A DNA stretch of 64,000 bases from IMG/VR virus record IMGVR_UViG_3300030098_004828, positions 181,647 to 245,646 of that record. One strand, 5' to 3'. The notes under the pieces were generated by a model. That model worked only from the letters and a program-made list of their open reading frames with translations. It was not told where the DNA came from and did no database searches. The stretch's first letter is position 1. Every line of letters begins with the position of its first letter. Made by a program: the position numbers and the translations under genes. Below are positions 1 through 64,000 of this stretch, one piece after another.

Positions 1-2
1 GT

Positions 3-1883
3 TCTGTTTTTAATGATTACTTTATTAGGGAATTTGTAGATACATTAGATATGCAAATGGATGGTTCAATTAGTGGAAATATGACAAATGCAACTAATCA
101 AATACAAGTTGGTGTGGGTGCATGGACATCAATGTTACCAATGAATCTAGAACCTTTGTGTCCTTGGGGTGATTCTGATAGTGCTGGTATTATAAATCAA
201 AATGTAACAGGTTTAACTAATAATGCATTAGAAATATATAATACAGCAAATAGTATGATAAATAGTCAGCAGGCTATGTATGGTATAGCGGCTACTACTG
301 GACCTGGAGATACTTATCAAGCGGCTATGTCAGTAGCTTATAATGAATTTAATAATACTGTAGGTTCTTCACCTTTAGGTGATAGATCTGGTCAAAATGG
401 TTATCAAAAACATTTAATTATTGTTACAGATGTAACATCTATTTCTCCTTGTAATAATAATTGTACTTGTTGTGGTACTGGTAATCCTTATCCTGATCAA
501 TCTATGGATTATTATTTACAACTAGCACAAGCTGAAGGATTTACAGTTCATGTAGTTTGGTCAGGAGCTCCAGGGGGTCAAAGTCTCCAACAAATAATAG
601 ATAGAACTGAATGTTTACTTACTTATTCAAACGGACAACTTTATCAAATTGGTGTAAATAATATAAATGATACAGATGCTGTTGCTGCTAATACACAAGC
701 TGTTGCACAAAATATTGCACGAGATTTAGATTGCACTCTTCCTCCTGATCCTATAGAATGCTTATGCCCTGATGATACTTGGACAATGGTTTATTCAGCT
801 GATGGTGGTGATACTTTTACATTAGAAGAAAATCCTGATCCAACTGCAGATTGTGAACCAGGTAGAACAGCTGTATGTAGAAAAATAAATTGTTATTGTG
901 ATGATTCACAAGTAGAATCTGATTTAACTGATATAGATATTACTACAACGGGTGAATGTAGTGATATTTATGAAGTGGGAGAAGAAGACTATGTTAATCC
1001 AAATCCTCTTTTCTGTAGTTATGATTCTGAATATTGTACAACAGGAAGTAATATTAGAGGAGGATTATGGAGACATAATTATAGATGTAATTTATTTTCT
1101 AATTATTATGATGTTCAATATGGTTGGGAAATTGAAATGGTTGAATCAGTTGGTCAAACAGTTAATACTTTAAGAAGTATTGAATATGAAATGGAGGCTT
1201 ATTTATATAGAAGACCTTTAGACTGTGAAGGAAATGCTATATGTGGATGGACTACATGGGATGGTGGAACTCATCCAATATATACTCCTGGTCTTGACAT
1301 GGATCAAGAATGTACAATGAGAGCTCATCAATTAGATTATAATTTTAATTGGGCTTATATTTATAATACAGAACAAGTTTCAGGTGATTTACATTTAACT
1401 TTGAAACCTAAAAATAATGCTCCAGAAATCAATAATTATCCACAGACAACTATTGATGAAGAATGTAATGAAAATAGTTTCTATGATATATTGTATGATA
1501 AGGTAGAACAAAAATATAGATTTAATCAATTCTGGGATATTACAGCTAATAGAGGTGAAAATATACAACCCGCAGGAAACTTTGATAGTGGTAGTGGTCC
1601 AGATCCTGTTCAACATATTATAAATTTACATTTAAATGGTTATACAAGAGTTTTAAATTCTTTAAATTTAGATTATGATAAACCACCACTTCAAAGAAAA
1701 AAATTCAGACATTATTGGAATAAAGTAACTTTAATGAGAAAACCAATTCCTGTAACACCAACAAGTGATATGACGTATGGTGAAACTTATGTTTATGATA
1801 AAGATGGAAATCCAGTATTATTGGAAAGAACAAAAATGTTACTTAAATTAGATAACGCAAAAATTAATGTATCCTTTAGATAA
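3..1883 (+). CDS. Tail stabilization/muzzle-like protein of crAss-like type, 5'-truncated, with VWA-like and Cys-rich inserts
   Basis: The frame is open from base 3, so the track start at 51 is internal. The C-terminal block GGLWRHN..C..F.NYY..YGWEIE..NTLRSIEY..AYIYNTEQVSG..YRFNQFWD..RKKFRHY resembles the crAss-like stabilization protein. It lies directly upstream of the cargo/RNAP block. The N-part has VWA-like elements (GDTYQAAMSVAY, KHLIIVTD). Confidence 0.65.
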   Translation, partial: SVFNDYFIREFVDTLDMQMDGSISGNMTNATNQIQVGVGAWTSMLPMNLEPLCPWGDSDSAGIINQNVTGLTNNALEIYNTANSMINSQQAMYGIAATTGPGDTYQAAMSVAYNEFNNTVGSSPLGDRSGQNGYQKHLIIVTDVTSISPCNNNCTCCGTGNPYPDQSMDYYLQLAQAEGFTVHVVWSGAPGGQSLQQIIDRTECLLTYSNGQLYQIGVNNINDTDAVAANTQAVAQNIARDLDCTLPPDPIECLCPDDTWTMVYSADGGDTFTLEENPDPTADCEPGRTAVCRKINCYCDDSQVESDLTDIDITTTGECSDIYEVGEEDYVNPNPLFCSYDSEYCTTGSNIRGGLWRHNYRCNLFSNYYDVQYGWEIEMVESVGQTVNTLRSIEYEMEAYLYRRPLDCEGNAICGWTTWDGGTHPIYTPGLDMDQECTMRAHQLDYNFNWAYIYNTEQVSGDLHLTLKPKNNAPEINNYPQTTIDEECNENSFYDILYDKVEQKYRFNQFWDITANRGENIQPAGNFDSGSGPDPVQHIINLHLNGYTRVLNSLNLDYDKPPLQRKKFRHYWNKVTLMRKPIPVTPTSDMTYGETYVYDKDGNPVLLERTKMLLKLDNAKINVSFR

Positions 1884-4255
1884 TGAAAAATAAGAAAAAA
1901 GAATATGGCGGTTCGGGTGGAAGAACTACAGCTCTAAGAAACTTCATGTATGATAAGAAGAGAAATAAACCATTTGGTGAAGATATTGATGATTTATATG
2001 AAGCTAGATTTGGTAGCTGGTTAAAAGATAAATGGGATGCTAATAAAGATACAATTCAAAAATATGCAGACTATGCTTCTTATGTCCCTGTTATTGGAAA
2101 AGCTGCAGGTTTTGTTAGTGCAGGTATAGATACATATGATGCCTATCAAGCGTATCAAGCAGGTGATATGGATACCTATAGAAAGGAAAGAAATAAAGCT
2201 CTTACAACTGCTATGTTTAGTGGTACACCTGGACAATATGTTAAAGGTGCAATTAAAACTGGTATAAAAAAAGCTACTCCACAATTAGCAACAAAGACTA
2301 CTGCTCATGTAACTAAAACAGGAATTAAAGATGGGAGTAAAGAATTACAAGATACAACACAAGAAAATCCTATTATTGATAGTTCAATACCAACAGGAGC
2401 AAATGTTAAAGATCCAAGAGAAATGGCTAGTATAGGTATAGAAACAAGAGAAATTTTACATAATCAAATAACTAATCAACTTTTAAATCAAGTAGAAAAT
2501 GAATGGACTACTGATCTTCAAAAAGATAGAAATAATGTTACAGGTAAAAGTTCTACAGATTATACTGTAGATTTTATAGAAAATACACCAGAATATTCTT
2601 CATTAAATAATATAGAATTACCCTTTGGAAGTGTATCTGTAAACTCTCCCTTTACTCATAAATCATATATAACTGAAGGTGGAAAATCAAATAAAGATGT
2701 TAATGATAAATATATAGAAAATATTAGTATTAATAATGATATATCTAAAGTAAAAAGTTTTAAAGAAGAATCAGATTTAACAATGGATACTTTATATAGA
2801 GAAGATGATTGGAGTGATTATAATGTTGCACAACATAATGATGTTATAAGAATACAAAAAGAATTAGTAAATAATGGATATGATATTGGAGATTCTGATA
2901 ATGAAATTGTAAATAGAACTATAGAACCTAGATATAAAAATAAAGGTGTAGATGCAAAGTTTGGAAATAAAACTAAAAAAGCATGGTTTGAATATCAATT
3001 TAATAAATTAAATATTCAAAATAAAAATTTAATGACAGCATCTTATTATGATAAATTAGAAAATTCTGATGATGTAAATTGGAAATTTAATATATATAAT
3101 TCTAAAAATAAAAAGTTTAATTATGAAAATGCCAGATCTAAAGAGTATAATCAAGATGATAAATTAGCTTATATAGAAAGTATTGATGGTATAATGTCTC
3201 CTGATGAATATAAAAATACTGAAGAAATTTTAAACTTCTTAGATAATAGTATACCTGAATTAACTAAAGATATGTTGGTAGAGATAGATCATAATTGGGT
3301 AAGCAATACAGTTTTAGCAATGATTAAAGATAAAGTACCAGTAAATTTAGATAAAATTGATCCAGGTGTTTTAGAGTATTTTGATATAGATGAAATTAAT
3401 ATTAATACAGATCCTAAAAAATTAGCAGTATTAACTGCTTATAATCTTATAAATAATTATTCTAAAATAAAATCACATTTAGAAACTTCTCAATCTTTAT
3501 CAGAAAATATTGAAGAATATCAAATAAGAGATCTTGCTAGTTTTAAAATGGGTAATAGATATATAGACCAAAGACCTGATGAATATACAGATAAAGAAAT
3601 ATTAGAAAATCAATTAATGACTGCAGAAAATTTAAGAAGGTTATTAGAGAATGAAACTGTTGCTGATAGAAATAAAATATTATCTACTGATAACGCTCAA
3701 GAAATTATAGCTAATGCAAAAAATGCTTTAAGTATTAGTACAGGAAATATTGATAATATAGCTAATACTTCAAATATTAGAAATAAAATAAAAACTAAAG
3801 GTGGAGAAATAAAAGAACCAAAGTATACAGGAAAGTATGCAAAGTATGGATATCAACTTGATAAAGAATGGGCAGCAAAAAAAGAATATGAAAATGGTGG
3901 AGATATTGATTCAAAATTAGAAAAAACTTTATTAAGTAAAAAATGGATTAAACCTAGAGAACATAAGCATAAAAAATTTAATATGGCTTCGTTACCAACG
4001 CATATAATATTAAATTCTCTTGATTTAAAGTATATGAAAAGAGGAGGTGATTATCCTGATATGGGAGTAAAAATTAAAATATATAATGATTATTTAAATG
4101 GTGTTTTTGATAAAATGGATAATAAAGAACATAAAAAGAAAGCGCATAAAATAGTTAATAAATTAAATAGATTTTATATGTATGATGCAAGAGATAATAA
4201 TCAACATGTATTTGATTATATGAAATCACAGTTAAGTAAGCCTAAGAATAAATAG
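1883..4255 (+). CDS. Putative virion cargo protein with peptidoglycan-binding domain (790 aa)
   Basis: DVIRIQKELVNNGYDIG...GVDAKFGNKTKKAW (2840-2986) matches the PG_binding_1 pattern. It has several xxxGG motifs and sits in the late operon. Confidence 0.6.
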   Translation: MKNKKKEYGGSGGRTTALRNFMYDKKRNKPFGEDIDDLYEARFGSWLKDKWDANKDTIQKYADYASYVPVIGKAAGFVSAGIDTYDAYQAYQAGDMDTYRKERNKALTTAMFSGTPGQYVKGAIKTGIKKATPQLATKTTAHVTKTGIKDGSKELQDTTQENPIIDSSIPTGANVKDPREMASIGIETREILHNQITNQLLNQVENEWTTDLQKDRNNVTGKSSTDYTVDFIENTPEYSSLNNIELPFGSVSVNSPFTHKSYITEGGKSNKDVNDKYIENISINNDISKVKSFKEESDLTMDTLYREDDWSDYNVAQHNDVIRIQKELVNNGYDIGDSDNEIVNRTIEPRYKNKGVDAKFGNKTKKAWFEYQFNKLNIQNKNLMTASYYDKLENSDDVNWKFNIYNSKNKKFNYENARSKEYNQDDKLAYIESIDGIMSPDEYKNTEEILNFLDNSIPELTKDMLVEIDHNWVSNTVLAMIKDKVPVNLDKIDPGVLEYFDIDEININTDPKKLAVLTAYNLINNYSKIKSHLETSQSLSENIEEYQIRDLASFKMGNRYIDQRPDEYTDKEILENQLMTAENLRRLLENETVADRNKILSTDNAQEIIANAKNALSISTGNIDNIANTSNIRNKIKTKGGEIKEPKYTGKYAKYGYQLDKEWAAKKEYENGGDIDSKLEKTLLSKKWIKPREHKHKKFNMASLPTHIILNSLDLKYMKRGGDYPDMGVKIKIYNDYLNGVFDKMDNKEHKKKAHKIVNKLNRFYMYDARDNNQHVFDYMKSQLSKPKNK

Positions 4256-4279
4256 CTATGTTAGATTATGTGGTTAGAA

Positions 4280-4293
4280 TTTAGTATATTATA
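4280..4293 (+). promoter_or_regulatory. Putative late promoter TTTAGTATATTATA
   Basis: Intergenic. Near-identical to motifs at 37640, 38967 and 45707, each upstream of a + strand gene block. Confidence 0.55.
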
Positions 4294-4314
4294 ATATATA
4301 GTAGACTTTTTAAT

Positions 4315-6801
4315 ATGATGCAAAACCCAGAAAATATGATAAATCCCATGACTGCGGATATACAATCATGTCCTGTTGCTACACAGGATCCTGGTATACG
4401 AGCATCTAATACTGATCAAGCTGTTCAACTTGCTAATTATGGAGCAGCAAATATGGAAGCAAAATGTGGTAAGTGTATATATTTTGATATATCAAAAAGA
4501 ATGAAAAACTGTATAGATGAAGAAGATCCTGCAATAGGTTATTGTCATAGATGGCAATTTCAATGTCAAAAACAAAATACATGTGATGCTTGGGATGAGG
4601 GAGGTCCTATAAAATCTGAAAAACAATCATTACAAATGCAATCTGAATATCAAGAAGATGCTATAAGACAAGGACCACATGTTCCCAAAGAAGAAATAAT
4701 GAGTTCTATTACTCCTGTTCAAGAAGAACAATTACCTGCTGAAGATATGAGTGCTGAAGAATATGTTACTGCTGCTAGACGAGGTGGTCAAGTTAGTAGC
4801 ATTCTTAAAAAAAAAAGATTAGGTGGTATTAAAAAAGCACAAACAGGTTCGGGATTACCTACTTATAAAGAATCTTGGGATGCAAATACAGATAATGTAC
4901 AGAGTAAATATGATTCATATGAAGATTATGTAGCAGCTGCAGAACAATGGTGGGCAGATCAAGGAAGTAGTGATGATTCAGAAAATACAGAGAATACAGA
5001 AAACAATGAAGATACACCTTCAGATGAAAAAGGACCTTTAAAATGTGTTAAGTGTGTAGATGGTGCTATTGAACCAGTATTACCTCAAAAAGATAAAGAA
5101 TTTTCTATATGTCCACAAGGATCATTTGATGCAAGTGTTGTACCAGATCCTTGTAATATGGAAAAGGATAAAAAAGATGATAAAAAAACAGAACCAGAAG
5201 ATGTTGATATAAAAGCAACACAAAAAGGTAGACCTGGATCACCAAGTCCAGATCCTTATCATTTACCTTTTATGGATGATACTAATCTTGGTTTAGCTTT
5301 AGGAGCAGTTCATGGAACTCTTTATGATTTTGGTCTTATAGGGAATGAAAAAAAAGTAAAGGAAGAAGAAACAAAAAAAGAAGCAGATAAATTAGAAAAT
5401 AAAGCAGAAGATGACGGAAGAGTTTCTTGTCAAAAATGTGAAGGAGGTTATCCAATAAGCAATCTATTTAAAGACAAATGTCCAGAAGGTTGGGTTGAAT
5501 CAAGTGATTCAAATCCTTGTGAAGAAGGTACAGATCCTGAAACAGATAAAAAAGAATCTACTGAAGATAGCACAGAAGAATCAAGCTTTGATAAAGCCTT
5601 TGCTGATGCAAGAGCTCAAGGATTAGATGAGTTTACTTGGAATGGTAAAAGATATCATACTAAAACAAGAGAAGAAGTAGATGCTGAAAATGACCAAAAA
5701 ACATTAGATATATTAGAAGGTGGAATACAACCACCTCAATCTCAATCTGAAATAGATATCCAAAATGAAAGAAATAAAATTTTATCAGGAGATGATCAAT
5801 GGTGGAATCTAGATCCAAATCTTCAAAATCAATATAATGAAATAGATAGTAGATCAACTACGGGAGCAAGATTAGGTCATGAATATAGTGCTTTACATGA
5901 TTTTATAAAAAAAGCAACTCAAGGAACTGAAACAACAGATATAGAAAAATGGTATCAAGGATATCTTCATAATATAGGTCAAGAAGAGCCTATGTCTTTT
6001 GAACAATGGAAACAAGATAAATTACCTTTTATGGATACATCACAGGTAGCTACTCCTAATGTAACTCCTCAAGATAATTCACAAGTTAACTTAACTGTTC
6101 CTCAAACAAATACTGCTGCTGACTTTAGTGTTATGGGAGAAGATGCTGATGGAGATGGAATTCCTAATTCAATAGATTCAGATTTTGCAGGAACGACTCC
6201 AACTGTTGGACCAGAGAATCAACCGCCTCCAGCTCCAACAGAAATATTATCATGTCAATTTTGTGATAATGGATCTCCAAGAAGTGTACCACCTGTTGAT
6301 GGTAAATGTCCAGAAGGAACAAGCCCAGAAGATGGTACAGATCCTTGTGCTAAGGAACAAGATCCTAATGCACAAGTTGAAGATAAAAAAGAAGAAGGAG
6401 AAGATAAAAGTAAACGTGGTCCTTGCCCACCTACTTATGAATGGGATGAAGAAGCTAAAACTTGTAAGCCAGGTAGAAACTTTATGAGACCGTTTGCAAG
6501 AGTTCCTAAAATGTTAGCAAAAATTAAAAGAAATGTGCAAGGTAAAAAAGATGATATGAGACGTAAATCTGTTACAACAAAATCTGATGTTGTTTTTGCA
6601 GATACTATTGGAGAAGATTATCAAGGAGATACAAATATAAATACAGGAAAAAAACAAGGGCAAAATGTATATTCTAGGCAAGGTGCTTATGGAACAGAGG
6701 TTGATAAATTTATACCTACTAGAGGAGGAAAAGCAACAATTGATATGGAAACTTATAAAAAACTAATTAAAGCGGGAGCTAAACTAGATATAATAGATTA
6801 A
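4315..6801 (+). CDS. Mosaic virion/cargo protein (828 aa): N-terminal 7-Cys HiPIP-like domain, three CxxC..CP.G..PC repeats, F..AF..AR..G module
   Basis: Motifs read directly from the translation, plus acidic linkers, a DADGDGIPNSID Ca-binding-like loop and a GG-preceded C-terminal LIKAGAKLDII tail. Confidence 0.55.
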   Translation: MMQNPENMINPMTADIQSCPVATQDPGIRASNTDQAVQLANYGAANMEAKCGKCIYFDISKRMKNCIDEEDPAIGYCHRWQFQCQKQNTCDAWDEGGPIKSEKQSLQMQSEYQEDAIRQGPHVPKEEIMSSITPVQEEQLPAEDMSAEEYVTAARRGGQVSSILKKKRLGGIKKAQTGSGLPTYKESWDANTDNVQSKYDSYEDYVAAAEQWWADQGSSDDSENTENTENNEDTPSDEKGPLKCVKCVDGAIEPVLPQKDKEFSICPQGSFDASVVPDPCNMEKDKKDDKKTEPEDVDIKATQKGRPGSPSPDPYHLPFMDDTNLGLALGAVHGTLYDFGLIGNEKKVKEEETKKEADKLENKAEDDGRVSCQKCEGGYPISNLFKDKCPEGWVESSDSNPCEEGTDPETDKKESTEDSTEESSFDKAFADARAQGLDEFTWNGKRYHTKTREEVDAENDQKTLDILEGGIQPPQSQSEIDIQNERNKILSGDDQWWNLDPNLQNQYNEIDSRSTTGARLGHEYSALHDFIKKATQGTETTDIEKWYQGYLHNIGQEEPMSFEQWKQDKLPFMDTSQVATPNVTPQDNSQVNLTVPQTNTAADFSVMGEDADGDGIPNSIDSDFAGTTPTVGPENQPPPAPTEILSCQFCDNGSPRSVPPVDGKCPEGTSPEDGTDPCAKEQDPNAQVEDKKEEGEDKSKRGPCPPTYEWDEEAKTCKPGRNFMRPFARVPKMLAKIKRNVQGKKDDMRRKSVTTKSDVVFADTIGEDYQGDTNINTGKKQGQNVYSRQGAYGTEVDKFIPTRGGKATIDMETYKKLIKAGAKLDIID

Positions 6802-6803
6802 AT

Positions 6804-9347
6804 ATGAAAGTAAATATAAATAAATTACCACAAGGTTTTGATATAGTAGATGGCAAAGTTATTGAAAGCAAGTCTCATGGAGGGATGCATACAGGTGACC
6901 AATATAATTATCATTTAGTTACAAATACTGATACACATTGGCATAACGGTAATGGAGATATTGAAGGAGGTAGAAAAGTTAATACTAGTATTCAACCTGT
7001 ACCTAGAGAAGAAGCTAATATAGAAGCTGAAAAAGGAGAAACTGTTTTAACAGATATGAATGATGATGGTGTATTTGAACTATATAATATAGCTGGTAAA
7101 AGACATTCAAGAGGAGGTACACCTTTAGATCTTCCACCTCAATCTTTTATATATTCAGATACTAGAGAAATGAAGCTTAATAAAGCTGAATTAAATGAAC
7201 TAGGTATTGACTTTAAAAAGAAATTAACTCCTGCAACTGTATCAAAAAAATATCAATTAAATAAATATTTAGAAATTTTAGATAACCCGCATTCTGATAA
7301 TATTGCTATTGATACAGCAGAATATATGTTAGATAAAAATAAAAAGAAATTATCACATTTAGCTTTTGTTCAAGAAGCTAAAAAAGATTTTGTTGAAGGA
7401 GTACCTTTAGCTTCATATGCATATTTAAAAGAACAAGGTTTAGATCCAGAACAATATGCTGCAAAAATAGATACTTTAAATCAGCAAGAAATTCAATTAG
7501 AAGCAGACTTACAAATGCCTCCTAGTCTTCAGGAAGCTGCTTTAAATTTGAACTCAATGCTTTCTGATATCAATCAAGCTGAACAAGGACTACCGCCAGA
7601 AGCTATGCAACAACCTGCACAAACACCACCTGGCGAATTACCAATGGCACAACCTTTGTCACCAGAACAAATGGCTCAAGCAATGCCTATGCCACAAGAA
7701 GCTCCTATGGCTATGCAGCAACCAGGAATGCCTCAAGAACAAGTGCCAATTCCTGAATTTGATACAGGTGGTGATTTTGCAGGATTAAATGAAGATCAGC
7801 AAAATAAAATGAAACAAGCAGGATATACTTGGAATGGATCCAGATGGGTGCATCCAACAGGTACTGATGCTAACACTGATTTTATCATTAATCAATTAAA
7901 GAAAGGATACAATATAGATCTTGTAGAGGATTATGATCAACCAGGTATAGGAGTAGACGGTCAACAATCCGTTGACTATATGACTAATATACCTAAAGAT
8001 CTTTTTATGGAACAAAATAAAACTATTCTTTCAGGTGTTAAAGATGCAGATGGTAATCCTATGTTTACAGATGATAATCCTTATGATCCATCTAATAAAG
8101 ATCATGTTAAGGCTTATCAAACAGAACATAGAAAGTTTACAGATAATTATTATAAAACAAATCCAAAGGTTCAAGAGATGTATCCTAATATAGAGGATTA
8201 CTATAGAGCAACTGGAACATTTTGGGATAACCCGGATAATAATTGGAGTAGTATTGATGGACATCATGGTGAATATACAAACCGTTCAAGGGCTTGGACT
8301 TTACCAGAAGAAAAGAAAATAGATGTTGAAATAAAAAATACAGATACATGTCCTGATGCAGAAAAGAAAGCAGCTGAATGTAAAGAAAAAGGTTTAACTT
8401 GGGTTCAAGAAAATTGTGGATGTGGTGCTGCTCCACCAGCAACAAAGACTACAACAGAATGGGAAACTCCAGAATTTTGGTTACAAGATCAAATTAAATT
8501 AACAGATCTTTATCAAAAGAAACTTAATCAAAAGAAATATATGCCATGGGCTCAAACAGTTGCACCAGTTCAAGTTGATGCCACATATGTTGATCCTACA
8601 CAAGCTATACAAAGTATACAGGCTTCAGCTAAAGAAGCTGGTGATAATACTGTATTTGCAGGTAAAGCTGCTAATATGGCTGCTAAAATGAAAGCTCAAG
8701 GTATGGCTATGAAAGAAGCAGGTAATATATTTGCAAGAACACAAGAAGCAAACATGCAAGAAAATCAGCAAGTTAGAAAGATGAATTCATATATGAAGGC
8801 AGAAGCTGCTCAAAAAAATGCTGCAATAAAAACAAAACTATATGATGACGTACAAAGAGTTCATGCTGACTATGATAATACAAAGTCAAAATTAAATACT
8901 CAAATTGCAAATCAACTTGCTAATGCATATACTAATATGTCAAATACTGAGAATTTAAATACATTATATCCACAATTTGATATTGATCAAGGAAGTGGTG
9001 GATTTATTAGATTTGAAAATCCACAAGATTTATTTCCTAAACAAACTGATGATGAATCAGCTACAGATAAATTTATAAGAACAACACAAGATTTACAAAA
9101 AGTAGGCATTGATGTTAATAATATGGATGGAAGTACTTTAGAATTACTTGCTGGAATATCTGAAGCTGATAAAGAAAAAGAAGAAAAAAATAAAAATCCA
9201 TATGCAGAAGTAAGTCCTTTTGTGGAAGCAATGGCAAATTCAGGATACACAAGTAAATATGGAACAGAAAAAAGAAACAGAATAAAAATGAACGGTGCAG
9301 CATTGAGGCAATGGTTCTCTCCACTTCAAAAAGGATGGGCTGATTAA
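6804..9347 (+). CDS. crAss-like head cargo protein (847 aa)
   Basis: NIEAEKGETV...GKRHSRGG..L.LP..SFIYSD is a motif recurrent in crAss-like internal cargo proteins. It has a Q/P/M-rich linker and a coiled-coil C-half, and precedes the RNAP block. Confidence 0.6.
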   Translation: MKVNINKLPQGFDIVDGKVIESKSHGGMHTGDQYNYHLVTNTDTHWHNGNGDIEGGRKVNTSIQPVPREEANIEAEKGETVLTDMNDDGVFELYNIAGKRHSRGGTPLDLPPQSFIYSDTREMKLNKAELNELGIDFKKKLTPATVSKKYQLNKYLEILDNPHSDNIAIDTAEYMLDKNKKKLSHLAFVQEAKKDFVEGVPLASYAYLKEQGLDPEQYAAKIDTLNQQEIQLEADLQMPPSLQEAALNLNSMLSDINQAEQGLPPEAMQQPAQTPPGELPMAQPLSPEQMAQAMPMPQEAPMAMQQPGMPQEQVPIPEFDTGGDFAGLNEDQQNKMKQAGYTWNGSRWVHPTGTDANTDFIINQLKKGYNIDLVEDYDQPGIGVDGQQSVDYMTNIPKDLFMEQNKTILSGVKDADGNPMFTDDNPYDPSNKDHVKAYQTEHRKFTDNYYKTNPKVQEMYPNIEDYYRATGTFWDNPDNNWSSIDGHHGEYTNRSRAWTLPEEKKIDVEIKNTDTCPDAEKKAAECKEKGLTWVQENCGCGAAPPATKTTTEWETPEFWLQDQIKLTDLYQKKLNQKKYMPWAQTVAPVQVDATYVDPTQAIQSIQASAKEAGDNTVFAGKAANMAAKMKAQGMAMKEAGNIFARTQEANMQENQQVRKMNSYMKAEAAQKNAAIKTKLYDDVQRVHADYDNTKSKLNTQIANQLANAYTNMSNTENLNTLYPQFDIDQGSGGFIRFENPQDLFPKQTDDESATDKFIRTTQDLQKVGIDVNNMDGSTLELLAGISEADKEKEEKNKNPYAEVSPFVEAMANSGYTSKYGTEKRNRIKMNGAALRQWFSPLQKGWAD

Positions 9348-9389
9348 ACCTAAAAAGTGTATCATAGTAATTTTTAAAACTTAAAAAAT

Positions 9390-9405
9390 TTTAGTACTTT
9401 TAATA
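9390..9405 (+). promoter_or_regulatory. Putative promoter variant TTTAGTACTTTTAATA immediately before ATG 9407
   Basis: Intergenic variant of the TTT(A)GTATATTAT motif. Confidence 0.4.
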
Positions 9406-9406
9406 T

Positions 9407-12400
9407 ATGGCAACTTATATACCAGGCATTGAAACTTATGTTCCCCAAGTACAGGCTTTTACACCTGATTACAAGTTCTTGGAGAATATAATGAGCACAA
9501 GACAGGATAGATATACCAATAACTATAATCAATTGAATGAGTTATATGGTAAAGTTGTCTATGCGGATCTATCAAGAGAAGATAATCAAAACATAAGAGA
9601 TCAATATGCTAAAGAACTAACACCTAAGTTAGAGCAAATTAGTGGTTTAGATCTTTCACTTCAAGAAAATGTTAATTCAGCAGAAGCATTATTTAAACCT
9701 TTTTATGAAGATAAAGCTTTAGTAAGAGATATAATGTTTACTAAAGAGTTTAGAAAGCAAACAAATTATATGGATTCTTTACTTAATTCTCCAGATGAAA
9801 AAATACGTAAAAAGTATTGGGATTATGGAGCGAAGTGGATGAATTATCAAATGGAAGATTTTAAAAAAGCTGATAGAGATGCTACTTTAACTATGGGTAA
9901 TCCTGAATATGTAGAAAATGTTGACTTAGTAAGTAGAGGTATAGAAGCATTAAAAGAATATGGGATGAGTGTAGAAAGAACTACACCTCAAGGAGATTGG
10001 CTTATAACAAGAAAGAATGGTCAAGAATTAACAAGACAGCTCGTTGGATATCAAGAAGTTATAGGTGAGGATGGTAAAGTTAAAAAAGATAAAAAAGGAA
10101 AACCTATGATGGAACCTGTTTATGCTAATCCTGCTTATGATTTCTTAGAACAAACTCTTTTAGAAGATCCTGCTGTAGCAAAAGCTTATTATACAAAAGC
10201 TAGAGTTGATATGCGTGAATTTGCAACTGCTAATACAGATAAATATGGTAGTTATGAAGAAGCTCAAAAATATTGGGCTAATGATATTTTAGCAAAATTT
10301 AGAGGACAACAAGAAGAAAAATTAGTTGAAACAGAAACTCAACTAAAAGGAATGGATGCTAGTGTAAAAAGTTGGGAAGAATATAAAGAAAAAAATGGTA
10401 TAGTTCCAGGTACTGAAGAAGAAGAACAAATGTTAAAGAGAATTTTTGAGAGAGATATATTAAAACAATCTTTTGAAAAAAGACAAGATAATTTAAAAGA
10501 TAAAAGTGCTCCTGTAAGTACTACAGATCTTCTTTTAAATAAAGCTTTTGGTGCTCAAATGGCATATGAAATGGGTATGGATATGACACAAGCTGCTATT
10601 GCTTATAGTATGATTGACTATAAGGAAACAATGGAAGCTAATCCTTTTAAAGTTGATTGGTATCAGCATAAATATAGACAAGCTGAAATTGCTCATAGAC
10701 ATGCAAACAAAATGCGAGAAATAGAATTTAAAGCATTGGTTGATCCTGAAGGTGGTACTGGTGGAAATGGTGTTGATTTAGGATTTGGTGTTGATGGTTC
10801 TGGTGTTGAAGTTGTTACAAATATACAAGGAACTGAAGTAACTGATGAAAATTTTATTGATAGAAATAATACATCTATAAAAGAAGCTCAAAGTAAAATA
10901 ACCAGTCATGAATTAAACCATTTAGAATTTGCATATACTAATAGCACTCAATTAGAAGATGCAATGAGAGGAGATGGTCCTATTGGAACTGTATCTTATA
11001 AACGTGCTATATATGATACTAATGGAGATTTTACTGGAGAATATGAAAATGTAAATAAATCTTGGAATGAAGTAAGACATGATCTTTCATTGTATGAAAA
11101 TAGAGGTGAAAAAGAAAGACTTTCAAATTTGACAGAAACAATTATGTTAGGTACTATTCCAGCTGATGGAGAAGGAAATGCAGCTTTACCTAATGATTGG
11201 TCATTAATACAAGATCCAGATGCGCAAAAAGAATTTTTCTCTCAAAGACAACAACTTGAGTTAATGAAAAAACAATTTACATATGCTTATTCAGAAACTG
11301 TTGGAACATTAGCAGAAGCTTATTCATTAGTAAATTCTCAAAAACATAAGGATAAAGGAGGAATGCGAAATGCAAAAGGTTGGCAAGATGATTATGGTAT
11401 GCCTCCTATGGTTATGCCAGAAGATATGTATGATAGATTGCTTGACGGTGAACAATATAATAATATAAAGGGTGAGTATGATATGAATGCTATAGACCCA
11501 ACAGATCTTATTTATTTAAACAAAGAAGACTATATAGATTTAGGTGTTAGAATGTTATCTGGAGAAGAAATAACAAATCAAATTAATGCCATTGATATGT
11601 CAGGTATTAAAGAAGCTGATCTTCCACAATTTACTGCTAAAAAGAAACTAAATGTAAATCCTTTTGCTGTCTTATATAGATCTATTAAATATGGTGATGG
11701 TGGACATAAGCCTACATTACTAGGTAACTTCTGGGATTATTCTGGTGGTAGAGGAGTAGGACAATTCTTAAAGGGAGCAGGAATGACTGTTGCTGGTGGG
11801 TTATCTACTATTCCTACATTTGGAATGAGCACACCTTTATTAGCTTCAGGAGTAGAAAAAATGATTACTTCTGGTAAAGGAGACTGGTCATTTGATGAAG
11901 AAAAAGCAAGAAAATATTTTGATCAATATTATGATGTGCAAAAAGATATGATAAGTGAAGAGATAGGTAAACCAGGATCAAACTTAAGTGGGCCTACAGA
12001 TTTTAATTATTTATATAAAGGTGGAAATTATTTAGGTGGAGAAGGAGATGCTAAACAATGGAATAGTTATAGATTCCAATATGATCATTTAAATAACGGT
12101 AGTAAAGCAAGTAAAATTGCTATCAATGAAATGAAAAATATGATGCAAATTGTAAATGGTCATCCAGATACTTTTACAACTTTAATAGGTAATCAAGGAA
12201 ATCTACCACCTTGGTCTCAGTATGGAGATGGAATGAGTAAAGGAAAATATGATAGAAAAACAAGAAAAGGAAAACTTGATCAACAAGAAATGGATTTATC
12301 TATGCAGATATTAAGACAATATCTTAATGATGTACAACGTAGTGATAAAACTAAAACAGCACCAGCAGCTTCTATATTATATAGTCAATATATAAATGCT

Positions 12401-12913
12401 GATGGTGAAGATATAGGAAGTTATACAATTACTTTTGATGAAGACTATAGTGGTAAATTAGATAATATATTAGGTGATCCTAAAAAAGATGCTTTTGCAA
12501 AAGAGTTTAAAGAAACAAACTCAATAACACTTTACTTTGATAGATCAGTTGATAATAGTCCATATAAAGCATCTAACCAAACGTTCTCACCTATACAAGC
12601 AGATTTAGATACTACAGGAGAACCTTATACACAAAACTGGCCACAAGTGGGTAGCTATACTTTTTATAAAAATGGTAGTGGTGGATATAACGCTAGAGTA
12701 CAACCTGTTATATTTGATAGTAAAACAGGTAATAGAAAATTAGATGATCCATTTACTATAGCTGTAGATCCTAATGTAACTAGCTTTGAGAATTTAGCAA
12801 TGGAATTAGAAGCTTATTTATATGATTTAGCTAAACAAAATAATACTGATCAAAATGCTTTTAAATATAGTTTTGCTCAATGGCAAGCTTTAAATGAAAG
12901 AAATAGACAATAA
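9407..12913 (+). CDS. Large virion cargo/ejection protein (1168 aa)
   Basis: Long helical ORF. First of three consecutive giant genes, which is the crAss-like cargo/vRNAP arrangement. No catalytic motif recognised. Confidence 0.6.
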   Translation: MATYIPGIETYVPQVQAFTPDYKFLENIMSTRQDRYTNNYNQLNELYGKVVYADLSREDNQNIRDQYAKELTPKLEQISGLDLSLQENVNSAEALFKPFYEDKALVRDIMFTKEFRKQTNYMDSLLNSPDEKIRKKYWDYGAKWMNYQMEDFKKADRDATLTMGNPEYVENVDLVSRGIEALKEYGMSVERTTPQGDWLITRKNGQELTRQLVGYQEVIGEDGKVKKDKKGKPMMEPVYANPAYDFLEQTLLEDPAVAKAYYTKARVDMREFATANTDKYGSYEEAQKYWANDILAKFRGQQEEKLVETETQLKGMDASVKSWEEYKEKNGIVPGTEEEEQMLKRIFERDILKQSFEKRQDNLKDKSAPVSTTDLLLNKAFGAQMAYEMGMDMTQAAIAYSMIDYKETMEANPFKVDWYQHKYRQAEIAHRHANKMREIEFKALVDPEGGTGGNGVDLGFGVDGSGVEVVTNIQGTEVTDENFIDRNNTSIKEAQSKITSHELNHLEFAYTNSTQLEDAMRGDGPIGTVSYKRAIYDTNGDFTGEYENVNKSWNEVRHDLSLYENRGEKERLSNLTETIMLGTIPADGEGNAALPNDWSLIQDPDAQKEFFSQRQQLELMKKQFTYAYSETVGTLAEAYSLVNSQKHKDKGGMRNAKGWQDDYGMPPMVMPEDMYDRLLDGEQYNNIKGEYDMNAIDPTDLIYLNKEDYIDLGVRMLSGEEITNQINAIDMSGIKEADLPQFTAKKKLNVNPFAVLYRSIKYGDGGHKPTLLGNFWDYSGGRGVGQFLKGAGMTVAGGLSTIPTFGMSTPLLASGVEKMITSGKGDWSFDEEKARKYFDQYYDVQKDMISEEIGKPGSNLSGPTDFNYLYKGGNYLGGEGDAKQWNSYRFQYDHLNNGSKASKIAINEMKNMMQIVNGHPDTFTTLIGNQGNLPPWSQYGDGMSKGKYDRKTRKGKLDQQEMDLSMQILRQYLNDVQRSDKTKTAPAASILYSQYINADGEDIGSYTITFDEDYSGKLDNILGDPKKDAFAKEFKETNSITLYFDRSVDNSPYKASNQTFSPIQADLDTTGEPYTQNWPQVGSYTFYKNGSGGYNARVQPVIFDSKTGNRKLDDPFTIAVDPNVTSFENLAMELEAYLYDLAKQNNTDQNAFKYSFAQWQALNERNRQ

Positions 12914-12919
12914 AACAAC

Positions 12920-15900
12920 ATGGCAGAAAATCTTAACAATATTCCTACTGTAGAAGATTCAGGTAATTTAGGATCTGTTCCAACAGAAACAGCAAACATA
13001 GGACCTGGTCAAACTCCTATGTTTAATTTACCTAGTGCTTCTATTAACCCTGCAAATTTTGCACCTGATTATAAAACAGCTCTTGATCAAATAGACTTTT
13101 CTCCTTTAACAGAAAGAGCTTATGGTCCATCACCTGTTAATCCAGAAACTGCTAAATTAATTGAAATGGCAGCTATTCCTATAAATAGAATAGCATCACC
13201 TGCTTATAATAATATAAATTCCACTGCTCCTGGTAGAGCAACTGGAGGTTATAATCCTTATTCTCAACAAGGACAACTAGACTTAACAACTAAACAAGGC
13301 AGAAATGAACGTTTAGCTCAAGCATTTATGAATGCTTCTGATAGTACAGGAGCAGATACGACTCCTGGATATCAAGATCCTTTAGTATTTGGATCTAAGA
13401 AATTTAACTATGATAGAATGATGGCCCATCCTAATTCTGGTGAACTAGGTTTCCATCCTTTATATGATAATGAATCTTATTATAATAAAAATTCTACATG
13501 GTATGATGACAGTAGAAGAATGGGTAAACAGTGGCGTAGAATGTTTAGCAATGCTTTTATGAGCTCATATAGAAATATAGGAGATATGTTAAGTGGAAAT
13601 TGGAGTTGGAGTGACGATGAAGGTGCTGCTATAATGGAAGATGCAATGAGAATAGGTTCATCTACTAGAGGTGGCTTCACAGAATGGTTACATAATACCA
13701 CATTAAGCAGTGCTTATACTGCGGGTATTATGACTAATATAGGAGTAGAAATGGGTGTGTTAGCATTAGCTACAGCTGCAACTGGAGGTACAGCTGCACC
13801 TGCTACTGTTACTAAAGCTGCTCAATCATTATATTCAGGAGTAAGAGGTATATTTAATTCTGTTAAAAGTGTAAGTGCTATAAGTAATACTTTAAAAGCA
13901 TTTAGACTTCCTACAGTATCAAAAGATTTTTGGAATGCATTTAACGCAACAAAAGTTGCACAAGGTATAAGTACAGCTGGACAATACACTGCAAAGTTTT
14001 TAACACCTTCAACATTAAAAGCTTTTAAAGATCTTAGAACATCTGCAGCAGCATTAGATGATATGTCTCAACTTGCAAAAACTAGTAAAGTATTTGGTGC
14101 TTTTTATAATGATATGAGATACATAAATCTAGCTGTAGCAGAATCTAGATTAGAAGCAGGTTTAGTTGAGAATGAAACCTTTAGTAAATTATATCAAGAG
14201 TTTACTCATGCAAATGGAAGACCTCCCAATAAAGAAGAATTAGCATTAATGAGACAGCAGTCTATAAGAGCTGCAAAAACAACCTTTATGTTTAATGCTC
14301 CTATAATATATCTTACAAATAAAGTTACTATAGAAAAATGGATGGGTAAAATTAAGAGTTTATCTGGAATGGTAAACATGAAAGGTATGGCAGCTAGATT
14401 TGTTAAAAGTCCAGGGAAATTTGGTAAAGATGTTTACAAAGGATTTGGCAGCATGAGAGAAATGATTATGGCTGGAGGATTAAGACATAATGCTAAATAT
14501 ATTGGTGGTGCTGCACTTAGATATGCAGCAGATGGTGTTAACGAAGGTTTACAAGAAGTCTATCAAGAAACTGTTTCAGCAGCTGCAACACATTACTATG
14601 CAGGTTTGTATCAACAACCTATAGCAGCAGGATATGATATTTTTGAGGTGGCAATGACAAAAGATTCTTCAGATAAAGCTATGCAAGCAGTTAGACATGG
14701 TTTAGCACACGGTCCATCTTGGGGAGTTTTTGCTTCTGGTTTCTTTACAGGTATGCTTGTAGCACCATATAGTAAAGTGATGTTCCAAGGAATTCCTAAT
14801 CTATTCCAAATGGCAACTAATAATGAACAATACCAGAAAGATAAAAAAACAAGAGAAGATTGGATAAAGCAGACAGAAAAAGAATTAAATAAAATGGCTG
14901 AGGATCCAAAGTTTTTCTTTGATCCAAAAAAATTAAATGTAATTGCACAAAAGCAACTTGATGATGAATATTGGAACTTTGGTATTCAAGGTGATATATT
15001 AAATTTTATAGATACTAAGGAACACAGTATGTTCCAACATATATATACAGCACTTCAATTAGGTAATCTTAATGAATTTAGAGATTATATAAATGATATA
15101 TTACAATTAGATGATCAAGCTTTAGAAGAAGCTTTCATGGATAAAAATACAGGTAAGGTTAAAGATGGTTATACAGCAGAACAATTAAGAAAACATTTTG
15201 ATGGTTTAAATGAAAAGTTAGATGTTATTGAAGATAACTATAATAATTTTGATATTGACAATCCTTTTGATAGAAATAAATATGAAGAAGGAACTAGAGA
15301 TTATTATGAAGAGCAAATAAGAGAGTATGCTTTTAATCATGCAAAAATGCAAATGATTTTTAATAGTAATGCAATGAATGATGCTGCTTCAAGAAAAGAA
15401 TCTATAGAAGCTGCTATTACGGCAATTACTGGAATGAGTGATCTTATCATAGATGACTTAATGATTCTTACTAGTAGAAGAGATATATTTCAAGAAATAA
15501 ATAATCTTAATAGAGATATAGAATCTTTAAAATATTCTAAAACTCCAGACGATAAAAAAGAATTAGCAAAGTTAAAGAAAAAGAAAAAATTACTTGAAGA
15601 TTTTTATGAAGTATTAGGAGATCCAGAGAATCAACATAAAAGTTCAAAAGAATATAGAAATGATAAAAGAATAAAGCAACAAGGAACACCTTATAAAAAG
15701 AGACATCATAAAATAAAAGAAAGACTTAAAGAAATGGTTGAAGAAAAAAGTCTTCCTGATTCAATTGATGATCCTAAATATGGAGAAAAAGATACTAAAG
15801 ATTCTATTGCAAAAATTACATCACAAGATAGAGATATAACATATATTTATAATCTACATAAAGATGGTTCTATTTCTTATACTGCAAAAGTAAAAAATGA

Positions 15901-18900
15901 TATACTTGATAAAGAATTTAAATCAGAAAAACAACTTGAAAGTTATATAAAGAAAAAAGAAAAAACTGTATATGAAACTGTTATAGATAAGAAAACAGGT
16001 AAACCTAAAAAGGTAGGAACATATAAAACTTATGTTCAGGAGGTGATGCTTAAATATAAAAGAGATGCAAAGTCAATGAAAAAATTGATGAAAGTATTCA
16101 CTCCTTATGTAGAGTTCCTTGTTAAAGAATCTGGTGGAAAACCTATTAATGCAGATCAAATGAAAAATGTTTTAAGTATGATTGTAGATTATGGTCATCT
16201 TAATTTTAGAATATCTGATATGTATAAAGCCAATCAAATTCTTAGTGATCCAGCTTCTCTTAAAAGATATTCAGAAAGAATTTCTATACCAATGATAAGA
16301 CTTTGGAAGAGACACAAAAGAAATCAAGGTAGAAGAGTTAGAAAGTTTGTTGATAAAGAAATACGTAAACAGTATTTAAAAACATTAGCTAAGGCTGGTA
16401 TATTTGTAGATCCAAAACAAGTTAAACATTTCTTATCAGTTGAAAACTTAACACAAGCAGATATACCAACTACATTTTTAACAGATACTGGTGAAATGCT
16501 TTATGATCCTGTATTTGGACATACAAACCAAAAGCAATATGAAATAATGGTGCAAGCTAGACAAGTTCTTATTGATGAATTAATTGCACCTAAAGAAGAA
16601 AAAAAGGATGATGGAGATGGTGTAGATACTAAAACAATAGATGATGGATCTACTGCTGAAGATGCATTAAATGAAGATCTAACAGATGATCCCCAAGAGA
16701 AAGAAGAAATAAAAAGAATAAAGGATGAGCTTAATGAGTTTAAATCTGAAGATGAAGATACTATAGCAATACTTACAAGAGAATATGAAAAATATAGAAA
16801 AGCAGCAATAGCATTAAATATGCCTATATTATCTCAAGCTCAATGGTTACAACAAAAGGGTGGAGGTAGAGCAATATTACAAGCAAGATATCAAGCGTAT
16901 AGTGTATATAACGAAGATGAAGATAAAGACCAGTATGAAACTTTTAATGACTGGTTAAGAGCAAATGTTAGATCAGATAAAATTCAAAATATAGTAGAGA
17001 AATTTGGTCTTGCACCTTATGCAATAATGATAGAAGATGTAACTTCTAGTAAAAAATTAAAAGATGGGGTTTTATTACAAGGTGAGGTAGATGCAAGTCA
17101 AGGTAAATATGCAGATTATGACATGTTTATTATTAAAACACCAGGTGCATTTGTAGATGGCAAACAACAATTTATATATAGAATAGTAAATAGTAAAGGT
17201 AAGAATGTATATGATGAAGGTACATATAATAATTTAAACTTACCTCAAGAAATATTTGATAATGGATATCTTACATTAGGAGAAGCAAACAATGCCATTA
17301 AAGAAATATTAAAAGCAATTCCAGAAAATACTACTTTTAATTTTGAAGGTCAAACTTTTAAAAAGGGAGATAGAGTATCTTATAAAGGTAAGAACTATGT
17401 TGTGTTAAATGATGCTGCAGACTTTACATCCAGAGGAAAGCTTATGGTTAGAGATGAATTATTTCCTGAAGCAGAGCCTATTACAATAGCTCCTGGTGAA
17501 TTTACAGGTTGGAAAAAAGAAGAAACGTCTAATCAATATTTTAAAGAGGCAATAGTTGTAGGTGAAAATGTTCAACGTTTATCTCATGGTAAAGGTATGA
17601 CTTTTGGTAAACCTATGAATCATGAATTAAATAAAAATTCAGAAATAAAAAATGAGAAAGATCTTCAAACCGTATTAAAAAATATGGATCCTGAACGAAG
17701 AAAGAAATTAAGAATTCAAATTACAAGAGCTAAACAACCTAATAAAAAACATGGTGAATCAGTTAATATGAACCATGGAGAAATAAATCCTGTAATTAAA
17801 AAAGGTAGTAAAAGATTTAATGTTTTATTAATTGATCCAGATTCAGGAGATGTTATAGGAAGATTAGATGGTCTAGATAATTTTATATTTATAGATAAAA
17901 AAACTGGCAAGTCTATTACACCATTAGAAATGACATTAGATAATGTCTTTGATTATTTTAGAAACTTTAAAAGTAAAACTGCTAAACAACAGTTAAAAGA
18001 AATAAAAGAAAACTATGCACAGTTAACTTTAATAGAAGAATTGTTTGATGAGCTTTTAGATGAAACCGGAACAGATAAAGTAACAATAGGATTAGACTCT
18101 CTTAAAAAAGGTAAGATAAATAAAAGTCTAAATATAAGTGCTACAGATAAAGGTAAAGAACTAACAGAAAAACTTAAAGATGTATTTGTACATGTAACTC
18201 CTGGTAGTAAAATATTCACTGAAAGAGGTAAAAAGGATCATGAAACTCCAATAAAAGAACTTAAATATAAATATATAAACCAAAATGGTAATATGTTTAT
18301 ATTAGATACATCTAATTTAGGATCTGATATTTCAGATTTAGAGTATAGTAATCAATTAGCTATACGTGAAGCAATAGATAGACAGGGTCTTGGTGGACTT
18401 ACTGGTAGATATATTCTTGCAGTAAGAACTCCAAACAATATGTATAAAGGTGGTTATTTTCATTTAGTTGAATTAAGAACCACATCAATGTCACAAGAAG
18501 ACACACAATTATTATTTAATGATATAATGTCTCAACAAAAGTTGACAGTATCTACAAATATAAATAAAAGAGGAAAAGTATTACAAGATAAAAAGAAAGG
18601 TTTAGGATTTAAATTTAATGAAGCTTTTAATATTGATGTTCAAAATAAAATGTATATAGCAATGCCTCATGGGCATAATGTTAATATTATATTACAACCA
18701 TCAGGAGATATAACATTTAAATTTTCACAAACACGAGATGCTGGTGGTCAGACTTTTAAAGTAAACTTAAATAGAAAAACAATTACAGACGCTAAGTTAG
18801 AATCTATGCAAGATCTTCTTGACTTGGCAAGTAGTGGTTTAAGAGAAATATTTCAAAATGAATTAAATAATAATCCTCAATTTATTATTCCATTAGGTTT

Positions 18901-21900
18901 TGGTGTTGAATTACAAGCTTCTAAATTAGGTGGAACACCTAGAAATTTAAATGTAAGTCAAATAAGAAATACAATAAAAGCAGATCCTACTTTAACAGAA
19001 TTAGAAGCTGATGGTATAGTTGCTATAGCACCTAAAGATGTTACAGGAAATGTCTTTGCACAATTAAGATATAATAATACTGAAGAAGTTAATAATTTAA
19101 TAGCTAGTAAAAATAATAAAACTCAAATTGAAAAAGATAGAGCTAACCCTAGTGAAATTAAAAATGATTTATTCACTTTTGAAAGATATCAAAAAGCAGG
19201 TTGGCATCATTATCCAGAAGCAGCTTTAAAAGCATTAGCAATTAAAATGCTTACTGATGAAAATCTTTTAACTGAAGATGAAAAAAAGATTATTGCTGCT
19301 ACAAAATTAGAAGAAAAATTAAAGACAGGTGAAATAGAAGTTAATGTTGAAACTAATACAGAAGGAGGAGTAGGTATTGTAGGAGATGAGACTCAAGAAG
19401 AGTTAATGCAAAAGAAAGAGAGAATAGAAGAAAAAATAAAAGAAGCTGAACAACAAGCAGAAGATAAAATATGGGATGAAATTGAAGGAGCTAATCCAAA
19501 CTTATCACAAGAAGATAAAAATGATTTGTTTGATAAGGCAATGGAAGAATGGGAAAAGAGTCCTGATGAAGGTTATGTAAGTTTACAAAATCAGAAAAAA
19601 GAAATAGATTCAAAAATAAAAGCTGGTAAAATTATTAGACATGATAATTATGATGGCAATGATATAGTTGATCTTGATGAATTTATAGCTTGGTTAAAAG
19701 AAAATTTACCTGGGTTTATTTCAGTGGAAGCTATAGAGCAATTAGGTATAAACTTAGCAACAAACGGTGTAACAGTTGGTACCTTTGCTATGACTTTAAA
19801 GAATATAGCTGGTAAAATAAATGTTGAAGGTAAAATTTATACTGGTGCAAATTCTCCATTTAAATATCATGAAGCATTTCATGCTGTATATAGAATGCTA
19901 TTAACTCAAGAAGAGCAAAAAAGATTACAGGGTTTAGCAGAAAAAGAAGTTAATAAAAAATTAAATTCTAAAAGCGGTTATAGGTATCAAGGAAAAACAT
20001 ATAAATCATTAGATACATTATTAAAAGATTTTAGAAAAGAAAGCATATTATATACACAATTGTCAAAATCAGAATTAAAGAAAAGACTTTATGAAGAATA
20101 TATGGCAGATGAGTTTGATAAATTTAAAGTTAATCCTAGAAATTCAAAAACAAATTCTGAAATTAAAAATTTCTTTACTAGGTTAATAGAATTTATTAAA
20201 TCTATATTTAGAAACTTTTCTGGAAATGATCTAAGATCATTCTATGAAAAAATTGATTCTGGTAAATTTAAAAATACAACATTACAAGATAATGAATTTA
20301 CTAGACCAGGTCAAGAAGTTAATCCTGCTCAAGAGATTACACAATATGCAACTAAGATAGTTATAGGACAACAAACAATTAAGAAATCAGTTTTAAATAG
20401 AGAGACTAACAAAAATGAAATAAAGCCTGTTAATGAAAATATTTACATGCCTGCTGATGAAGAAATTCAGTTAAGAAATAATATAGCAGCATTATTTCTT
20501 AAAAGAATGGCAAATAATGCTGAATTAAATAAAGCAGCTTTATTACAGAAAACTGTTCAAGATTATATAAACATATACAATCCTAAGTTATCAAGACATA
20601 AAAAAAGTGCTGACTATAGAAATTTAAGAAGAACATTAAAAGCAAAATTAGATGGTTTAAAAAATGCTGAATCTGATATAATATTATCAGTTAAAAACTA
20701 TTTAAATTTATTTGATGTAAATATAGATCTTGCAAATGTTAGTGATAAAGATATTCAAGATCTTGAAGGATTTACACCAGGTGGTGCTAAAGCATGGGAA
20801 GCATCAGCTAATAAACAAGGTGGTTTAAGAAAACTTTCTAGAGATATAAGAATATTTATTGGTTCAACATCAATGCCAGCAAGTGAAGCATTGCTTGAAG
20901 ATCAACTATATGGTATTACAGGTGTACCAACTATAGATAAAGAAACAGGAAAATTAGTTGAAAGTGATATAGAAGAATTAGTTGTTAGTGTAGATGCAGC
21001 AACAGTATATAACGGTATGTTAAAATCTGCAGGTAACTCTTCAACTCAATTAGAAGTGTTACAAAAAATGATAATGTTTGGTAAAAATAATCCACAAACT
21101 GGAGCTGTAGTAGACAACTTAATGAATAAGGCTGGTATTCAAGTTAGAGATTATGATAGAATATTAATGTTAGATAGCAGTGAACCAGTTGGTGCAATTG
21201 GTCCAGTTTCAGATCCTGTATTTTTAAATGCTGTTATAAAACAAATGACACAATTTACTTCTGATTATTTAAGAATAGAAGAAAACACTAATCCAGAAAC
21301 AGGCGCAGGTGTTGTTAGTATTTATGCTGCTAATCATGCAGATGATATTTCTGCTCAATTAGATAGATGGAGAAAAAGATTTTTTACAATAAAGACATAC
21401 CGTTGGGAACATCAAAAGAAAGCAAAAAGAAGTAGAGAAGCAGCAGCAGGATTTGCAAATTTTATAAGTATTATTAATGCTGGAAAAGCTCTTAATGAAC
21501 AACAGTTAGAAGATAAAGCAAGTGAGATATCTAAAAACCTTAGAAATCTTACAGGTATTGATTTGAGTGTAGGGTTTATTAAATATTCTATATTGCATGA
21601 ATTAAATAATAAAGGTGTTCAATTAGAACCTTTACAAGAAAATTTCTTAAATAGAAATTCAGATTCTTATGCAATGACATTAAATGATGCAAATAAACTT
21701 GCAGGATTACTTCAAAATAATATTGATATATTAAGTAGATCTAAAGAAAAGTTTAGTAAAGAAACAGATGATAGAGTTAAAAAAGAAAAAGTTGATCATA
21801 GAAAAGATGGAGCAGAAGGTTCTCTTAGAGATATGGCTAGAGGAAATGCTGTATTTGATGAAAATGTAGGTAACACTGTGTTTACAGATGAAAAAGGTGA

Positions 21901-24900
21901 TCTTATATATTCTCATCAATTACCTACTTATCATTTAACTAAGGTTGCAGAAATTAATAAAAAAGATATTGAAGGTTTAGATGAATTAAGATTAGGAGAT
22001 GGATATTTAAATGCTAACTATCTACTAAACCATCCTGCGTTTCAACAACTTGTTAAAGAAAATAAATTTAGAATTGGTAGAGTAAGTGGAAAAACAAAAG
22101 CTTGGAATGTAATAGATCCAGATACAAAAACTAAAATTGCTACATCACAATCTGAAGGTATACCTTATTCAGAATTTGGAGATGCTGATTTTTTAACATC
22201 ATTAATAAATTTAAAATTAGCTGGGTTTGATTCACGTAATAATAAACTATTTAAAAAAGATGTAATAAAAGAAGATGGAACACCATATGTTTTAGCTCCT
22301 GTATTTATTCGTGTAATAGCAGATGCTTCTACAGGAGACTTTACTTATCTTCCAGTTTTACAAAGTGTTAAATTTAATGAAAGAGGGTCAATAGAATTTA
22401 CTGATGAGTTTTTAGATTCTATGGAAGATCTTATTGAAAATGAATATAATAGAATCTTACAGAATGCTGAAAAACTTTTAGGTAGTAATGAAAATGTAGA
22501 TACGTTCCTTAGAAAAACAATAGGTACAGGTGAGATTGTAGGATTTAATGAAGCTGTTTCAAAAGATGATATAAGTGATAATCCTGAACAAGATAGAGCA
22601 TTTAAAATAACAAACAATGCTCAATTGATTACAGCAATGATAGCTGAAGGAATGACTTTAAAAGAATCTATAGCTACACTTGCATTAAGAAAAGCAGAAC
22701 AAACTATGAATCTTCCTGAGTTTGTTATGGATACAACATTAGAAAATCCAGATGGTAGTAAAAGACTTGGTGAAACAGAAATTAAAACTACTCCGGTAAT
22801 AGATAAGAAAACAAAAAAGAAAACACAAAAGGTAGAACAAACAATAAAGTTAAATGAGTTTACATTAGATGAATTCTATGATCAATTCTTTGATACTAAA
22901 AATCTTGCTGCTAAAGCAACTGTTCAAAGATTAAAAGAAAACATTGAAAAGAGAGATGGAAAAAAAGTAAAAAAAGAATATGTAATTGATAGAATAAAAA
23001 AACTTATACCAGACCTACAAAGTGCTCAAGCTTTTGTTTTATTACATGAACAATTTCATATAGATGAAAATCATTATAAAGATATAGAAGGTAAAGAAAC
23101 ACTTACTGAAGAAATGGAGGTTTCTGCAAACATGTATGCTCTTGAAGAGTTACAAAATAGATCTAAAGCTAAAAAGCAAACAACTGAATCACCTAATATA
23201 TTACCAAAGGGAATATATAAACCTAATACAGAAGTTAAAAAGATATTAGAGGATAATGCTTTAGATAATAAATCTTTTGATGAAGTAAGAAAAATTCTTG
23301 AAGATGCTGGTATCCCTTTAAGAGATGTTATAGCAAGTAGATTAAATTTTGAATTTGATAGATTTATAACAAGGTTAATAGATCTAAACATAATTGAAAT
23401 AAAAAAGAATGGTGACTATGTATTAAATGGTCTTGATCCAGCATTTTTAAATGGGTTTACAAATGATAAAGGTCAAAACTTAAATGAAATAAATGAAGAA
23501 TTTCACTTTCAACCTGGAGAATTACTATTTAATTTAAGACAAATATTCTTTGATGATTATAGGAATACAAAATCAATTAATGAAATATTTTTTGGTGATC
23601 AAGCTCAAGTGTATAAGAATGTAATTGAGGCTATTAAAAGAGCAAAAGGTTCTAATGCTTCAGGTATGAATGTTGAGTTTGGTTTCAAATGGGAAGTAAG
23701 TGATACATTAACTATTAGACCTTCATATCAAATAGCAGCATTTACACATAAAGATGTTGAATTATCTAAACAATATTCAGAGGGTCAACAAGAGGTGCAA
23801 GATGCATTAGTAACAATGTCAATACAAGGATTTGCACATTGGAGAGCTGGTCTTGGTTATTTAAAACCAGCTCAAGCTAAATTAATAGACGATTTAATGC
23901 AAGGTAAGCATGTTACTGTTGAAAGACTTTTAGGAAATGGAATAGATACTACAGGTTTAATGCATGAAGGACTTGGTATTAATTCTAAAAAAATGGTATA
24001 TGATGATGGAAAGTCATATATAAAAATGTCTGTAAGAGTGTTAACACCAGACTTTACAACAGATCTAGATACAAAAGAACCATTACCAGGAATGGAAAAA
24101 CTTCATCATTTAAGAGAAAAGATAGAAGCTAAAGAAGAAGAATTATTAGATAAAAATAAAGCATTAGGATTTGATCATTTTGTACCAGTAATAGCTGTAC
24201 CAGAATCTGCTTCTAAAAAGTTTAAACAAAATTTAGCTGAAGCAGAAAGTGCATATGATGAAACTACTATTCTTGATAGAAATATAGTAATGCTGGATAG
24301 CAAGTTTATGAAAGAACAACAAGTAGTTCCTAGTAATAAGATTGAAATTGTAGATCCAAGACAAATTATAAATCTATTAATGAATGAACAATATGATGAT
24401 AGTGTAACAGTAACAATACGTGGAGAAAAATATTCAGTTGCTGATCTTAAAAGATTGTTTAATACAAATGTAGGTCTTAGACGTGAACTTGATTTTACAA
24501 ATAAAAGAAATACAATATTAACATTCAATGATGTTAATGTAGATAATCATGTATATAATAGATTGTTTACAGATCATTTGGATAAAATAAAAAGAGGTGA
24601 AGTTACAATAGATCTAGCTGCGTTTAGAAAGTTTGCATTAAATAGTTTAATGGCTGGTAAAAGTAAAGCTCAGTTGTTAGAATTTTTTGAATCAGATAAT
24701 TATAATCTAAACAATCCTTTTACTAACCCAAAGTTTGAGGAATTATATTTTTCATTTTGGAAAGATGGATTTACAACTAAACAACCAGGTTATTCATTAA
24801 CACTTGTATCAGATGTAGGTTATAAAGTTGTAAAGAAAGTTATTGAAGTTGATAAAGAAACAGGAGAACCTACAAGATGGGAGGTTATACCAAAACAAAC

Positions 24901-27900
24901 CTGGATGGCTATGACAAAGAATCCTAAAAAGTTTGGTTTAGATAAAGCTCCTACATTAGCAATGAAAGATTTTACTGATCAAGAAGCTGCAACGTTTGGT
25001 AAAGATAATTTGAAGGAAGGTGATTATTATTTAGATAATCTAAGACATAATGTTATGGAGTATGATTCTAAAGGTAGACCTACAGGACAAAGATATACTG
25101 AGTTTGCAATGCCTCCTCACCATGCAAGTATACTAAAATACTGGAAACCAGGTATGCCAATAGGAGATGTATTAGGTAAAGGATTTGGTATACGTATTCC
25201 TACGCAAGATAAACACTCTGCAGCTAATATGAAAGTTGTAGATTTTATGCCAGCTTACTTTGGGTCTTCTGTTATAGTGCCTAGAGAAATAACTGAGATA
25301 TCAGGATCTGACTTTGATATAGATACTCAATATACTCATTTCAAAGAGTTTTATGTAGAAAGAAAATTAGTTAGAACTGCTGATGAAATAGAAGCAGATT
25401 GGAATAAATATGTAACAACTCCTTATTCAACAAGAAGAGGGGGGCCTTTAACTACAAGAAGAAGTGATCCAGAATTTGAAGTTGAAAAATCTAAACGTTT
25501 ATATGCAGCAAAGATGCGTAGAGAAACAGGTTTAAATTATACTTGGAATAACAGAACAGAAAAGTTTGAAGATGTATATGAAGGAAAGTTTATTGAATAT
25601 GGAACTGCTGATACAATAGAAAAAGAATATCAAGAGTATATTAGATATATGATTAAGCAAGCTAGAAAGCCTGGATCAGCTGTAAGTATTGCTATAGATA
25701 AATATCAATCTAAACAAGGGGTATTAGTTATTGAACAATTTAAAGCAAAAGATTTAGAGATATATGAAAATTCTACATGGGAAGAAATTCAAGAATACTT
25801 TAATGAAAAAGATGATAAACAAAGATATACAAATAGACTACTACTTAATGTATTAAAAACTGAAATGCATCTTCCTGATTCATTAGATACTTATAAAGAA
25901 TATAAGAAATTTAATAATGGATCAGAAATGGTGGGTGGGGTAGTACCTTATAAAGCTGCATATAATAATAGAATCTTAGATCTTAAATTTGGATTACTTG
26001 GAAATGATAATATAACAAAACCAAGAAGAGATGCAGCAATAGCTAAAGGTAATCCTTTGGCTGTACAGAATCAACCTGCTGATTTAGATCCTTTAAATGA
26101 TAAAGATTTACAAAAGAAAATAAATGAAGCATTAAAAGAAGATAAAGATATAGCAGAACTTATAAAAGAAACAACACCTGCAGTATGGCAACTTATACAA
26201 GTTAAAGCTCCTTTACTAGCACAACAATTAGAAGAAGGTAATCTTGATATTGATAACTTATATGGAAAGTCTATAATGAAATCAGCTAATGCAATGGGTA
26301 CATCTATTGTAGGAGCTGCAGTTCAACCAAATGTTGTTACGGCAATACTTAATTCTTTTGGTATTAAAATTCAAACAGCATATAGATATGATACTGAGAT
26401 AGCACCTCTATATTTAAATGGTATAACTTATGATGATTATTCTACAAACTTTTTAATAGATCCTAAAACAGGAAAACAAGATCCGGGTAGAAGAAAAGCT
26501 TATGTAATATCTGCAATTATTACAGCTTTAACAGATAATGCTAAAGAACAATTAACTGGTAAAACAGGATTACAAGTAGGAGTATTAGGTATAGTTGTAA
26601 ATATGTTAGCTCTTGGTGTAGATACACAAACAGCATTTGGAATGATTAATCATCCTGCTGTTAAACAAATTTTATTAGAATCAGGAGGTATAAATGTAAT
26701 TGGTGTTGCTCAAGGATATATAAAATCAATAAAGCAAGCAATTAAAGATAAGAAGTATACTCCAGAACAACTTAAAAATAAAAGAACTCAGGTTAATGAA
26801 AAAGATCTTTGGGATGATATTAATAAGAATTCATATGAATTACAAACTAATATTATAGAAAATGGATTAGAATATTTACCTGTTCTAGAACAACTTGTTT
26901 CAATACAATATACTAAAGAATATACAAGTAAAATAATTAAACTTATAGAGTTACTTAAAGCACCTCCTAGAAACTTATGGGGAATGCAAACTGTTATGGC
27001 AGCTGCAAACGATCTTGGTTTAGATCAAACTGATTATCAAATAGAAGTGAAAGATAAAACTCCTCCGTTTGATGTTAGACCTATATTTGAAAATATAAAT
27101 AATCATATGGGAGAATTATGGCAACAAGTTAAAGAATTAAATGCTATAAGTCCTAATGTATTTATTGCATCAAGTACAATGTTTGGTAGAATTGAAAATA
27201 TTATACATAATAGTTCTAGTTTATTTGGTGAACAAGGTCAAAGAGATAGAGAAAAAATTAAGAATAATATTATTAGTTATTTGATGATTGGTGCTTACAA
27301 AGCAGCTGGTACTAAATTTAATGAAACTTTTAATAATGGTTTAATATATCCACAATTAGAAGGTGTTAAGATTACTGATATTATAGGACAGATAAAAAAG
27401 ATATTAGAAAATAAAGAAATTGATGGAAAACCAAGAACAAATTATTTTATTAATTTTTATATAGATACAATAAAATCAAAAGATGGTTCAGAGATTGATA
27501 AGGTTTTAACTAATACATTCACTAAAATTTCTGATGCAGAAATAATGAGAATTCAAGTTAGTCTTTTAGAACTCATGGATCCTAGAGATAAAAATTTATC
27601 TAAGTTAGCACAATCTCTAATTAATTATCTTATAGTTAAAGATGGAATGCAATACAGATCAGGTTCATTTGTTAATGCTGTTCCAGCACATTTATTTGAA
27701 AACTTTATTGCTCATTTAGATAGAATACAAGATGTATTTAAAAAGCTTGAAGGAATAAATGAAATGACATCTGCAGAACGTATGGCATTAAAAGATGAAT
27801 TATCTGATATATTTGGAGAAGATTTTAATAACTTTAGTTTAGATATGATAGACAATATGTTAACTCATATATCATCTAATGGTCATATAAAAAATAATTA

Positions 27901-29299
27901 TCATAAGGATAGTTCAGATAAACCTGGTTCTCCTATTGTATTTACTAAACCTCAAGGTAAAAATCCTGCAAGATTGGTTATAGATTTAACTATGGGTACA
28001 GGTCTAGCAATACAACAAGATGAAAGTGATGTTTCAAATGTACCTGTAAAACTTATAACAGATAACGAATTAGTTAATGGTAATAGAGAAGAAATACGAA
28101 AATCTAACTTAGCTGAATCAGTTAAAGTTGAAGTTGTTAAAAATGGTGTGTCTCAATATAATAATATGTCTAAGTTTCCTTATATATTAAAGTATACTTA
28201 TACAGTTGGTTACGGACGTCAAAAACAACAAATTACTAAGCTGTTTAAACTAAATAAAATATATAGCCCGTTAAATGATAAAGATACAGGTTCAAGAAAT
28301 AACTTATTTAATGTTCTTGATTCAAATCAATTGGTGGGATATAGGGCTGAATATATAGATATAACAAATCAGCAAACAGGTTCTTCAGATCAATTTGCAG
28401 GAGGAGCTATAGCTGGAGCTTTACCATTTAACAATGTAGTAAAAGAAGATGCTAGTGAAGAAGTAAGTACAGATAAAGATAAAGGCAAGAAAAGTAAAGG
28501 AACTAAACCTAAAGGTAATTATGAAAATACAATGTCTTCTGTTAAAGCTACTGAAAATGGTGTTGAAGTTACAACTGTCAATGGAAATACACATAACAGT
28601 AATGAAGTAGATCTTAATAATGCTATGAACCAAGAAGGTGAAGTAGGAAGAGGGGGATCAGTTCTTGATCTAGAAGGAATGGTTGGTAAAGAAGAAGAAT
28701 TACCTTCTTTTGAAGAAGCAATAAATATAGTTTCAGAGATGGAAGATACTATTAATGAAATTGCAATGCAACCTGATAATGTAGCTAAAGTACTTTCAGG
28801 AGAAAAAACTACTACATTAAGAACAAAAAATTTACCAAGTGGAGTGTATAATATTGGTGGACAATTATTTAATTTAACTAATAGAGGAAACTTAACAGTA
28901 GAAGAAGCAGGTGGTGTAGAAGCTATAACTAAATCAGAAGCATTTGCAAAAACAGGTCCTAAATTTTCATCAACAAAAAAATGGCTTGAAGGAGAAGGAA
29001 AACTATATGTATATGATATTACACCTGTTAGTGAAACTATTAATGAGGCTGAAGCAGCTTTTGCTGAAACATATGATAGTGAATCTGGTCAATTAGAAAT
29101 AAACTTTGGTGATGAGGTTGGAGCATCAAGTAATAAGCTGGAAAAGTTTATGGAATTATGGGAAGAATTAGATGTAGAAGAACAAAAAAAAATAATCCAA
29201 CATTATGAATTAACAGCAATTGATAATGATATAGTAATTAATATGTTAATGGATAAATCACCAAAAGAAGTAATAGAACGTTTGAAAAAATGTAGTTAA
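12920..29299 (+). CDS. Giant virion-packaged RNA polymerase polyprotein (5459 aa) with zincin and ASCH domains
   Basis: EISGSDFDID at 25310-25324 (about D4131-D4135) is the crAss-like RNAP catalytic loop, preceded by GIRIPTQ (RxP). HEAFH zincin motif at 19868-19882 with downstream EEYMADEF. ASCH signature VLSGEKTTTLR near 28790-28822. Confidence 0.9.
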   Translation: MAENLNNIPTVEDSGNLGSVPTETANIGPGQTPMFNLPSASINPANFAPDYKTALDQIDFSPLTERAYGPSPVNPETAKLIEMAAIPINRIASPAYNNINSTAPGRATGGYNPYSQQGQLDLTTKQGRNERLAQAFMNASDSTGADTTPGYQDPLVFGSKKFNYDRMMAHPNSGELGFHPLYDNESYYNKNSTWYDDSRRMGKQWRRMFSNAFMSSYRNIGDMLSGNWSWSDDEGAAIMEDAMRIGSSTRGGFTEWLHNTTLSSAYTAGIMTNIGVEMGVLALATAATGGTAAPATVTKAAQSLYSGVRGIFNSVKSVSAISNTLKAFRLPTVSKDFWNAFNATKVAQGISTAGQYTAKFLTPSTLKAFKDLRTSAAALDDMSQLAKTSKVFGAFYNDMRYINLAVAESRLEAGLVENETFSKLYQEFTHANGRPPNKEELALMRQQSIRAAKTTFMFNAPIIYLTNKVTIEKWMGKIKSLSGMVNMKGMAARFVKSPGKFGKDVYKGFGSMREMIMAGGLRHNAKYIGGAALRYAADGVNEGLQEVYQETVSAAATHYYAGLYQQPIAAGYDIFEVAMTKDSSDKAMQAVRHGLAHGPSWGVFASGFFTGMLVAPYSKVMFQGIPNLFQMATNNEQYQKDKKTREDWIKQTEKELNKMAEDPKFFFDPKKLNVIAQKQLDDEYWNFGIQGDILNFIDTKEHSMFQHIYTALQLGNLNEFRDYINDILQLDDQALEEAFMDKNTGKVKDGYTAEQLRKHFDGLNEKLDVIEDNYNNFDIDNPFDRNKYEEGTRDYYEEQIREYAFNHAKMQMIFNSNAMNDAASRKESIEAAITAITGMSDLIIDDLMILTSRRDIFQEINNLNRDIESLKYSKTPDDKKELAKLKKKKKLLEDFYEVLGDPENQHKSSKEYRNDKRIKQQGTPYKKRHHKIKERLKEMVEEKSLPDSIDDPKYGEKDTKDSIAKITSQDRDITYIYNLHKDGSISYTAKVKNDILDKEFKSEKQLESYIKKKEKTVYETVIDKKTGKPKKVGTYKTYVQEVMLKYKRDAKSMKKLMKVFTPYVEFLVKESGGKPINADQMKNVLSMIVDYGHLNFRISDMYKANQILSDPASLKRYSERISIPMIRLWKRHKRNQGRRVRKFVDKEIRKQYLKTLAKAGIFVDPKQVKHFLSVENLTQADIPTTFLTDTGEMLYDPVFGHTNQKQYEIMVQARQVLIDELIAPKEEKKDDGDGVDTKTIDDGSTAEDALNEDLTDDPQEKEEIKRIKDELNEFKSEDEDTIAILTREYEKYRKAAIALNMPILSQAQWLQQKGGGRAILQARYQAYSVYNEDEDKDQYETFNDWLRANVRSDKIQNIVEKFGLAPYAIMIEDVTSSKKLKDGVLLQGEVDASQGKYADYDMFIIKTPGAFVDGKQQFIYRIVNSKGKNVYDEGTYNNLNLPQEIFDNGYLTLGEANNAIKEILKAIPENTTFNFEGQTFKKGDRVSYKGKNYVVLNDAADFTSRGKLMVRDELFPEAEPITIAPGEFTGWKKEETSNQYFKEAIVVGENVQRLSHGKGMTFGKPMNHELNKNSEIKNEKDLQTVLKNMDPERRKKLRIQITRAKQPNKKHGESVNMNHGEINPVIKKGSKRFNVLLIDPDSGDVIGRLDGLDNFIFIDKKTGKSITPLEMTLDNVFDYFRNFKSKTAKQQLKEIKENYAQLTLIEELFDELLDETGTDKVTIGLDSLKKGKINKSLNISATDKGKELTEKLKDVFVHVTPGSKIFTERGKKDHETPIKELKYKYINQNGNMFILDTSNLGSDISDLEYSNQLAIREAIDRQGLGGLTGRYILAVRTPNNMYKGGYFHLVELRTTSMSQEDTQLLFNDIMSQQKLTVSTNINKRGKVLQDKKKGLGFKFNEAFNIDVQNKMYIAMPHGHNVNIILQPSGDITFKFSQTRDAGGQTFKVNLNRKTITDAKLESMQDLLDLASSGLREIFQNELNNNPQFIIPLGFGVELQASKLGGTPRNLNVSQIRNTIKADPTLTELEADGIVAIAPKDVTGNVFAQLRYNNTEEVNNLIASKNNKTQIEKDRANPSEIKNDLFTFERYQKAGWHHYPEAALKALAIKMLTDENLLTEDEKKIIAATKLEEKLKTGEIEVNVETNTEGGVGIVGDETQEELMQKKERIEEKIKEAEQQAEDKIWDEIEGANPNLSQEDKNDLFDKAMEEWEKSPDEGYVSLQNQKKEIDSKIKAGKIIRHDNYDGNDIVDLDEFIAWLKENLPGFISVEAIEQLGINLATNGVTVGTFAMTLKNIAGKINVEGKIYTGANSPFKYHEAFHAVYRMLLTQEEQKRLQGLAEKEVNKKLNSKSGYRYQGKTYKSLDTLLKDFRKESILYTQLSKSELKKRLYEEYMADEFDKFKVNPRNSKTNSEIKNFFTRLIEFIKSIFRNFSGNDLRSFYEKIDSGKFKNTTLQDNEFTRPGQEVNPAQEITQYATKIVIGQQTIKKSVLNRETNKNEIKPVNENIYMPADEEIQLRNNIAALFLKRMANNAELNKAALLQKTVQDYINIYNPKLSRHKKSADYRNLRRTLKAKLDGLKNAESDIILSVKNYLNLFDVNIDLANVSDKDIQDLEGFTPGGAKAWEASANKQGGLRKLSRDIRIFIGSTSMPASEALLEDQLYGITGVPTIDKETGKLVESDIEELVVSVDAATVYNGMLKSAGNSSTQLEVLQKMIMFGKNNPQTGAVVDNLMNKAGIQVRDYDRILMLDSSEPVGAIGPVSDPVFLNAVIKQMTQFTSDYLRIEENTNPETGAGVVSIYAANHADDISAQLDRWRKRFFTIKTYRWEHQKKAKRSREAAAGFANFISIINAGKALNEQQLEDKASEISKNLRNLTGIDLSVGFIKYSILHELNNKGVQLEPLQENFLNRNSDSYAMTLNDANKLAGLLQNNIDILSRSKEKFSKETDDRVKKEKVDHRKDGAEGSLRDMARGNAVFDENVGNTVFTDEKGDLIYSHQLPTYHLTKVAEINKKDIEGLDELRLGDGYLNANYLLNHPAFQQLVKENKFRIGRVSGKTKAWNVIDPDTKTKIATSQSEGIPYSEFGDADFLTSLINLKLAGFDSRNNKLFKKDVIKEDGTPYVLAPVFIRVIADASTGDFTYLPVLQSVKFNERGSIEFTDEFLDSMEDLIENEYNRILQNAEKLLGSNENVDTFLRKTIGTGEIVGFNEAVSKDDISDNPEQDRAFKITNNAQLITAMIAEGMTLKESIATLALRKAEQTMNLPEFVMDTTLENPDGSKRLGETEIKTTPVIDKKTKKKTQKVEQTIKLNEFTLDEFYDQFFDTKNLAAKATVQRLKENIEKRDGKKVKKEYVIDRIKKLIPDLQSAQAFVLLHEQFHIDENHYKDIEGKETLTEEMEVSANMYALEELQNRSKAKKQTTESPNILPKGIYKPNTEVKKILEDNALDNKSFDEVRKILEDAGIPLRDVIASRLNFEFDRFITRLIDLNIIEIKKNGDYVLNGLDPAFLNGFTNDKGQNLNEINEEFHFQPGELLFNLRQIFFDDYRNTKSINEIFFGDQAQVYKNVIEAIKRAKGSNASGMNVEFGFKWEVSDTLTIRPSYQIAAFTHKDVELSKQYSEGQQEVQDALVTMSIQGFAHWRAGLGYLKPAQAKLIDDLMQGKHVTVERLLGNGIDTTGLMHEGLGINSKKMVYDDGKSYIKMSVRVLTPDFTTDLDTKEPLPGMEKLHHLREKIEAKEEELLDKNKALGFDHFVPVIAVPESASKKFKQNLAEAESAYDETTILDRNIVMLDSKFMKEQQVVPSNKIEIVDPRQIINLLMNEQYDDSVTVTIRGEKYSVADLKRLFNTNVGLRRELDFTNKRNTILTFNDVNVDNHVYNRLFTDHLDKIKRGEVTIDLAAFRKFALNSLMAGKSKAQLLEFFESDNYNLNNPFTNPKFEELYFSFWKDGFTTKQPGYSLTLVSDVGYKVVKKVIEVDKETGEPTRWEVIPKQTWMAMTKNPKKFGLDKAPTLAMKDFTDQEAATFGKDNLKEGDYYLDNLRHNVMEYDSKGRPTGQRYTEFAMPPHHASILKYWKPGMPIGDVLGKGFGIRIPTQDKHSAANMKVVDFMPAYFGSSVIVPREITEISGSDFDIDTQYTHFKEFYVERKLVRTADEIEADWNKYVTTPYSTRRGGPLTTRRSDPEFEVEKSKRLYAAKMRRETGLNYTWNNRTEKFEDVYEGKFIEYGTADTIEKEYQEYIRYMIKQARKPGSAVSIAIDKYQSKQGVLVIEQFKAKDLEIYENSTWEEIQEYFNEKDDKQRYTNRLLLNVLKTEMHLPDSLDTYKEYKKFNNGSEMVGGVVPYKAAYNNRILDLKFGLLGNDNITKPRRDAAIAKGNPLAVQNQPADLDPLNDKDLQKKINEALKEDKDIAELIKETTPAVWQLIQVKAPLLAQQLEEGNLDIDNLYGKSIMKSANAMGTSIVGAAVQPNVVTAILNSFGIKIQTAYRYDTEIAPLYLNGITYDDYSTNFLIDPKTGKQDPGRRKAYVISAIITALTDNAKEQLTGKTGLQVGVLGIVVNMLALGVDTQTAFGMINHPAVKQILLESGGINVIGVAQGYIKSIKQAIKDKKYTPEQLKNKRTQVNEKDLWDDINKNSYELQTNIIENGLEYLPVLEQLVSIQYTKEYTSKIIKLIELLKAPPRNLWGMQTVMAAANDLGLDQTDYQIEVKDKTPPFDVRPIFENINNHMGELWQQVKELNAISPNVFIASSTMFGRIENIIHNSSSLFGEQGQRDREKIKNNIISYLMIGAYKAAGTKFNETFNNGLIYPQLEGVKITDIIGQIKKILENKEIDGKPRTNYFINFYIDTIKSKDGSEIDKVLTNTFTKISDAEIMRIQVSLLELMDPRDKNLSKLAQSLINYLIVKDGMQYRSGSFVNAVPAHLFENFIAHLDRIQDVFKKLEGINEMTSAERMALKDELSDIFGEDFNNFSLDMIDNMLTHISSNGHIKNNYHKDSSDKPGSPIVFTKPQGKNPARLVIDLTMGTGLAIQQDESDVSNVPVKLITDNELVNGNREEIRKSNLAESVKVEVVKNGVSQYNNMSKFPYILKYTYTVGYGRQKQQITKLFKLNKIYSPLNDKDTGSRNNLFNVLDSNQLVGYRAEYIDITNQQTGSSDQFAGGAIAGALPFNNVVKEDASEEVSTDKDKGKKSKGTKPKGNYENTMSSVKATENGVEVTTVNGNTHNSNEVDLNNAMNQEGEVGRGGSVLDLEGMVGKEEELPSFEEAINIVSEMEDTINEIAMQPDNVAKVLSGEKTTTLRTKNLPSGVYNIGGQLFNLTNRGNLTVEEAGGVEAITKSEAFAKTGPKFSSTKKWLEGEGKLYVYDITPVSETINEAEAAFAETYDSESGQLEINFGDEVGASSNKLEKFMELWEELDVEEQKKIIQHYELTAIDNDIVINMLMDKSPKEVIERLKKCS

Positions 29300-29304
29300 A
29301 AGAA

Positions 29305-29312
29305 TATATTTG
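29305..29312 (+). promoter_or_regulatory. Bacteroidota -7 promoter element TATATTTG, 3 nt before ATG 29316
   Basis: Exact TAnnTTTG match in a 16-bp intergenic gap. Confidence 0.5.
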
Positions 29313-29315
29313 CAT

Positions 29316-32300
29316 ATGAAATGTTATAATAGAAATTCAGGAGAGTATCAAGAACTATACAAAAAGTATGGATCATATCTTAAGACAGACATGCTTATTG
29401 ATGAATATCAAGCTGTTCATAAAACAGATATAATTCCTACTATACAAGACGTTGCACAATTACAAAAAACTAAAAGGACTCAATTCAGTTTAAAGAAAAA
29501 AGAACTTTCTAAAGCAATTATAGCAAATCTTAGAAACAAAGGGTATATACGTAAACGTAATGGTCAATGGTGGATAGTATCCAATAAACAATATGGATAC
29601 AATGATTATGATTTTGATCCCGCTACATTTAGACGTAATGCAGAAGCTATCAAAGCTTATTTACGTTTATGGAATATTCCAAAAGAGTTTTTAATTCTTG
29701 AATTTGGTACAAGAAAAAAGTACCGTGGTTATGATAACAATCATCCATCATTAAGAGCTGCTGAAATTATTCAATGGGGAAGAATAGAATTTGATAAAGA
29801 TGCTTTAACCCTAGAAGATACACTTCCAGAAATGAGAAGTAAAAATACAACACATATTAACATGCTTTTAGAACATTTGAAAAAAGTGTTTCCTCAAATT
29901 GGTATGGATATTGTAAGTGTTGCAGAAGCAAAAGAATATTATGAATCTTTACCTGCATCACAACAAATGGTTCCATTTTCTCAAATTAAAAGTTATATAT
30001 ATGATGGACGTGCTAAAATTATAAAAGGAAGAGTAACAGCTGAAACAGCTGTAGAAGAAGTATTACACCCTTTTGTAAATGCATTGATGATAGAAAATCC
30101 TGCTTTAACTAAAGCTTTATTAAAAGAAGCTGAAGAAAACTTTCCTGTTTTAGCTCAAGAAATAATAGAAGCATATAGTGATAAAAGAGGATTTACTAAT
30201 AGAGACAGACAAAATGAATTACTTACACAAGCATTGTCTAGACATTTTAATGAAGAGTTTGAAGGGAAACCAACAAGAGGTTGGAGAGAAAAAATATTAG
30301 AACTATTACAATGGTTAGCAAAACATGTATCAGATATATGGAAATATGTATCAGGTAATGAGTTAGTACTTACTGCAGGAATGATAAATGAAAAAACATC
30401 AATGAGTGATCTTGCTAGATTATTAAATACAAAAGACTTACAATTTAAATTGGATGAAAGAGCTATTAAAAATGATGGTAAGATTCAATTTAAATTAAGT
30501 AAAAGATTACAAGATATCTTAGATAGAAGATTTGCAAATGCAACTGATGCACAAAACAAAACAAAAGAGAAACTTTTTCATCAAGGAAAGGTAAGTAAAG
30601 AAGAGATTGATATACTTTCTGCTACTGGTGTAAATCCTGTAGATGGAACTAAAACACCACTTACCATTCTAGATAAAGGAAAAGATAATAAACAACATGT
30701 ATATAGAAATATAGCTACAGGAGATATAGGTACCTCTGTAACAAGTCTTATTAATGGGGAGTTTGTACAAGAATATCCTGTTGGACCTAATGAAACTTTA
30801 GATGATGTTTTAAATACATATGGTCTTAAGATGGAAGAGTTAATGCTTGCAAATAGAATGACAGAGCAAGAATTAAAACAAGCATTTAAAAAAGGAAAAA
30901 ATAAAATTGGACGTATTCAAATTCCTAGAGGAAATGAATTTGCAATAAATAGAGAAATAGGTGAAGACTTTGATAACATTATGAACGGTTTAGCTGAAGG
31001 ATTACCTTGGAATGAGATTAAAGAAGATATGACTTTTGAAAGAGTACCAGAAGCTTTAGCTGAAAAATTTTATAATCAAGTTTTAGATTTATTATACAAT
31101 GAAGTAACAAGTACACCAAACTGGTTTTCAAGAGGTGCAATTGTAGTTCCACAAGTTGTAGTTTCAAATATAATTAATACAGGAGAACTTAATTCAAAAG
31201 GACAACCTATACATAGATTTGTAGCAGGAACTATAGATCTTTTGGTAATAAATGAAGACGGAAGTGTATTTCCTGTAGATCTTAAAACAAGTTGGACAAG
31301 TATATCTGATCCTGCATATAATAAAGGATATCCCGTAGGTCCTGGTAGTATACTTTATGATCCCAGTAAATCACAATCAGAACAAAGAAAACTTTCTAAA
31401 AAACAAAGACATGGTGCACAGGTAAATGTATATGGAAGACTATTAGAAAATTCTGGATATGATGTAAGGGGTAAACAAACAAATGCTGATCTTAGAGCTA
31501 TTACATTTCATTTTCAAGTTAAATTAGATAAAAACAATGAAAAGTTAGTTGATTATAATTATGATGGAAGTAAGAATCATGTTCCTGGTCATTTTGATGA
31601 TATAGCAGAAAAAATTGCACCATATCAAGTAGATAAAAAAAGACAAAAGCAAGTTCAATCAGAAAGTGTAGATCAGTATCTTGAAGAAGAAGACAATAGT
31701 AAACAACTAGCAGAAGAAGAAATAATTGCTTCAGATACATATCAAGCTATATTTGAAGTAATGGATCAGTTTCAGCAACACTTAATATCAAGAAGAAAAG
31801 CTGTTGATAGATTAAGAGAGTCTGTTAAACTAATGGGAACTAAAGCTCAAGAAATAGAGAAGATAGATTTTGCAATATCTGCTATAACTTTAGCAATGAG
31901 AGATGCAAAAGTTGATGTATTATATACTGAACTTCTTAGAGATGCTATAAAACAATTAGATAGCTTTTTAGAATATATAGATCCTGCAAGAGGAAATGCA
32001 ACTCATCCAGAATTTATTTCTAAAGTTGTAAACTTTCAAAGAACATTAGAAGGATTTCAAGGTTTAACAAAACTTACAAAGAATGAAGGTTTAACTAATG
32101 AACAACTTAAATTAAAAGACACACTTCAAACAAAATTAACTGAGATAGCAGATGGAGGAGATTCTAAAATAAATTTAGCTATAGATGATTATGTTAGAAC
32201 TCTTGTTAGAAATGAATCATCTAGAGATTTTGATGATCAAGATTTAGATCTATTGATGCGAAGAGGACAAGATATAGGAATGGCAATTTATTATACTGGT

Positions 32301-35270
32301 GATATGGCCACGCAAAGAGATACACTTCTTGCATTAATGGATAAAATATATAAAAGACAAAGACAAAAAGTAATTGATGCTGTAATCTTAAGAAACTCAG
32401 AAATAAAAAAAGCTGCATCTAAATTAGAAAAATTAAGCGGGGGAAAAGTTGATTATAGTTTTATGTTAAGTTATGATCCTGAAGGTAACTTTACAGGTAG
32501 ATATGTTAAAGAAGTAGGACGTACATATTATGATAAACTAACCAAACTTAGAGAACAATTAACTGATATAGATGGTGTTTGGAAAGAGTATGTATATAAT
32601 GCAGATACATCTTGGTATGGTACAAAAGAAGGTCAAGAAGCTTTAAAACGTAATAAAGAGATACATGCTGCTAGGCAAAAGTTGCGTGAGTTTATGCAAC
32701 CTGAAAGAGTTATAGATGGTGTTCCACAAGATGGTTTAAATCATAAATATACTGCAGAGTTTAAAGAAGCTAGAGCAAAGTATCAAATTTTCAAACCTTA
32801 TAAAGGAGGTAAAGGTGGAAGATGGGTTAAAGCAGATGGTATATCTAAAGAAGAATACCAACAGTTTTTATTAAAGTATTATGATACTGTAGATTATAGT
32901 AGAGCTATATATGATCAGCAAGGAAATTTTACAGGAATGGTTCAACCAGATAGTGATTATTTTCCAAAAAGAGAGTTTACAGAAATAAGAACTGATTCTA
33001 CAATAGATGGTAAAAGTATAAAGGATGAAAAGTATGTAAAGCTTATGGAAACTGATCCTGCTGCTATGACAGAATTAGAAAAAGCACAAAAAGAATTTTA
33101 TGAAATGTATATAAAACATTTTGAAAATGACTTATTACAGAAACTTCCTCCATCAGTTATGGATCAAATGATTGGAAGAGTGCCTACAATTAAAGATAAT
33201 TTATATAATGATCTTAAAAAGAAAGGACCATTTTTTGTTAGGTTATGGGCAAAAATGACAAGAAGTATTAAGAACTTTTGGCAAACAACCTCAATTGCTA
33301 GAAAAGTTACTACAGATGAAAATGGTAATATAATAAATACTCTTCCTATTTATTATGTTGGTAAACCAAGAACAGAAAAAGAATTAGCTGATATTGAAGA
33401 TGCAATAAATAAACTTGATGCTGAATATAAAGCGCTTGATGATCCTAAACCAAAAGATGAAGATGCCTATAGAACTAAAAGAGGTGAGCTTATAGAAAAA
33501 AGAATGTCTTTACAAACAAGACCTACTGTAAATGAACTTCAAATGGATATAGCAGACAGCCTTATGAGATTTAGTATGATGGCTGAAAACTATGAGATCA
33601 TGGGTCAGATTGAAGATACTTTACATGCAATGCTTAAAGTTATTAAGCAAAGACAATATACTCCAGCTAGTGGTGAAAAATTAAGATCTATGGTTGGTGG
33701 TGTTATGAAAACTGTTGGTAGAAGAGCAACTGATGATTTAGAAGATCCTTTAATTGTTCAAAGAGCTAAGAAGTTTATGAAAATGGTTTATTATGATAAT
33801 GATAAAACAACCAAAGATATGTTTGATAAATTATCAGATGCATTAATAAGTTATACATCTTTAACTTATGTAGGTTTTAATCCATTTGGTAACTTTAATA
33901 ACTATATGGTTGGTAGAATGTCTAATTTTATAGAGACTGCTGGTGGTATGTATTATGATAGAAGAGCTGCTGGAAGAGCTATTATGGAGTTTAATAAAAG
34001 AGCAATACCAGATTTTATAAGATCTGTAGGTCATAGAACTTATTTAACTGAAAAATTAGGTATGGCTGCTGGACAATATGAAGACTATATACCTCAAAGT
34101 AAATATGAAGCAATGGTTGATTTCTTTAGAATGATGGATGCTAAAGCTGATATACGTGAAACAATAGGAAACAAAGGTAAAGATGGTGGTTGGGAAAGAT
34201 TTAAAGGATGGGGTTATATGATACAGGATGCTGCAGAATATAATGTACAAACTAAAGTAGGTATGTCAATCCTTATGACAATAAGAGCTGTAAAGCTTGA
34301 TGAAAATGGTGACATTGCAGAAGATATGTCTTTATATGATGCTCTTGATAATGATCCTCAAACTGGAGAAGTAAAATTAAAAGATGGTTTTACTCATATT
34401 CAAGAGTATAGAAATGGTAAATTAAGAACTAGAAAAAATAAAGAAGGAAAAGAAGTTGCTAGATTAAAGGAGTGGAATAATGATACTAGATATGATATTA
34501 GAAATAATATACGTGAAGTAAATAAACAAATACACGGTAACTATGCATATGAAGATAGAACTATAATGCAAACTATGGCTTTAGGTAGATTGGCAATGCA
34601 GTTTCATAAATGGGTTGCTCCAACTATTAAAGCTAGGTTTAGACCAGAATATTATGATGAAAACTTAGGATGGGTTGAAGGTAGATATTTAACAGGATGG
34701 AGTTTTATGAAATATGCTGTTACTAATTTAAGAGAAGGACGTAATGTGCTTAGAAATTGGAAAGCACAACAAGGTGCAAAAGGTGAATATAAAGTAAGAA
34801 ATTTAAAAAGAAATATAGGAGATATAACTGTAGTATTAGCTTCAATATTCTTAAAGATAATTTTAACAGCTATGCTTAAAGGCGGAGATGCAGATGATGA
34901 TGAGTCAGCATTACAAAGAAAATTAGAAAATGTTTTACTCTATCAATTAGATAGACAGAAACAAGAATTCATGATGTTCTGGCCTATATTAGGAGCTGAA
35001 GAATTATTTAAATTAAGTAAGTCCCCTTTCTCTTCATTAAGAACATTAGAAGAATTAGCTGAAGCTGGAGGTGTTACATTTAGTACTATAACTTTAGGTT
35101 TAACAAAATCTAAAGAAGATTTTTTAGCAGATAAAAGAGTTGTATATCAAAGAGGAAGTAGAACAGGACAATGGAAAATAAACAAAAATTGGATGGATGC
35201 TGTTCCACTATTATATGCTTTTGAAAAATGGAAAAAGTATATGGATCAACAAGATTTTCATGTTAAATAA
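29316..35270 (+). CDS. Large ejection/polyvalent protein (about 1984 aa): degenerate zincin, PD-(D/E)XK nuclease with LysM insert, helical C-terminus
   Basis: EEVLH at 30054-30068; SVT..AGTIDLL..VDLKT..QVNVY at 30735-31433; LysM-like YPVGPNETLDDVLNTYGLKMEELMLAN..IQIP at 30774-30926. ATG 29316 is preferred over the track's TTG 29310. Confidence 0.7.
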   Translation: MKCYNRNSGEYQELYKKYGSYLKTDMLIDEYQAVHKTDIIPTIQDVAQLQKTKRTQFSLKKKELSKAIIANLRNKGYIRKRNGQWWIVSNKQYGYNDYDFDPATFRRNAEAIKAYLRLWNIPKEFLILEFGTRKKYRGYDNNHPSLRAAEIIQWGRIEFDKDALTLEDTLPEMRSKNTTHINMLLEHLKKVFPQIGMDIVSVAEAKEYYESLPASQQMVPFSQIKSYIYDGRAKIIKGRVTAETAVEEVLHPFVNALMIENPALTKALLKEAEENFPVLAQEIIEAYSDKRGFTNRDRQNELLTQALSRHFNEEFEGKPTRGWREKILELLQWLAKHVSDIWKYVSGNELVLTAGMINEKTSMSDLARLLNTKDLQFKLDERAIKNDGKIQFKLSKRLQDILDRRFANATDAQNKTKEKLFHQGKVSKEEIDILSATGVNPVDGTKTPLTILDKGKDNKQHVYRNIATGDIGTSVTSLINGEFVQEYPVGPNETLDDVLNTYGLKMEELMLANRMTEQELKQAFKKGKNKIGRIQIPRGNEFAINREIGEDFDNIMNGLAEGLPWNEIKEDMTFERVPEALAEKFYNQVLDLLYNEVTSTPNWFSRGAIVVPQVVVSNIINTGELNSKGQPIHRFVAGTIDLLVINEDGSVFPVDLKTSWTSISDPAYNKGYPVGPGSILYDPSKSQSEQRKLSKKQRHGAQVNVYGRLLENSGYDVRGKQTNADLRAITFHFQVKLDKNNEKLVDYNYDGSKNHVPGHFDDIAEKIAPYQVDKKRQKQVQSESVDQYLEEEDNSKQLAEEEIIASDTYQAIFEVMDQFQQHLISRRKAVDRLRESVKLMGTKAQEIEKIDFAISAITLAMRDAKVDVLYTELLRDAIKQLDSFLEYIDPARGNATHPEFISKVVNFQRTLEGFQGLTKLTKNEGLTNEQLKLKDTLQTKLTEIADGGDSKINLAIDDYVRTLVRNESSRDFDDQDLDLLMRRGQDIGMAIYYTGDMATQRDTLLALMDKIYKRQRQKVIDAVILRNSEIKKAASKLEKLSGGKVDYSFMLSYDPEGNFTGRYVKEVGRTYYDKLTKLREQLTDIDGVWKEYVYNADTSWYGTKEGQEALKRNKEIHAARQKLREFMQPERVIDGVPQDGLNHKYTAEFKEARAKYQIFKPYKGGKGGRWVKADGISKEEYQQFLLKYYDTVDYSRAIYDQQGNFTGMVQPDSDYFPKREFTEIRTDSTIDGKSIKDEKYVKLMETDPAAMTELEKAQKEFYEMYIKHFENDLLQKLPPSVMDQMIGRVPTIKDNLYNDLKKKGPFFVRLWAKMTRSIKNFWQTTSIARKVTTDENGNIINTLPIYYVGKPRTEKELADIEDAINKLDAEYKALDDPKPKDEDAYRTKRGELIEKRMSLQTRPTVNELQMDIADSLMRFSMMAENYEIMGQIEDTLHAMLKVIKQRQYTPASGEKLRSMVGGVMKTVGRRATDDLEDPLIVQRAKKFMKMVYYDNDKTTKDMFDKLSDALISYTSLTYVGFNPFGNFNNYMVGRMSNFIETAGGMYYDRRAAGRAIMEFNKRAIPDFIRSVGHRTYLTEKLGMAAGQYEDYIPQSKYEAMVDFFRMMDAKADIRETIGNKGKDGGWERFKGWGYMIQDAAEYNVQTKVGMSILMTIRAVKLDENGDIAEDMSLYDALDNDPQTGEVKLKDGFTHIQEYRNGKLRTRKNKEGKEVARLKEWNNDTRYDIRNNIREVNKQIHGNYAYEDRTIMQTMALGRLAMQFHKWVAPTIKARFRPEYYDENLGWVEGRYLTGWSFMKYAVTNLREGRNVLRNWKAQQGAKGEYKVRNLKRNIGDITVVLASIFLKIILTAMLKGGDADDDESALQRKLENVLLYQLDRQKQEFMMFWPILGAEELFKLSKSPFSSLRTLEELAEAGGVTFSTITLGLTKSKEDFLADKRVVYQRGSRTGQWKINKNWMDAVPLLYAFEKWKKYMDQQDFHVK

Positions 35271-35396
35271 TTTAACATAAGCTTAACATAAAACTTACAG
35301 ATAATTAACAAGAGTTTACTATCTTATTTATATGAAGATAGATGTAACTCCTATAATATATATACTGATGATGATATCAGTTTTTACATTAGGGAT

Positions 35397-35567
35397 ATGC
35401 CTGTAAACAAAAAAATTCTTAAAATAACTAAAGAAGAGTATGATAGACTTAGTAAAGAATATTCATACATTTTAGATTTATATATGTCAGATAATACATA
35501 TTATGTTATTGGAACTTTTGAGGATCTTAAGAGTGTGGGTCTTGATCCTGGCGTTCCTTTTGTTTAA
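35397..35567 (+). CDS. Small hypothetical protein (56 aa, MPVNKKILKITKEEYDRL...PGVPFV), not in the track
   Basis: Translated by hand. It fills otherwise empty space and converges on the DUF5522-like ORF with a 41-bp overlap. Confidence 0.45.
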   Translation: MPVNKKILKITKEEYDRLSKEYSYILDLYMSDNTYYVIGTFEDLKSVGLDPGVPFV

Positions 35568-35676
35568 AAGGGCAATGCCTGCAGCCACTACCGCAACAAT
35601 ACCCCCTTTTACGGTGGTATGATGCGGTAAAGACTACCTTTCCTTTTTCATAATAGAATAGTTTATTTGACTTCAC
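35527..35676 (-). CDS. DUF5522-like Cys-rich small protein (49 aa), not in the track
   Basis: Hand translation from GTG: MKSNKLFYYEKGKVVFTASYHRKRGYCCGSGCRHCPFKQKERQDQDPHS. RGYCCGSGCRHCP is the DUF5522 signature. The start overlaps the nrdJ 3' end. Confidence 0.8.
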   Translation of the reverse strand: MKSNKLFYYEKGKVVFTASYHRKRGYCCGSGCRHCPFKQKERQDQDPHS

Positions 35677-37522
35677 AAGCACCCCCAGCACACGCTAGCT
35701 CCCCAGTTAGATTAGTTTCATCATCTTGTTCAATAACCTTAGACAGATCAATGTCCATTAATGATTTAACCATTTGATCATATTGTCCTACATATATATC
35801 TTCAAACGGAGCTTGGGTATATGTACCACCATCATATGGAAGTACAGCTAGACCATTATAATGATCTCTGTTTTCCCACATCCAGTCACCAGCTAAATCC
35901 CAGTCTTCATCTTTTAAACTAATTGTAGCAGAAACATTATGAGTATTAGATCCAGATCTATGTCCAGTTTTCACCCATTCAGTTGCTACTTTCTTTACTC
36001 TTTCTAATAGTTGGAAAGCAGATTCAGTTCTTAAGATAGAGCCTTCCGGGGCCTTTTGGGGTATACTTATAACTGCTGTATCATGACCACGGAAGACACA
36101 ATCTTCTACTAAATCAGGATGATTCTTAGCAAGATATCCATATATAGCTTCATTCTTTCCTACACGTATTCTTCTAATGTAGTAATCATTATGCCATGCA
36201 TGAATACCGGAACTAGTCCCTAATGTTAATGATGTTGTACCAGCAGGTTTTACTGTTGTTGTTCTAGCAGCTCTTCTGATACCAATTAATTTAGCAACAC
36301 GTGCATTTTCTTTCTTTACTACTTTAGCAGCAGCTTCCATATCATAACCAAGTATTCTACCAGATCCTATACCAGTCATAGATACACCAATTAATGCATC
36401 TTTTTCTGTAGTCTCTTGCCATACTGGTCTGAGATAGTGGAAGTTAGTATATCCTGCTTGAAGTGTTCCTATAAATGCAGCAGCCTTAACTCTTAACTCT
36501 AAGTCTTCTTGAGATTCAATGTTACTTACATTAACTTCACAAAGATTACAAAATTGAAAAGGACGTAAAGCAATCTCACAACAAGGATTGGTTCCCCAAT
36601 CTTTATCATTGTTAAAGTAAATACCAGGTTCACCAGCTTTACTTAACTCAACTCTCTTCCATAGATCCATAAAGAAAGACTTAGTTATCTTATGTCTCAT
36701 AAGCACTGCAGAGTTATTAGCTCTACCACGTTGTGGATTTAGTTCCCACCAAGCACCAGCTTTACAAGCAATCATTTCATTATCATCAGCACTAAATAAA
36801 CTAATAAGAGCAGCACGCCTAATACCTCCAGCTAATACAGCATCAGCTATATGACAAACTATATCATGTACTTCTAAAGTACTAAGTTGATCACCATCTT
36901 CTTTACTATCTAATATACCAGTAACTTTTAATATACATTCTTTTAATGGCTGTGGACCAGGGGCTTTACCACCAGAAGTTACTAGTCTAGCGCCTTTTGG
37001 TCTAATGTCTGAATAGTCAAATACTATACGTGAACTCTTACCGTTTAAATAAGACTTCATTAGAATCTTAATAGCATCTGCCCAACCTTCAATAGAGTCA
37101 CCAATTAAATAACGTCTTGTTCTTTTTGGATATGGTTTATTTATTAATGAAAGTTTATCAACGTGATGTCTTTGTACAGAGTAACCAACACCTGTTCCTC
37201 CAAGTAATAAGAACATAGTCTCAGCAAAAGCATCTATATGATCTATAGGAAGGTATGCACAGTTATATATTCTGTTAGGACTAATCTCAATTGGTTTACC
37301 ACCAAACTGCATAGACCTCATAGAGGGCAAAACCTTTTTATCAAATACATATTCATATACACCTTTTATATCATCCTTAAGTTTAGGATATGATTTAATA
37401 TGCATATTCATATTTCTAGTGACCAGTTCTTTCCAGGTCTCTCTTCTTTTTAATTCTGGATTATACCGTGCATATTTCATATGGACAGTAATATCACTTA
37501 GGATCTTGTTATTCAATTCCAT
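35663..37522 (-). CDS. nrdJ: Class II (adenosylcobalamin-dependent) ribonucleotide reductase, monomeric RTPR type
   Basis: KYAR..RRETW, VLPSMRSMQF, NCAY, GTNPCCEI, TTVKPAGTTS and C-terminal CAGGACE. 619 aa. No nrdB in the window. Confidence 0.92.
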   Translation of the reverse strand: MELNNKILSDITVHMKYARYNPELKRRETWKELVTRNMNMHIKSYPKLKDDIKGVYEYVFDKKVLPSMRSMQFGGKPIEISPNRIYNCAYLPIDHIDAFAETMFLLLGGTGVGYSVQRHHVDKLSLINKPYPKRTRRYLIGDSIEGWADAIKILMKSYLNGKSSRIVFDYSDIRPKGARLVTSGGKAPGPQPLKECILKVTGILDSKEDGDQLSTLEVHDIVCHIADAVLAGGIRRAALISLFSADDNEMIACKAGAWWELNPQRGRANNSAVLMRHKITKSFFMDLWKRVELSKAGEPGIYFNNDKDWGTNPCCEIALRPFQFCNLCEVNVSNIESQEDLELRVKAAAFIGTLQAGYTNFHYLRPVWQETTEKDALIGVSMTGIGSGRILGYDMEAAAKVVKKENARVAKLIGIRRAARTTTVKPAGTTSLTLGTSSGIHAWHNDYYIRRIRVGKNEAIYGYLAKNHPDLVEDCVFRGHDTAVISIPQKAPEGSILRTESAFQLLERVKKVATEWVKTGHRSGSNTHNVSATISLKDEDWDLAGDWMWENRDHYNGLAVLPYDGGTYTQAPFEDIYVGQYDQMVKSLMDIDLSKVIEQDDETNLTGELACAGGACEVK

Positions 37523-37577
37523 GCTTTTGTTATTTAATAGTTAATAAAATGATAATACCTATGAGAAGTAGGTAATA

Positions 37578-37585
37578 ATAATATA
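37578..37585 (-). promoter_or_regulatory. Putative promoter core TATATTAT upstream of nrdJ (divergent promoter region 37523-37692)
   Basis: Same octamer core as the + strand motifs, in the opposite orientation. Confidence 0.35.
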
Positions 37586-37639
37586 GTTAATTTTCCAGAA
37601 ATAATCTGTGTGTTTTCCATTTTTAGTTGTTAAAGTTTT

Positions 37640-37652
37640 TTTGTATATTATA
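37640..37652 (+). promoter_or_regulatory. Putative late promoter TTTGTATATTATA
   Basis: Intergenic copy of the repeated motif. A second variant, TTTAGTATGCTAATA, is at 37661. Confidence 0.55.
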
Positions 37653-37692
37653 GTATATACTTTAGTATGCTAATATAATAAAAAATTTTAAT

Positions 37693-38040
37693 ATGGGAAT
37701 AAATAAAACAAATGTACCTGGATCTTTTGAGAAACAGGTTATTGCTACTGACAAAACTACTAAAGCAGTTAGAAGAGGTCTGGGTGATTATGGTGCCAAG
37801 TTTGTTGGTGATGATGCTGTACATGTAGGTAAATGGTATGCTATTCAAGGTCTTCAATCAGCCGTTCTGGATGTTTCAGATTGTGAATTTAATGGTGTGG
37901 CTGGAAATTTAACTTCTGGTGATCAAGTAGATGTTAGTGCAGGAGATATAAAAATACCTGATGGTTGTACTATATTTCTTAATGCTAATAAACTATCATT
38001 AGTAACCGGAGGACACGCAATCTTTTATAGAAGACCTTAA
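37693..38040 (+). CDS. Small beta-rich putative virion protein (115 aa)
   Basis: GKWYAIQGLQSAV and IPDGCTIF patterns like small phage structural proteins. Late operon. Confidence 0.45.
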   Translation: MGINKTNVPGSFEKQVIATDKTTKAVRRGLGDYGAKFVGDDAVHVGKWYAIQGLQSAVLDVSDCEFNGVAGNLTSGDQVDVSAGDIKIPDGCTIFLNANKLSLVTGGHAIFYRRP

Positions 38041-38041
38041 T

Positions 38042-38962
38042 ATGCTTAATTTAGTTAATAGTCTTGGTATACAATCTGATGGTAGAATACAATATGATCC
38101 TGCCCAAATTGCTACACATGATAAAGATGCTAGTTTGACACTTACAGGATGGTTTGATTTTAATGATGGATCTACAATTTTTGAAGACACAGGAGGAACA
38201 GATGCTGCAGAAGATGGTGATAATATAGCACGAATAAATAATAAAGCTTATGATGGATTAGGAGCAAGTTCAGCATCAATAAATGAATTTGCATCTCAAG
38301 GAACTGCTGGTGCAAGACCTGTATGGACTGCCCCTAGTGGTCTTAATGCTGGTTATGCAACATTTGCTGATGATGTTTTAGAATCTAGTGTACTACAAGG
38401 AAATGCATCTACTGGCAGAATGGGTGGTGTTAATTTTAATCCTCAAGGGTTTACATTTATGGCAGTTGTAAAAGGTAATCCAACAGGTATAACCGGACCT
38501 GCTGAACCTATATTCACATTTACTGACCGAACTAGATCTGATTCAGGACTTGAGTATGGAGCATCTGCACTTGGAAATGATATTGTATTTAATTTTAATA
38601 CTAAAATGAATACACCTTTTTCAACTAGTACCGTTAGACCTAATACTGATGTAACATGTATTACATTAACAGGTGGTACATCAACTAGTCCAACTAATAG
38701 TTTAAAGTGGTATATAGATGGTGATCTAGAAAACACTGATACAACAAATTACTCTGCATTTGGACGTGATTTAACTCAGAATGATCCTTCTGTTGGCTTT
38801 AATATAGGATGGTGTTTTAGTCTTAATAGGTCTGTTACTAAAGGTTGGAATGGAAGAATTTATGAAATTGTTATGTATGATAAGTGTTTAAGTGATTATC
38901 AACGGCATCAATTACATAGATATGTAGGAACAAAGTATGATATTAGTATGACAATATCTTAA
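38042..38962 (+). CDS. LamG/concanavalin-A-like jelly-roll protein (putative tail/adsorption protein)
   Basis: LTGWFDFND..DGDNIARINNK..QGTAGARPVW..WNGRIYEIVMYDKCLSD..LHRYVGTKY. Confidence 0.8.
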   Translation: MLNLVNSLGIQSDGRIQYDPAQIATHDKDASLTLTGWFDFNDGSTIFEDTGGTDAAEDGDNIARINNKAYDGLGASSASINEFASQGTAGARPVWTAPSGLNAGYATFADDVLESSVLQGNASTGRMGGVNFNPQGFTFMAVVKGNPTGITGPAEPIFTFTDRTRSDSGLEYGASALGNDIVFNFNTKMNTPFSTSTVRPNTDVTCITLTGGTSTSPTNSLKWYIDGDLENTDTTNYSAFGRDLTQNDPSVGFNIGWCFSLNRSVTKGWNGRIYEIVMYDKCLSDYQRHQLHRYVGTKYDISMTIS

Positions 38963-38966
38963 AATA

Positions 38967-38979
38967 TTTGTATATTATA
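38967..38979 (+). promoter_or_regulatory. Putative promoter TTTGTATATTATA immediately before ATG 38982
   Basis: Copy of the repeated motif in a 19-bp intergenic gap. Confidence 0.5.
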
Positions 38980-38981
38980 TT

Positions 38982-39290
38982 ATGGAGTACTACATCTTTA
39001 CAGTTATAATTACAGCACTAACAGTATTGTTTAGTACAGAGGCATGGAGGTATTATAAATCTAAATTAGATATTAACTACAATAAAGAATCTATGGCAGC
39101 TAAAAAAGAAAGAGAGTATACAAATAGTCTTGTAGAAAGAGTATGTAAGCTTGAAGATCTTTTGGGAGAAAGCTCTGCAGAAAAAGATTTTTTAAGAGAG
39201 AAAGTATTAGCATTAACAGAAGAGGTAGCAGGTTTAAGAGAAAGAGTTAAGTTTCTTGAAGCTGAAAATGAACGTTTAAAATTATTATAG
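38982..39290 (+). CDS. Single-TM coiled-coil membrane protein (holin/spanin-like candidate)
   Basis: Hydrophobic N-terminus (YYIFTVIITALTVLF) followed by a heptad-like C-terminus. Confidence 0.45.
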   Translation: MEYYIFTVIITALTVLFSTEAWRYYKSKLDINYNKESMAAKKEREYTNSLVERVCKLEDLLGESSAEKDFLREKVLALTEEVAGLRERVKFLEAENERLKLL

Positions 39291-39294
39291 TAAT

Positions 39295-39534
39295 ATGAAT
39301 AACGAAATAGAAAAATACAATCAGAAAGAAAGAGCTGTTGCTAAAGCAACAAAAAATAATATGTTATTAAAAGCTGCTTTAATATTACAAAGCGAAAACA
39401 GTGAGTTAAAAGTTCAAAATGAATTACTTCAAACTAAAGTTAATAGAGGAAATTTAATTGCCGATGCTAGAAAAGTTAGCAATGTTAAAGCAAATCAAAG
39501 GAAAACACCCACACGTTATGGTGGATCAAGATAA
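39295..39534 (+). CDS. Small coiled-coil basic protein ending RYGGSR
   Basis: ORF track; tightly packed in the operon. Confidence 0.55.
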   Translation: MNNEIEKYNQKERAVAKATKNNMLLKAALILQSENSELKVQNELLQTKVNRGNLIADARKVSNVKANQRKTPTRYGGSR

Positions 39535-39539
39535 TTATT

Positions 39540-39824
39540 ATGGCAAAAGAATTAAATGAAGACACAGGTTTTAAGGTAAGTATAAAAACACTTATAGGAA
39601 TAGGGGTTGCAATGGCTACAGTTATTGGTATGTGGTTTGCACTTCAAGCAGACATTGAAGAAGCTAAAATGCTTCCAGAACCACCAGCACCAGATGTAAC
39701 AAGAATGGAGTTTGATATGAAGGATAAAAATATACGTCTCACTATTGAGAATACTCAAGATGATGTGACAGAAATTAAAGAAGATTTAAGACGTATAGAA
39801 GACAAAATTGATGATTTAAAATGA
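39540..39824 (+). CDS. Single-TM coiled-coil membrane protein
   Basis: TM segment IKTLIGIGVAMATVIGMWFALQ, then a Pro linker and coiled coil. Confidence 0.55.
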   Translation: MAKELNEDTGFKVSIKTLIGIGVAMATVIGMWFALQADIEEAKMLPEPPAPDVTRMEFDMKDKNIRLTIENTQDDVTEIKEDLRRIEDKIDDLK

Positions 39825-40144
39825 AAAACCTAACATATATATTTTTACTATTTGCAGCTACAGTTAGTGCTCAAATAGAAGTTGTTCAATATAATGCGGG
39901 ATGGAATTCTAGCAATGATGTTGAATGGGTAGAAGAACTTACAGATTGTGAAATAAATTATATTGATATAGCTGCTAAGCCAAAACAGCAAGCAAAAAAT
40001 AAAATAGAAGTAGTTCCTACTATCATAATATTTGATGAAGGTGAGGAAATAGAAAGATTTCAAGCAGATATATCTTTTAGCATAAAAGCAACAAGAGAAG
40101 AAATACAAGAAATAATAGATGAATTAATTGTAAATAAATTTTAA
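39821..40144 (+). CDS. Exported thioredoxin-fold protein lacking CxxC
   Basis: Sec signal (..AATVSA|Q), then VVQYNAGWN (replacing the WCxxC position) and IEVVPTIIIFDEGEEIERF (cis-Pro strand). Confidence 0.65.
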   Translation: MKNLTYIFLLFAATVSAQIEVVQYNAGWNSSNDVEWVEELTDCEINYIDIAAKPKQQAKNKIEVVPTIIIFDEGEEIERFQADISFSIKATREEIQEIIDELIVNKF

Positions 40145-40145
40145 A

Positions 40146-40241
40146 ATGAGAAAATTTTTATGTAAATTATTGTATATAGTTAGTTTTAAAACTGTATGTT
40201 GGCACATCTGTAAAGAAGATAAGTGCTGTAAAGAAAAATAA
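40146..40241 (+). CDS. 31-aa Cys-rich micro-ORF MRKFLCKLLYIVSFKTVCWHICKEDKCCKEK
   Basis: Hand translation; starts 1 nt after the previous stop. Confidence 0.45.
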   Translation: MRKFLCKLLYIVSFKTVCWHICKEDKCCKEK

Positions 40242-40283
40242 CCACAAGTTATAACTAGTTAATAAATTTAAAAAAAGAATAAT

Positions 40284-40754
40284 ATGGCTTCAATAAAGAC
40301 AACTTTTTCTATTATTGGTACAGGTGCCTCTTCAACAAATCCAATTAGCATTACACCACAAGCTGCTACAATTACTGTAACAGATCCTGAAGAAACAGGA
40401 ACATTAGATGTTAGTGCAACTGGAGTTTCTGGAGATGAACAGATTATAATTAATCCTACTGCTTCAGATAGTACAGCAATGGGTGCAACTGCTGCTGGTT
40501 CTTGGGTTTACTTAAGAAACGGTGCTACAACTGGTTCATCTTTACTAAAGGTTCAAGCTTACTTAAAAGCAGCTGAGCAAGCAGGTGGAGCAGCAGCTAT
40601 GTGGGTTACAATATGTTCACTTAAACCAGGTGAATTTATGTGGTATAGCCCAGTTAATGTTACTGATGGTGGAACAGATATAAAAAGAGGTTGTAAGGTA
40701 GTTAATTCAACTGCTACTGCGACAACTTGTGAATTCGCAAGGTTTAATAGATAA
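40284..40754 (+). CDS. Small beta-rich putative virion protein, paralog 1
   Basis: WVYLRN..SLKPGEFMWY motif shared with 40773 and 45968. Confidence 0.55.
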   Translation: MASIKTTFSIIGTGASSTNPISITPQAATITVTDPEETGTLDVSATGVSGDEQIIINPTASDSTAMGATAAGSWVYLRNGATTGSSLLKVQAYLKAAEQAGGAAAMWVTICSLKPGEFMWYSPVNVTDGGTDIKRGCKVVNSTATATTCEFARFNR

Positions 40755-40772
40755 TTTTAAAAAATAATAATA

Positions 40773-41153
40773 ATGGCAAATTTAATATGTACATTTACCG
40801 CTCAAGAAACAAGTCTGGGACCTGATAAAGTAACTATTAGTGAGTTAAATAAAAGTTTTGTTGTAGAAACTCCTACTATTTCAGCTGGTGCTACCGTTGC
40901 TGCAGGTGTAACTAAAACAATTTTTACTGCTCCAACTAAGGATGCTTATATGTTCCTTAAAATGACAGGTGATAGTGGAGACACCGGTTGTGTTGTTGAT
41001 GTTAATGCTCAGCCCGCTGCTACATTAAGACATAATGATTTTTGTTTTTTCAGAGTTCCTGGTGGTTTAGCAGTAACTGTTGAAAATAAAGCAGGATCTA
41101 CTTCTACTATTGAGTGGTCAACTTGGGAATGTGAGACTCAAGTAGCACGATAA
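40773..41153 (+). CDS. Small beta-rich putative virion protein, paralog 2
   Basis: AYMFLKMTG..TLRHNDFCFFRVP. Confidence 0.55.
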   Translation: MANLICTFTAQETSLGPDKVTISELNKSFVVETPTISAGATVAAGVTKTIFTAPTKDAYMFLKMTGDSGDTGCVVDVNAQPAATLRHNDFCFFRVPGGLAVTVENKAGSTSTIEWSTWECETQVAR

Positions 41154-41165
41154 TACTAATCTACA

Positions 41166-44100
41166 ATGAAGTCCTTTATAAGACATAGTCTAATATGGAT
41201 TGTGTTATTCCTGTGTTCTACAGTGAATGCTCAATCCATAGACTCTTGGATAGAGATAGAATTTCAATTTGATAATTATGCAGAAGAAGTATCATGGAGT
41301 TTATATAATTCCACTGATACTATTTCTATTGATACAGGTTTTTACACAGCAGGTCAACCTAATGCATATGAATTTATAGAATTAGATTCAGGAGATTATA
41401 CATTTCAATTAATGGATTCATGGGGTGATGGTTTATCATGGCCTCAAGATGGTTATTGTTTAATATCCAACGAGTGTCAAGATACTCTATTTTATGCATC
41501 AGGTAATTATGGTTTAGGTTTAATTGAATCTCTTACAATTGCTCCATGTGCTCCTCCAGAGCCTGCAGTAATTGATTGTATGGATGAAAACGCAACAAAT
41601 TATAATTCAGATGCTGATGTAAATGATCAGTCTTTATGTGAATATCCACCATGTGAAGGTTGGGGTGAACCTTTTGTAGATCAGATATGTGATGGTGGTC
41701 AAGCACTTCTTTATTGGAATTGGGAAGCTTCAGATAATCCTAATTGCAATGTAATTCAAATAACTTATAGCGGTGAAAATACTAACTCTTATAACTTTGA
41801 TGTTAATATAGACAATGGTATATGGGGTGTTTATACTGGCAATGGTCAGATGCCTCCTAATTGGGAAGAAGAATATTCATTCCAAGCAATGTTTGCTGAT
41901 AGTACTATGTCAGATACTTTAACGTATACACCATATCCGTGTACACAAGGATGTACAAATGATGATGCTCCTAATTATAATCCATGGGCTACAGTAGACG
42001 ATGGGTCATGTGGAGGTCAAGCATGTGATGTAGGATATACTTCTATAACAATAGATATAACTTTAGATAATTGGCCAAGTGAAACAGGTTGGTCATTAAT
42101 TAGTGGTGGTGTAATAGATGAACACATTGATGGAGATTATAATTATCAAGATATAGGTCAAACATTTTCATATTCTTACTGTGTAATGGAAGCCGGATTT
42201 GAATTTATTATATCAGATACATATGGTGATGGTTTAGCTGGTTCAACTACAGGCGGAGATCTGGATGGAGATGTTCTTATTAGAGGTTGTAATGGAGATA
42301 CAATAACTCAATTATCTAACGGTAATTGGTTAAACGCAGCTCAAGAAAATGTAGGTGTTGGTTTTGGTAGTGTAGCATATTCAGGATGGCAACAAGCTAT
42401 TATATGTGAAACAAATGATGTTGCAGGATGTACTAATCCAATATATCAAGAATTTAATCCAGAAGCTGTTATAGATGACGGCTCATGTGTTACAGAACAT
42501 ATATATGGTTGTATAAATGAAAATGCATTTAACTATGATGAAAATGCAACAGCAATGGATATATATCCTAACTGTAATTATGAACTGTGGATAGGAGATG
42601 CAGCTGCTGATGGTTGGGGTAATTCATTCTTAGGAGTTGTACAAGGTGACAATCAATGGACATTTACAATGGGTCCAGGAGAATATGAACAAACTTTTCC
42701 TATTTGGTTAGAGACAGATAAACCTGTAAAAATATTTTACTTTGAGGTAGGTGGAGCACAAACTCCTCCAGAAGAAGTGGCTTTTCAAACACTACATAAT
42801 TCGTTTAAATTAACTAATGCTGATGATGTTATATTAATGTATGAAGGATGGAATCCTTTTGCAAACAATGGTCAAGGTGCACTTCAAGCTTTTGAACCTC
42901 CATTCTTTCAAACATATCAAGCAATGCCTTTCTGTGGTACACTTTGTATCCCTACAGTGGAAGGTTGTTTAGATGCTACAGCACTAAACTATAATGAAGA
43001 AGCTAATACAGATGACGGTAGTTGTATAGAGATTATAGAAGGTTGTACTAATGAATTAGCTTTTAACTATGATGAAGAAGCTAACTATGATGACGGGTCA
43101 TGTGAAGCTGTAGTTGTTGGATGCATGGATGAGATAGCATGGAACTACAATGAGGATGCTAATACAGATGGTGGTGATTGTATATACTTAGGTTGTACTG
43201 ATTCTTCAGCATGTAATTTTAATCCAAATGCAAATGCAGATAGTGGAGGGTGTACTTATGCTGATCAGTATTATAACTGCAGTGATGTATGTATAAATGA
43301 TGCTGACTCAGATGGAATTTGTGATGAACTTGAAATACTAGGATGTACTAGTGTAGCTGCTATTAACTATATGCCGGAAGCAACTGATGATGATGGTAGT
43401 TGTGTTGGTATAGTATATGGCTGTACAGACCCTACTGCTTTTAATTATGACGCTACAGCTAATACAGACAATGGTTCATGTGTGCCTGTAATATACGGGT
43501 GTATAGATAGTACAGCATTTAACTATGATCCAGCTGCTAATACAGATAATGGAACTTGTGTAGAATTTGTATACGGTTGTACTGATACTACAGCTCTTAA
43601 CTTTGATCCATTAGCAAATACATTAGATAACTCTTGTTGTTATCTTGGAGGATGTATGGATTCTACTGCATTAAACTATGATGAAGATGCTTGTTTTGAT
43701 GATGGTAGTTGTATAGTTATAATAGAAGGATGTGCAGATCCTAATGCATACAACTATAATCCGCTAGTTAATTTACCAGACAATAGTACGTGTCTTTATG
43801 ATGCAGGTTGTTATAGTGGACCTGGTGAACCTTATTGGTTAAATGATCCTTGCTATGCTTGGGTTATAGATATAGATAGTTATTGTTGTACAGAAATTTG
43901 GGATGAGACTTGTCAGTCTATGTATAACTATTGTGAAGATGGCTGGCCTGTTGATTTAGATGAATTATCAGGTAGTGATATAATTGTATACCCTAATCCT
44001 ACAGCAAATACATTTACTATAGAAACAAGATTAGATATTGATGTAGAACTATATAATATAGTAGGAGAACTTATAGAAACAGATAATATTAAAAGAATAG

Positions 44101-44186
44101 ATATATCAGATTATCCTGATGGAATATATAATTTGATTATTACATATGATAAAATAAGAATAACAAAAAAAATAATTAAACTATGA
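41166..44186 (+). CDS. T9SS (Por) type-A cargo protein with about 14 GCxDxxAxNY..DGSC repeats
   Basis: Signal peptide (..STVNA|Q). C-terminal IIVYPNP..VELYNIVGELI..IDISDYPDGIYNLII..TKKIIKL (43980-44186) is a canonical T9SS type A CTD. Confidence 0.88.
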   Translation: MKSFIRHSLIWIVLFLCSTVNAQSIDSWIEIEFQFDNYAEEVSWSLYNSTDTISIDTGFYTAGQPNAYEFIELDSGDYTFQLMDSWGDGLSWPQDGYCLISNECQDTLFYASGNYGLGLIESLTIAPCAPPEPAVIDCMDENATNYNSDADVNDQSLCEYPPCEGWGEPFVDQICDGGQALLYWNWEASDNPNCNVIQITYSGENTNSYNFDVNIDNGIWGVYTGNGQMPPNWEEEYSFQAMFADSTMSDTLTYTPYPCTQGCTNDDAPNYNPWATVDDGSCGGQACDVGYTSITIDITLDNWPSETGWSLISGGVIDEHIDGDYNYQDIGQTFSYSYCVMEAGFEFIISDTYGDGLAGSTTGGDLDGDVLIRGCNGDTITQLSNGNWLNAAQENVGVGFGSVAYSGWQQAIICETNDVAGCTNPIYQEFNPEAVIDDGSCVTEHIYGCINENAFNYDENATAMDIYPNCNYELWIGDAAADGWGNSFLGVVQGDNQWTFTMGPGEYEQTFPIWLETDKPVKIFYFEVGGAQTPPEEVAFQTLHNSFKLTNADDVILMYEGWNPFANNGQGALQAFEPPFFQTYQAMPFCGTLCIPTVEGCLDATALNYNEEANTDDGSCIEIIEGCTNELAFNYDEEANYDDGSCEAVVVGCMDEIAWNYNEDANTDGGDCIYLGCTDSSACNFNPNANADSGGCTYADQYYNCSDVCINDADSDGICDELEILGCTSVAAINYMPEATDDDGSCVGIVYGCTDPTAFNYDATANTDNGSCVPVIYGCIDSTAFNYDPAANTDNGTCVEFVYGCTDTTALNFDPLANTLDNSCCYLGGCMDSTALNYDEDACFDDGSCIVIIEGCADPNAYNYNPLVNLPDNSTCLYDAGCYSGPGEPYWLNDPCYAWVIDIDSYCCTEIWDETCQSMYNYCEDGWPVDLDELSGSDIIVYPNPTANTFTIETRLDIDVELYNIVGELIETDNIKRIDISDYPDGIYNLIITYDKIRITKKIIKL
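42960..43800 (+). repeat. Coding tandem array of about 27-aa Cys/Asp/Asn repeats (GC[TM]D..A.NY...A..DDGSC)
   Basis: Ten copies in this interval, four more upstream in the same ORF. Divergent at DNA level. Confidence 0.85.
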
Positions 44187-44374
44187 AATATTTAGCAGCA
44201 TTGTGGGTTTTAGTAATTGTAGGTTGCGGATTATTTAATCCTGCAAAATATAATCCTAATCCAAGACCAGTAGTAGAAGAGTGTTGTGCTAAAGATTCAA
44301 TAAGAATTGATACAATAAGATTAACAAATGGTGTTGATCATATTATTATGTTAGATACAGTAAAAATTAAATAA
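44183..44374 (+). CDS. Small lipoprotein (63 aa)
   Basis: MK, hydrophobic core, lipobox IVG|C at residue 15. Overlaps the T9SS gene stop (ATGA). Confidence 0.65.
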   Translation: MKYLAALWVLVIVGCGLFNPAKYNPNPRPVVEECCAKDSIRIDTIRLTNGVDHIIMLDTVKIK

Positions 44375-44385
44375 AATTTAAAATT

Positions 44386-44637
44386 ATGCCACAAGGAAAA
44401 GGAACTTATGGGTCTCAAGTAGGTAGACCAAGAAAAACACAAAAAGGAGGTGCTTCTTGTTCATTAAAAGTTAAAGGTGTAAACATTTGTTCATTAACCA
44501 AAAGACAACAAACTTCATTGCAAAAACATGCAGAACATCATACTAAAAAACATATTCAAGCTATGGTAAACGCAATGAACAATGGTGCTAGTTTTACTCA
44601 ATCACATAAAGATGCAATGCAAAAAGTAGGAAAATGA
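44386..44637 (+). CDS. Small basic protein: MPQGKGTYGSQVGRP module fused via QKGG to a LTKRQ..KHAEHH..KH module
   Basis: Both halves resemble recurrent small basic proteins of aquatic phages. Confidence 0.6.
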   Translation: MPQGKGTYGSQVGRPRKTQKGGASCSLKVKGVNICSLTKRQQTSLQKHAEHHTKKHIQAMVNAMNNGASFTQSHKDAMQKVGK

Positions 44638-45692
44638 GAATAATTTTATACATATTATTACTTTTATCATTTACGATAAATGCACAAGAAGAAAGTAAAT
44701 TTAAAAAAGAACTTAAAAAAACTTTTAAATTTTCTACATTCTATGCTGCAGTAAATGGTGGTACTTCTATTTCAGATCAAAATGTATATTCTGTATTAGA
44801 TCAACTTCAAACCGATGTAATAGAAACTCCATTTGATTACGCACTAACTCTAGGTGTAAGAAAGATACAAAGATTTGGATACGAAAACAAGGCTAACACA
44901 TTCAAAGACGGTACAGAAACTTCATACTCTGATGCCGCTACAATAGGACGAACTAAAGGATTTGAGTTTTTATTTGAGATGGATTACCAAAGAAGATTTG
45001 GTGATACATATATAGATCAGAATCACTTTCTACGATACTTAGCAGATAAATGGGTTGTTAAGGTGGAGTATTTACAAGATGGCTTTGCTGATGTAGAATA
45101 CATGGAAGCATCACAACGATATAGACAAAAGATAGGTAAGAGATTTTCACTTACTGCAGGGACAGCACAAAGGATCTCCGAACCTTATGGATTTGATCCG
45201 TTAGCTCAGTGGTTGTTATCCAACGGGAACTTACACTACACAAACCTTGCTTTAGAGGAAGGCTACTCAATTGGTTTTGCACCAACAGGAATAGAATACT
45301 TAGACCCTAGTGGAGCGGTCGTGGCTACAAGCAGTGAAGTTTGGGAAGAGGTGGTAATACCGCAAATGCTTGATGACTATGTTAAAGCAAGTAAAGATGC
45401 ATTACCAGTACAATGGTGTCACTCTTTAGTAATTGGCTTTGACTATTATTACTATACAAAAAAGATCTGGTTACACTCATGGGGTAATGTGCTTCCTGTT
45501 CATCTTAACACAGGAGGAGAATACTCATATCACAATTTTAATAATGGTAATTGGATAGATTATTCTGGTGGTTTAATATTTGGATATAAGATCAATAAGA
45601 ACTTAGGTATCTTTGTTGAGGGTAAATATAACAAATATTGGAATAGAAACTGGCATGATTTCAAGTTTGGAATAAATTATATTATTCTTTAG
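44634..45692 (+). CDS. Outer-membrane beta-barrel protein, Bacteroidota type (352 aa)
   Basis: Sec signal (..FTINA|Q), alternating aromatic strands and a terminal strand WHDFKFGINYIIL. Confidence 0.7.
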   Translation: MRIILYILLLLSFTINAQEESKFKKELKKTFKFSTFYAAVNGGTSISDQNVYSVLDQLQTDVIETPFDYALTLGVRKIQRFGYENKANTFKDGTETSYSDAATIGRTKGFEFLFEMDYQRRFGDTYIDQNHFLRYLADKWVVKVEYLQDGFADVEYMEASQRYRQKIGKRFSLTAGTAQRISEPYGFDPLAQWLLSNGNLHYTNLALEEGYSIGFAPTGIEYLDPSGAVVATSSEVWEEVVIPQMLDDYVKASKDALPVQWCHSLVIGFDYYYYTKKIWLHSWGNVLPVHLNTGGEYSYHNFNNGNWIDYSGGLIFGYKINKNLGIFVEGKYNKYWNRNWHDFKFGINYIIL

Positions 45693-45706
45693 ATTTTCCT
45701 ATTTTT

Positions 45707-45718
45707 TTTGTATATTAT
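45707..45718 (+). promoter_or_regulatory. Putative late promoter TTTGTATATTAT
   Basis: Intergenic copy of the repeated motif. Confidence 0.55.
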
Positions 45719-45741
45719 TATATAACCAAAACCGTAAACAT

Positions 45742-45891
45742 ATGAACTGGATAAACAGTTGGCGTGAAGGTAACAAAAAGAATATTGTTGATTTCACAGT
45801 AAGATTTGGGGTATTTACCCTATTTGAATTAAAATGGAACCCTGGTGTAAACTTTAGGTTCTTAATATTAAACTTTGGATTTGAAATATAA
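45742..45891 (+). CDS. 49-aa protein MNWINSWREGNKKNIVDFTVRFGVFTLFELKWNPGVNFRFLILNFGFEI
   Basis: Hand translation; downstream of the promoter motif; amphipathic beta pattern. Confidence 0.6.
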   Translation: MNWINSWREGNKKNIVDFTVRFGVFTLFELKWNPGVNFRFLILNFGFEI

Positions 45892-45962
45892 TGTGTCCTT
45901 GTCCAATATGTATAATAGCAGCAGTTTTTGCTGTTGTTACAGTAAAATTAATTAAAAAGTAA
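45891..45962 (+). CDS. 23-aa membrane micro-protein MCPCPICIIAAVFAVVTVKLIKK
   Basis: TAATG-coupled to the previous ORF; CxCxxC, a TM helix and a basic tail. Confidence 0.45.
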   Translation: MCPCPICIIAAVFAVVTVKLIKK

Positions 45963-45967
45963 TATAA

Positions 45968-46330
45968 ATGGCAACATTAAACACAACAGTTAAATTAGAG
46001 ACATCTTCTTCAGTAGCAGGTGTGTTAAAATTAGATTTTACTAATACACAACCTTTTACAATTGGAGATGTTGCTGGTGATGATCTTACTGTTAATGCAT
46101 TAACTTCTCTTGTAGCAACTGGATATGGTGCTACAGCTTATGTTTATGTAGTGAATACAGCAAGTGATGCTGCACATACAATAGCATTAATGACTGATGC
46201 TGGTGTACAATGGGGTACTTTAGAAGCCGGTGAATGGGGATTTTTTGCAATTCCTAATGGAACAGGATTTAAAGTACAAGCTGATGCTGGAGTACCTGTG
46301 CTTAATTATGTTATAATGAAAAAAGCATAA
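45968..46330 (+). CDS. Small beta-rich putative virion protein, paralog 3
   Basis: AYVYVVNT..GTLEAGEWGFFAIP. Confidence 0.55.
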   Translation: MATLNTTVKLETSSSVAGVLKLDFTNTQPFTIGDVAGDDLTVNALTSLVATGYGATAYVYVVNTASDAAHTIALMTDAGVQWGTLEAGEWGFFAIPNGTGFKVQADAGVPVLNYVIMKKA

Positions 46331-46334
46331 ACCA

Positions 46335-46595
46335 ATGTTTAAAGGATTAAAAAATATAAAAGTCACTGATACGAGAACTCAGATGACTTTTTGTGCAAGT
46401 TGTAAAACTTGTCCAGCTATAGATATCTCAACTGAATCTGACAAAGTAATTGTTGGAGGTGATGATGAAGGATATACTGAATTTACAAAAGATCAATTTG
46501 CTCTTTTTGTAAAGACAGTTAAAGCTGGAACTTATGATAAATATTTACCAGAAGAAGGAGCAGATCTTAATGAGGACGTTCCTTTTGGAGACTAA
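46335..46595 (+). CDS. Small protein with DUF397-like pattern
   Basis: CASCKTCPAIDI..VIVG..EFTKDQFALFVKTVKAGTYD resembles the C..V..VRD..F..W..F..VK.G pattern. Confidence 0.35.
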   Translation: MFKGLKNIKVTDTRTQMTFCASCKTCPAIDISTESDKVIVGGDDEGYTEFTKDQFALFVKTVKAGTYDKYLPEEGADLNEDVPFGD

Positions 46596-46612
46596 TTTAA
46601 AAATAAAAAGTT

Positions 46613-47257
46613 ATGCCACAATTAGGAAATAAAAAATATTCATATGACGCAGATGGAATGCGTGAATATATAAAAGATAAAAATGCTATATCTAAAGCTA
46701 TGTATGGTAGATCTCATTTTCCAATAGATGAAGCTAAAAATGGTGGTGATGATAAGAAATATAAAAAAGGTGATGATATTTTAGAGCACCTTAATATACA
46801 TAGTTCAGATAGAACAGATAAAGGTGGTAAACCTGGTGATATAGATGGGGACGGTATTCCTGAAAACTATGTAGATAGTGATAAAAGAAAAGGTAATTTA
46901 AAACAAACTGGTTGGAGAAGATATCTAGATAAAAATGCTGGTGTTGATTTAGAATTACTTGCAGATGATTTAAAAACAGGAAACTATAAAGGTAAAAGAG
47001 AGGGTCATAAATCTGCTCTTGATAAATATTTTGGATTTTTTAATAAGCAGACAGCAAAGGTGTTTAATGCAATAGATAAAATGCAAAATAAACCTCCAAA
47101 ATATTCTAATGAAGAAATAGAAAACATGACTGGTGGTCTTTCAGGAGAAGGTTTAGGAAGACAGTTTTTAAGTAATGGTGGCCGAGTCAAAGGAATAAAT
47201 GGTGCAAAAAATATGAACGTTCCTGGAATGATAAAGGGAACGTTTAACGGTAAATAG
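46613..47257 (+). CDS. Basic protein with C-terminal PGMIKG tag
   Basis: Ends LSNGG-RVKG..VPGMIKGTFNGK; internal DIDGDGIPE loop. Confidence 0.7.
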   Translation: MPQLGNKKYSYDADGMREYIKDKNAISKAMYGRSHFPIDEAKNGGDDKKYKKGDDILEHLNIHSSDRTDKGGKPGDIDGDGIPENYVDSDKRKGNLKQTGWRRYLDKNAGVDLELLADDLKTGNYKGKREGHKSALDKYFGFFNKQTAKVFNAIDKMQNKPPKYSNEEIENMTGGLSGEGLGRQFLSNGGRVKGINGAKNMNVPGMIKGTFNGK

Positions 47258-47286
47258 TAATTAATTAATTTTAAAAATAAATAGTC

Positions 47287-48513
47287 ATGGCAAATGGTGT
47301 AACAAAAATGAGTAAAACAGACGATAAATCTAAAAAAAAGAAAACTAGATTTACAGGTCAAGGTAATAAAGGTGGAAAAGGTAAATTTAAAACTACTAAA
47401 GAATCTGGACAACAAGGTATAAATAAAGCAGGGTTTTTAGGACCTTTAAATCCTTTTAGAAAGAAAATTAAAAATGAAGACGGTTCAACAACTACTTATA
47501 ACAGAATTACCGGTAAGAAAATAAAAACAAAAGGTAAAGATGCAGATGGTAATACTTATAAAATAAAGTATAAAGGTAAAGATGGTAATATATCTAAGAT
47601 CAAACAAAAAGATTCTAAAGTAAAGTATGACAAGAAAACAGGTAATATTAGAAAAACAAAAGTTACTGTTAGAGATGAAGATGGTAAAAGAACTGGTACT
47701 GAAAAAAATAAATTTGATAAAGACGGAAATCTTAAAAAATACAAAAAAACAAGAGGAATTTTTAAAAGATCTGAAAAAATTAAGTTTAAAAAAGATGATG
47801 AAACTGGTGCTAATATAATCAGAAAACAAAAAAATGTTAAAGCTAAAACAGGTCCAGGAGGTCAAATGACTGGTGATTTAGAAAGCTCTCCGGGTTACAA
47901 GTATAAAGTTAAAAAGAAAGGTGACGGTATACAAGTAAAAGAAAAAGGTGTTGATGTAGAAACTGGATGGGGTACTACTAAAAAAGGTACTAAGAAAACA
48001 CGATATGATGCTGATGGCAATCAAATAAGTGTTAAGACTAGACCAGGTGGTCTTCATACATCTACAACAAAAAAAGGTGATGGAAGTAAGTTTGAACCTA
48101 AAGGAAACTTTAGTGATGTACAATCACCTGAGACTCAAACTGAAACTCAAACTGAGACTCAGAATCAAACTGATACAAACACTGATACAAATACAAATAC
48201 TGATACAAATACAGATACTAAAAAAGACTCTACTTATGGAAGTAAGCGAGCTGAATATGCTGGTCAAAATATATCAGATGCACAGTTTGTTGAAAAAGAT
48301 GGTAAGAAAAATCTTAGATCTTATAAAGAAGTTTGGAAGACTGATAAAGCTACTAGAGATAAGTATGGTAACAAGTATGATGACTATGTTAAAGATGCTG
48401 AATCTTACTGGAAGAAAAAAGGACTTAGTAGAGGTGGTGAAAGACGTTTAGGCGGGGCTATAACAGGTCAAGCTAGATATGGTGGATCTATGGGACCACA
48501 AGGTATATTATAA
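47287..48513 (+). CDS. Very Lys-rich beta-hairpin repeat protein with C-terminal GPQGIL tag (408 aa)
   Basis: Repeated K.K.D.DG hairpins, a Thr-x spacer and a YKE.W..DYV..AE module; ends ARYGG-SMGPQGIL. Confidence 0.7.
   Translation: MANGVTKMSKTDDKSKKKKTRFTGQGNKGGKGKFKTTKESGQQGINKAGFLGPLNPFRKKIKNEDGSTTTYNRITGKKIKTKGKDADGNTYKIKYKGKDGNISKIKQKDSKVKYDKKTGNIRKTKVTVRDEDGKRTGTEKNKFDKDGNLKKYKKTRGIFKRSEKIKFKKDDETGANIIRKQKNVKAKTGPGGQMTGDLESSPGYKYKVKKKGDGIQVKEKGVDVETGWGTTKKGTKKTRYDADGNQISVKTRPGGLHTSTTKKGDGSKFEPKGNFSDVQSPETQTETQTETQNQTDTNTDTNTNTDTNTDTKKDSTYGSKRAEYAGQNISDAQFVEKDGKKNLRSYKEVWKTDKATRDKYGNKYDDYVKDAESYWKKKGLSRGGERRLGGAITGQARYGGSMGPQGIL
48130..48219 (+). repeat. Coding low-complexity repeat ETQTETQTETQNQTDTNTDTNTNTDTNTDT
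   Basis: Imperfect 6/12-nt tandem units (actgaaactcaa / actgatacaaat). Confidence 0.85.
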
Positions 48514-48698
48514 TGGTTGGTGTTTTACTAGCACGTTTATTGGGGAAGCCTTACATAAAAAGTCAGGTTCCCCCTCCTACAAAATATCAAGCTCCTGTGG
48601 GGCGAGATAATTACCTAGGAATAGGTACTATGAAAATAAAAAAGGGTGGTAGTATATGTAGATCTGGTTGTGCTGTAGGACCTAATAATGTTTTATAA
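48513..48698 (+). CDS. 61-aa protein with C-terminal GPNNVL tag
   Basis: Ends IKKGG-SICRSGCAVGPNNVL; TAATG-coupled to the previous gene. Confidence 0.65.
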   Translation: MVGVLLARLLGKPYIKSQVPPPTKYQAPVGRDNYLGIGTMKIKKGGSICRSGCAVGPNNVL

Positions 48699-48699
48699 T

Positions 48700-49080
48700 A
48701 TGGATGAGAAAAAATTACAAATGTATATGAAGATGATCCTGCAAGGGAACATTCCTTTTGCTCCACCTAAAAGTCCTGAATGGGAGATGGCTGAAAAGAC
48801 AATCTTTAAACAACAGGAAGGTGAAAAGAAAAATTTAGATCTAAAACTTGATACAGAACAGCTTACTAATAAAGCAGATTCTTTATTTAAAGTAGTGACA
48901 AATGAATTAAAAAAGATTAATATTGATAATGGCGGGTGTTTTCCTGGTAAAATAGATATTAAAGATGGTACAAGGTTTCCTGGAGGATGTTTTCCAAGTA
49001 CTAAAAGTACAAAACCTTTAGGCGGCATAATTATAGCCAAAAAAAGAGGAGGCGCAGTAGGGCGCAATGGGGTTTTATAA
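48700..49080 (+). CDS. 126-aa protein with C-terminal GRNGVL tag
   Basis: Ends KPLGG-IIIAKKRGG-AVGRNGVL; two GGCFP repeats. ATG 48700 is preferred over the track's 48688. Confidence 0.65.
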   Translation: MDEKKLQMYMKMILQGNIPFAPPKSPEWEMAEKTIFKQQEGEKKNLDLKLDTEQLTNKADSLFKVVTNELKKINIDNGGCFPGKIDIKDGTRFPGGCFPSTKSTKPLGGIIIAKKRGGAVGRNGVL

Positions 49081-49095
49081 ACTAAAAATTAAAAT

Positions 49096-49497
49096 ATGGG
49101 AGTATTAAATAAATTATTCTCTGGAGGAGCTAGTAAACTAGTTGAATCAGTAGGTGGTGTTATAGATAATTTAGTGACGACAGATGAGGAAAAGCTTGAT
49201 GCAAAGAGAAAGCTAAAAGAACTAATCATGAACCATGAGGTTCAGATGGAAAAAAATATAACTGACCGTTGGACTGCAGATATGAATTCTGACAGTTGGT
49301 TAAGTAAAAATGTAAGACCTATGGTCCTCATTTTTTTAATTGTTTGTACTATGATATTAATCTTTATTGATGCTGGTACAATTAAATTTGAAGTAGAAGA
49401 AAAATGGACAGATTTATTACAGTTAGTACTGATCACTGTAATAGGTGCTTATTTTGGAGGAAGATCAGTAGAAAAGTTTAATAAAAAAAAGAAATAG
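49096..49497 (+). CDS. Holin, 3TM (GTA-holin/DUF3154-like)
   Basis: IDNLVTTDEEK..DSWLSKNVRP..TM..GAYFGGRS.EK is the family signature. Confidence 0.85.
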   Translation: MGVLNKLFSGGASKLVESVGGVIDNLVTTDEEKLDAKRKLKELIMNHEVQMEKNITDRWTADMNSDSWLSKNVRPMVLIFLIVCTMILIFIDAGTIKFEVEEKWTDLLQLVLITVIGAYFGGRSVEKFNKKKK

Positions 49498-49499
49498 TT

Positions 49500-49970
49500 A
49501 TGCCTAATAATTTAAAAAAAGCTGGTATTAAATATAAAAAAGGTAAAGAAGTTTATAATAATGGCGGTGGTAATCCAAATATTCAACCTACAGCTACAGA
49601 TACATTACAAGCTTATATGCATCAAGTAGTACCAGGCTCTGTTTCAGGACAAGTAGATAATCTTAAGTCAGGTTTAATGGATGATGCTAAAAAATCACAT
49701 GATTTAACAGGTGATATGACTTATCAAGATTTTAAGGATGCTGCAGACCGTTTGGGTCTTAACACTAGAACAGATGTAATGAAGCATTTAACAGGTAAAA
49801 CTCCAGATGATTTACATTGGACTAAAAGGGGTTTACTCAAAAGTATAGTTGACATGGATAAAAGTTTAAGAACAGGTGGTGCTACACCAGGTAGTCCTGT
49901 ATATGCAGCTAAAAATAGTACTTATAAAGGTGGACCAGCACCTGGAATGATTAATGGAACTTTTAAATAA
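49500..49970 (+). CDS. Basic protein with C-terminal PGMING tag
   Basis: Ends STYKGG-PAPGMINGTFK. Confidence 0.7.
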   Translation: MPNNLKKAGIKYKKGKEVYNNGGGNPNIQPTATDTLQAYMHQVVPGSVSGQVDNLKSGLMDDAKKSHDLTGDMTYQDFKDAADRLGLNTRTDVMKHLTGKTPDDLHWTKRGLLKSIVDMDKSLRTGGATPGSPVYAAKNSTYKGGPAPGMINGTFK

Positions 49971-49978
49971 TATATACC

Positions 49979-50338
49979 ATGGATGAAGAACAAATAAAAA
50001 TGCTCCAAGAGCTACATAATAAAAAAACAGAAGATAAGTTTAAGGATCCAGATGGTAACATGGGAAATTCTGGAACTTTACGAGAAAGATTAGATTCAAT
50101 TTCTAACAGTGCAGATGTAAACAAAGCAGATGAATGGTGGAAAAAAATACAGCATGGAAATGACGATCCTAAAGGTCCAGGAAATTTAAAAGATGATCAT
50201 GGTGATATGTATGACAAATCAAAAATTAAAACTAATCCTGCTTTAGATTATCTTTTAAAAAATAAAGAGTCTGTTGAAGGAGTTGGTGGATGGAAAGGTA
50301 AATCAGTTCCTGGTATGATAAAAGGAAGACATAAATAA
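49979..50338 (+). CDS. Protein with C-terminal PGMIKG tag
   Basis: Ends EGVGG-WKGKSVPGMIKGRHK. Confidence 0.7.
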   Translation: MDEEQIKMLQELHNKKTEDKFKDPDGNMGNSGTLRERLDSISNSADVNKADEWWKKIQHGNDDPKGPGNLKDDHGDMYDKSKIKTNPALDYLLKNKESVEGVGGWKGKSVPGMIKGRHK

Positions 50339-50463
50339 TGGCAAAAGGAAATACATTTACTTTTAGAGGTAGTCACAGTAAAAAAAGACGTGGTGTTCAT
50401 TCTAAGAATGCTAGCAGGTCTCAAAATGCATATAAAAAAGTATATAGAGGACAAGGAAGATAA
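50338..50463 (+). CDS. 41-aa basic protein MAKGNTFTFRGSHSKKRRGVHSKNASRSQNAYKKVYRGQGR
   Basis: Hand translation; TAATG-coupled. The ..G.HSK..KK.YRGQGR ending is recurrent in aquatic phages. Confidence 0.7.
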   Translation: MAKGNTFTFRGSHSKKRRGVHSKNASRSQNAYKKVYRGQGR

Positions 50464-50497
50464 AAAAAGAGGAGACTATTGATCTCCTCTTTCTTTT
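50464..50497. terminator. Bidirectional intrinsic terminator at the convergence of the late and replication arms
   Basis: Stem AAAGAGGAGA (50466-50475) / TCTCCTCTTT (50483-50492), 7-nt loop, A-run to the left and T-rich to the right. Confidence 0.8.
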
Positions 50498-50796
50498 ATA
50501 AGTCCCTCAAGAATTATAAGATAGTTTATGGCATCTCCTATTTTTTCTTCTAACAGCTCATCTGTTGGGACCTCACCCGGGAGTTTACTTATAATGGTTT
50601 TAATACATTCTAAATGTTTACAAGCATATTCCCATGCTACACCTTCTGGTGTATCGTGAAAAGAAAAACCCACTCCTTCTCTAAATGATTTGAATACATC
50701 CATAATGTTGGCATATTCTGTCATTTTTGTAGAATAAGTTTCTCTAGTTTTATCAAACCTATATTCCAGTAGTTTCTTGAATTCTTGGATCTTCAT
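50476..50796 (-). CDS. DUF1599-like / all-alpha NTP-pyrophosphatase-fold protein
   Basis: K..EYA..DVFKSF..K..IGDAINYLIIL pattern. Confidence 0.55.
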   Translation of the reverse strand: MKIQEFKKLLEYRFDKTRETYSTKMTEYANIMDVFKSFREGVGFSFHDTPEGVAWEYACKHLECIKTIISKLPGEVPTDELLEEKIGDAINYLIILEGLIKERGDQ

Positions 50797-50902
50797 GATT
50801 AAAATCTGGTTCTTGATGAATATCTACAATATTCTCTGGTATAATAATGTTAACATTAGGATTTTCTCCTATGTTGTTTAAATTAAATTTTGGTTTTAAC
50901 AT
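50759..50902 (-). CDS. 47-aa hypothetical protein MLKPKFNLNNIGENPNVNIIIPENIVDIHQEPDF..
   Basis: Hand translation; fills the gap between the terminator and the DUF1599-like gene. Confidence 0.4.
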   Translation of the reverse strand: MLKPKFNLNNIGENPNVNIIIPENIVDIHQEPDFNHEDPRIQETTGI

Positions 50903-50933
50903 GTTTAAAAAATTAATGATTAATAAATATGTT

Positions 50934-50982
50934 AAAAGAAATAACTATACCAGGAAAATGGAAGTAAACACTGGTATAGTTA
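50934..50982 (-). terminator. Intrinsic terminator after dut (12-bp perfect stem plus U-tract), overlapped by a competing helix
   Basis: TAACTATACCAG (50942-50953) / CTGGTATAGTTA (50971-50982), followed on the - strand by TTTCTTTT. Confidence 0.65.
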
Positions 50983-50988
50983 CTTCCT

Positions 50989-51450
50989 TTAACTAATTCC
51001 TGTGCTTCCAAATCCACCACTTCCTCTTTCAGTTTCATCAAGAGAATCAACATCTTCAAAATATGCTTGCTCATATTCAGCAATCACCATTTGAGCTATT
51101 CTGTCTCCTTTTTTAACTTCAAAGTCTTTTGTAGATAAGTTAGCTAATATTATTTTTATTTCTCCTATATAATCAGAATCTATTGTTCCAGGAGCATTAA
51201 GAACAATGATTTGGTTTTTAGCAGTTAAACCACTACGTGATCTAATTTGTGCTTCATAACCATTAGGTAACTTAATGTGTATTCCAGTACCTATAATTTC
51301 AGAAGCTCCACTTTTAACAGTGATCTTCTCATTTGATCTAATATCCATTCCAGCTGAACCACTTGTTTCATAACTAGGATTAGGATTTTTAGATTTGTTT
51401 ATAATTTGTATTTTTGGTCTAAACCAAGTCCATAATTCAAAGTTTCCCAT
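50989..51450 (-). CDS. dut: Trimeric dUTPase
   Basis: All five motifs: [38 protein letters not shown]. Confidence 0.97.
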
Positions 51451-51616
51451 AACACTTATACATTAGTTTTGATACTTTTTCTTCTAAATATTCAACAATA
51501 CTTATTGCAGTTGTAAACCATAGAAGAAGTGCCCATATAACGATCATAATTAATAGTAGAATTACTCCTAATATTGATTTGATGCAATTTAATAAAAATT
51601 TTCCTATTTTATTCAT
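51437..51616 (-). CDS. 59-aa membrane protein [34 protein letters not shown]..
   Basis: Hand translation; long TM stretch; fills the gap between splB-like and dut. Confidence 0.55.
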
Positions 51617-51619
51617 AAT

Positions 51620-52486
51620 TTAAAATATATATCTAATTTTATTCCAAGGTATTACATTATCATGTACTTTTGTAAATGATTCTATAAATCCTTGCTTTAA
51701 TACTCTTTTATATCTAATATTTTTTCCTCCATATTGTGAGGTTTTTTCTTCTTGTATATCTGGTTGCCATAGATCTTTTTCTGTATGTGGATGATTTAAT
51801 AAATTTCTATAATGTTTGCTTTCATTGTGTGTTAAAAATATACATTCTGCTAATACATTTTCTTCATCTCTAACATTATTATTAATTAAAGCAAATAGCT
51901 CTTCATAATCATCTAACCAACCATCATATACGATAATAGGACTAAAATTAAGATGCACTTCATAACCTGCTTTTTTAAATTCATCTATTGCTTGTATTCT
52001 TTCTAATATAGTAGAGGTATTTGGTTCATGTATTTGTCTTTTGTGTTCAGGCATTAGACTAAATCTAATCCTTACTTTTTGTTGAGGGTCATATTTAAGT
52101 AATTCTGGATTAACATATTTAGTTGCAAAACTTGCCATTGCTTTATCATGATGTTTAAAGAAATTAAATATTCTTTTCCATTCATGATATTTAGCATGAA
52201 GAGCAAAGTCTTCATTACAACTTATGTCATAAGTAATATATTTTGGATGTGTTTGATTTGGTTTTTCTACTTCTAATTGTGCAAATATAGCATGGTTATT
52301 TATTTCTGTTAAAATTTGATTTGTGTTTTTAGCTATAGATAATCCTTCAGATTTATGCCTTTTCATATAGCAATATGAGCACTCATATAAACACCCCCAG
52401 CCAAAACTAGGAGATATAAAGTCTGTAGATCTACCCGAAGGTCTAATCTTCAGACTTTTTCTAATATCTCTTGTAATTACTGTCAT
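51620..52486 (-). CDS. splB: Spore photoproduct lyase family radical SAM protein
   Basis: GCLYECSYCY (CxxxCxxC), YDISCNED (aligns with the SplB catalytic Cys segment), FATKY, RIRFS, AGY..SPII. Confidence 0.8.
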   Translation of the reverse strand: MTVITRDIRKSLKIRPSGRSTDFISPSFGWGCLYECSYCYMKRHKSEGLSIAKNTNQILTEINNHAIFAQLEVEKPNQTHPKYITYDISCNEDFALHAKYHEWKRIFNFFKHHDKAMASFATKYVNPELLKYDPQQKVRIRFSLMPEHKRQIHEPNTSTILERIQAIDEFKKAGYEVHLNFSPIIVYDGWLDDYEELFALINNNVRDEENVLAECIFLTHNESKHYRNLLNHPHTEKDLWQPDIQEEKTSQYGGKNIRYKRVLKQGFIESFTKVHDNVIPWNKIRYIF

Positions 52487-53367
52487 ATTTTGAACTCTTC
52501 AAAAGTATCATATTCTTGTGCTTCTATATCAGCATCAAAATCTGATCCTTTAATAGCACGACTAAATACTCCAGCAGCATCTACAGAACTAGGTAATGTA
52601 TAAGTACCATCTGCATTCCAAGTTTTGTCTCTTTTATGTAAACCGGATTGACTTAATAATTCTGCAGTCATAAACTCATGAAACTTAACTTGATCACTCA
52701 TCCATGTTCTTGGGTGAGATTTCTTAAAAGCATGTGTAACATGATTGTAAAATGTCCACGCATTATTAAGATCAGCTTTATAATCATAAGATGGTTCTTT
52801 CATTTCTGCTTTAATAATAGAAACTTGTGATGCATCAATAATTTCTTCATCTAAAAATAATCTGCCCACTAATTCAGCTTGACTTTTTTTAGGTAAGAAT
52901 AGTTTTCTCATTTCATTCTTATCTTGAATTAACTTAGTATAATACTTATTAGCTGATTTAATTTGTGAGCTTATCTGAGTATGAATATCATGATCTGCCT
53001 TACCTGTATGCTTTCTAGCATAGTTTGCCATGTCTCCACATAACATACCATTGCTGCATACATTTACAAAAGCTCCTACAGCACATTGAAATCTTGTACT
53101 TTTATCATAAGAGTTTGTCCAAGCAAACATCATTCCCATTTCTTCATCTATATTAGAAGCAAGGTGATATACTCCTTGTGCTACTTTAGCATTCATATTT
53201 GCTCTGTAAAGTTCTTTTGTGATTATAAAACCACTTTTGTCTAATAGAGTTTTAGTAACATCTATAACATCTTTATGAGGAATAACTGTGTAAGTTTTTC
53301 CATGATTAGGTAGTGGTGCTCCCACTAAAAAATCTTTTGTAGTAGTTGTTGGTCTTGTGTATCCCAT
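52483..53367 (-). CDS. DUF932-family protein
   Basis: YTVIPH..NSYDKS..GAFVNVCSNGM..WTFYNHVT. The likely start is MGYTRP at 53367; the track start at 53403 lies inside a hairpin. Confidence 0.8.
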   Translation of the reverse strand: MGYTRPTTTTKDFLVGAPLPNHGKTYTVIPHKDVIDVTKTLLDKSGFIITKELYRANMNAKVAQGVYHLASNIDEEMGMMFAWTNSYDKSTRFQCAVGAFVNVCSNGMLCGDMANYARKHTGKADHDIHTQISSQIKSANKYYTKLIQDKNEMRKLFLPKKSQAELVGRLFLDEEIIDASQVSIIKAEMKEPSYDYKADLNNAWTFYNHVTHAFKKSHPRTWMSDQVKFHEFMTAELLSQSGLHKRDKTWNADGTYTLPSSVDAAGVFSRAIKGSDFDADIEAQEYDTFEEFKI

Positions 53368-53390
53368 TTTATTTAGTTTTAGTTGCCAAT

Positions 53391-53444
53391 GGGAGCCGTG
53401 CACGAATGAAGTGTAAAATCTTTATTACACGACCTTTGGCTCCC
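53391..53444 (-). ncRNA. Candidate structured 5' leader or small RNA upstream of the DUF932 gene
   Basis: GC-rich island: outer stem GGGAGCC/GGCTCCC (53391-53397, 53438-53444) and inner stem GTGTAA/TTACAC (53411-53416, 53425-53430), about 13 nt downstream of a TATATTTG promoter. Confidence 0.45.
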
Positions 53445-53457
53445 CCTGGACTTATTG

Positions 53458-53465
53458 CAAATATA
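53458..53465 (-). promoter_or_regulatory. Bacteroidota -7 element TATATTTG
   Basis: Exact TAnnTTTG in intergenic DNA, with context TTATTATATTTG. Confidence 0.65.
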
Positions 53466-53475
53466 ATAATAAATT

Positions 53476-55380
53476 CTATTCAAACAATAATAATTGGTTA
53501 CTTTTTACACCAATTATGTTATTTATTTCTTTCTCAATTGCATTAAGATAATATTTCTCATTAATGTCATAGTCTGACCATTTTTTATTTTCTATTTTAT
53601 TCATTACAGTTTGAACCCATTGCCCAGACTCTAATTGAATTTCTCTTTGATCATTTTTATTTATTTTTACAATCTTACAACCTTTATTTGAAATATAATA
53701 TCTATTTATTTTTTGTAATTCATCTTGTTTTGCAACTTGATTTTCAACATATATAGCATGTTGTCTCCATGCTCCTTTAGATTTAGCTCCTATACAATAA
53801 TCAAGAATGTTTCTATTATGTTTTAATGTATGTTCTGGTAAAGTTCCATCAACAAAGTATGCATACAATGCTTTTGGAATGATCAGTTTAGATTTGTTTT
53901 TATGAAGAGCTAACCCTTCAAATTCAAATCTACCTTTACATTTAGCTTTACCATTACTATCTACTGCTATATAATTATTAACATCAGCTAATACTAGTTT
54001 ACTATATTGATCATGTTCAAGATTAAGACCAGTTATTTCTTCCCATTCTTTACATACTTCCATATATTGAGGTATGTATTCCCTAGGTATTATAGTCTCA
54101 ACACCATCAGTATTTTGCATTAAAGCAACAGCATCTGGTATCTTTGTCATAATCATTTCATATAACATCATCAATGTAAGTTGACCATTAACGGTAATAA
54201 ACATAGTAAATTGTGGATCATATAGAAAAGAGTTTTTATCATTACTCAACCCATAAGTTGAATTCAAGATAATTTTATATACATAGTTCATTGGATCACT
54301 CTTTGGTATCTTCTTTCTTTCATCAAAGAACCATTTGTATAATTCACAAAACTTTTCTTTAGGTATATGAGCCGGTGCATATTTGTTAACAATAGCTAAA
54401 TTAGGATAGAAACTAGTAACATCTGACGACATTATAACTCTCTCATTATCAGACTCATATATTCCAGCTTTAGTAGCACCATGAGCACCACCCAATCCAA
54501 AGTCAGTTTTTACACCTTTATATTTTACAGAAGATTTAAACCCTCCTTTAGTATAATTAGGATTTACTTCTACTGTTCTAAACTTTTCTAATAAAGTTTT
54601 AAATTCAGGTGTCTCAAATTTAACATAGTCTAGTATAAGATCATTTACCTTAATTACATTTCTAAAAGTTCTTAACTTTTTAACTTCATATTTTGGCATG
54701 TCCAACTCTCTGCTAAGATAATAAGCAAAAATTTCTTTACTTATTCTTGGTTCAGATGCACTAAACAAGTTAATATTATATTTTTCAGTTAAGTTCTTTC
54801 TTAATGCAATTAAAGGTTTACATCTATTAAAGATCTCTTTAGTTGCTTCCACATCATTAATACAATATTCAATAACTAGATCTAACTGATCTTGTGTATT
54901 TATTTCTGTTTCATGATGTATAGGCATATCTAAGATATTATCCCAGTCCATAGTATATTCTATCCACTTAAGACTAGATCTTTTAGCCATGTTATCCCAA
55001 TGGTTTAATTTAAACACATCTATTTGTTTAATAGACATATGCCATTCAGGAAATTCTTGAAATTCATGAGCATTACTTTTTTCTATACATTTTTGTGCAT
55101 AGTGATAAATTTCTTCAGCTATTTCTTCACCAGACATAAGTTTTAAATTGCCATAATCTTTTATTATATAGTGAGTGATTTGTGCATCAAATGCTAATCC
55201 ATTATAGGATATATGCCACTCTTTATTTTCAATATTTTCTTTTAGAAACTCAATAAATGATGTAAAATCATTGCGTTGTTTACACATTGCAAAAATTTTA
55301 GTCTCTTCAGTTTTATAGTGTTTAAATACACCAACAAAACAATTCACTAGAGTTTCATAATCCATTACCCAGTGATTCAT
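53476..55380 (-). CDS. polB: Family B DNA polymerase, crAss-like type
   Basis: ExoI MDYET, YNGLAFD, DVTSFYPN, KIILNSTYG, NTDG, KCKGRF. Confidence 0.93.
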   Translation of the reverse strand: MNHWVMDYETLVNCFVGVFKHYKTEETKIFAMCKQRNDFTSFIEFLKENIENKEWHISYNGLAFDAQITHYIIKDYGNLKLMSGEEIAEEIYHYAQKCIEKSNAHEFQEFPEWHMSIKQIDVFKLNHWDNMAKRSSLKWIEYTMDWDNILDMPIHHETEINTQDQLDLVIEYCINDVEATKEIFNRCKPLIALRKNLTEKYNINLFSASEPRISKEIFAYYLSRELDMPKYEVKKLRTFRNVIKVNDLILDYVKFETPEFKTLLEKFRTVEVNPNYTKGGFKSSVKYKGVKTDFGLGGAHGATKAGIYESDNERVIMSSDVTSFYPNLAIVNKYAPAHIPKEKFCELYKWFFDERKKIPKSDPMNYVYKIILNSTYGLSNDKNSFLYDPQFTMFITVNGQLTLMMLYEMIMTKIPDAVALMQNTDGVETIIPREYIPQYMEVCKEWEEITGLNLEHDQYSKLVLADVNNYIAVDSNGKAKCKGRFEFEGLALHKNKSKLIIPKALYAYFVDGTLPEHTLKHNRNILDYCIGAKSKGAWRQHAIYVENQVAKQDELQKINRYYISNKGCKIVKINKNDQREIQLESGQWVQTVMNKIENKKWSDYDINEKYYLNAIEKEINNIIGVKSNQLLLFE

Positions 55381-55392
55381 AATAATTTAATT

Positions 55393-55429
55393 TAAAAAAA
55401 AGGGAGCTGTCACACAAACCAGCTCCCTT
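55393..55429 (-). terminator. Intrinsic terminator just upstream of polB
   Basis: AAGGGAGCTG (55400-55409) / CAGCTCCCTT (55420-55429), followed by a T-run on the - strand. Confidence 0.8.
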
Positions 55430-55470
55430 ACAAATGAAAACATTTAATCAAATTTGAGGCTTGATCAGAC

Positions 55471-55923
55471 CTAAGCTTTTGGCATTTCTTTAACAATACC
55501 TGGTTTTTCTGGAACAAAAAGTTTTTTATCATCTTCTTCTTCCATTGCTCCATCAATTATAGAGTCATAATCAAATTCTTTTGCATTAACTGCAAATGAT
55601 TCAATAAAACCTTTAATTTCTTCAGGAGTTATAATATAGAATTCAGAAAACGTATCAACTAATCTTCTTTCTTCTTTTATTTGTTTACCATTTTTTCTTG
55701 CACTAACATTTTTTACATAAACAGCATCTCCATTATCATCTAGTTTAGGAACCATATGATAACTTTGCTTCATTATTTTAGTGATAACAGCAAGAATTTT
55801 GTCATTTACTGAGAATATACATTCTACATATGGACAATCTTGTGTAATAGGAATCATTTTAAATGATTTTGCTACACCTTGAAAGTCAACTGAGTTTATT
55901 AAGATCATGTTTTTACCCGCCAT
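55471..55923 (-). CDS. Conserved hypothetical protein (150 aa)
   Basis: SFKMIPITQDCPYVECIF..HMVPKLDDNGD; has its own promoter and terminator. Confidence 0.7.
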   Translation of the reverse strand: MAGKNMILINSVDFQGVAKSFKMIPITQDCPYVECIFSVNDKILAVITKIMKQSYHMVPKLDDNGDAVYVKNVSARKNGKQIKEERRLVDTFSEFYIITPEEIKGFIESFAVNAKEFDYDSIIDGAMEEEDDKKLFVPEKPGIVKEMPKA

Positions 55924-55946
55924 AGTTTTGTGTTTTAAAATTTAGT

Positions 55947-55954
55947 CAAATATA
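55947..55954 (-). promoter_or_regulatory. Bacteroidota -7 element TATATTTG
   Basis: Exact match 24 nt upstream of ATG 55923. Confidence 0.6.
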
Positions 55955-55960
55955 TAATAA

Positions 55961-56524
55961 TTATTTAAATAATTCAACTTCAATCATTTTTTTTGTAAAA
56001 TTCTCTTCTTTTAAGTCTGGTTTATCACACAGTTCTCCTACTTCTACAAGTATTTCTATTGGTATATTTAATATTTCTGAATATGTTTCATAAAAATGTT
56101 CAGGATATAAATAACTTTCAACATAATCTGTTATAGTTCCGATCTTACCAAAGAAATTTAATATTTTTATTTTTGTTCCTTCAGTAAATTTAGAATATTT
56201 TCCTTCTTTAAATTTTATTAAATCTTTTTTTAAGTGGGAAAAGTTAAATACAAAAAGATGCATTTCATTATTTATTTTATGATATTGTTCATATTTTGAA
56301 TGACATGTTATATGAAGTTCTTTAAAAACTTCAAATTGTTTTAATGTTTGTTCACATTGGGTATCTATTGAATATAGACATAAGAATTTGTTCTCATTCA
56401 AATTCATATTATCCCAAGATATATATGTTTGAATAGGAACAAATCTTATACCCTTTCTAATCCCTAATAAGGGATATAAGAAAACTTTACTTTTTTGAAA
56501 ATATTCTTTATAAATTTGTTTCAT
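55961..56524 (-). CDS. Hypothetical protein (187 aa)
   Basis: ORF track; operon-coupled (YFQKSKVFLYPLLGI). Confidence 0.7.
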   Translation of the reverse strand: MKQIYKEYFQKSKVFLYPLLGIRKGIRFVPIQTYISWDNMNLNENKFLCLYSIDTQCEQTLKQFEVFKELHITCHSKYEQYHKINNEMHLFVFNFSHLKKDLIKFKEGKYSKFTEGTKIKILNFFGKIGTITDYVESYLYPEHFYETYSEILNIPIEILVEVGELCDKPDLKEENFTKKMIEVELFK

Positions 56525-57540
56525 AAGATTACATTACCATTAGCAAATACATATGGCAGATCATATTTTCTTTCACTGTAATGATAGTTGGCTTCTGTTA
56601 ATGCTTCTCTTAGACTATTTATCCATTTTATTTGTGTTTCTTCCGATACAGGAAAGACATAGACCTGGTCATACTTGTCTATCACAACAAATTTAAAAAT
56701 AATTTTGTAATTCTGTTGGTTTTCATCAACATTTTTTATTACAAGTAGTGAATATATGGCTGCTTGGAGCCAATAATTATAAAAATCCACTGTTTCAGCA
56801 AAGTTTTCTAATGATTTTGCTGTTGTTTTTAAATCTACTATAGTTATTGTCTTTGCTTCATCATCTATTATATATTTATCTATTATACCTTTTAATCCAA
56901 ATTTAAAATCATTTAACTTACATTCTAATTTTTTCTCATTGTATACTTGAATAGTATCCATTTCAAAATCAGTGGCTTCTTGCATCAGTAACTTAGTTAC
57001 ATCATCATTAGCCCGGATTATAACAACACGATCCATACAACGTGCAAATGTATCTGCATCAATTATAGTTTTACCTGTTGTTTGTAAAAATTTAAAATAC
57101 TCTTCACTCTCTTCTGTTATTATCTTATCTAATCTTTTTTGGTCTTCCTTAAACGATTGATACAAGTTCTCTTCTTTCAGAGCTTCTAGTATCTGATCAT
57201 CTAAATCTTTTAACTTCATATAATTATTTGGGTCAACAATTCTACTGCTGACAATTCTTAATATTTTTTTGACTGAATCTGTAGGCATCTTTAACGGTGA
57301 CATAACAAATTCTTCATCAAACCGATCTGGTTCTAATAGTAACAGGTGTATTAACTTACCTTCTATCAGATGTTTTTCCATCTTGGTTTCCCTTTCTTTA
57401 AGGATATAATCTTTATAAAAAAGTTTGGGTGAAAATAACAACCTGTTCAAGGAAGAGTAACTGAAGTTAAACTCTCCCTTGTAAAACAGATCTTCTTTAA
57501 TTTTATCTTGCATAATCATGTGATTCAATATATTCATCAA
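56521..57540 (-). CDS. PD-(D/E)XK exonuclease (RecB/Cas4-like recombination nuclease)
   Basis: FSYSSLN..GKLIHLLLLEP..KGIIDK..IVDLKTT..LQAAIY. Confidence 0.85.
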   Translation of the reverse strand: MMNILNHMIMQDKIKEDLFYKGEFNFSYSSLNRLLFSPKLFYKDYILKERETKMEKHLIEGKLIHLLLLEPDRFDEEFVMSPLKMPTDSVKKILRIVSSRIVDPNNYMKLKDLDDQILEALKEENLYQSFKEDQKRLDKIITEESEEYFKFLQTTGKTIIDADTFARCMDRVVIIRANDDVTKLLMQEATDFEMDTIQVYNEKKLECKLNDFKFGLKGIIDKYIIDDEAKTITIVDLKTTAKSLENFAETVDFYNYWLQAAIYSLLVIKNVDENQQNYKIIFKFVVIDKYDQVYVFPVSEETQIKWINSLREALTEANYHYSERKYDLPYVFANGNVIL

Positions 57541-58783
57541 CTAAAGCTTCTAAATCTTCAATTCTATCAGGTAATTCATCTTTCATTTTTGCTTTAAGTT
57601 CCGGTTTTAATTGGATACTCTCAGGACTGATGCTAAAATTATTTTTACCATCAATACCATATTGAGAAGATAATACATCATCATACATTCTTCTAGAAAT
57701 TTCTTTCCAAGCGTATTCAGTTAATGCATCATCTTTAATTAATGCTTCAATCATGTAATTATAACTATGACACCAATTCCAACCATTCATATCAATATAG
57801 TTTTGAAACTTTTTCCTCACGGATTTAAAGTTAACACTATTCCATATACCAGCATCTTTCATAGAGTCACTCATAAATGCAAATAATAAAGCTAAGTATG
57901 TATGAGATTCTTTAATATTACAATTAGCAATCATTGCTAATGCTAAATTCATATTCTCTTTATCTCTATTACCTTCCCAACCACAACCACTTTCAGTTTT
58001 ATGCCAACCAAGCATAGTTTTAAGTTGTACATACATTTCTTTAGTTAATATTTCAGAATCTTCTGTAGCAAGATCATTAATATTAGTATCCCAAACAAGT
58101 TTAGAAAGATTAGTTTGTATATTATTCCACTGATCTAATGATTCAATGTAATAATGATAACAACTACTATCTCCCATATTTCTTGCTTTTTCTGTCATTT
58201 TAGAATATCTATCAATATTGCTAACATTATCATAAGAATATGAACTAAACCATTCTGATTCAAGTACAACATAAGCATCTTCAGGTATCTTATTTAACAT
58301 TTCTACAATTTCTTCATAAAGATCTTCTTCCATACAATCATTGTAAATTTGTGCCCAAGAACCTACATCTACAGGATCTACTGATGACAACCATTTAGTA
58401 GTAAATAATCCATCAAAATACTTTTCAGATACAATACCATAATCTGCTTGATCAAAATCTCTTTTCAATTTAAGATCAAACTTTTCTTGTAGTATTTTTA
58501 CTTTATCTCTTGATAAACTAAGTCTAGGAAATCTATACAATGAATTAGCATTTTTAAGATCATCAGATGTAATACTTCCAATATTTTTCATAATATTTTT
58601 AATAACTTCTCTATCATTTGATGCCATATGAGAACGTCCATAACCACTATTACTAGCTGATTCTATAAAATGACCCAATTGTTTTACTTTAACGCTGCCA
58701 TTTTGCATCATTAAAGTATTATTTACTTTTTCTAATTTATTTGGGTCAATATCAATTAACCATAATTGTTTTAAATCTTTCAT
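57503..58783 (-). CDS. Hypothetical protein, paralog of 58780, with a BRCT-like N-part
   Basis: YRFPRLSLSRDKVK..LKRDFDQADYGIV aligns with 58780. Confidence 0.55.
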   Translation of the reverse strand: MKDLKQLWLIDIDPNKLEKVNNTLMMQNGSVKVKQLGHFIESASNSGYGRSHMASNDREVIKNIMKNIGSITSDDLKNANSLYRFPRLSLSRDKVKILQEKFDLKLKRDFDQADYGIVSEKYFDGLFTTKWLSSVDPVDVGSWAQIYNDCMEEDLYEEIVEMLNKIPEDAYVVLESEWFSSYSYDNVSNIDRYSKMTEKARNMGDSSCYHYYIESLDQWNNIQTNLSKLVWDTNINDLATEDSEILTKEMYVQLKTMLGWHKTESGCGWEGNRDKENMNLALAMIANCNIKESHTYLALLFAFMSDSMKDAGIWNSVNFKSVRKKFQNYIDMNGWNWCHSYNYMIEALIKDDALTEYAWKEISRRMYDDVLSSQYGIDGKNNFSISPESIQLKPELKAKMKDELPDRIEDLEALVDEYIESHDYAR

Positions 58784-59838
58784 TTTTTAACTTTTAAATA
58801 TTTTCTATATTCCTCTTTAACTTGTACTTTAAAGGTGTATAGTTCTCTATTATTAATACTAATTTCTTTACGAACAATAGGTTCAAGATACCTAAATGAT
58901 TCTGAATCAAGACAATCTTCTTCTTCAAGATACTTAATCATTTCTTCAGCAGTCTTATGGTTAAATGAATTAAAGTCAGATTTTTGCATCCAATAATTTA
59001 AATCTTTATCTCTATTAAATCTATACATATAACCACTAACTTCATGTGCTAATTGCCATATAAGATGCTTTTTCTTTCTATAGTCAATAGCAGGCATCAT
59101 CTTTTTAACCATTTCATTTTCTTCAGCACCACCACTCTTAATCATTCTAACAAGATCATCCATTAGTTGTTCATCAATAACCGTTTTATTTGCTGACTCA
59201 TTCAAACATGTTTCAGCATATATAACAGGTATTTGTTCATGTCTAATACGATATGCAATCTGAATAGCTAATGGTGTAAATACATATTTTTCATATAAAT
59301 CAGCATCATAATCCAAACTATTTCTACTATATGTCTCAGCCATTTTACTATCAAATACAATTTGAATATTAGGATCAACATTTGGTTCATCTTGTTTATC
59401 TGCTAAATTCAAACTTGCACTAATATCCATAGCTTCATAGTTATGTACTTTAAATAACATACTATTAGTTCTAATTGACTCACCATCAGTATGATATTGA
59501 CCATAATTATCATGAGTTACAAAGAAATCAGCTGCATTCCAATCATTTGTTACAGTAATCTTATGCTCTCTTAATGCTTCCTTTAGTCTAGGTAATGATA
59601 CTGGGCATCCAGGAAACACAAAAGCTTTTTTATATTGAGTTAGATCTACTATATCTATCTCATCATTAAAATATCTTTGAAATACTTTGTAAGTGTTATT
59701 TAAGTCACAAAATACGGCTTGACCCATATCAAAACTTTGTCTAGATAAAGCAACCTGATATACAGGCTGCCCATCTAAACCAAAGTCTTCTAATTGTTCC
59801 TTAATAGCACCCAAAGTACAATTATAAACTTTTGCCAT
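58780..59838 (-). CDS. Hypothetical protein, paralog of 57503, with a BRCT-like N-part
   Basis: FVFPGCPVSLPRLK..VTNDWNAADFFV. Confidence 0.55.
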   Translation of the reverse strand: MAKVYNCTLGAIKEQLEDFGLDGQPVYQVALSRQSFDMGQAVFCDLNNTYKVFQRYFNDEIDIVDLTQYKKAFVFPGCPVSLPRLKEALREHKITVTNDWNAADFFVTHDNYGQYHTDGESIRTNSMLFKVHNYEAMDISASLNLADKQDEPNVDPNIQIVFDSKMAETYSRNSLDYDADLYEKYVFTPLAIQIAYRIRHEQIPVIYAETCLNESANKTVIDEQLMDDLVRMIKSGGAEENEMVKKMMPAIDYRKKKHLIWQLAHEVSGYMYRFNRDKDLNYWMQKSDFNSFNHKTAEEMIKYLEEEDCLDSESFRYLEPIVRKEISINNRELYTFKVQVKEEYRKYLKVKK

Positions 59839-59839
59839 C

Positions 59840-60998
59840 TTATTTCATTGTCATTTTGATGATTTCTGGATTCATCATCATCTTGTTAAACTTAGTTTTA
59901 TTACCGTTGAAAATAGTTCTAACAATAAGATATTTCAGATCATTAGCAAATACATCTTTAGTACATAATGCTATCAATCTTTCATTTATCTTTGGTGTTA
60001 CAGTATTTTCATTAGCATAAACAACTGAATAGTTAGCTAACCTTGTTGCAAGAGTAGATGCAATATCTGCTCTATATGTGTCACCTTTTCCTAGAACACT
60101 ATTTAATNNNNNNNNNNGAACCTTCACCAATCATTTGGATCATACTCAAGTCATCTTCAAACTTTTCAAAACTTGAAATAGAATTGAAGAATGCTGTGAT
60201 GGATCTTGCATTTGTTTCTTTATTTACTAACTCAGGATGCAGTAATAAGAAGTTAATACAACGAGTGTCAATATGCTGTTCTTCAGCCCATCTTGCCCAT
60301 ACGTTTGCATCAAACTTTAGGTTAGCAGTAATATATCTAGTCTTTTGTGCTGAGTCAATACTATTAACCATATAGTCACCATTATCTGGATTACTGGTTA
60401 GTATAATATGCCAATCAGCCGGTAAAGACCAAGATATATATTGTTGTCTGTCAACCAATTCCATTACAGCTTGAATAAATCTAACATCTGCTCTGTTCCA
60501 GTCGTCAAGAAGAAGTATACCTCCTTTCTTTTTATCAGCAATCCATTCTGGTGCACAATAAGACATTCTATTCTTACCGGTCATCTTCCATCCTTTTCTT
60601 AAATACTCTTCAACTGCAAGTTCATCAACCCATTGACCAATCTTCTTAGTCATAGTAGAGTCTGCAACTTGTGCAGATGCTGCAGCTTTCTGAGCTACTG
60701 TATATTGAAGGTCATCAATCTTCTTAGGGACTTGTTTTTCTCTAAACATTTGAAATTGTCTAACAGGAAAACCTACTAAATCACCTAATTCTTCTATCTG
60801 AGCTAAATTAAGCTTAACAAAATCTAATTCATTTTCTTTAGCTAGATCTAGTACAGCAGATGTTTTACCAATACCTGATTCACCAACTACTTCTACAGCA
60901 ACTGGATTTTTCCCTTGCTCTTGTAAGAATCTATTATTCTTTATTATATGGTTTACAAAACCGTTTAATTCATCTATATTTAAATTTACTTGTGCCAT
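59840..60998 (-). CDS. MoxR-like AAA+ ATPase, interrupted by a scaffold gap
   Basis: Walker A GESGIGKT, Walker B LLLDDWNR, ILTSNP, DSAQKTR. The two track ORFs (60099-60998 and 59840-60130) flank the N run. Confidence 0.85.
60108..60117. other. Assembly gap (10 N)
   Basis: Seen directly; true length unknown. Confidence 0.99.
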
Positions 60999-60999
60999 T

Positions 61000-62169
61000 T
61001 TATTGTGCGTTTAATTGTATTGTTTTTCCTGGTAAATGATCAGTCCATTGAGAATCTGCACTAAGAACCCATAATGTGTTCTTTGGACAGTCTTCTGGAG
61101 CTGGTGCTTCACCATCTGTTAAATATATAAGGGCAGTATATCTACCTTTTCTTTCATTGAAATGGTCAATAACCGGTTGGAAGCATGTGCCTCCTCTACC
61201 TTTTATTTGCCAATCCTTTCTACTATTAAAAGGGGATATATCACTAATACCTGTGTCACATTGTGCTACAGTTATTTGATGTCCCGTTTTCTGAACATGA
61301 ACCATCTCACTCATGAAATGTTCTAGTTCCTTCGTGTTAACAGATCCTGAAGTATCAACACCAATCAATATATGATTCTTGTGTTTTATCTTAAGACCTG
61401 GATTATCTGTATATCTTTTGTTGAATTTTCTTCTCAACTTCTTTGTGAAAGTAAACACGGAATTACCCACAAATCTTTTTAAATAACCTTTCCAATCAAA
61501 TGATGGAGGTAGCACTGTTCTTAACCTTTTAATTAGTTCGGCTAATTCACCTGGAATAGTTCCTCTTCTTTTTTCAGTTTGTTCTGCAGTTTCTTTAAGC
61601 TGATGCTCAATTTGTCTTTGAACTAGCTTCTTTTCTGCTTCTGCAAGTTCTTCAAACTCTTCCCATGTCTTATGATCATACTGACTGTCACCATCCATCT
61701 GATCTAATATAGATTGCAGTGACTGACAAGGATTATCCTTGCATTCTTGTTCCAATAAGTCATAATATTTTTTAGTACCGGCTTTTCTTGGTAGTTTTAG
61801 TTCAGCAAAACTATCTAAAGTTAAACCACCTTCAGGAAGCATGTTTTTATCTATATACTGATTGATCTCAAGATCTGCAGCAATATTAAACAACTTCTTG
61901 TTAGGATAAGAGTCTCTCATCATAAGATGCCCAAATGAAACATGTAATAGTTCATGTTTAAGTAAACCTATCTGGTGTTCATCTGATAATCCCATAAAGA
62001 AATCCGGGTTAATAGATAATTGTATACCTATACCATTTTTACTGACACCCGCTGTTGGGACGTCTTTTCTTATTTTCTTGTTAAGTCCAATTAAAAAGAG
62101 CCCATAAAAGGGCTCTCTTAATATTAGTGACTTACAAGCTCTTGCTAGTTTATCCTGTATGTCCATCAT
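61000..62169 (-). CDS. DUF2201-type metallopeptidase-like domain plus VWA domain protein
   Basis: LLKHELLH (HExxH), NIAADLEINQ, MIDAS GVDTSGS, GRGGT.F.P, IYLTDG. Confidence 0.88.
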   Translation of the reverse strand: MMDIQDKLARACKSLILREPFYGLFLIGLNKKIRKDVPTAGVSKNGIGIQLSINPDFFMGLSDEHQIGLLKHELLHVSFGHLMMRDSYPNKKLFNIAADLEINQYIDKNMLPEGGLTLDSFAELKLPRKAGTKKYYDLLEQECKDNPCQSLQSILDQMDGDSQYDHKTWEEFEELAEAEKKLVQRQIEHQLKETAEQTEKRRGTIPGELAELIKRLRTVLPPSFDWKGYLKRFVGNSVFTFTKKLRRKFNKRYTDNPGLKIKHKNHILIGVDTSGSVNTKELEHFMSEMVHVQKTGHQITVAQCDTGISDISPFNSRKDWQIKGRGGTCFQPVIDHFNERKGRYTALIYLTDGEAPAPEDCPKNTLWVLSADSQWTDHLPGKTIQLNAQ

Positions 62170-62335
62170 TTATTATTCCATCATTAATTAATTGTTGTGC
62201 TGTTCTTCCGAACCAACCTTGTAATTTATATGCTAATCCAGTATCATGAAGATACTGCCAAGCTTCTATTATTTGTTCTTCTGATTCAGCTTCAATAAAA
62301 CCTTCAGCTAAACCTGTTGCTGTAAAACTATCCAT
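62150..62335 (-). CDS. Small conserved phage protein (WQ.L.DTG..LQG.FGRTA)
   Basis: Motif recurrent in phage small proteins. Confidence 0.7.
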   Translation of the reverse strand: MDSFTATGLAEGFIEAESEEQIIEAWQYLHDTGLAYKLQGWFGRTAQQLINDGIINDGHTG

Positions 62336-62738
62336 CTATATTATTTTCTAGTATTCTATTAACTGCATTATCAACTGGTTTCTTATGATCCCAATCAAGT
62401 TCAATCTTAACATCTTTAATAAATGACCAAGTATTTTTAAAAACAGGAAGCATTTGTTGATGCACTTCAAATTCTACAATTTCTTGTTCAGTTATTATAC
62501 CTAAAGTATTGTCAAGATCTTTAAACATTTCTTTCCATTCTTTAATAGCATAGTAATTTATTTCAAACTTTTCACAAAAAGCCTGTCTTTTACCAAACAT
62601 TAAAGATTTAGCAAATAACATTTTTGTAATAGATGTTATTTCTTTCATATTTTTTATATTCTCACAAGCCACTTCATAATCTTCATCAGATCCGTGGAGG
62701 AGTTCTCTTAATTTTTTATATTCTTCTAAACTAATCAT
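62328..62738 (-). CDS. Hypothetical protein (136 aa)
   Basis: ORF track; overlapping start and stop with its neighbours. Confidence 0.65.
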   Translation of the reverse strand: MISLEEYKKLRELLHGSDEDYEVACENIKNMKEITSITKMLFAKSLMFGKRQAFCEKFEINYYAIKEWKEMFKDLDNTLGIITEQEIVEFEVHQQMLPVFKNTWSFIKDVKIELDWDHKKPVDNAVNRILENNIDG

Positions 62739-63078
62739 TAATTTTCATTGTTTTAATCATCCACAAGGGTAGTTTTTTCTTGTGCATGTTGTCCAACCAT
62801 TCTTTGGCAGAAGGAATGTAGTTATTACAATCTTCTCTTACATGCTGCTCTGCAACATATCTTGTATAAACAGGTTTACCATCTGAATTTGTAAATACTG
62901 GCCCGAATTTTCTTTCACATTCAAATATACCTTCACTGTGATGACGAAACATTCTGTGTAGGTGATTGCCCACCCAACTTTTTGTTGCATCTAACCAATT
63001 ATGTATATGTATGTAGTCATCAGGACATCCACCAAACTTCTTTACAGAAGACTTGGCATGAATATTTGGATGTGCCAT
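62731..63078 (-). CDS. DUF6915-family protein
   Basis: MAHP..HAKSSVKKFGG..DY..IH.W.D..HR..RHHSEG..AEQHV.ED. Confidence 0.75.
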   Translation of the reverse strand: MAHPNIHAKSSVKKFGGCPDDYIHIHNWLDATKSWVGNHLHRMFRHHSEGIFECERKFGPVFTNSDGKPVYTRYVAEQHVREDCNNYIPSAKEWLDNMHKKKLPLWMIKTMKIND

Positions 63079-63455
63079 TAAAAGAAATGTTGTTTATTAT
63101 CAGTACTGAATTCTATATCATCATAATAATGATCTTCTGAAATACGTTGTGTGTGATTAATACTAACTTTCCATGGATTTTTTGTACAATCAATTATCAT
63201 TTGACCATATCCTCCATCATTGTTAATCCAATCCCACTCTATGTGGTGACTTAATGTATCATAGAGTAAGTCATCCCACTCTGCTTCTACTTCACCATCT
63301 AATTTAACATAAATTTTTTTTTCATTAATATCTTCAAATCTGACTTCATCTATACATCCGTCATCACCACCACCACTATAATCTACTTCTATTTTTGCTA
63401 TATTGTGATCTTTAATCACTTGAACTGCTAGGTTTCTTTTTAGTTTTGTTTCCAT
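63078..63455 (-). CDS. DUF6878-family protein
   Basis: IEVDYSGGGDDG..DWINNDGGYG; adjacent to DUF6915. Confidence 0.7.
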   Translation of the reverse strand: METKLKRNLAVQVIKDHNIAKIEVDYSGGGDDGCIDEVRFEDINEKKIYVKLDGEVEAEWDDLLYDTLSHHIEWDWINNDGGYGQMIIDCTKNPWKVSINHTQRISEDHYYDDIEFSTDNKQHFF

Positions 63456-63819
63456 TTTTAATTAACTTAATTTCTACGCCTGGATTTTCCTTATCATATT
63501 CATAAGGTTCAAATACGGGTAGAATGTTTTCACAATTATCATCATCAATCCAATGATGTTTAACCATATCATCTTGCACTGTCTGTGCAGGATTTATATA
63601 ATCAAACTTATGTTTAGTACCTCTGATGAACTTAAATGATATCTTAACAGGTAACTCAAGTTTAGCTAATTGCTTTCTAAACCCTTTTCTATACATGTCA
63701 TAGTATTTGGCTGTTGCTTTTCTATATTTAGTTGTTGCTTTGCTGGACACGAAATATCTGCCTGTCCATCTACGTCCATTTTTACTACTTGGTACGTTAC
63801 CTGGTATAAACCATTTCAT
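63412..63819 (-). CDS. rusA: RusA-like Holliday junction resolvase
   Basis: IPGNVPSSKN..DYINPAQTVQDDM..IDDDN..PGVEI. Confidence 0.7.
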   Translation of the reverse strand: MKWFIPGNVPSSKNGRRWTGRYFVSSKATTKYRKATAKYYDMYRKGFRKQLAKLELPVKISFKFIRGTKHKFDYINPAQTVQDDMVKHHWIDDDNCENILPVFEPYEYDKENPGVEIKLIKNGNKTKKKPSSSSD

Positions 63820-64000
63820 AAAACACTTTTAAGTTTAACTTTTATTTCTTTATGAGCATCAGCAAAGCCTTTCTCTTTTACAAGATCAGCAATGTCTTTG
63901 CTACTATCTAACCATGTGCCCTTTATGTCATATAACTGTTCATATTTATTAACAGCATTATGTCCAGCAACATCATTATCAAATAAAGTTACAACTTTTT
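63816..64000 (-). CDS. DNA primase, Toprim C-terminal end (5'-truncated)
   Basis: Hand translation KVVTLFDNDVAGHNA..SKDIADLV; the TGA overlaps the rusA-like ATG (ATGA). Confidence 0.8.
   Translation of the reverse strand, partial: KVVTLFDNDVAGHNAVNKYEQLYDIKGTWLDSSKDIADLVKEKGFADAHKEIKVKLKSVL

What the first reader, a model, noticed from the sequence alone, without database searches (positions are those of the whole stretch)
30735..31560. LysM domain inserted inside a PD-(D/E)XK nuclease within an ejected protein
Between the SVT motif (30735) and the following helix and catalytic core (D at 31236, D-L-K at 31278-31286, QxxxY at 31419-31433) sits a 51-aa LysM-like unit (30774-30926). A peptidoglycan/GlcNAc-binding module nested in an apparently intact nuclease on a virion-delivered protein is unusual. 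It could tether the protein during envelope crossing or be a mobile passenger domain. The nuclease might attack host DNA or process phage DNA ends at injection (inference).
Basis: partly seen in the sequence, partly recalled or inferred. Interest (0 to 1): 0.6.

Follow-up and report, generated by a model that had tools for sequence, protein, structure and literature searches.

The report
LysM domain nested in phage nuclease
A giant virion-carried protein of a marine crAss-like phage contains a RecB-type DNA nuclease with a cell-wall-binding LysM module spliced into one of its loops; the nuclease was already known in such proteins, but the LysM insert, gained once in a small sub-lineage and lost again twice, appears to be new.

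Summary
The gene at 29316..35270 (+) lies directly after the virion RNA polymerase gene. Its C-terminal third is homologous to crAss001 Gp49 and phi14:2 gp076, both found in virions by mass spectrometry.

Residues 463-771 form a RecB/AddA-like PD-(D/E)XK nuclease without an Fe-S cluster. D643, D657-x-K659 and Q704xxxY708 are kept in 90-99% of about 150 family representatives.

Residues 489-539 are a true LysM domain, spliced between the N-terminal SVT element and the first core helix. A profile of 12 homologous inserts matches solved LysM domains at E 1.9e-14. The AF2 model superposes on LysM structures at 1.9-2.4 A. T496, N515 and P539 are invariant.

About 135 of 154 relatives have only a 0-13 residue linker at this site. 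On a tree built from the C-terminal 1149 columns, all full-length LysM carriers fall in one 11-member clade. That fits one gain and two losses, not a mobile passenger.

The PDDEXK domain in crAss "transcription-block" giants is already published (Yutin 2021). I found no report of the nested LysM. A role as a peptidoglycan tether during ejection is plausible but untested. Verdict: a real, modestly interesting new variant of a known kind.

The parts
29316..35270 (+). Gene for the Gp49-like giant virion cargo / polyvalent protein. It is 1984 aa from the ATG; the ORF as listed starts at TTG 29310, and residue numbers in this report count from 29310.
   Evidence: ORF list and translation. Orthologs start at the MKCYN residue. 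The C-terminus is homologous to crAss001 Gp49 and phi14:2 gp076.
30696..31622 (+). RecB/AddA-like PD-(D/E)XK nuclease domain (residues 463-771), including the nested insert.
   Evidence: AF2 model plus Foldseek and VIA matches. PF12705 is found in 45 of 82 homologs. There is no Cys, so no Fe-S cluster.
30735..30743 (+). N-terminal nuclease element S476-V-T478 (motif I-like), preceded by H463-x-Y465.
   Evidence: Invariant or nearly invariant in alignments A1-A3. Structural alignments to 3l0a, MGME1, ACE1 and Cas4 start at model residues 1-15, so this element belongs to the nuclease fold.
30774..30926 (+). Nested LysM domain (Y489-P539). It has a beta-alpha-alpha-(extra alpha)-beta layout, with invariant T496 (30795), N515 (30852) and P539 (30924).
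30948..30974 (+). Start of the first core helix, N547-R-E-I-G551-E-D-F-D555, directly after the insert.
   Evidence: N547 is kept in 122/142, G551 in 142/148 and D555 in 137/149 representatives. It corresponds to helix 88-108 of the model.
31236..31238 (+). Catalytic D643 (motif II).
   Evidence: Kept in 151 of 153 representatives.
31278..31286 (+). Catalytic D657-L-K659 (motif III, (D/E)xK).
   Evidence: D is kept in 147/152 and K in 147/152.
31419..31433 (+). Q704-x-x-x-Y708 (the RecB-family motif IV helix).
   Evidence: Q is kept in 143/149 and Y in 135/149.
33510..34985 (+). Region homologous to crAss001 Gp49 / phi14:2 gp076 (residues about 1401-1892).
   Evidence: tblastn E 2e-18 to 8e-21 at 23% identity.
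12920..29299 (+). Upstream 5459-aa ORF. It is a fusion of a Gp47-like part and the Gp50-like virion RNA polymerase (DFDID motif at residue 4131). It supplies the genomic context for the finding.
   Evidence: Local tblastn against the crAss001, cr85_1 and phi14:2 loci, plus the motif scan.

Best explanation
The gene encodes the Gp49-type cargo protein of a marine crAss-like (Crassvirales-type) phage that probably infects a Bacteroidota host. It is a modular, 'polyvalent' protein, packaged in the capsid and expelled with the virion RNA polymerase at infection.

Its residues 463-771 are a catalytically intact RecB/AddA-like, Fe-S-free PD-(D/E)XK nuclease. This is the third PDDEXK copy that some crAss-like phages carry inside a transcription-block giant.

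In one sub-lineage, a LysM domain was inserted once into the surface loop between the N-terminal SVT element and the first core helix. LysM's N and C termini lie side by side, so it fits into a loop without disturbing the host fold.

The insert keeps the LysM signature: an acidic residue, then Thr, then Leu/Ile after strand 1; the Asn after helix 2; and Ile/Val-Pro in strand 2. The most likely role is therefore to bind GlcNAc-containing glycan of the murein layer while the protein is in the periplasm during ejection. That would dock the N-terminal, enzyme-bearing part of the cargo protein at the cell wall, as an accessory and dispensable aid to envelope crossing. The nuclease itself would act on DNA, either the leading phage DNA end or host DNA.

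Shown: domain identities, nesting, conservation, phyletic pattern, and homology to virion proteins. Inferred: ejection of this particular protein, glycan binding, periplasmic site of action, and the nuclease substrate.
For: Identity and nesting:
-; the figures are given in the observation check.

Insertion pattern:
- Only 12 of 154 representatives carry the LysM. About 135 have a 0-13 residue linker.
- On a tree from 1149 C-terminal columns, independent of the insert, all 8 full-length carriers lie in one 11-row clade (support 99). Three non-carriers lie inside it. None of 500 label shuffles was as clustered.
- The second, 32%-identical phage genome in the same record has a canonical-length LysM (Pfam 23.6-23.9 bits) at the same site.
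- T496, N515 and P539 are invariant in all 12 inserts, although they are as little as 18-29% identical overall.

Virion and cargo context:
- The gene follows the vRNAP gene (DFDID motif).
- It matches crAss001 Gp49 and phi14:2 gp076. Gp49 was detected in virions and treated as ejected cargo (PMC10172136).

Polyvalent character:
- Kinase-PolyVal in ortholog P0006.
- PolyA_pol head plus HD in ortholog P0162.

Other:
- A precedent for LysM as an inserted domain is the CVNH-LysM lectin, which appears among the structural and profile hits (5c8o, 2l9y).
- A conserved hydrophobic helix (1835-1859) is compatible with membrane insertion of an ejection protein.
Against: - No binding or localisation data exist.
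- The current crAss001 model has the RNAP-associated cargo proteins passing the tail partly unfolded on their way to the cytoplasm (PMC10172136; PMC10136315). That leaves little obvious opportunity for a folded LysM in the periplasm.
- A nuclease has no evident substrate in the periplasm other than the transiting phage DNA.
- The LysM was lost at least twice within the clade (P0019/P0073 and P0029), so it is dispensable.
- The window's own copy is divergent. It is below the Pfam cut-off, has NET instead of GDT, and has 7-8 more residues than the canonical-length insert of P0162, with an extra helix between helix 2 and strand 2.
- crAss001 Gp49 and phi14:2 gp076 themselves lack the nuclease, and hence the LysM. 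Virion packaging of the N-terminal half is therefore extrapolated from the C-terminal homology.
Confidence: 0.5

Rival explanations
1. The LysM is a tolerated, essentially neutral or merely fold-stabilising insertion in a permissive surface loop. It has no glycan-binding role.
For: - The same loop carries unrelated insertions of about 50 residues in P0040 and P0121, so it is permissive.
- LysM was lost twice inside the clade without loss of the nuclease.
- The window's copy is divergent and below the Pfam cut-off.
Against: - The insert has been retained through divergence to about 32% identity of the whole protein.
- The three most diagnostic LysM positions are invariant and the length is conserved.
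- The LysM evolves at about the same rate as its host domain: 86/47/44% identity in the insert against 89/56/49% over the whole region for the same orthologs.
Confidence: 0.22
2. The LysM-fold insert is a protein-protein contact module used inside the virion or the ejectosome, like the LysM-like domains of contractile-tail baseplate proteins. It is not a carbohydrate binder.
For: The structural hits include LysM-like domains of a Streptomyces contractile injection system baseplate (9gtp_P, Z 4.6) and of the cyanophage A-1(L) baseplate (8kea_J, Z 4.5). It is established knowledge that LysM-like domains occur as structural elements in baseplates such as T4 gp53 and P2 gpX (from memory, not tested here).
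Against: By sequence profile the insert is closest to bona fide cell-wall LysM domains (P60_tth, LytE, MltD, AtlA, SafA). It retains their signature residues. No partner is indicated.
Confidence: 0.13
3. The LysM acts in the cytoplasm after delivery. It would bind GlcNAc-containing precursors (UDP-GlcNAc, lipid II) or another ligand, to localise or regulate the nuclease / vRNAP complex at the inner face of the membrane.
For: The cargo proteins are thought to end up in the cytoplasm with the vRNAP (PMC10136315). The nuclease needs DNA, which is cytoplasmic. A C-terminal hydrophobic helix suggests membrane association.
Against: I know of no precedent for a cytoplasmic role of LysM in bacteria, and none was found in the papers searched. 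This is pure inference.
Confidence: 0.08
4. The LysM is a mobile passenger that has inserted repeatedly and independently at this site.
For: - The nuclease-domain tree alone does not resolve the carriers as one clade.
- P0162 carries a shorter, canonical-length LysM than the others.
- P0162 groups with a non-carrier, P0029.
Against: - The better-resolved C-terminal tree puts all carriers in one 11-member clade (99), so one gain plus two losses suffices.
- The AU test does not reject monophyly even on the nuclease tree (p 0.39).
- All inserts sit at exactly the same junction.
- No intein, homing-endonuclease or repeat signature accompanies the insert. It is a plain in-frame domain.
Confidence: 0.05

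Closest known systems
PDDEXK domain inside a large 'transcription-block' protein of crAss-like phages (Yutin et al. 2021, PMC7886860)
   Same: The genomic position is the same: a giant gene next to the vRNAP gene. The nuclease superfamily is the same. Each of the two genomes in the record also has the other two described copies, in the structural block and the replication block, exactly as that paper describes.
   Different: That paper and the Crassvirales review do not mention a LysM (0 occurrences). Here the nuclease carries a nested LysM, in a small sub-clade only.
crAss001 Gp49 / Cellulophaga phage phi14:2 gp076 (virion cargo, 'RNA-polymerase-associated' proteins)
   Same: The C-terminal roughly 450-490 residues are homologous (23% identity, E 2e-18 to 8e-21). 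The gene order is the same, directly after the vRNAP gene. Both were found in virions by mass spectrometry (record annotation).
   Different: They are 1349-1421 aa long and lack the nuclease domain and the LysM. The window protein is 1984 aa with an extra N-terminal half: a zincin-like region, the nuclease and the LysM.
RecB / AddA / Dna2 / MGME1 / RecE-type PD-(D/E)XK nucleases (Pfam PF12705 clan)
   Same: It has the alpha-beta-beta-beta-alpha-beta core and the D...(D/E)xK and QxxxY motifs. Structural Z is 8-9.5 for the AddA, 3l0a, Dna2, MGME1, Cas4-family and RecE nuclease domains, and RecB is the top Foldseek match.
   Different: There is no helicase partner domain and no Fe-S cluster. It is embedded in a virion protein, and it has a domain inserted between the N-terminal element and the first core helix.
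LysM cell-wall-binding domains (PF01476), and the CVNH-LysM lectin MoCVNH3 as a precedent for a nested LysM
   Same: It has the beta-alpha-alpha-beta fold and the signature Thr, Asn and Pro. Like MoCVNH3 (5c8o, 2l9y among the hits), the LysM is inserted in a loop of another domain.
   Different: The host domain is a nuclease in a phage cargo protein. Most inserts, the window's included, have 7-8 extra residues and an extra helix between helix 2 and strand 2. Glycan binding is untested.
Polyvalent proteins of phages and conjugative elements (Iyer et al. 2017, PMC5512222)
   Same: Disparate enzymatic modules sit in one giant, virion-associated polypeptide. These are Kinase-PolyVal in ortholog P0006, PolyA_pol plus HD in P0162, and the nuclease in all. 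Peptidoglycan-directed domains are a described theme.
   Different: That survey lists peptidoglycan-cleaving enzymes (lysozyme, SpoIID, DD-peptidase) but no LysM (0 occurrences). Here there is a binding module only. No lytic domain was detected in this protein.

Membership tests
LysM domain (Pfam PF01476) | Match to the family HMM above the curated gathering score (20.9 bits) | tested here: inconclusive
   The window copy scores 15.9 bits, E 0.013, below the cut-off. The homologous inserts P0051 (36.5), P0015 (31.6), P0162 (23.6) and P0104 (22.4) pass it. A profile of the 12 inserts matches solved LysM domains at E 1.9e-14.
LysM domain (Pfam PF01476) | Beta-alpha-alpha-beta fold with adjacent termini | tested here: met
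   AF2 model strands 32-36 and 81-85, with helices 43-49 and 54-61 plus an extra helix 65-71. It superposes on 4xcm, 4uz2, 4s3j, 8rhe, 5k2l and 2mkx at Z 4.6-5.6 and rmsd 1.9-2.5 A over 46-51 residues.
LysM domain (Pfam PF01476) | Signature residues of the glycan groove: (D/E)-T-(L/I) after strand 1, Asn after helix 2, and (I/V)-P in strand 2 | tested here: met
   T496, N515 and P539 are invariant in all 12 inserts. The position before Thr is acidic in 11 of 12.
LysM domain (Pfam PF01476) | Binding of GlcNAc-containing glycans (peptidoglycan, chitin) | not testable with these tools
   Needs pull-down, ITC or NMR with sacculi or oligosaccharides.
PD-(D/E)XK nuclease, RecB-like (Pfam PF12705 PDDEXK_1) | Match to the family HMM | tested here: inconclusive
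   The window domain itself gives no hit. 45 of 82 aligned homologs match at E <= 0.01 (best 1e-6), and P0007 passes the cut-off (23.6 against 22).
PD-(D/E)XK nuclease, RecB-like (Pfam PF12705 PDDEXK_1) | Alpha-beta-beta-beta-alpha-beta core fold | tested here: met
   The model elements are H88-108, E157-173, E179-193, E199-207, H243-260 and E276-285. VIA Z is 9.5 for AddA, 9.0 for 3l0a, 8.7 for Dna2, 8.4 for MGME1 and 8.2 for Cas4. The top Foldseek hits are RecB/AddA nuclease domains. Atlas matches are PDDEXK_1, DUF3799 and DUF2800.
PD-(D/E)XK nuclease, RecB-like (Pfam PF12705 PDDEXK_1) | Catalytic D ... (D/E)-x-K plus the Q-x-x-x-Y motif | tested here: met
   D643 151/153, D657 147/152, K659 147/152, Q704 143/149 and Y708 135/149.
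PD-(D/E)XK nuclease, RecB-like (Pfam PF12705 PDDEXK_1) | Metal-dependent DNA cleavage | not testable with these tools
   Needs an enzyme assay with D643/D657/K659 mutants.
Cas4 / AddB-type Fe-S nucleases | Four-cysteine Fe-S cluster flanking the nuclease core | tested here: not met
   There is no cysteine in residues 455-775. The protein is therefore not filed as Cas4 despite structural Z 8.2.
crAss Gp49-type virion cargo protein | Sequence homology to Gp49 and position directly downstream of the vRNAP gene | tested here: met
   tblastn gives E 2e-18 to the crAss001 Gp49 CDS and 2e-6 to phi14:2 gp076. The upstream ORF carries the DFDID motif and matches Gp50.
crAss Gp49-type virion cargo protein | Physical presence in virions and ejection into the host | not testable with these tools
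   Known only for crAss001 and phi14:2 by mass spectrometry (annotation). This phage is uncultured.
Polyvalent proteins (Iyer 2017) | Several unrelated enzymatic domains in one polypeptide of a phage or conjugative element | tested here: met
   At family level: the nuclease in all members, Kinase-PolyVal (PF18762, 2.2e-23) in P0006, and PolyA_pol head (6.7e-19) plus HD in P0162. For the window protein itself, only the nuclease, the LysM and a weak zincin-like region were detected.

The most novel reading that the evidence does not exclude
The conserved LysM would show that the enzyme-bearing N-terminal half of Gp49-type cargo proteins refolds in the periplasm and docks on the murein. These 'RNA-polymerase subunits' would then really be components of a trans-envelope ejectosome. 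Its wall-anchored nuclease would process the leading end of the phage genome as it passes, for instance exposing single-stranded DNA for the co-ejected virion RNA polymerase.
Probability: 0.15. Interest if true: 0.7.

Novelty: new variant of a known kind. Interest (0 to 1): 0.42.

Why it matters
How crAss-like phages move megadalton amounts of cargo protein and their DNA across the Bacteroidota envelope is unknown. What Gp49-type proteins do is also unknown. A cell-wall-binding module conserved inside such a protein is a cheap experimental handle:

- It predicts a periplasmic, murein-associated stage for at least part of the cargo.
- Natural LysM-plus and LysM-minus orthologs (for example P0162 against P0029) are available for comparison.

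The finding also adds a second clear case of LysM as a nested domain, and a first case inside a nuclease. If the LysM turns out to be inert, the finding is only an annotation detail.

Tried and rejected
- Direct Pfam and PHROGs scans of the whole protein and of residues 440-800 gave nothing significant.
- A PDB sequence-profile search with the nuclease alignments gave no significant nuclease hit. The best true relative was ACE1, a Cas4-family protein, at E 0.22. The nuclease assignment therefore rests on Pfam hits in homologs and on fold comparison.
- The tree of the 208-column nuclease domain was too poorly resolved to decide on one or several insertions. An AU test only showed that monophyly is not rejected, p 0.39. 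I replaced it with a tree of the long C-terminal region. A first attempt timed out in MAFFT.
- I looked for a peptidoglycan-cleaving partner domain. An AF2 model of residues 1-462 (pLDDT 77) shows no lysozyme-like fold. It gives only a weak zincin-like resemblance (Z 6.1-6.7, below the level the tool calls reliable). Pfam on the five upstream giant ORFs and on the 5459-aa ORF gave nothing.
- The Cas4 assignment was rejected because the domain has no cysteines.
- Literature searches for LysM in ejection proteins, or for LysM together with PDDEXK, found no paper describing this architecture. This is absence in the held library only.
- The protein-atlas feature search gave only sub-threshold leads (0.86) to viral PDDEXK clusters.
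- Not used: the reads tools, complex prediction and alternative genetic codes. Table 11 reads the gene without stops.
- The large protein search was used once, because the family scans left the protein open and the claim depends on presence or absence of the insert in relatives.
Full report
**Context**

The window has about 30% GC and belongs to a distant crAss-like phage. The finding lies in the ORF 29310..35270 (+), called P0001 here. Orthologs start at the ATG at 29316. This ORF directly follows a 5459-aa ORF (12920..29299).

That upstream ORF matches crAss001 Gp50, the cr85_1 RNA polymerase and the phi14:2 vRNAP around a DFDID motif at residue 4131. It matches Gp47 weakly further upstream. 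It is therefore a fused virion RNA polymerase gene.

Residues about 1401-1892 of P0001 are homologous to crAss001 Gp49 (E 2e-18, 23% identity), to the cr85_1 1351-aa protein (E 8e-21) and to phi14:2 gp076. Gp49 (154.5 kDa) was detected in crAss001 virions by mass spectrometry and is treated as ejected cargo (PMC10172136). phi14:2 gp076 is annotated as structural from MS/MS. So "virion-delivered protein" is supported by homology and synteny, but not shown for this phage.

A neighbouring phage gene carries a T9SS C-terminal sorting domain. One ortholog comes from Tara samples. Both point to a marine Bacteroidota host.

**Checking the observation**

*Nuclease.* P0001 itself gives no Pfam or PHROG hit, but the other evidence agrees:
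- A profile search of 1.84 billion representatives found 331 relatives. Nearly all are 1500-2700-aa proteins.
- 45 of 82 aligned domains match PF12705 PDDEXK_1.
- An AF2 model of residues 455-775 (pLDDT 75, pTM 0.67) has the alpha-beta-beta-beta-alpha-beta order.
- The model matches AddA (Z 9.5), the 3l0a exonuclease (9.0), Dna2 (8.7), MGME1 (8.4), the Cas4-family proteins ACE1 and Cas4 (8.2) and RecE (8.0). RecB nuclease domains are the top Foldseek matches, E 9e-4. Viral PDDEXK_1, DUF3799 and DUF2800 clusters match in the ESM Atlas.
- D643, D657, K659, Q704 and Y708 are kept in 90-99% of about 150 representatives. N547, G551, D555 and Q615 are also kept.
- There is no cysteine in the domain, so it is not a Cas4/AddB-type Fe-S nuclease.

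I could not measure distances between the catalytic residues, because coordinates are not exposed. They do fall on the canonical strands and helix.

*LysM.* The window's copy alone is sub-threshold (15.9 bits against 20.9). At family level the assignment is clear:
- Inserts at the same alignment position pass the Pfam cut-off in P0051, P0015, P0104 and P0162.
- The 12-insert profile hits solved LysM domains at E 1.9e-14 to 1e-3, and the top 17 hits are all LysM.
- Model residues 31-87 superpose on LysM structures at rmsd 1.9-2.4 A, Z 5.0-5.6.
- T496, N515 and P539 are invariant.
- Most inserts, the window's included, have 7-8 extra residues that form an additional helix between helix 2 and strand 2. 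The insert of P0162 has the canonical length.

*Nesting.* The insert sits between the short helix that follows the SVT element and the long first core helix (NREIGEDFD). Structural alignments to single-domain nucleases begin at model residues 1-15, upstream of the insert. The LysM is therefore truly nested.

**Distribution**

Of 154 relatives examined:
- 12 carry the LysM.
- About 135 have a 0-13 residue linker.
- P0040 and P0121 have unrelated inserts of about 50 residues, and P0138 one of 29 residues, at the same loop.

The nuclease-domain tree is unresolved, and the AU test for monophyly gives p 0.39. A tree from 1149 C-terminal columns, independent of both the insert and the nuclease, is more informative. 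It places all eight full-length carriers in one 11-member clade out of 97 (support 99). Three non-carriers lie inside that clade: P0019 with P0073, and P0029. This fits one gain and two clean losses, and none of 500 label shuffles was as clustered. That argues against a mobile passenger and shows the LysM is dispensable.

**The record and the sister genome**

The window's record (245,646 bp) is two syntenic genomes of about 121-125 kb joined head to tail, with 70-90% nucleotide identity in patches.

The ortholog in the other genome is P0162 (2593 aa, 32% identical). It has the LysM at the same site. It also has an N-terminal poly(A)-polymerase/CCA-type nucleotidyltransferase head plus an HD domain. 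Another ortholog, P0006, has Kinase-PolyVal.

The family therefore behaves like the polyvalent proteins of Iyer et al. 2017, with variable N-terminal enzyme modules on a conserved scaffold.

Each of the two genomes also has stand-alone PDDEXK genes in the structural and replication blocks. This matches the three-copy pattern described by Yutin et al. 2021, who already noted a PDDEXK domain in a large transcription-block protein. crAss001 Gp49 and phi14:2 gp076 lack the nuclease.

**Mechanism**

The domain identities, nesting, conservation and phyletic pattern are shown. How the insert works is inferred.

I favour (about 0.4-0.5) the view that the LysM binds murein glycan while the cargo protein is in the periplasm during ejection. 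It would act as an accessory docking aid.

For this view:
- The glycan-groove signature has been retained through deep divergence.
- The insert is closest to bona fide cell-wall LysM domains.
- Peptidoglycan-directed modules are a recurring theme in ejected and polyvalent proteins.
- A conserved hydrophobic helix near the C terminus (1835-1859) fits an envelope-spanning ejection protein.

Against it:
- The prevailing model has the RNAP-associated cargo passing unfolded to the cytoplasm.
- The insert was lost twice.
- A periplasmic nuclease lacks an obvious substrate other than the transiting phage DNA.

The rivals are a neutral or stabilising insert in a permissive loop, a protein-protein contact module as in baseplate LysM-like domains, a cytoplasmic ligand-binding role, and repeated mobile insertion (the least likely). 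The nuclease substrate, whether phage end or host DNA, remains open.

**Comparison and novelty**

The nuclease in this protein class is already known. The Gp49 homology is ordinary. The polyvalent architecture is a known kind. I found no description of the nested LysM. The nearest structural precedent for a nested LysM is the fungal CVNH-LysM lectin.

I rate the finding a new variant of a known kind, with moderate interest. It is real and clean, and it gives a testable handle on crAss cargo ejection. It is confined to a small uncultured clade and has no functional evidence.

Noticed in passing
whole record G000 (window = G000 181647-245646); junction near G000 124,690-124,783: The 245,646-bp 'virus record' is two related, syntenic crAss-like genomes of about 121-125 kb joined head to tail. 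Position 2 aligns with 124,783 and position 124,690 with the last base, at 70-90% nucleotide identity in patches. This is probably a chimeric or concatenated assembly of two co-occurring relatives, not a 245-kb jumbo genome, despite the '100% complete' label. A 10-N gap lies at window 60107-60116.
   Followed up: partly
L004 (G000:C1:91058-98851), protein P0162 residues 228-572: The ortholog in the sister genome carries an N-terminal poly(A)-polymerase/CCA-adding-type nucleotidyltransferase head (PF01743, E 6.7e-19) plus an HD domain (PF01966). These are fused to the same nuclease-LysM scaffold, so a tRNA/RNA-repair-like or nucleotide-signalling module may be delivered with the virion.
   Followed up: partly
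ortholog P0006 residues 127-259 (metagenomic protein): Another ortholog has a Kinase-PolyVal domain (PF18762, E 2.2e-23) in the N-terminal region. The N-terminal part of this Gp49-like family is a swappable enzyme slot, as in 'polyvalent proteins'.
   Followed up: no
window 12920-29299 (+): The 5459-aa ORF appears to fuse a Gp47-like part (residues about 2256-2453, weak match) with the Gp50-like virion RNA polymerase (DFDID at residue 4131). crAss001 encodes these as separate genes on opposite strands.
   Followed up: partly
window 29838-30449 (+), P0001 residues 177-380; motif E249-E-V-L-H253 at 30054-30068: The N-terminal region models (pLDDT about 80-90) as a fold weakly resembling zincin-like proteases: PPEP-2/3 at Z 6.4-6.7, the non-catalytic N-domain of lethal factor at 6.0-6.1, and ArdC at 3.7. 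It has invariant E249, E250 and H253, that is EExxH instead of HExxH. The scores are below the level the tool calls reliable, so the function is open.
   Followed up: partly
window 34812-34886 (+), P0001 residues 1835-1859: This is the only strongly hydrophobic segment of the protein (Kyte-Doolittle 2.1). It lies at the equivalent position in four of the five other orthologs checked (P0004, P0007, P0015; P0162 by eye), and P0019 has none above the threshold. It could be a membrane-inserting helix of an ejection protein.
   Followed up: no
window 41166-44186 (+): A 1006-aa phage protein ends in a type IX secretion C-terminal sorting domain (Por_Secre_tail, E 2.8e-10). This points to a Bacteroidota host and suggests a phage protein exported by the host's T9SS.
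   Followed up: no
orthologs P0040 (residues about 455-505), P0121 and P0138: The same nuclease loop carries unrelated, non-LysM inserts of 29-50 residues in other lineages, so this loop is a general insertion hot spot in the family.
   Followed up: no
window 56521-57540 (-); G000 145075-145560 (+) outside the window: Stand-alone PDDEXK_1 nuclease genes lie in the replication block (339 aa, 32.3 bits) and the structural block (281 aa). Together with the Gp49-like copy they give the three-copy pattern reported for some crAss-like phages.
   Followed up: partly

What the first reader, a model, noticed from the sequence alone, without database searches (positions are those of the whole stretch)
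41166..44186. Phage-encoded type IX secretion cargo protein
The 1006-aa ORF has a Sec signal, beta-sandwich modules of the type D.[YW]..E..W..D.[WY]GDG, about 14 Cys/Asp-rich repeats and a canonical T9SS type A CTD. Established: such CTDs route proteins through the Bacteroidota T9SS, usually to surface anchoring. Inference: the phage uses the host T9SS to display a protein on the infected cell, for example for superinfection exclusion, receptor masking, aggregation or grazer avoidance. It sits in the late arm under phage-type promoters, so it is not host flanking DNA.
Basis: partly seen in the sequence, partly recalled or inferred. Interest (0 to 1): 0.75.

Follow-up and report, generated by a model that had tools for sequence, protein, structure and literature searches.

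The report
Phage-encoded type IX secretion cargo protein
A widespread group of uncultured marine crAss-like phages carries a conserved gene for a large, very acidic, disulfide-rich binding-type protein that has every sequence and fold signal needed to be exported by its Bacteroidota host's Sec and type IX secretion systems, so the phage probably puts its own protein on or outside the infected cell, for a purpose still unknown.

Summary

The gene is truly phage-encoded. The genome is a distant marine crAss-like phage of about 120 kb. The 245.6-kb record is two sister genomes joined. The gene is syntenic in both sisters (dN/dS 0.22) and in 6 of 8 terminase-selected relatives. Contigs from independent metagenomes bridge both gene edges. 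At least 980 homolog clusters exist, nearly all with the CTD.

No catalytic domain or motif was found. The mature protein has 155 Asp+Glu, 4 Lys+Arg and 53 Cys. The N-terminal tip domain evolves fast (dN/dS 0.80) and is decoupled from the conserved core. An exported, probably outer-membrane protein co-occurs with it.

Export by Sec then T9SS is strongly inferred. Surface display versus release, timing and biological role are untested. Phage T9SS cargo was noted before (Bellas 2020; de Jonge 2019), so this is a new, abundant member of a known kind.

The parts
41166..44186 (+). Whole gene: 1006-aa phage-encoded T9SS type A cargo protein (stop codon at 44184-44186)
   Evidence: ORF. Family of at least 980 clusters. 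dN/dS 0.22 against the sister-genome ortholog.
41166..41231 (+). Sec (signal peptidase I type) signal peptide, aa 1-22. Predicted cleavage after A22, exposing the invariant Q23 (Bacteroidetes Q-rule).
   Evidence: Sequence features. Helix at residues 2-21 in the AF2 model. Q23 invariant in 75/75 members. Q-rule described in PMC5837995 and PMC10653852.
41235..41555 (+). D1, the N-terminal beta-sandwich tip domain (aa 24-130) with the 'D.Y..E..W ... D.WGDG' motif. It is the hypervariable part.
   Evidence: pLDDT 82-89. dN/dS 0.80 and 56% identity between sister genomes, against 0.08-0.25 elsewhere. Decoupled from the core across the family. Matches an Aequorivita M4 peptidase accessory module at E 1e-13.
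41577..41639 (+). Cys/Asp-rich unit 1 (aa 138-158)
   Evidence: Pattern match. C138 and C158 conserved in the family.
41643..41945 (+). D2, a fibronectin type III-like domain (aa 160-260)
41952..42011 (+). Cys/Asp-rich unit 2 (aa 263-282)
   Evidence: Pattern match. G262, C263, N272, P273, A275 and G280 invariant.
42027..42401 (+). D3, the second 'D.WP.E..W ... D.YGDG' beta-sandwich (aa 288-412), followed by a Gly/Asp-rich loop whose key residues (D351, G354, D355, G356, G359, G363, G364, D367, G368) are invariant
   Evidence: Homologous to D1 (E 3e-7). Matches Ekhidna and Aequorivita M4 peptidase modules. Invariant columns.
42429..42575 (+). Cys/Asp-rich units 3 and 4 (aa 422-441 and 449-470), variant forms
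   Evidence: Read from the sequence. C422, C441 and C449 invariant.
42567..42941 (+). D4, the most conserved beta-sandwich domain (aa 468-592). No named fold match.
   Evidence: AF2 strands in this range. Mean conservation 0.77. dN/dS 0.20.
42957..43805 (+). Stalk of ten tandem ~26-aa Cys/Asp-rich units (aa 598-880), interrupted at about aa 697-725 by a short Cys- and Asp-rich stretch containing D-x-D-x-D-G
   Evidence: Pattern matches. One short strand per unit in the AF2 model. Unit number 3-26 across the family, correlation with protein length r = 0.89. The module matches 12,560 cluster representatives. Skip and go-back joints in metagenome contigs fall mainly in the repeat stalk.
43806..43955 (+). 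Small Cys-rich, partly helical domain (aa 881-930), highly conserved
   Evidence: AF2 helices 895-925. Conservation 0.79. dN/dS 0.10.
43977..44183 (+). T9SS type A C-terminal sorting domain (aa 938-1006)
40161..40176 (+). Promoter-like motif TGTAWATTATTRTATA (preceded by a T-run, followed by TAG) at the head of the gene block that holds the cargo gene
   Evidence: 10 matches against 2.2 expected; 0 of 100 shuffles reach 10. Matches with at most 1 mismatch lie only in + strand intergenic gaps, syntenic in both sister genomes.
45709..45724 (+). Next copy of the same promoter-like motif, marking the start of the following block
44183..44374 (+). 63-aa ORF with a lipoprotein-type signal (…IVGC). 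Its ATG overlaps the cargo stop codon (ATGA).
   Evidence: and the sequence. No family hit. Association with the cargo is by position only.
44634..45692 (+). 352-aa exported protein (signal peptide with Q after the cleavage site), probably an outer-membrane beta-barrel. It co-occurs with the cargo gene.
   Evidence: dN/dS 0.083. Present in all 6 cargo-bearing relatives, directly after the CTD in 3 of them, and absent from G008, which lacks the cargo. Next to or near the cargo in L009 and L007. Atlas: all 100 nearest clusters viral; the nearest Pfam-bearing ones are OM barrel families, a lead only. Not PorP/SprF.
39821..40144 (+). 107-aa exported protein with a thioredoxin-like fold but no CxxC. 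It is kept immediately upstream of the cargo in a distant relative.
   Evidence: Weak thioredoxin hits below cut-off. The homolog in L007 at 7577-7990 abuts the cargo gene.

Best explanation
This is a conserved accessory gene of a lineage of uncultured marine crAss-like phages (genome about 120 kb) that infect T9SS-bearing Bacteroidota, most likely Flavobacteriales.

The product is a non-enzymatic, binding-type (adhesin-like) protein.

Proposed route; every step is inferred from sequence and fold, none is shown experimentally:
1. Sec export and signal peptidase I cleavage before Q23, which the host glutaminyl cyclase would convert to pyroglutamate.
2. Folding in the periplasm, where its 53 cysteines can form the paired disulfides of the 14 small units.
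3. Recognition of the C-terminal type A CTD by the host T9SS translocon, and transport across the outer membrane.
4. Removal of the CTD by the PorU-type sortase, followed either by anchoring to anionic LPS or by release.

The result would be a very acidic rod. A conserved base (D2-D4, the stalk of disulfide-stapled units and a Cys-rich domain) carries a fast-evolving N-terminal tip domain, D1, which would be the ligand-contacting end.

The most likely purpose is to change what the infected cell's surface binds or exposes. Masking or occupying a surface receptor, or excluding other phages, is my favoured guess. That last step is speculation.
For: Phage origin:
- Terminase, portal and major head protein are in the same genome half.
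- The terminase matches only crAss-like phages, all with Bacteroidota hosts where named.
- The gene is syntenic in both sister genomes, in L007, L008 and L009 and in 6 of 8 terminase-selected genomes.
- Both gene edges are bridged by contigs from independent studies.

Secretion signals:
- Signal peptide with invariant Q23.
- CTD above both curated cut-offs.
- CTD fold matches the NucA CTD bound in the T9SS complex.
- The family profile matches solved structures almost only through CTDs.

Extracytoplasmic nature: 53 Cys in conserved pairs, 155 D+E against 4 K+R.

No enzyme: no Pfam or NCBIfam catalytic domain, and HExxH in 0 of 75 members.

Binding-type architecture:
- FN3 plus beta-sandwich modules that cellular T9SS peptidases use as accessory domains.
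- Fold matches to strings of extracellular Ig/FN3 domains and to the Ca-binding adhesin SiiE.

Selection: whole gene dN/dS 0.22 and D1 0.80. D1 identity falls to 0.42 in pairs whose core is at least 0.9 identical.

Host phylum:
- 441 cellular relatives of the modules, nearly all Bacteroidota.
- Giant proteins carrying the stalk repeat come from Flavobacteriales MAGs.
- A related phage contig was binned with a Flavobacteriales MAG.
Against: - No experiment and no host: secretion, CTD cleavage and localisation are all inferred.
- No dedicated signal-peptide predictor was run.
- The gene is not universal in the lineage. G008 (97% complete) lacks it, and G006 has only a shortened CTD, so it is dispensable for the phage cycle.
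- Domain-level fold matches for D1, D3 and D4 are generic, so 'binding' rests on architecture and analogy.
- dN/dS 0.80 in D1 could reflect relaxed constraint rather than diversifying selection. No site-level test was done.
- Evidence of transcription in nature is weak: one metatranscriptome run holds 6% of the sampled words.
- CTDs can be incompatible between species (PMC11285876), so a passing HMM does not guarantee secretion in the real host.
Confidence: 0.72

Rival explanations
1. The route (Sec then T9SS) is the same, but the protein is released as a soluble extracellular factor rather than anchored. For example, it could bind particles, polymers, cations or other cells or phages in the surrounding water.
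For: T9SS cargo is either released or anchored after PorU processing (PMC11285876). Nothing in the sequence tells the two fates apart. The extreme acidity would suit a soluble cation- or particle-binding protein.
Against: The long rigid stalk with a variable distal tip, and the variable number of stalk units (3-26), look like a device for holding a tip at a distance from a surface. A freely diffusing protein would bring little benefit to the phage that encodes it.
Confidence: 0.3
2. It is a virion structural protein, such as a tail fibre or decoration protein, and the C-terminal domain is just an Ig-like fold with no secretion role.
For: - Ig-like and FN3 domains are common on phage particles; BFVD fold hits include tail proteins.
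- The gene lies on the same strand as structural-type genes.
- It shares a promoter-like motif with blocks that hold PHROG 'virion structural protein' genes.
- A variable tip is also typical of receptor-binding proteins.
Against: - A conserved cleavable signal peptide with invariant Q at +1.
- 53 cysteines in conserved pairs need an oxidising compartment, whereas virions assemble in the cytoplasm.
- The CTD passes curated T9SS cut-offs and matches translocon-bound CTDs.
- No PHROG structural family matches.
- The gene is absent from G008, a 97%-complete relative.
Confidence: 0.06
3. It is host DNA that entered the record through mis-assembly, or a recently captured host gene with no function for the phage.
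For: - All its modules (D1/D3 type, Cys units, CTD) are shared with cellular Bacteroidota proteins.
- The record itself is an assembly artefact, two genomes joined.
- The gene is missing from some relatives.
Against: - Same position and neighbours in two sister genomes and in many independent contigs from different studies.
- Purifying selection at dN/dS 0.22.
- The full N-terminal architecture was found only on viral contigs. The best 'cellular' hit, L009, is a phage contig binned in a MAG.
- The genome junction lies about 57 kb before the window starts.
Confidence: 0.03
4. It is a secreted enzyme, as the UniProt label 'Putative peptidase' on a 47%-identical viral relative implies.
For: The BFVD hit A0A218ML01 is named 'Putative peptidase'. 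The modules also occur in M4 and M43 peptidases and in a diatom subtilisin.
Against: - The shared parts are the accessory modules, not the catalytic domains.
- No peptidase family matches at E up to 1.
- HExxH occurs in 0 of 75 members, and the protein has only 4 His.
- D4 and the Cys-rich domain are unassigned, so an unknown activity cannot be fully excluded.
Confidence: 0.05

Closest known systems
T9SS-CTD cargo genes of 'Cryophage', an uncultured phage of glacier cryoconite holes (Bellas et al. 2020, PMC7468147)
   Same: The genes are phage-encoded and carry T9SS type A sorting domains. The authors inferred that the phage hijacks the host T9SS. The cargo varies between phage variants. The suggested roles, competition or superinfection exclusion, are similar.
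   Different: - The Cryophage cargoes are an endoglucanase, a GH39 glycoside hydrolase and a PA14-domain protein. The protein here has no catalytic domain and a different architecture.
- That paper called Cryophage 'a unique occurrence'. Here the gene belongs to a family of at least 980 clusters in marine crAss-like phages, where it is nearly a core gene.
- Neither case has been tested experimentally.
T9SS sorting-domain ORFs next to BACON-repeat ORFs in gut phage 'cluster 2' (de Jonge et al. 2019, PMC6949934)
   Same: Phage contigs of Bacteroidota-infecting lineages encode proteins with a T9SS sorting domain, found by annotation only.
   Different: Those are gut phages with BACON-repeat context and a different protein family. 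No signal peptide, conservation or selection analysis was reported.
Cellular T9SS-secreted M4 and M43 metallopeptidases of marine Bacteroidota (Aequorivita soesokkakensis L070, Ekhidna lutea L078, Lewinella cohaerens L068)
   Same: They have the same export signals (signal peptide plus type A CTD). They carry the same unannotated 'D.YP.E..W ... D.YGDG' beta-sandwich module and FN3 domains between the catalytic domain and the CTD.
   Different: They have catalytic domains and propeptides. The phage protein consists only of the accessory-type modules plus a long Cys-unit stalk.
Giant Ca2+-binding or repeat adhesins such as Salmonella SiiE, and the cell-surface gliding adhesin SprB of Flavobacterium johnsoniae (SprB from my own knowledge)
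   Same: They work alike in outline: long, acidic, repeat-built extracellular rods that hold a binding end away from the cell. SiiE is among the fold matches. SprB is also a T9SS cargo.
   Different: SiiE is secreted by a type I system and built from BIg domains. SprB has a type B CTD and needs SprF. There is no sequence relationship, and the matches are generic, with low TM-scores.
Phage-encoded envelope proteins that block receptors or exclude superinfecting phages, such as the T5 Llp lipoprotein and the T4 Imm/Sp proteins (my own knowledge)
   Same: This is the closest functional analogy for the favoured role: a phage protein exported to the envelope of the infected cell that changes its surface properties.
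   Different: Those are small inner- or outer-membrane proteins exported by Sec/Lol, not a 1000-aa T9SS cargo. There is no sequence or fold similarity. The analogy is untested.

Membership tests
T9SS type A CTD cargo (TIGR04183 / PF18962) | The C-terminal domain matches the curated HMM above its cut-off | tested here: met
   TIGR04183 36.9 bits on the whole protein and 43.1 bits on the last 99 aa, cut-off 23. PF18962 40.8 bits, cut-off 27.
T9SS type A CTD cargo (TIGR04183 / PF18962) | The domain lies at the extreme C-terminus of the protein | tested here: met
   The match covers aa 941-1005 of 1006.
T9SS type A CTD cargo (TIGR04183 / PF18962) | N-terminal Sec signal peptide for export to the periplasm | tested here: met
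   n/h/c regions can be read from the sequence. A helix at residues 2-21 appears in the model. The signal peptide is present across the family, with invariant Q at +1. No dedicated predictor was run.
T9SS type A CTD cargo (TIGR04183 / PF18962) | Compact Ig-like beta-sandwich fold like solved CTDs | tested here: met
T9SS type A CTD cargo (TIGR04183 / PF18962) | Conserved CTD elements: the PNP region, a Gly at the beta3-beta4 loop, and a C-terminal strand with a conserved Lys (PMC11285876) | tested here: met
   P943, N944, P945, G967, G986, Y988 and K1005 are near-invariant in 75 members. Matching G967 and K1005 to the published positions is by inspection, not by structural alignment.
T9SS type A CTD cargo (TIGR04183 / PF18962) | Secretion depends on the T9SS, and the CTD is removed by PorU | not testable with these tools
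   This needs expression in wild-type and T9SS-mutant Bacteroidota.
T9SS type A CTD cargo (TIGR04183 / PF18962) | The producing cell has a T9SS | not testable with these tools
   The host is unknown. Indirect evidence only: crAss-like terminase relatives all have Bacteroidota hosts, the modules are shared with Flavobacteriales and Saprospiraceae, and the signal peptide follows the Q-rule.
T9SS type B CTD cargo (SprB type) | A type B CTD model matches, with an adjacent PorP/SprF-family gene | tested here: not met
   An NCBIfam scan at E up to 1 returned only type A related models. No PorP/SprF match (TIGR03519, PF11751) anywhere in the genome at E up to 10.
crAss-like phages (Crassvirales and relatives), for the genome that carries the gene | Terminase, portal and major capsid protein related to those of crAss-like phages | tested here: met
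   TerL: all 154 matches are crAss-like or Bacteroidota phages, at about 25% identity. The MCP matches Cellulophaga phage phi14:2 (Crassvirales) over 41% of its length, and a Leptolyngbya phage. PHROG portal, TerL and MCP families match. The relationship is distant. The giant virion RNA polymerase was not identified.
Secreted metallopeptidase (database label 'Putative peptidase' on a relative) | A catalytic domain or the HExxH zinc motif | tested here: not met
   No peptidase family matches at E up to 1. HExxH occurs in 0 of 75 members.
PorP/SprF, PorV or PorQ-type T9SS outer-membrane component, for the co-occurring 352-aa neighbour | Sequence membership in a T9SS outer-membrane protein family | tested here: not met
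   No significant Pfam or NCBIfam hit for three orthologs at E up to 10. TIGR03519 and PF11751 are absent from the genome. No PDB sequence match.

The most novel reading that the evidence does not exclude
A globally distributed lineage of marine crAss-like phages carries a conserved 'envelope-remodelling' gene set. It comprises a T9SS-exported, hyper-acidic rod protein with a hypervariable tip, a dedicated outer-membrane barrel protein, a small lipoprotein and an exported thioredoxin-fold protein. With it, the phage rebuilds the surface of the infected flavobacterial cell. The outer-membrane partner would act as a phage-supplied anchor or adaptor for the T9SS cargo. The variable tip would track a variable host or competitor-phage ligand, through receptor masking or exclusion. 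This would be the first phage system shown to use the T9SS, and the first with its own accessory component.
Probability: 0.15. Interest if true: 0.8.

Novelty: new member of a known kind. Interest (0 to 1): 0.55.

Why it matters
T9SS-bearing Flavobacteriia are major degraders of algal organic matter in the sea, and their phages shape that turnover. This gene family is abundant in seawater metagenomes: at least 980 homolog clusters, found in runs from a dozen or more studies between 2014 and 2025. It is conserved in a whole phage lineage, yet every public record calls it 'hypothetical protein'.

If the phage really exports its own protein through the host T9SS, infection changes the surface of the cell before lysis. 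That could affect which other phages can attach, how cells stick to particles, or how they are grazed.

No phage-encoded T9SS cargo has been tested experimentally. The strong signals here (signal peptide obeying the Q-rule, a canonical CTD, purifying selection) make this a good candidate. The secretion step can be tested in Flavobacterium johnsoniae without the unknown natural host.

The analysis also defines two unannotated but very common protein modules. It also shows that a viral database record rated 100% complete is in fact two genomes joined.

Tried and rejected
- **Single-sequence AlphaFold2** of the whole protein failed (mean pLDDT 36). It was replaced by an alignment-based run.
- **Foldseek of the whole model against the PDB** gave only generic strings of Ig/FN3 domains with TM below 0.3. 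No specific function could be drawn for D1, D3 or D4.
- **PHROGs**: no family matches the target.
- **Cultured and deposited phages** (INPHARED): no match by megablast or tblastn.
- **Close relatives in 185,579 species genomes**, using the single N-terminal sequence: none. The alignment-based scan found module-level relatives only.
- **The 352-aa neighbour as a PorP/SprF, PorV or PorQ component**: rejected at sequence level.
- **Sigma-70-type promoters**: not enriched (56 found against 63.7 expected). A different, phage-specific motif was found instead.
- **Co-evolution of the D1 tip with the fast-evolving putative receptor-binding gene** (38042-38962): not testable, because that gene is not conserved in the other genomes.
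- **Transcription in nature**: one marine metatranscriptome run holds only 6% of the sampled words, and the single read-laying run had already been used. Inconclusive.
- **Pfam and PHROG scans of the giant neighbouring ORFs**: no hits.
- **The 'putative peptidase' label**: considered and rejected.
- **The exported thioredoxin-fold neighbour as a disulfide catalyst for the 53-Cys cargo**: considered and set aside. It has no CxxC motif, and its family hits are below cut-off.
Full report
**1. The observation**

Window 41166-44186 (+) is one ATG-initiated ORF of 1006 aa.
- The N-terminus has two basic residues, a hydrophobic core of about 11 residues and T-V-N-A before Q23. The alignment-based AlphaFold2 model makes residues 2-21 a single helix.
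- The C-terminal 65 residues match the T9SS sorting-domain models above their curated cut-offs: PF18962 40.8 bits against 27, and TIGR04183 36.9 bits against 23, or 43.1 bits when the last 99 aa are scanned alone.
- A strict pattern finds 11 Cys/Asp-rich units of about 20-26 aa.
- The 'D.[YW]..E..W ... D.[WY]GDG' motif occurs in two modules, aa 24-130 and 288-412. They are homologous to each other (E 3e-7).

**2. Anatomy**

The model built from 75 family members has mean pLDDT 74, with 716 residues at 70 or above. It resolves these parts:
- signal helix;
- D1 beta-sandwich (aa 24-130);
- a Cys unit;
- D2 (aa 160-260);
- a Cys unit;
- D3 (aa 288-412);
- two Cys units;
- D4 (aa 468-592);
- a stalk of ten Cys units (aa 598-880), each contributing one short strand;
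- a small, partly helical Cys-rich domain (aa 881-930);
- the CTD sandwich (aa 938-1006).

Searching with the whole model gives only generic strings of extracellular Ig/FN3 domains, including the Ca-binding adhesin SiiE, at low TM-scores.

No catalytic family matches. HExxH is absent from all 75 members. The mature part has 155 Asp+Glu, 4 Lys+Arg and 53 Cys. The label 'Putative peptidase' on a 47%-identical viral relative is therefore not supported.

**3. It is a phage gene**

The window is the last 64 kb of a 245,646-base IMG/VR record. A self-comparison shows the record is two collinear, 70-90% identical genomes joined head to tail near base 124,782. Terminase-selected relatives measure 110-123 kb, so the real genome is about 120 kb.

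The half that holds the window encodes a terminase, a portal and a major head protein. The window itself encodes ribonucleotide reductase, a family A DNA polymerase, an exonuclease and an ATPase.

The terminase matches only crAss-like phages, at about 25% identity. Every named host among those matches is a Bacteroidota species. The capsid protein matches Cellulophaga phage phi14:2, a member of Crassvirales.

The target gene has a syntenic ortholog in the sister genome: 87% amino-acid identity, dN/dS 0.22. A 50%-identical homolog lies among replication genes on a 121.6-kb marine-metagenome contig. A 46%-identical one lies on a phage contig that had been binned with a Flavobacteriales MAG.

Of eight large genomes chosen through the terminase alone:
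- six carry the gene;
- five of those have a CTD above cut-off;
- one (G006) has a shortened CTD;
- two lack the gene.

The stretch 40100-45800 is held by 20 listed marine and seawater metagenome runs from 13 studies, 2014-2025. Contigs with no or few differences bridge the 5' edge (X1 record 1, X2 record 17, X7 record 27) and the 3' edge (X1 record 6, X2 record 21). There is no host-phage chimera at this gene.

**4. Family and modules**

A capped word-based search found at least 980 homolog clusters, nearly all carrying PF18962 and mostly from marine metagenomes. The exhaustive search found 12,560 representatives at E up to 0.001. Most of these match only the Cys-unit region, including giant proteins of up to 6,618 aa, some from Flavobacteriales MAGs.

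The full N-terminal architecture was found only on viral sequences.

The D1/D3 module occurs in 441 cellular loci, nearly all Bacteroidota. Examples are accessory domains of T9SS-secreted M4 and M43 peptidases of Aequorivita, Ekhidna and Lewinella, located between the catalytic domain and the CTD. Pfam annotates neither this module nor the Cys unit.

**5. Host signature**

Q23, the residue after the predicted signal-peptidase site, is invariant. Two neighbouring exported proteins also have Q at that position. In Bacteroidetes, most signal peptidase I substrates expose an N-terminal glutamine that is cyclised to pyroglutamate (PMC5837995, PMC10653852). Phage proteins that obey this rule have been noted in P. 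gingivalis phages (PMC10367356). Together with the crAss-like kinship, the shared modules and the CTD, this places the host in T9SS-bearing Bacteroidota, probably Flavobacteriales. That is an inference; the host is not identified.

**6. Selection pattern**

Between the sister genomes, D1 is 56% identical with dN/dS 0.80, and the next Cys unit has dN/dS 0.53. All other parts are 84-94% identical with dN/dS 0.08-0.25.

Across the family, pairs at least 90% identical over D2-D4 can be only 42% identical in D1. In terminase-selected genomes, D1 is 33-48% identical to the window copy, whereas D4 is 67-69% identical in the two closest ones.

The number of stalk units ranges from 3 to 26 and explains protein length (r = 0.89). 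Metagenome contigs show skip and go-back joints, mainly in the repeat stalk.

A conserved base with a length-variable stalk and a fast-evolving distal tip is the pattern expected of a surface molecule whose tip meets a variable partner. Relaxed constraint on D1 is not excluded.

**7. Neighbourhood**

A 16-nt motif, TGTAWATTATTRTATA, preceded by a T-run, is enriched in the window: 10 matches against 2.2 expected, and no shuffle reaches 10. With at most one mismatch it occurs only in + strand intergenic gaps, four per genome, at syntenic places in both sister genomes. Two copies frame the block 40161-45700. That block holds:
- two small ORFs;
- the cargo gene;
- a 63-aa lipoprotein-like ORF whose ATG overlaps the cargo stop codon;
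- an 83-aa ORF;
- a 352-aa exported protein.

The same motif heads blocks that contain 'virion structural protein' genes. This is compatible with late expression but does not show it.

The 352-aa protein is strongly constrained (dN/dS 0.083). It is present in all six cargo-bearing relatives, directly after the CTD in three of them, and absent from G008, which has no cargo gene. G001, which is incomplete, has a distant copy without the cargo. It also lies next to or near the cargo in L009 and L007. Its nearest Atlas clusters are all viral, and the nearest named ones are outer-membrane barrel families, which is only a lead. It is not a PorP/SprF member by sequence.

An exported thioredoxin-fold protein without CxxC, and a 94-aa membrane protein, also travel with the cargo gene.

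**8. Mechanism**

Shown by computation: the signals, the folds, the conservation and the phage context.

Inferred from established T9SS biology (PMC11285876 and references there): Sec export, periplasmic disulfide formation, CTD-dependent transport through the host T9SS, and CTD removal followed by anchoring or release.

Speculative: the role. I favour a change of the infected cell's surface binding properties, by masking a receptor or excluding other phages. The reason is that the part that varies is the distal tip, as in host-interaction proteins. Adhesion or a released binding factor fit the data about as well.

**9. Comparison with what is known**

Phage-encoded T9SS cargo was reported by annotation in 'Cryophage': an endoglucanase, a GH39 hydrolase and a PA14 protein. 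The authors called it a unique occurrence (PMC7468147). It was also reported in a gut phage cluster (PMC6949934). I found no paper linking Crassvirales and the T9SS and none describing this family. The cultured crAss-like flavobacterial phage phi14:2 has no CTD gene.

The finding is therefore a new, abundant and well-conserved member of a known but untested kind. It differs from earlier cases in that the cargo is non-enzymatic and adhesin-like, has a hypervariable tip, and has co-occurring envelope partners.

**10. Verdict**

- Confidence in the Sec + T9SS route and the binding-type nature: about 0.7.
- Interest: 0.55.

Noticed in passing
whole record G000 (window = G000 181647-245646); junction near G000 124,782: The 245,646-base viral record, rated 100% complete, is two collinear related genomes (about 124.8 kb and 120.9 kb, 70-90% nucleotide identity) joined head to tail. 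Related genomes found through the terminase are 110-123 kb, and one has direct terminal repeats. This is probably an assembly join of two co-occurring strains. It gave a useful natural pair for dN/dS.
   Followed up: partly
window 37642-37657, 40161-40176, 45709-45724; G000 162939 and the syntenic sites 33619, 101107, 103595, 108352: A phage-specific promoter-like motif (T-run, TGTAWATTATTRTATA, then TAG) occurs four times per genome. All copies are on the + strand in intergenic gaps, at conserved positions in both sister genomes, ahead of blocks with structural-type genes. The polymerase that would read it is unknown.
   Followed up: partly
window 44634-45692: A 352-aa exported protein (signal peptide with Q at +1; relatives end in an aromatic residue). 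It is under strong purifying selection (dN/dS 0.083), is found only in viral clusters, and co-occurs with the cargo gene in 6 of 6 cargo-bearing relatives. It is probably an outer-membrane barrel, but it matches no family and its fold was not predicted.
   Followed up: partly
window 39821-40144 (homolog at L007 7577-7990): An exported 107-aa protein with weak thioredoxin-fold matches, below cut-off, and a conserved cis-Pro-type 'VVPT' stretch. It lacks the CxxC active site. It is kept immediately upstream of the cargo gene in a 50%-identity relative.
   Followed up: partly
window 44183-44374: A 63-aa ORF with a lipoprotein-type signal (…IVGC) and a Pro-rich mature part. Its start codon overlaps the cargo gene's stop codon (ATGA), which suggests translational coupling. 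It could be an o-spanin-like or envelope lipoprotein. No family matches.
   Followed up: no
window 38042-38962: A 306-aa protein with a PHROG 'virion structural protein' match. It is 62% identical between the sister genomes with dN/dS 1.19, and has no significant match in six of the eight related genomes checked (one weak match in G001). It behaves like a rapidly replaced receptor-binding protein.
   Followed up: partly
window 12920-29299 and 29310-35270: Giant ORFs of 5459 aa and 1986 aa, preceded by four ORFs of 790-1168 aa. None has a Pfam hit, and none of those scanned has a PHROG hit. The 1986-aa protein is only 35% identical between the sister genomes. By analogy with crAss-like phages they may include tail, muzzle or virion RNA polymerase proteins, but this was not tested.
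   Followed up: partly
window 42957-43805 (aa 598-880) and related proteins P0121-P0269: The ~26-aa unit 'C..D..A.NY...A..DDGSC' is an unannotated but extremely common module. It matches 12,560 cluster representatives at 50% identity, including giant proteins of up to 6,618 aa from Flavobacteriales MAGs, and predicted proteins of marine eukaryotes in AlphaFold DB.
   Followed up: partly
L174 (G006), 373-3228 minus strand: One complete related phage genome has a 951-aa homolog whose CTD is cut down to about 45 residues. It keeps the C-terminal '…IYDDG…RIIKQ' end but has lost the N-terminal PNP part. It scores below the TIGR04183 threshold, making it a natural variant for testing how much CTD is needed.
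   Followed up: partly
L176/L178 (G003) and L177/L179 (G004): Two complete related genomes carry shorter homologs, with open frames of 769 and 875 aa as reported by the search. They match D1 and D3-D4 but not the D2 (FN3) region, so domains have been lost or gained within the family.
   Followed up: no
window 39540-39824: A 94-aa protein with one predicted membrane helix is identical in amino-acid sequence between the sister genomes (dN/dS 0.011) and is conserved next to the cargo cassette in L007. It is possibly a holin-like or envelope protein.
   Followed up: no

What the first reader, a model, noticed from the sequence alone, without database searches (positions are those of the whole stretch)
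44183..45692. Lipoprotein plus outer-membrane beta-barrel next to the T9SS cargo: a possible surface-remodelling module
Three envelope-targeted genes are consecutive: T9SS cargo, a 63-aa lipoprotein (lipobox IVG|C, ATGA-coupled) and a 352-aa beta-barrel, with one small basic gene between the last two. The barrel gene is compositionally foreign: a hand count gives 80 of 180 G+C (44%) at 45181-45360 versus about 22% in a sampled 60-mer of the RNAP gene. Inference: a recently acquired barrel that may anchor or shuttle the cargo (PorV-like role) or alter receptors. Alternative: the lipoprotein is an o-spanin.
Basis: partly seen in the sequence, partly recalled or inferred. Interest (0 to 1): 0.65.

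Follow-up and report, generated by a model that had tools for sequence, protein, structure and literature searches.

The report
Phage outer-membrane barrel in envelope module
An uncultured marine phage of Bacteroidota carries an old, conserved gene for a new kind of outer-membrane barrel protein that always travels with a secreted (type IX) cargo protein, a small inner-membrane coiled-coil protein and a periplasmic thioredoxin-like protein, beside the lysis genes; it is not a recently acquired foreign gene.

Summary
The ORFs, both ATGA overlaps, the lipobox and the 44.4% G+C count are real. The inference of a foreign gene is not: the barrel gene is 33.8% G+C against 30.6% for the window, and in 66 relatives it is no richer than its surroundings.

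The 352-aa protein has a signal peptide and models as a roughly 12-stranded outer-membrane beta-barrel (pLDDT 76). It belongs to a family with no Pfam, PHROG or NCBIfam model. The family was found on phage contigs and on seven short or oddly binned MAG contigs, not in any isolate genome. It is not PorV/FadL-like and not PorP/SprF-like.

Among 103 related loci it sits with the T9SS type-A CTD cargo (C) in 80.
- S (39540-39824): one transmembrane helix plus a coiled coil.
- T (39821-40144): a secreted thioredoxin fold without CxxC.

Gene orders are CBST, BSTC or STCB. Distant relatives keep B-S-T. Endolysins of two types or a holin often flank the module. The 63-aa lipoprotein and the 83-aa basic gene are clade-restricted fillers of a variable slot.

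Best reading (about 0.4): the barrel is the outer-membrane member of a late envelope module that carries or anchors the phage's T9SS cargo. Main rival: a spanin-like S-T-B lysis device.

The parts
39540..39824 (+). S: 94-aa bitopic membrane protein. It has a short N-terminus, one transmembrane helix, a Pro-rich linker (LPEPPAPD) and a C-terminal coiled coil. The charge distribution predicts N-in/C-out, which is an i-spanin-like architecture. It is a conserved partner of the barrel.
   Evidence: ORF. Found in 84 of 103 loci. It directly follows the barrel (median gap 9 bp) in the CBST, BSTC and BST orders. It is about 75% identical across subclades, more conserved than the barrel. No PHROG, PADLOC or deposited-phage match. 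At least 7999 unnamed relatives.
39821..40144 (+). T: 107-aa secreted thioredoxin-fold protein without the CxxC active site. It is ATGA-coupled to S.
   Evidence: Signal peptide ending in AQ. Pfam Thioredoxin E 7e-4, below the cut-off. CxxC is present in 0 of 73 distinct family members, while the cis-Pro VPT motif is kept. It follows S with a median gap of 5 bp in 80 loci.
41166..44186 (+). C: 1006-aa T9SS substrate. It has a Sec signal peptide, a Cys-rich passenger (54 Cys) with repeated C..A.NY..A..DDGSC modules, and a type A C-terminal sorting domain (residues 941-1005, nt about 43986-44183).
   Evidence: PF18962 E 2.8e-10 and TIGR04183 at 36.9 bits. Repeats and Cys count. The passenger has only unnamed viral relatives. 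The repeat region varies in length among strains in metagenomes.
44183..44374 (+). 63-aa lipoprotein (lipobox IVG|C). The mature part is Pro-rich and carries a twin Cys. It is a clade-restricted accessory gene in a variable slot.
   Evidence: Homologues occur in 14 of 103 loci only. In the sister genome of the same record it is ATGA-coupled directly to the barrel.
44386..44637 (+). 83-aa basic soluble protein, ATGA-coupled to the barrel. It is a sporadic insertion and not part of the conserved module.
   Evidence: phrog_31838 (unknown function) E 4e-8. Homologues occur in 6 loci. It is absent between lipoprotein and barrel in the sister genome. The 83-84-aa genes at the same place in L001, L004 and L113 are unrelated membrane proteins.
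44634..45692 (+). B: 352-aa outer-membrane beta-barrel of an unnamed phage family. It has a signal peptide (cleavage after INAQ), about 12 membrane strands, a conserved periplasmic segment 78-108, an extracellular insert 183-256 and a C-terminal NY(I/V)I(F/L) beta-signal.
   Evidence: AF2 models: pLDDT 63, then 76 with pTM 0.70. Fold matches. Alignments. N- and C-termini of 35 members. No family hit.
45087..45441 (.). Local G+C maximum inside the barrel gene, up to 46.7% in 180 nt. It is one of eight such regions in the window.
   Evidence: There is only a mild bump (36%) at the same relative position in relatives.
49096..49497 (+). Holin, 3.4 kb downstream on the same strand. It marks the lysis neighbourhood of the module.
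   Evidence: phrog_3427 holin E 1e-32. PF11351 at 24.6 bits. Homologues lie beside M15 endolysins in Vibrio phages. It is 66% identical to the holin that follows B-S-T-endolysin in L090.

Best explanation
The 352-aa gene encodes a genuine phage outer-membrane beta-barrel of a family that has no name. It is exported by Sec, presumably inserted by the host BAM machinery, and has about 12 strands. It is an old core gene of an abundant, uncultured clade of roughly 100-125 kb marine phages. Their host must be a Bacteroidota with a type IX secretion system.

It works inside a conserved four-gene envelope module. The members are the T9SS type-A-CTD cargo (C), the barrel (B), a bitopic inner-membrane coiled-coil protein (S) and a periplasmic redox-dead thioredoxin-fold protein (T). 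The module lies in the same-strand gene block as the holin.

Most likely mechanism:
- During late infection the cargo is exported to the periplasm and passed through the host T9SS.
- The phage barrel serves as its dedicated outer-membrane partner, as carrier or surface anchor. This is the way gene-linked PorP/SprF barrels serve type B substrates.
- S and T are periplasmic-side partners. They may dock on the barrel's conserved periplasmic segment 78-108.
- The infected cell surface is thereby remodelled, for example to mask receptors on cells and debris.

Shown: the fold class, the export signals, the family distribution, the gene linkage and the lysis-gene neighbourhood.

Inferred: insertion by BAM, any physical contact between B and C, S or T, the surface location of C, and the physiological purpose.
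For: - Barrel fold with signal peptide and C-terminal beta-signal in all 30 or so full-length members, including those at 23-40% identity.
- The cargo carries a bona fide type A CTD.
- C lies within about 2.7 kb of B in 80 of 103 loci. It is directly upstream with a median gap of -1 bp in 45. The pair stays together through three different gene orders: CBST 37, BSTC 17, STCB 16.
- All four products have export or membrane signals, so together they cover inner membrane, periplasm, outer membrane and cell surface.
- The segment 78-108 of B is among the most conserved in sequence, yet is modelled with low confidence. This fits a partner-binding element.
- Precedent: T9SS substrates form complexes with outer-membrane carrier barrels, and type B substrates are often gene-linked to their cognate PorP/SprF shuttle (PMC12618676, PMC9143113, PMC12635249).
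- The family occurs on phage contigs only. It gave 400 representatives at E <= 1e-3 in 1.84 billion proteins, viral-only Atlas clusters, and a BFVD viral hit at E 5e-24.
Against: - Type A CTD substrates are all handled by host PorV, so they need no private barrel (PMC12618676).
- B is not homologous to PorV or PorP/SprF and lacks a periplasmic C-tail.
- The CTD (about 45% identity across subclades) is less conserved than B (about 65%) and S (about 75%). This does not suggest a tight B-CTD interface.
- Distant relatives keep B-S-T without a detectable CTD protein within about 4 kb (L090), although most such contigs are short.
- B stays intact where C is split (L004) or has a degenerate CTD (L095).
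- All loci come from one phage clade, so part of the linkage is shared synteny rather than independent evidence.
Confidence: 0.4

Rival explanations
1. Spanin-like lysis device. S (inner-membrane anchor with a periplasmic coiled coil), T (periplasmic adaptor) and B (outer-membrane anchor) form a trans-envelope complex. After holin and endolysin have acted, the complex disrupts the outer membrane. A beta-barrel would take the place of the usual o-spanin lipoprotein. The small lipoproteins (the 63-aa one here, a 105-aa one in other subclades) would be accessory or alternative outer-membrane partners.
For: - B-S-T is the most deeply conserved linkage. It is kept in relatives with 29-33% identical barrels (L090, L113-L115).
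- S has i-spanin architecture.
- Endolysins of two unrelated types sit at the module's border. M15 endolysins do so in L090 (B S T x E H), L076 (E S T C B) and L077 (B S T C E). PG_binding_1 + Amidase_2 endolysins do so in 13 loci, 8 of them directly after T.
- Lysis genes are the commonest annotated downstream neighbour: 8 amidase endolysins, 1-2 M15 peptidases and 2 holins among the 57 distinct neighbours.
- A holin lies 2-4.5 kb downstream in 33 loci, including the window.
- Two unrelated Pro- and Cys-rich lipoprotein families appear in the same module.
- No classical spanin was recognised.
Against: - No known spanin uses a beta-barrel.
- The periplasmic part of S is only about 58 residues.
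- B and S are far more conserved than spanins usually are.
- This reading does not explain why a 1000-aa T9SS substrate is translationally coupled to B in 45 loci.
- No PHROG lysis family matches S, T, B or the lipoproteins.
- No endolysin was found next to the module in the window's own genome.
Confidence: 0.25
2. B acts on its own as a surface-conversion or superinfection-exclusion protein. This is how lambda Lom binds LamB, or how other phage outer-membrane proteins may change the receptor landscape. Its neighbours would be unrelated late genes.
For: - Phage-encoded outer-membrane barrels are widespread: 1,603 in 1,303 huge phages. The authors of that survey propose receptor interference, citing Lom-LamB (preprint 10.64898/2026.10.24.761521).
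- B has a 75-residue extracellular insert (183-256).
- B persists where C is broken.
Against: - The tight, rearrangement-resistant linkage with S and T, with gaps of 5-9 bp, argues for a multi-protein function.
- No PADLOC model matches.
- B is highly conserved, whereas proteins in receptor arms races usually diverge fast.
Confidence: 0.15
3. B is a solute channel: an auxiliary porin of the 12-stranded KdgM/NanC/Tsx type. It would raise uptake of an anionic sugar or of nucleosides during infection.
For: - Best fold matches include KdgM (Z 13.1, rmsd 4.1 A, 164 aligned residues), NanC (Z 12.6) and Tsx (Z 11.7, rmsd 3.9 A).
- Many conserved Arg/Lys residues lie in the strands: R76, K77, R120, R134, R162, R180.
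- Ribonucleotide reductase genes lie a few kb upstream in several relatives.
Against: - The same Z range is reached by autotransporter domains, LpxR, OMPLA and FapF, so the match is to the fold class only.
- No KdgM or Tsx family hit.
- A porin has no need of S, T or a T9SS substrate.
Confidence: 0.1
4. One reading: a recently acquired, compositionally foreign barrel with a PorV-like role, forming a three-gene unit with the lipoprotein.
For: - The local 44-47% G+C peak and the GC3 of 0.252 are real.
- The cargo and the barrel are linked.
Against: - Composition is ordinary at gene scale and in 66 relatives.
- The family is phage-wide, with no cellular donor detected.
- It is not PorV/FadL-like.
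- The lipoprotein occurs in 14 of 103 loci only.
Confidence: 0.03

Closest known systems
PorP/SprF-like T9SS carrier barrels with their gene-linked type B CTD substrates (Flavobacterium johnsoniae SprB/SprF; PMC12618676, PMC9143113, PMC12635249)
   Same: A large T9SS substrate gene lies immediately next to, and is often translationally coupled with, a gene for an outer-membrane barrel of about 310-350 aa with a signal peptide. The host is a Bacteroidota. This is the closest functional analogy: a private carrier or anchor for one cargo.
   Different: - The cargo here has a type A, not a type B, CTD.
- B gives no PF11751 match in 35 members.
- B was not hit when the two MAGs holding phage contigs were searched with PF11751.
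- hhalign probability is 15% over 21 columns.
- B ends at its last strand, without the Cys-X-Cys periplasmic tail that links SprF to GldK.
- B is encoded by a phage.
PorV (LptO), the FadL-like shuttle for type A CTD substrates
   Different: - PorV is a 14-stranded FadL-type barrel.
- B's best matches are 12-stranded barrels, and neither PorV nor FadL is in the top 50 of 48,161 chains.
- No NCBIfam or Pfam PorV/FadL hit.
Two-component spanins (lambda Rz/Rz1; PMC6139136)
   Same: - S has i-spanin architecture: an N-terminal transmembrane helix and a periplasmic coiled coil.
- The 63-aa protein has o-spanin features: lipobox, small size, Pro-rich, periplasmic Cys.
- Holin and endolysin genes flank the module in relatives.
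   Different: - S and the lipoprotein genes are neither embedded, overlapped nor adjacent here. They lie 4.4 kb apart.
- The lipoprotein is absent from most relatives that keep S.
- The universal outer-membrane partner would be a beta-barrel, which no known spanin has.
12-stranded outer-membrane barrels: KdgM/NanC porins, Tsx, and autotransporter beta-domains (EstA, NalP)
   Same: Fold class and size of the barrel: Z 11.7-13.1 over 164-190 aligned residues.
   Different: - About 10% identity and no family-model match.
- B has a 75-residue extracellular insert and a 30-residue conserved periplasmic segment that these proteins lack.
- B has no passenger domain.
Phage-encoded outer-membrane proteins (lambda Lom; the 1,603 barrels of huge phages in preprint 10.64898/2026.10.24.761521; cyanophage DUF680)
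   Same: A phage gene for a Sec-exported outer-membrane beta-barrel. The IMG/VR record is nominally over 200 kb.
   Different: - That survey does not mention T9SS (0 occurrences).
- It does not describe a module of barrel, coiled-coil protein and thioredoxin-like protein.
- B is unrelated to Lom/Ail (8 strands) and to DUF680.

Membership tests
Outer-membrane beta-barrel protein (generic class) | N-terminal Sec signal peptide | tested here: met
   All full-length members of A2, including those at 23-40% identity, start with a basic n-region and a hydrophobic core, mostly followed by an AQ or GQ cleavage motif. This was read by eye, without a signal-peptide predictor.
Outer-membrane beta-barrel protein (generic class) | Closed antiparallel barrel with an even number of strands and a C-terminal aromatic or hydrophobic beta-signal | tested here: met
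   The AF2 model has pLDDT 76 and pTM 0.70. Among the 50 Foldseek matches listed, those with a confident alignment are membrane barrels, and the top VIA-align matches (Z up to 13.1) are membrane barrels as well. The family consensus ends in NY(V/I)I(F/L/Y).
PorV / FadL family (T9SS type A shuttle) | 14-stranded FadL-type barrel with an N-terminal hatch; match to PorV or Toluene_X models | tested here: not met
   No Pfam or NCBIfam hit at E <= 0.1-1. The best structural matches are 12-stranded barrels. PorV and FadL are not among the top 50.
PorP/SprF family (PF11751, T9SS type B carriers) | Match to the PorP_SprF model | tested here: not met
   0 of 35 members match. A PF11751 search of the two MAGs that hold phage contigs finds 12 other genes but not the barrel. 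hhalign against 10 PorP/SprF sequences gives probability 15%.
PorP/SprF family (PF11751, T9SS type B carriers) | Gene linkage to a T9SS substrate with a type B CTD | tested here: not met
   The linkage to a T9SS substrate is met. The CTD, however, is type A: TIGR04183 at 36.9 bits, with no type B hit.
PorP/SprF family (PF11751, T9SS type B carriers) | Periplasmic C-tail with Cys-X-Cys for the disulfide link to GldK (SprF subgroup; PMC12635249) | tested here: not met
   The protein ends with its last strand and the family has no conserved Cys.
T9SS type A substrate (the neighbouring 1006-aa protein) | Sec signal peptide plus a C-terminal TIGR04183 / PF18962 domain | tested here: met
o-spanin (the 63-aa lipoprotein) | Small outer-membrane lipoprotein with a lipobox, Pro-rich mature part and periplasmic Cys | tested here: met
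   Lipobox IVG|C. The mature part is 48 aa, begins GLFNPAKYNPNPRP and holds a twin Cys.
o-spanin (the 63-aa lipoprotein) | Gene embedded in, overlapping or adjacent to an i-spanin gene, within a lysis cassette | tested here: not met
   Its neighbours are the cargo and the basic gene or the barrel. The only i-spanin-like genes (38982-39290 and S at 39540-39824) are more than 4 kb upstream.
o-spanin (the 63-aa lipoprotein) | Present wherever the partner i-spanin is present | tested here: not met
   S occurs in 84 loci and the lipoprotein family in 14. Any lipobox ORF within 6 kb was found in only 26 of 103 loci.
i-spanin (protein S) | Type II inner-membrane protein with a periplasmic coiled-coil domain, encoded in the lysis cassette | tested here: inconclusive
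   The architecture fits. Endolysin or holin genes flank the module in many relatives. But the periplasmic part is only about 58 aa, no PHROG spanin family matches, and topology is inferred from charge only.
KdgM/NanC porin family | Match to the KdgM model; 12-stranded barrel of about 210-230 aa with short loops | tested here: not met
   The fold class is similar (Z 13.1 and 12.6). There is no family hit, and B has 352 aa with two long conserved insertions.

The most novel reading that the evidence does not exclude
B, S and T form a previously undescribed trans-envelope phage machine specific to Bacteroidota hosts. There are two versions:
- A spanin analogue whose outer-membrane anchor is a beta-barrel instead of a lipoprotein.
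- A phage-supplied private T9SS carrier system. It would take a type A substrate away from the host's PorV/attachment pathway and fix it on the dying cell's surface.

Either version would be the first phage-encoded component shown to work with, or in place of, the T9SS and envelope machinery of Bacteroidota.
Probability: 0.3. Interest if true: 0.8.

Novelty: new variant of a known kind. Interest (0 to 1): 0.55.

Why it matters
How phages of Bacteroidota cross and break the outer membrane, and how they use the phylum-specific type IX secretion system, is little explored. My searches found no paper on it, and no spanin was recognised in these phage genomes.

This module is carried by an abundant, globally distributed marine phage clade, with thousands of relatives in Tara and other ocean metagenomes. 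It links a T9SS substrate, a new barrel family and two periplasmic-side proteins to the lysis genes.

If the barrel is a private carrier or anchor, phages can reprogramme the surface of marine flavobacteria, which are key degraders of algal carbon. If it is a spanin substitute, it fills a gap in the lysis paradigm. Both readings can be tested with four small genes.

Tried and rejected
- **Barrel-CTD co-folding.** Complex prediction on the mature barrel (19-352) plus cargo residues 925-1006 scored 0.00 twice. The verdict was 'no answer', so it counts neither for nor against binding.
- **Family scans of the barrel.** Pfam, PHROGs, NCBIfam and PADLOC gave nothing. A Pfam scan of 35 family members gave only chance-level hits.
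- **Deposited phages.**
  - megablast of 41000-47000 gave no match.
  - tblastn of the barrel gave no match.
  - tblastn of S gave no match.
  - The cargo matched only short repeat-level stretches in cyanophage S-CAM3 and one marine virus.
- **Search for a cellular donor.** The genome-contig scan found 7 hits. All were MAG contigs labelled Parvibaculum, Nitrosopelagicus, Winogradskyella, Rickettsiales, Maricaulis or Flavobacteriales. I read these as phage contigs mis-binned into MAGs, not as host genes. The first attempt, with the diverse alignment A2, failed for lack of a conserved stretch.
- **PorP/SprF kinship.** Rejected.
- **Endolysin in the window's own genome.** tblastn with the M15 and amidase endolysins of relatives found nothing, and neither did PF13539, PF01510 or PF00959.
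- **Expression.** No RNA run holds the stretch, so transcription and co-transcription remain untested.
- **Promoter and terminator scans.** Promoter-like sites are fewer than in shuffles. The only strong terminator is the convergent one at 50462-50496.
- **Atlas searches.** The feature search gave generic outer-membrane barrel clusters below the 170-feature mark. The shape search gave viral unnamed clusters only.
- **The 'same' 83-aa gene upstream of the barrel in L001, L004 and L113.** These proved to be unrelated small membrane proteins.


Full report
**1. The observation**

- cargo, 41166-44186, 1006 aa
- lipoprotein, 44183-44374, 63 aa
- basic protein, 44386-44637, 83 aa
- barrel, 44634-45692, 352 aa

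Both ATGA overlaps are visible in the sequence: cargo/lipoprotein at 44183 and basic gene/barrel at 44634. The cargo ends in a type A T9SS sorting domain (PF18962 E 2.8e-10; TIGR04183 at 36.9 bits against a cut-off of 23). The 63-aa product has the lipobox IVG|C.

Contigs from three marine metagenome runs of two studies cover about 44091-44680 without one difference. The gene order cargo end, lipoprotein, basic gene, barrel start therefore exists in nature.

**2. Composition**

The hand count is exact: 44.4% at 45180-45359. The baseline was wrong, however.
- The window averages 30.6%. Windows of 180 nt have an sd of 4.5%, and eight regions reach 42% or more.
- The whole gene is 33.8%, a value that 16% of equally long windows match or exceed.
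- GC3 is 0.252, second of 42 genes (mean 0.156, sd 0.054). It lies in the range of the minus-strand replication genes.
- In 66 relatives the barrel gene averages 31.7% against 32.7% for the locus, and exceeds the locus in 18 of 66.

The gene is not compositionally foreign.

**3. What the barrel is**

Pfam, PHROGs, NCBIfam and PADLOC give nothing.

The word search finds 3630 unnamed relatives from ocean metagenomes. The 120 listed are 62-89% identical. Because this left the protein open, I ran the exhaustive representative search with a profile. It returned only 400 representatives at E <= 1e-3 among 1.84 billion proteins, mostly fragments and none named.

An alignment that includes members down to 23% identity gave an AF2 model with pLDDT 76 and pTM 0.70.
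- The model is a closed barrel of about 12 membrane strands, plus a hairpin at 49-63.
- Segment 78-108 is modelled with low confidence but is very conserved in sequence. Strand parity places it on the periplasmic side.
- A 75-residue helical and sheet insert at 183-256 falls on the extracellular side.

Foldseek and the Foldseek-independent VIA-align search both return membrane barrels as their best matches, led by 12-stranded ones:

| Match | Z |
|---|---|
| EstA | 13.1 |
| KdgM | 13.1 |
| NanC | 12.6 |
| LpxR | 11.9 |
| NalP | 11.8 |
| Tsx | 11.7 |

PorV and FadL are not in the top 50. The Atlas shape search returns only unnamed viral clusters. BFVD returns one unnamed viral protein at E 5e-24, followed by other phage outer-membrane proteins at far weaker scores.

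Every full-length member has a signal peptide. Most end in an aromatic or hydrophobic beta-signal.

**4. Where the family lives**

Contigs that carry it are phage contigs of about 90-125 kb. They also carry gp32, a UvsX-like RecA, DnaB and ribonucleotide reductase.

A scan of one genome for each of 185,579 prokaryote species found seven hits. All were MAG contigs with mutually inconsistent labels, one of them an archaeon, and one was a 120-kb single contig. I read these as mis-binned phage. No deposited phage has the gene.

It is therefore an old, phage-specific core gene of an uncultured clade. The type A CTD implies a Bacteroidota host. About 30% G+C and marine sources suggest Flavobacteriia, but that is an inference.

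**5. The real module**

I called ORFs in 103 related loci and searched them iteratively.

A CTD protein (C) lies beside the barrel (B) in 80 loci. It is directly upstream in 45, with a median gap of -1 bp. Most loci without one are cut by a contig end. In L095 the upstream protein is a clear cargo homologue with a shortened C-terminal domain.

- **S** is found in 84 loci and lies at window 39540-39824. It has 94 aa: a transmembrane helix, a Pro-rich linker and a coiled coil. Acidic residues after the helix predict N-in/C-out.
- **T** is found in 81 loci and lies at window 39821-40144. It has a signal peptide and a thioredoxin fold. The cis-Pro motif is kept, but CxxC occurs in 0 of 73 distinct sequences.

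| Gene order | Loci |
|---|---|
| CBST | 34 (+3 with a second T) |
| BSTC | 17 |
| STCB (the window's subclade) | 16 |
| BST, including distant relatives whose barrels are 29-33% identical (L090, L113-L115) | 9 |

The median gap from B to S is 9 bp and from S to T 5 bp.

Identity to the window's proteins across subclades:

| Component | Identity |
|---|---|
| S | about 75% |
| B | about 65% |
| T | about 53% |
| Cargo passenger | about 45% |
| Cargo CTD | about 45% |

**6. The lipoprotein and the basic gene**

The 63-aa lipoprotein family occurs in 14 loci, all in or near the window's subclade. The basic gene occurs in 6.

In the sister genome inside the same record the lipoprotein is ATGA-coupled straight to the barrel, with no basic gene between them.

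The slot just upstream of the barrel holds the cargo in 45 loci. Elsewhere it holds at least eight unrelated small genes. These include a second lipoprotein family, small membrane proteins, and coiled-coil proteins with a transmembrane helix. Only 26 of 103 loci have any lipobox ORF within 6 kb.

These two genes are accessories, not parts of the conserved unit.

**7. Lysis neighbourhood**

Window 49096-49497 is a holin (phrog_3427 E 1e-32). Its relatives sit beside M15 endolysins in Vibrio phages.

Arrangements in relatives:
- L090 reads B, S, T, a 44-aa ORF, M15 endolysin, holin.
- L076 has the M15 endolysin before S.
- L077 has it after C.
- In L055 the gene after T is a PG_binding_1 + Amidase_2 endolysin.
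- This second endolysin type occurs in 13 loci. It lies directly after T in 8, within 450 bp after T in 2, and close upstream of C in 3.

Among the 57 distinct downstream neighbours of the module, endolysins and holins are the commonest annotated class. Two non-homologous endolysins at the same border point to a lysis cassette next door.

No endolysin was recognised in the window's own genome. Apart from one weak terminator-like match at 45807-45822, the scan found no terminator on the plus strand between 39.5 and 50.3 kb. A strong convergent terminator closes the block at 50462-50496.

**8. Mechanism**

The four products cover inner membrane (S), periplasm (T), outer membrane (B) and, through the host T9SS, the cell surface (C).

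The T9SS literature gives a direct precedent for a substrate gene linked to a gene for its own outer-membrane carrier barrel. Type B substrates depend on cognate, often adjacent, PorP/SprF shuttles, whereas all type A CTDs use PorV (PMC12618676, PMC9143113). Carriers can in addition be tied to the periplasmic track (PMC12635249).

I therefore rank first that B is the phage's own outer-membrane partner of its T9SS cargo, with S and T acting on the periplasmic side.

The weaknesses are real:
- The CTD is type A.
- B is unrelated to PorV and PorP/SprF.
- The CTD is less conserved than B.
- B-S-T persists without a visible C in L090.
- The co-folding job gave no verdict.

The main rival uses the deeper B-S-T linkage, the i-spanin-like S and the lysis-gene borders. 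In it, S-T-B is a spanin-like outer-membrane disruptor with a barrel as its outer anchor.

Lesser rivals are a stand-alone exclusion protein, as proposed for phage outer-membrane proteins in general (preprint 10.64898/2026.10.24.761521), and a KdgM/Tsx-type channel.

**9. Novelty**

Phage-encoded outer-membrane barrels are now known to be common (same preprint). That survey does not mention T9SS. My literature searches found no description of a phage T9SS substrate paired with a barrel, or of the B-S-T module.

I rate it a new variant of a known kind: a new barrel family in a new, conserved four-gene context, with its function still open.

Noticed in passing
whole record G000 (window = G000:181647-245646): The 245,646-bp IMG/VR record looks like two collinear, related phage genomes of about 120-125 kb joined head to tail near position 124,780 (70-90% nucleotide identity, same gene order). 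It does not look like one jumbo genome. Each half has its own barrel gene, and the two copies are 93% identical. The only N run (241754-241763, window 60108-60117) is not at the junction.
   Followed up: partly
window 46613-50338 (and 48513-48698): Six consecutive small, basic, low-complexity proteins end in one of two recurring C-terminal motifs: G.(G/N)(I/V)L at the very end, or PGMI.G...K. The sister genome has another with ...GRNGIL. This looks like a shared processing, targeting or packaging signal. The holin sits in the middle of this set.
   Followed up: partly
window 42900-43700 (cargo repeat region): Metagenome contigs show many joints that skip or repeat 150-570 nt inside the Cys-repeat modules of the cargo. 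The number of C..A.NY..A..DDGSC modules therefore seems to vary among strains. The cargo has 54 Cys in 1006 residues.
   Followed up: partly
window 44183-44374; L001:9009-9326; L059, L060, L087: Two unrelated module lipoprotein families both carry a twin-Cys motif in a Pro-rich mature part (EECC/KDCC in one, VCCNPP/ACCKPP in the other). SprF and PorG use periplasmic Cys to bond to GldK (PMC12635249), so a link to the T9SS or gliding track is conceivable. This was not tested.
   Followed up: no
window 12920-29299, 29310-35270, 9407-12913: There are giant ORFs of 5459, 1986 and 1168 aa, preceded by four ORFs of 610-847 aa. The six of them that were scanned have no Pfam hit. The 5459-aa ORF was not scanned.
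   Followed up: partly
window 38982-39290 and 39295-39534: Just upstream of S lie a second protein with an N-terminal transmembrane helix and a coiled coil (102 aa; basic residues after the helix suggest the opposite topology to S) and a 79-aa coiled-coil basic protein.
   Followed up: no
window 40284-40754, 40773-41153, 45968-46330, 37693-38040: Small Ala/Thr/Gly-rich proteins of 115-156 aa bracket the cargo-barrel genes. They share only weak local similarity (E 0.004-0.1), start alike (MA..., MG...) and have no family hit.
   Followed up: partly
window 50462-50496: A strong bidirectional terminator (15-bp stem with T runs on both strands) lies exactly where the plus-strand late block meets the minus-strand block. 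That block holds dUTPase, a spore-photoproduct-lyase-like radical SAM protein, DUF932, a family B DNA polymerase-like protein and a PD-(D/E)XK nuclease.
   Followed up: partly
L113:291-1569, L114: In a distant relative's contig, a HATPase_c protein and a response-regulator receiver protein lie just upstream of the small membrane gene and the barrel. This would be a two-component-like pair on a putative phage contig.
   Followed up: no
L011, L013, L037 versus the window: The module is mosaic. Some loci have a barrel 89% identical to the window's but S at 69-72% and T at 43-44%. Others have a barrel at 89%, S at 97% and T at 91%. This indicates recombination between module genes.
   Followed up: no
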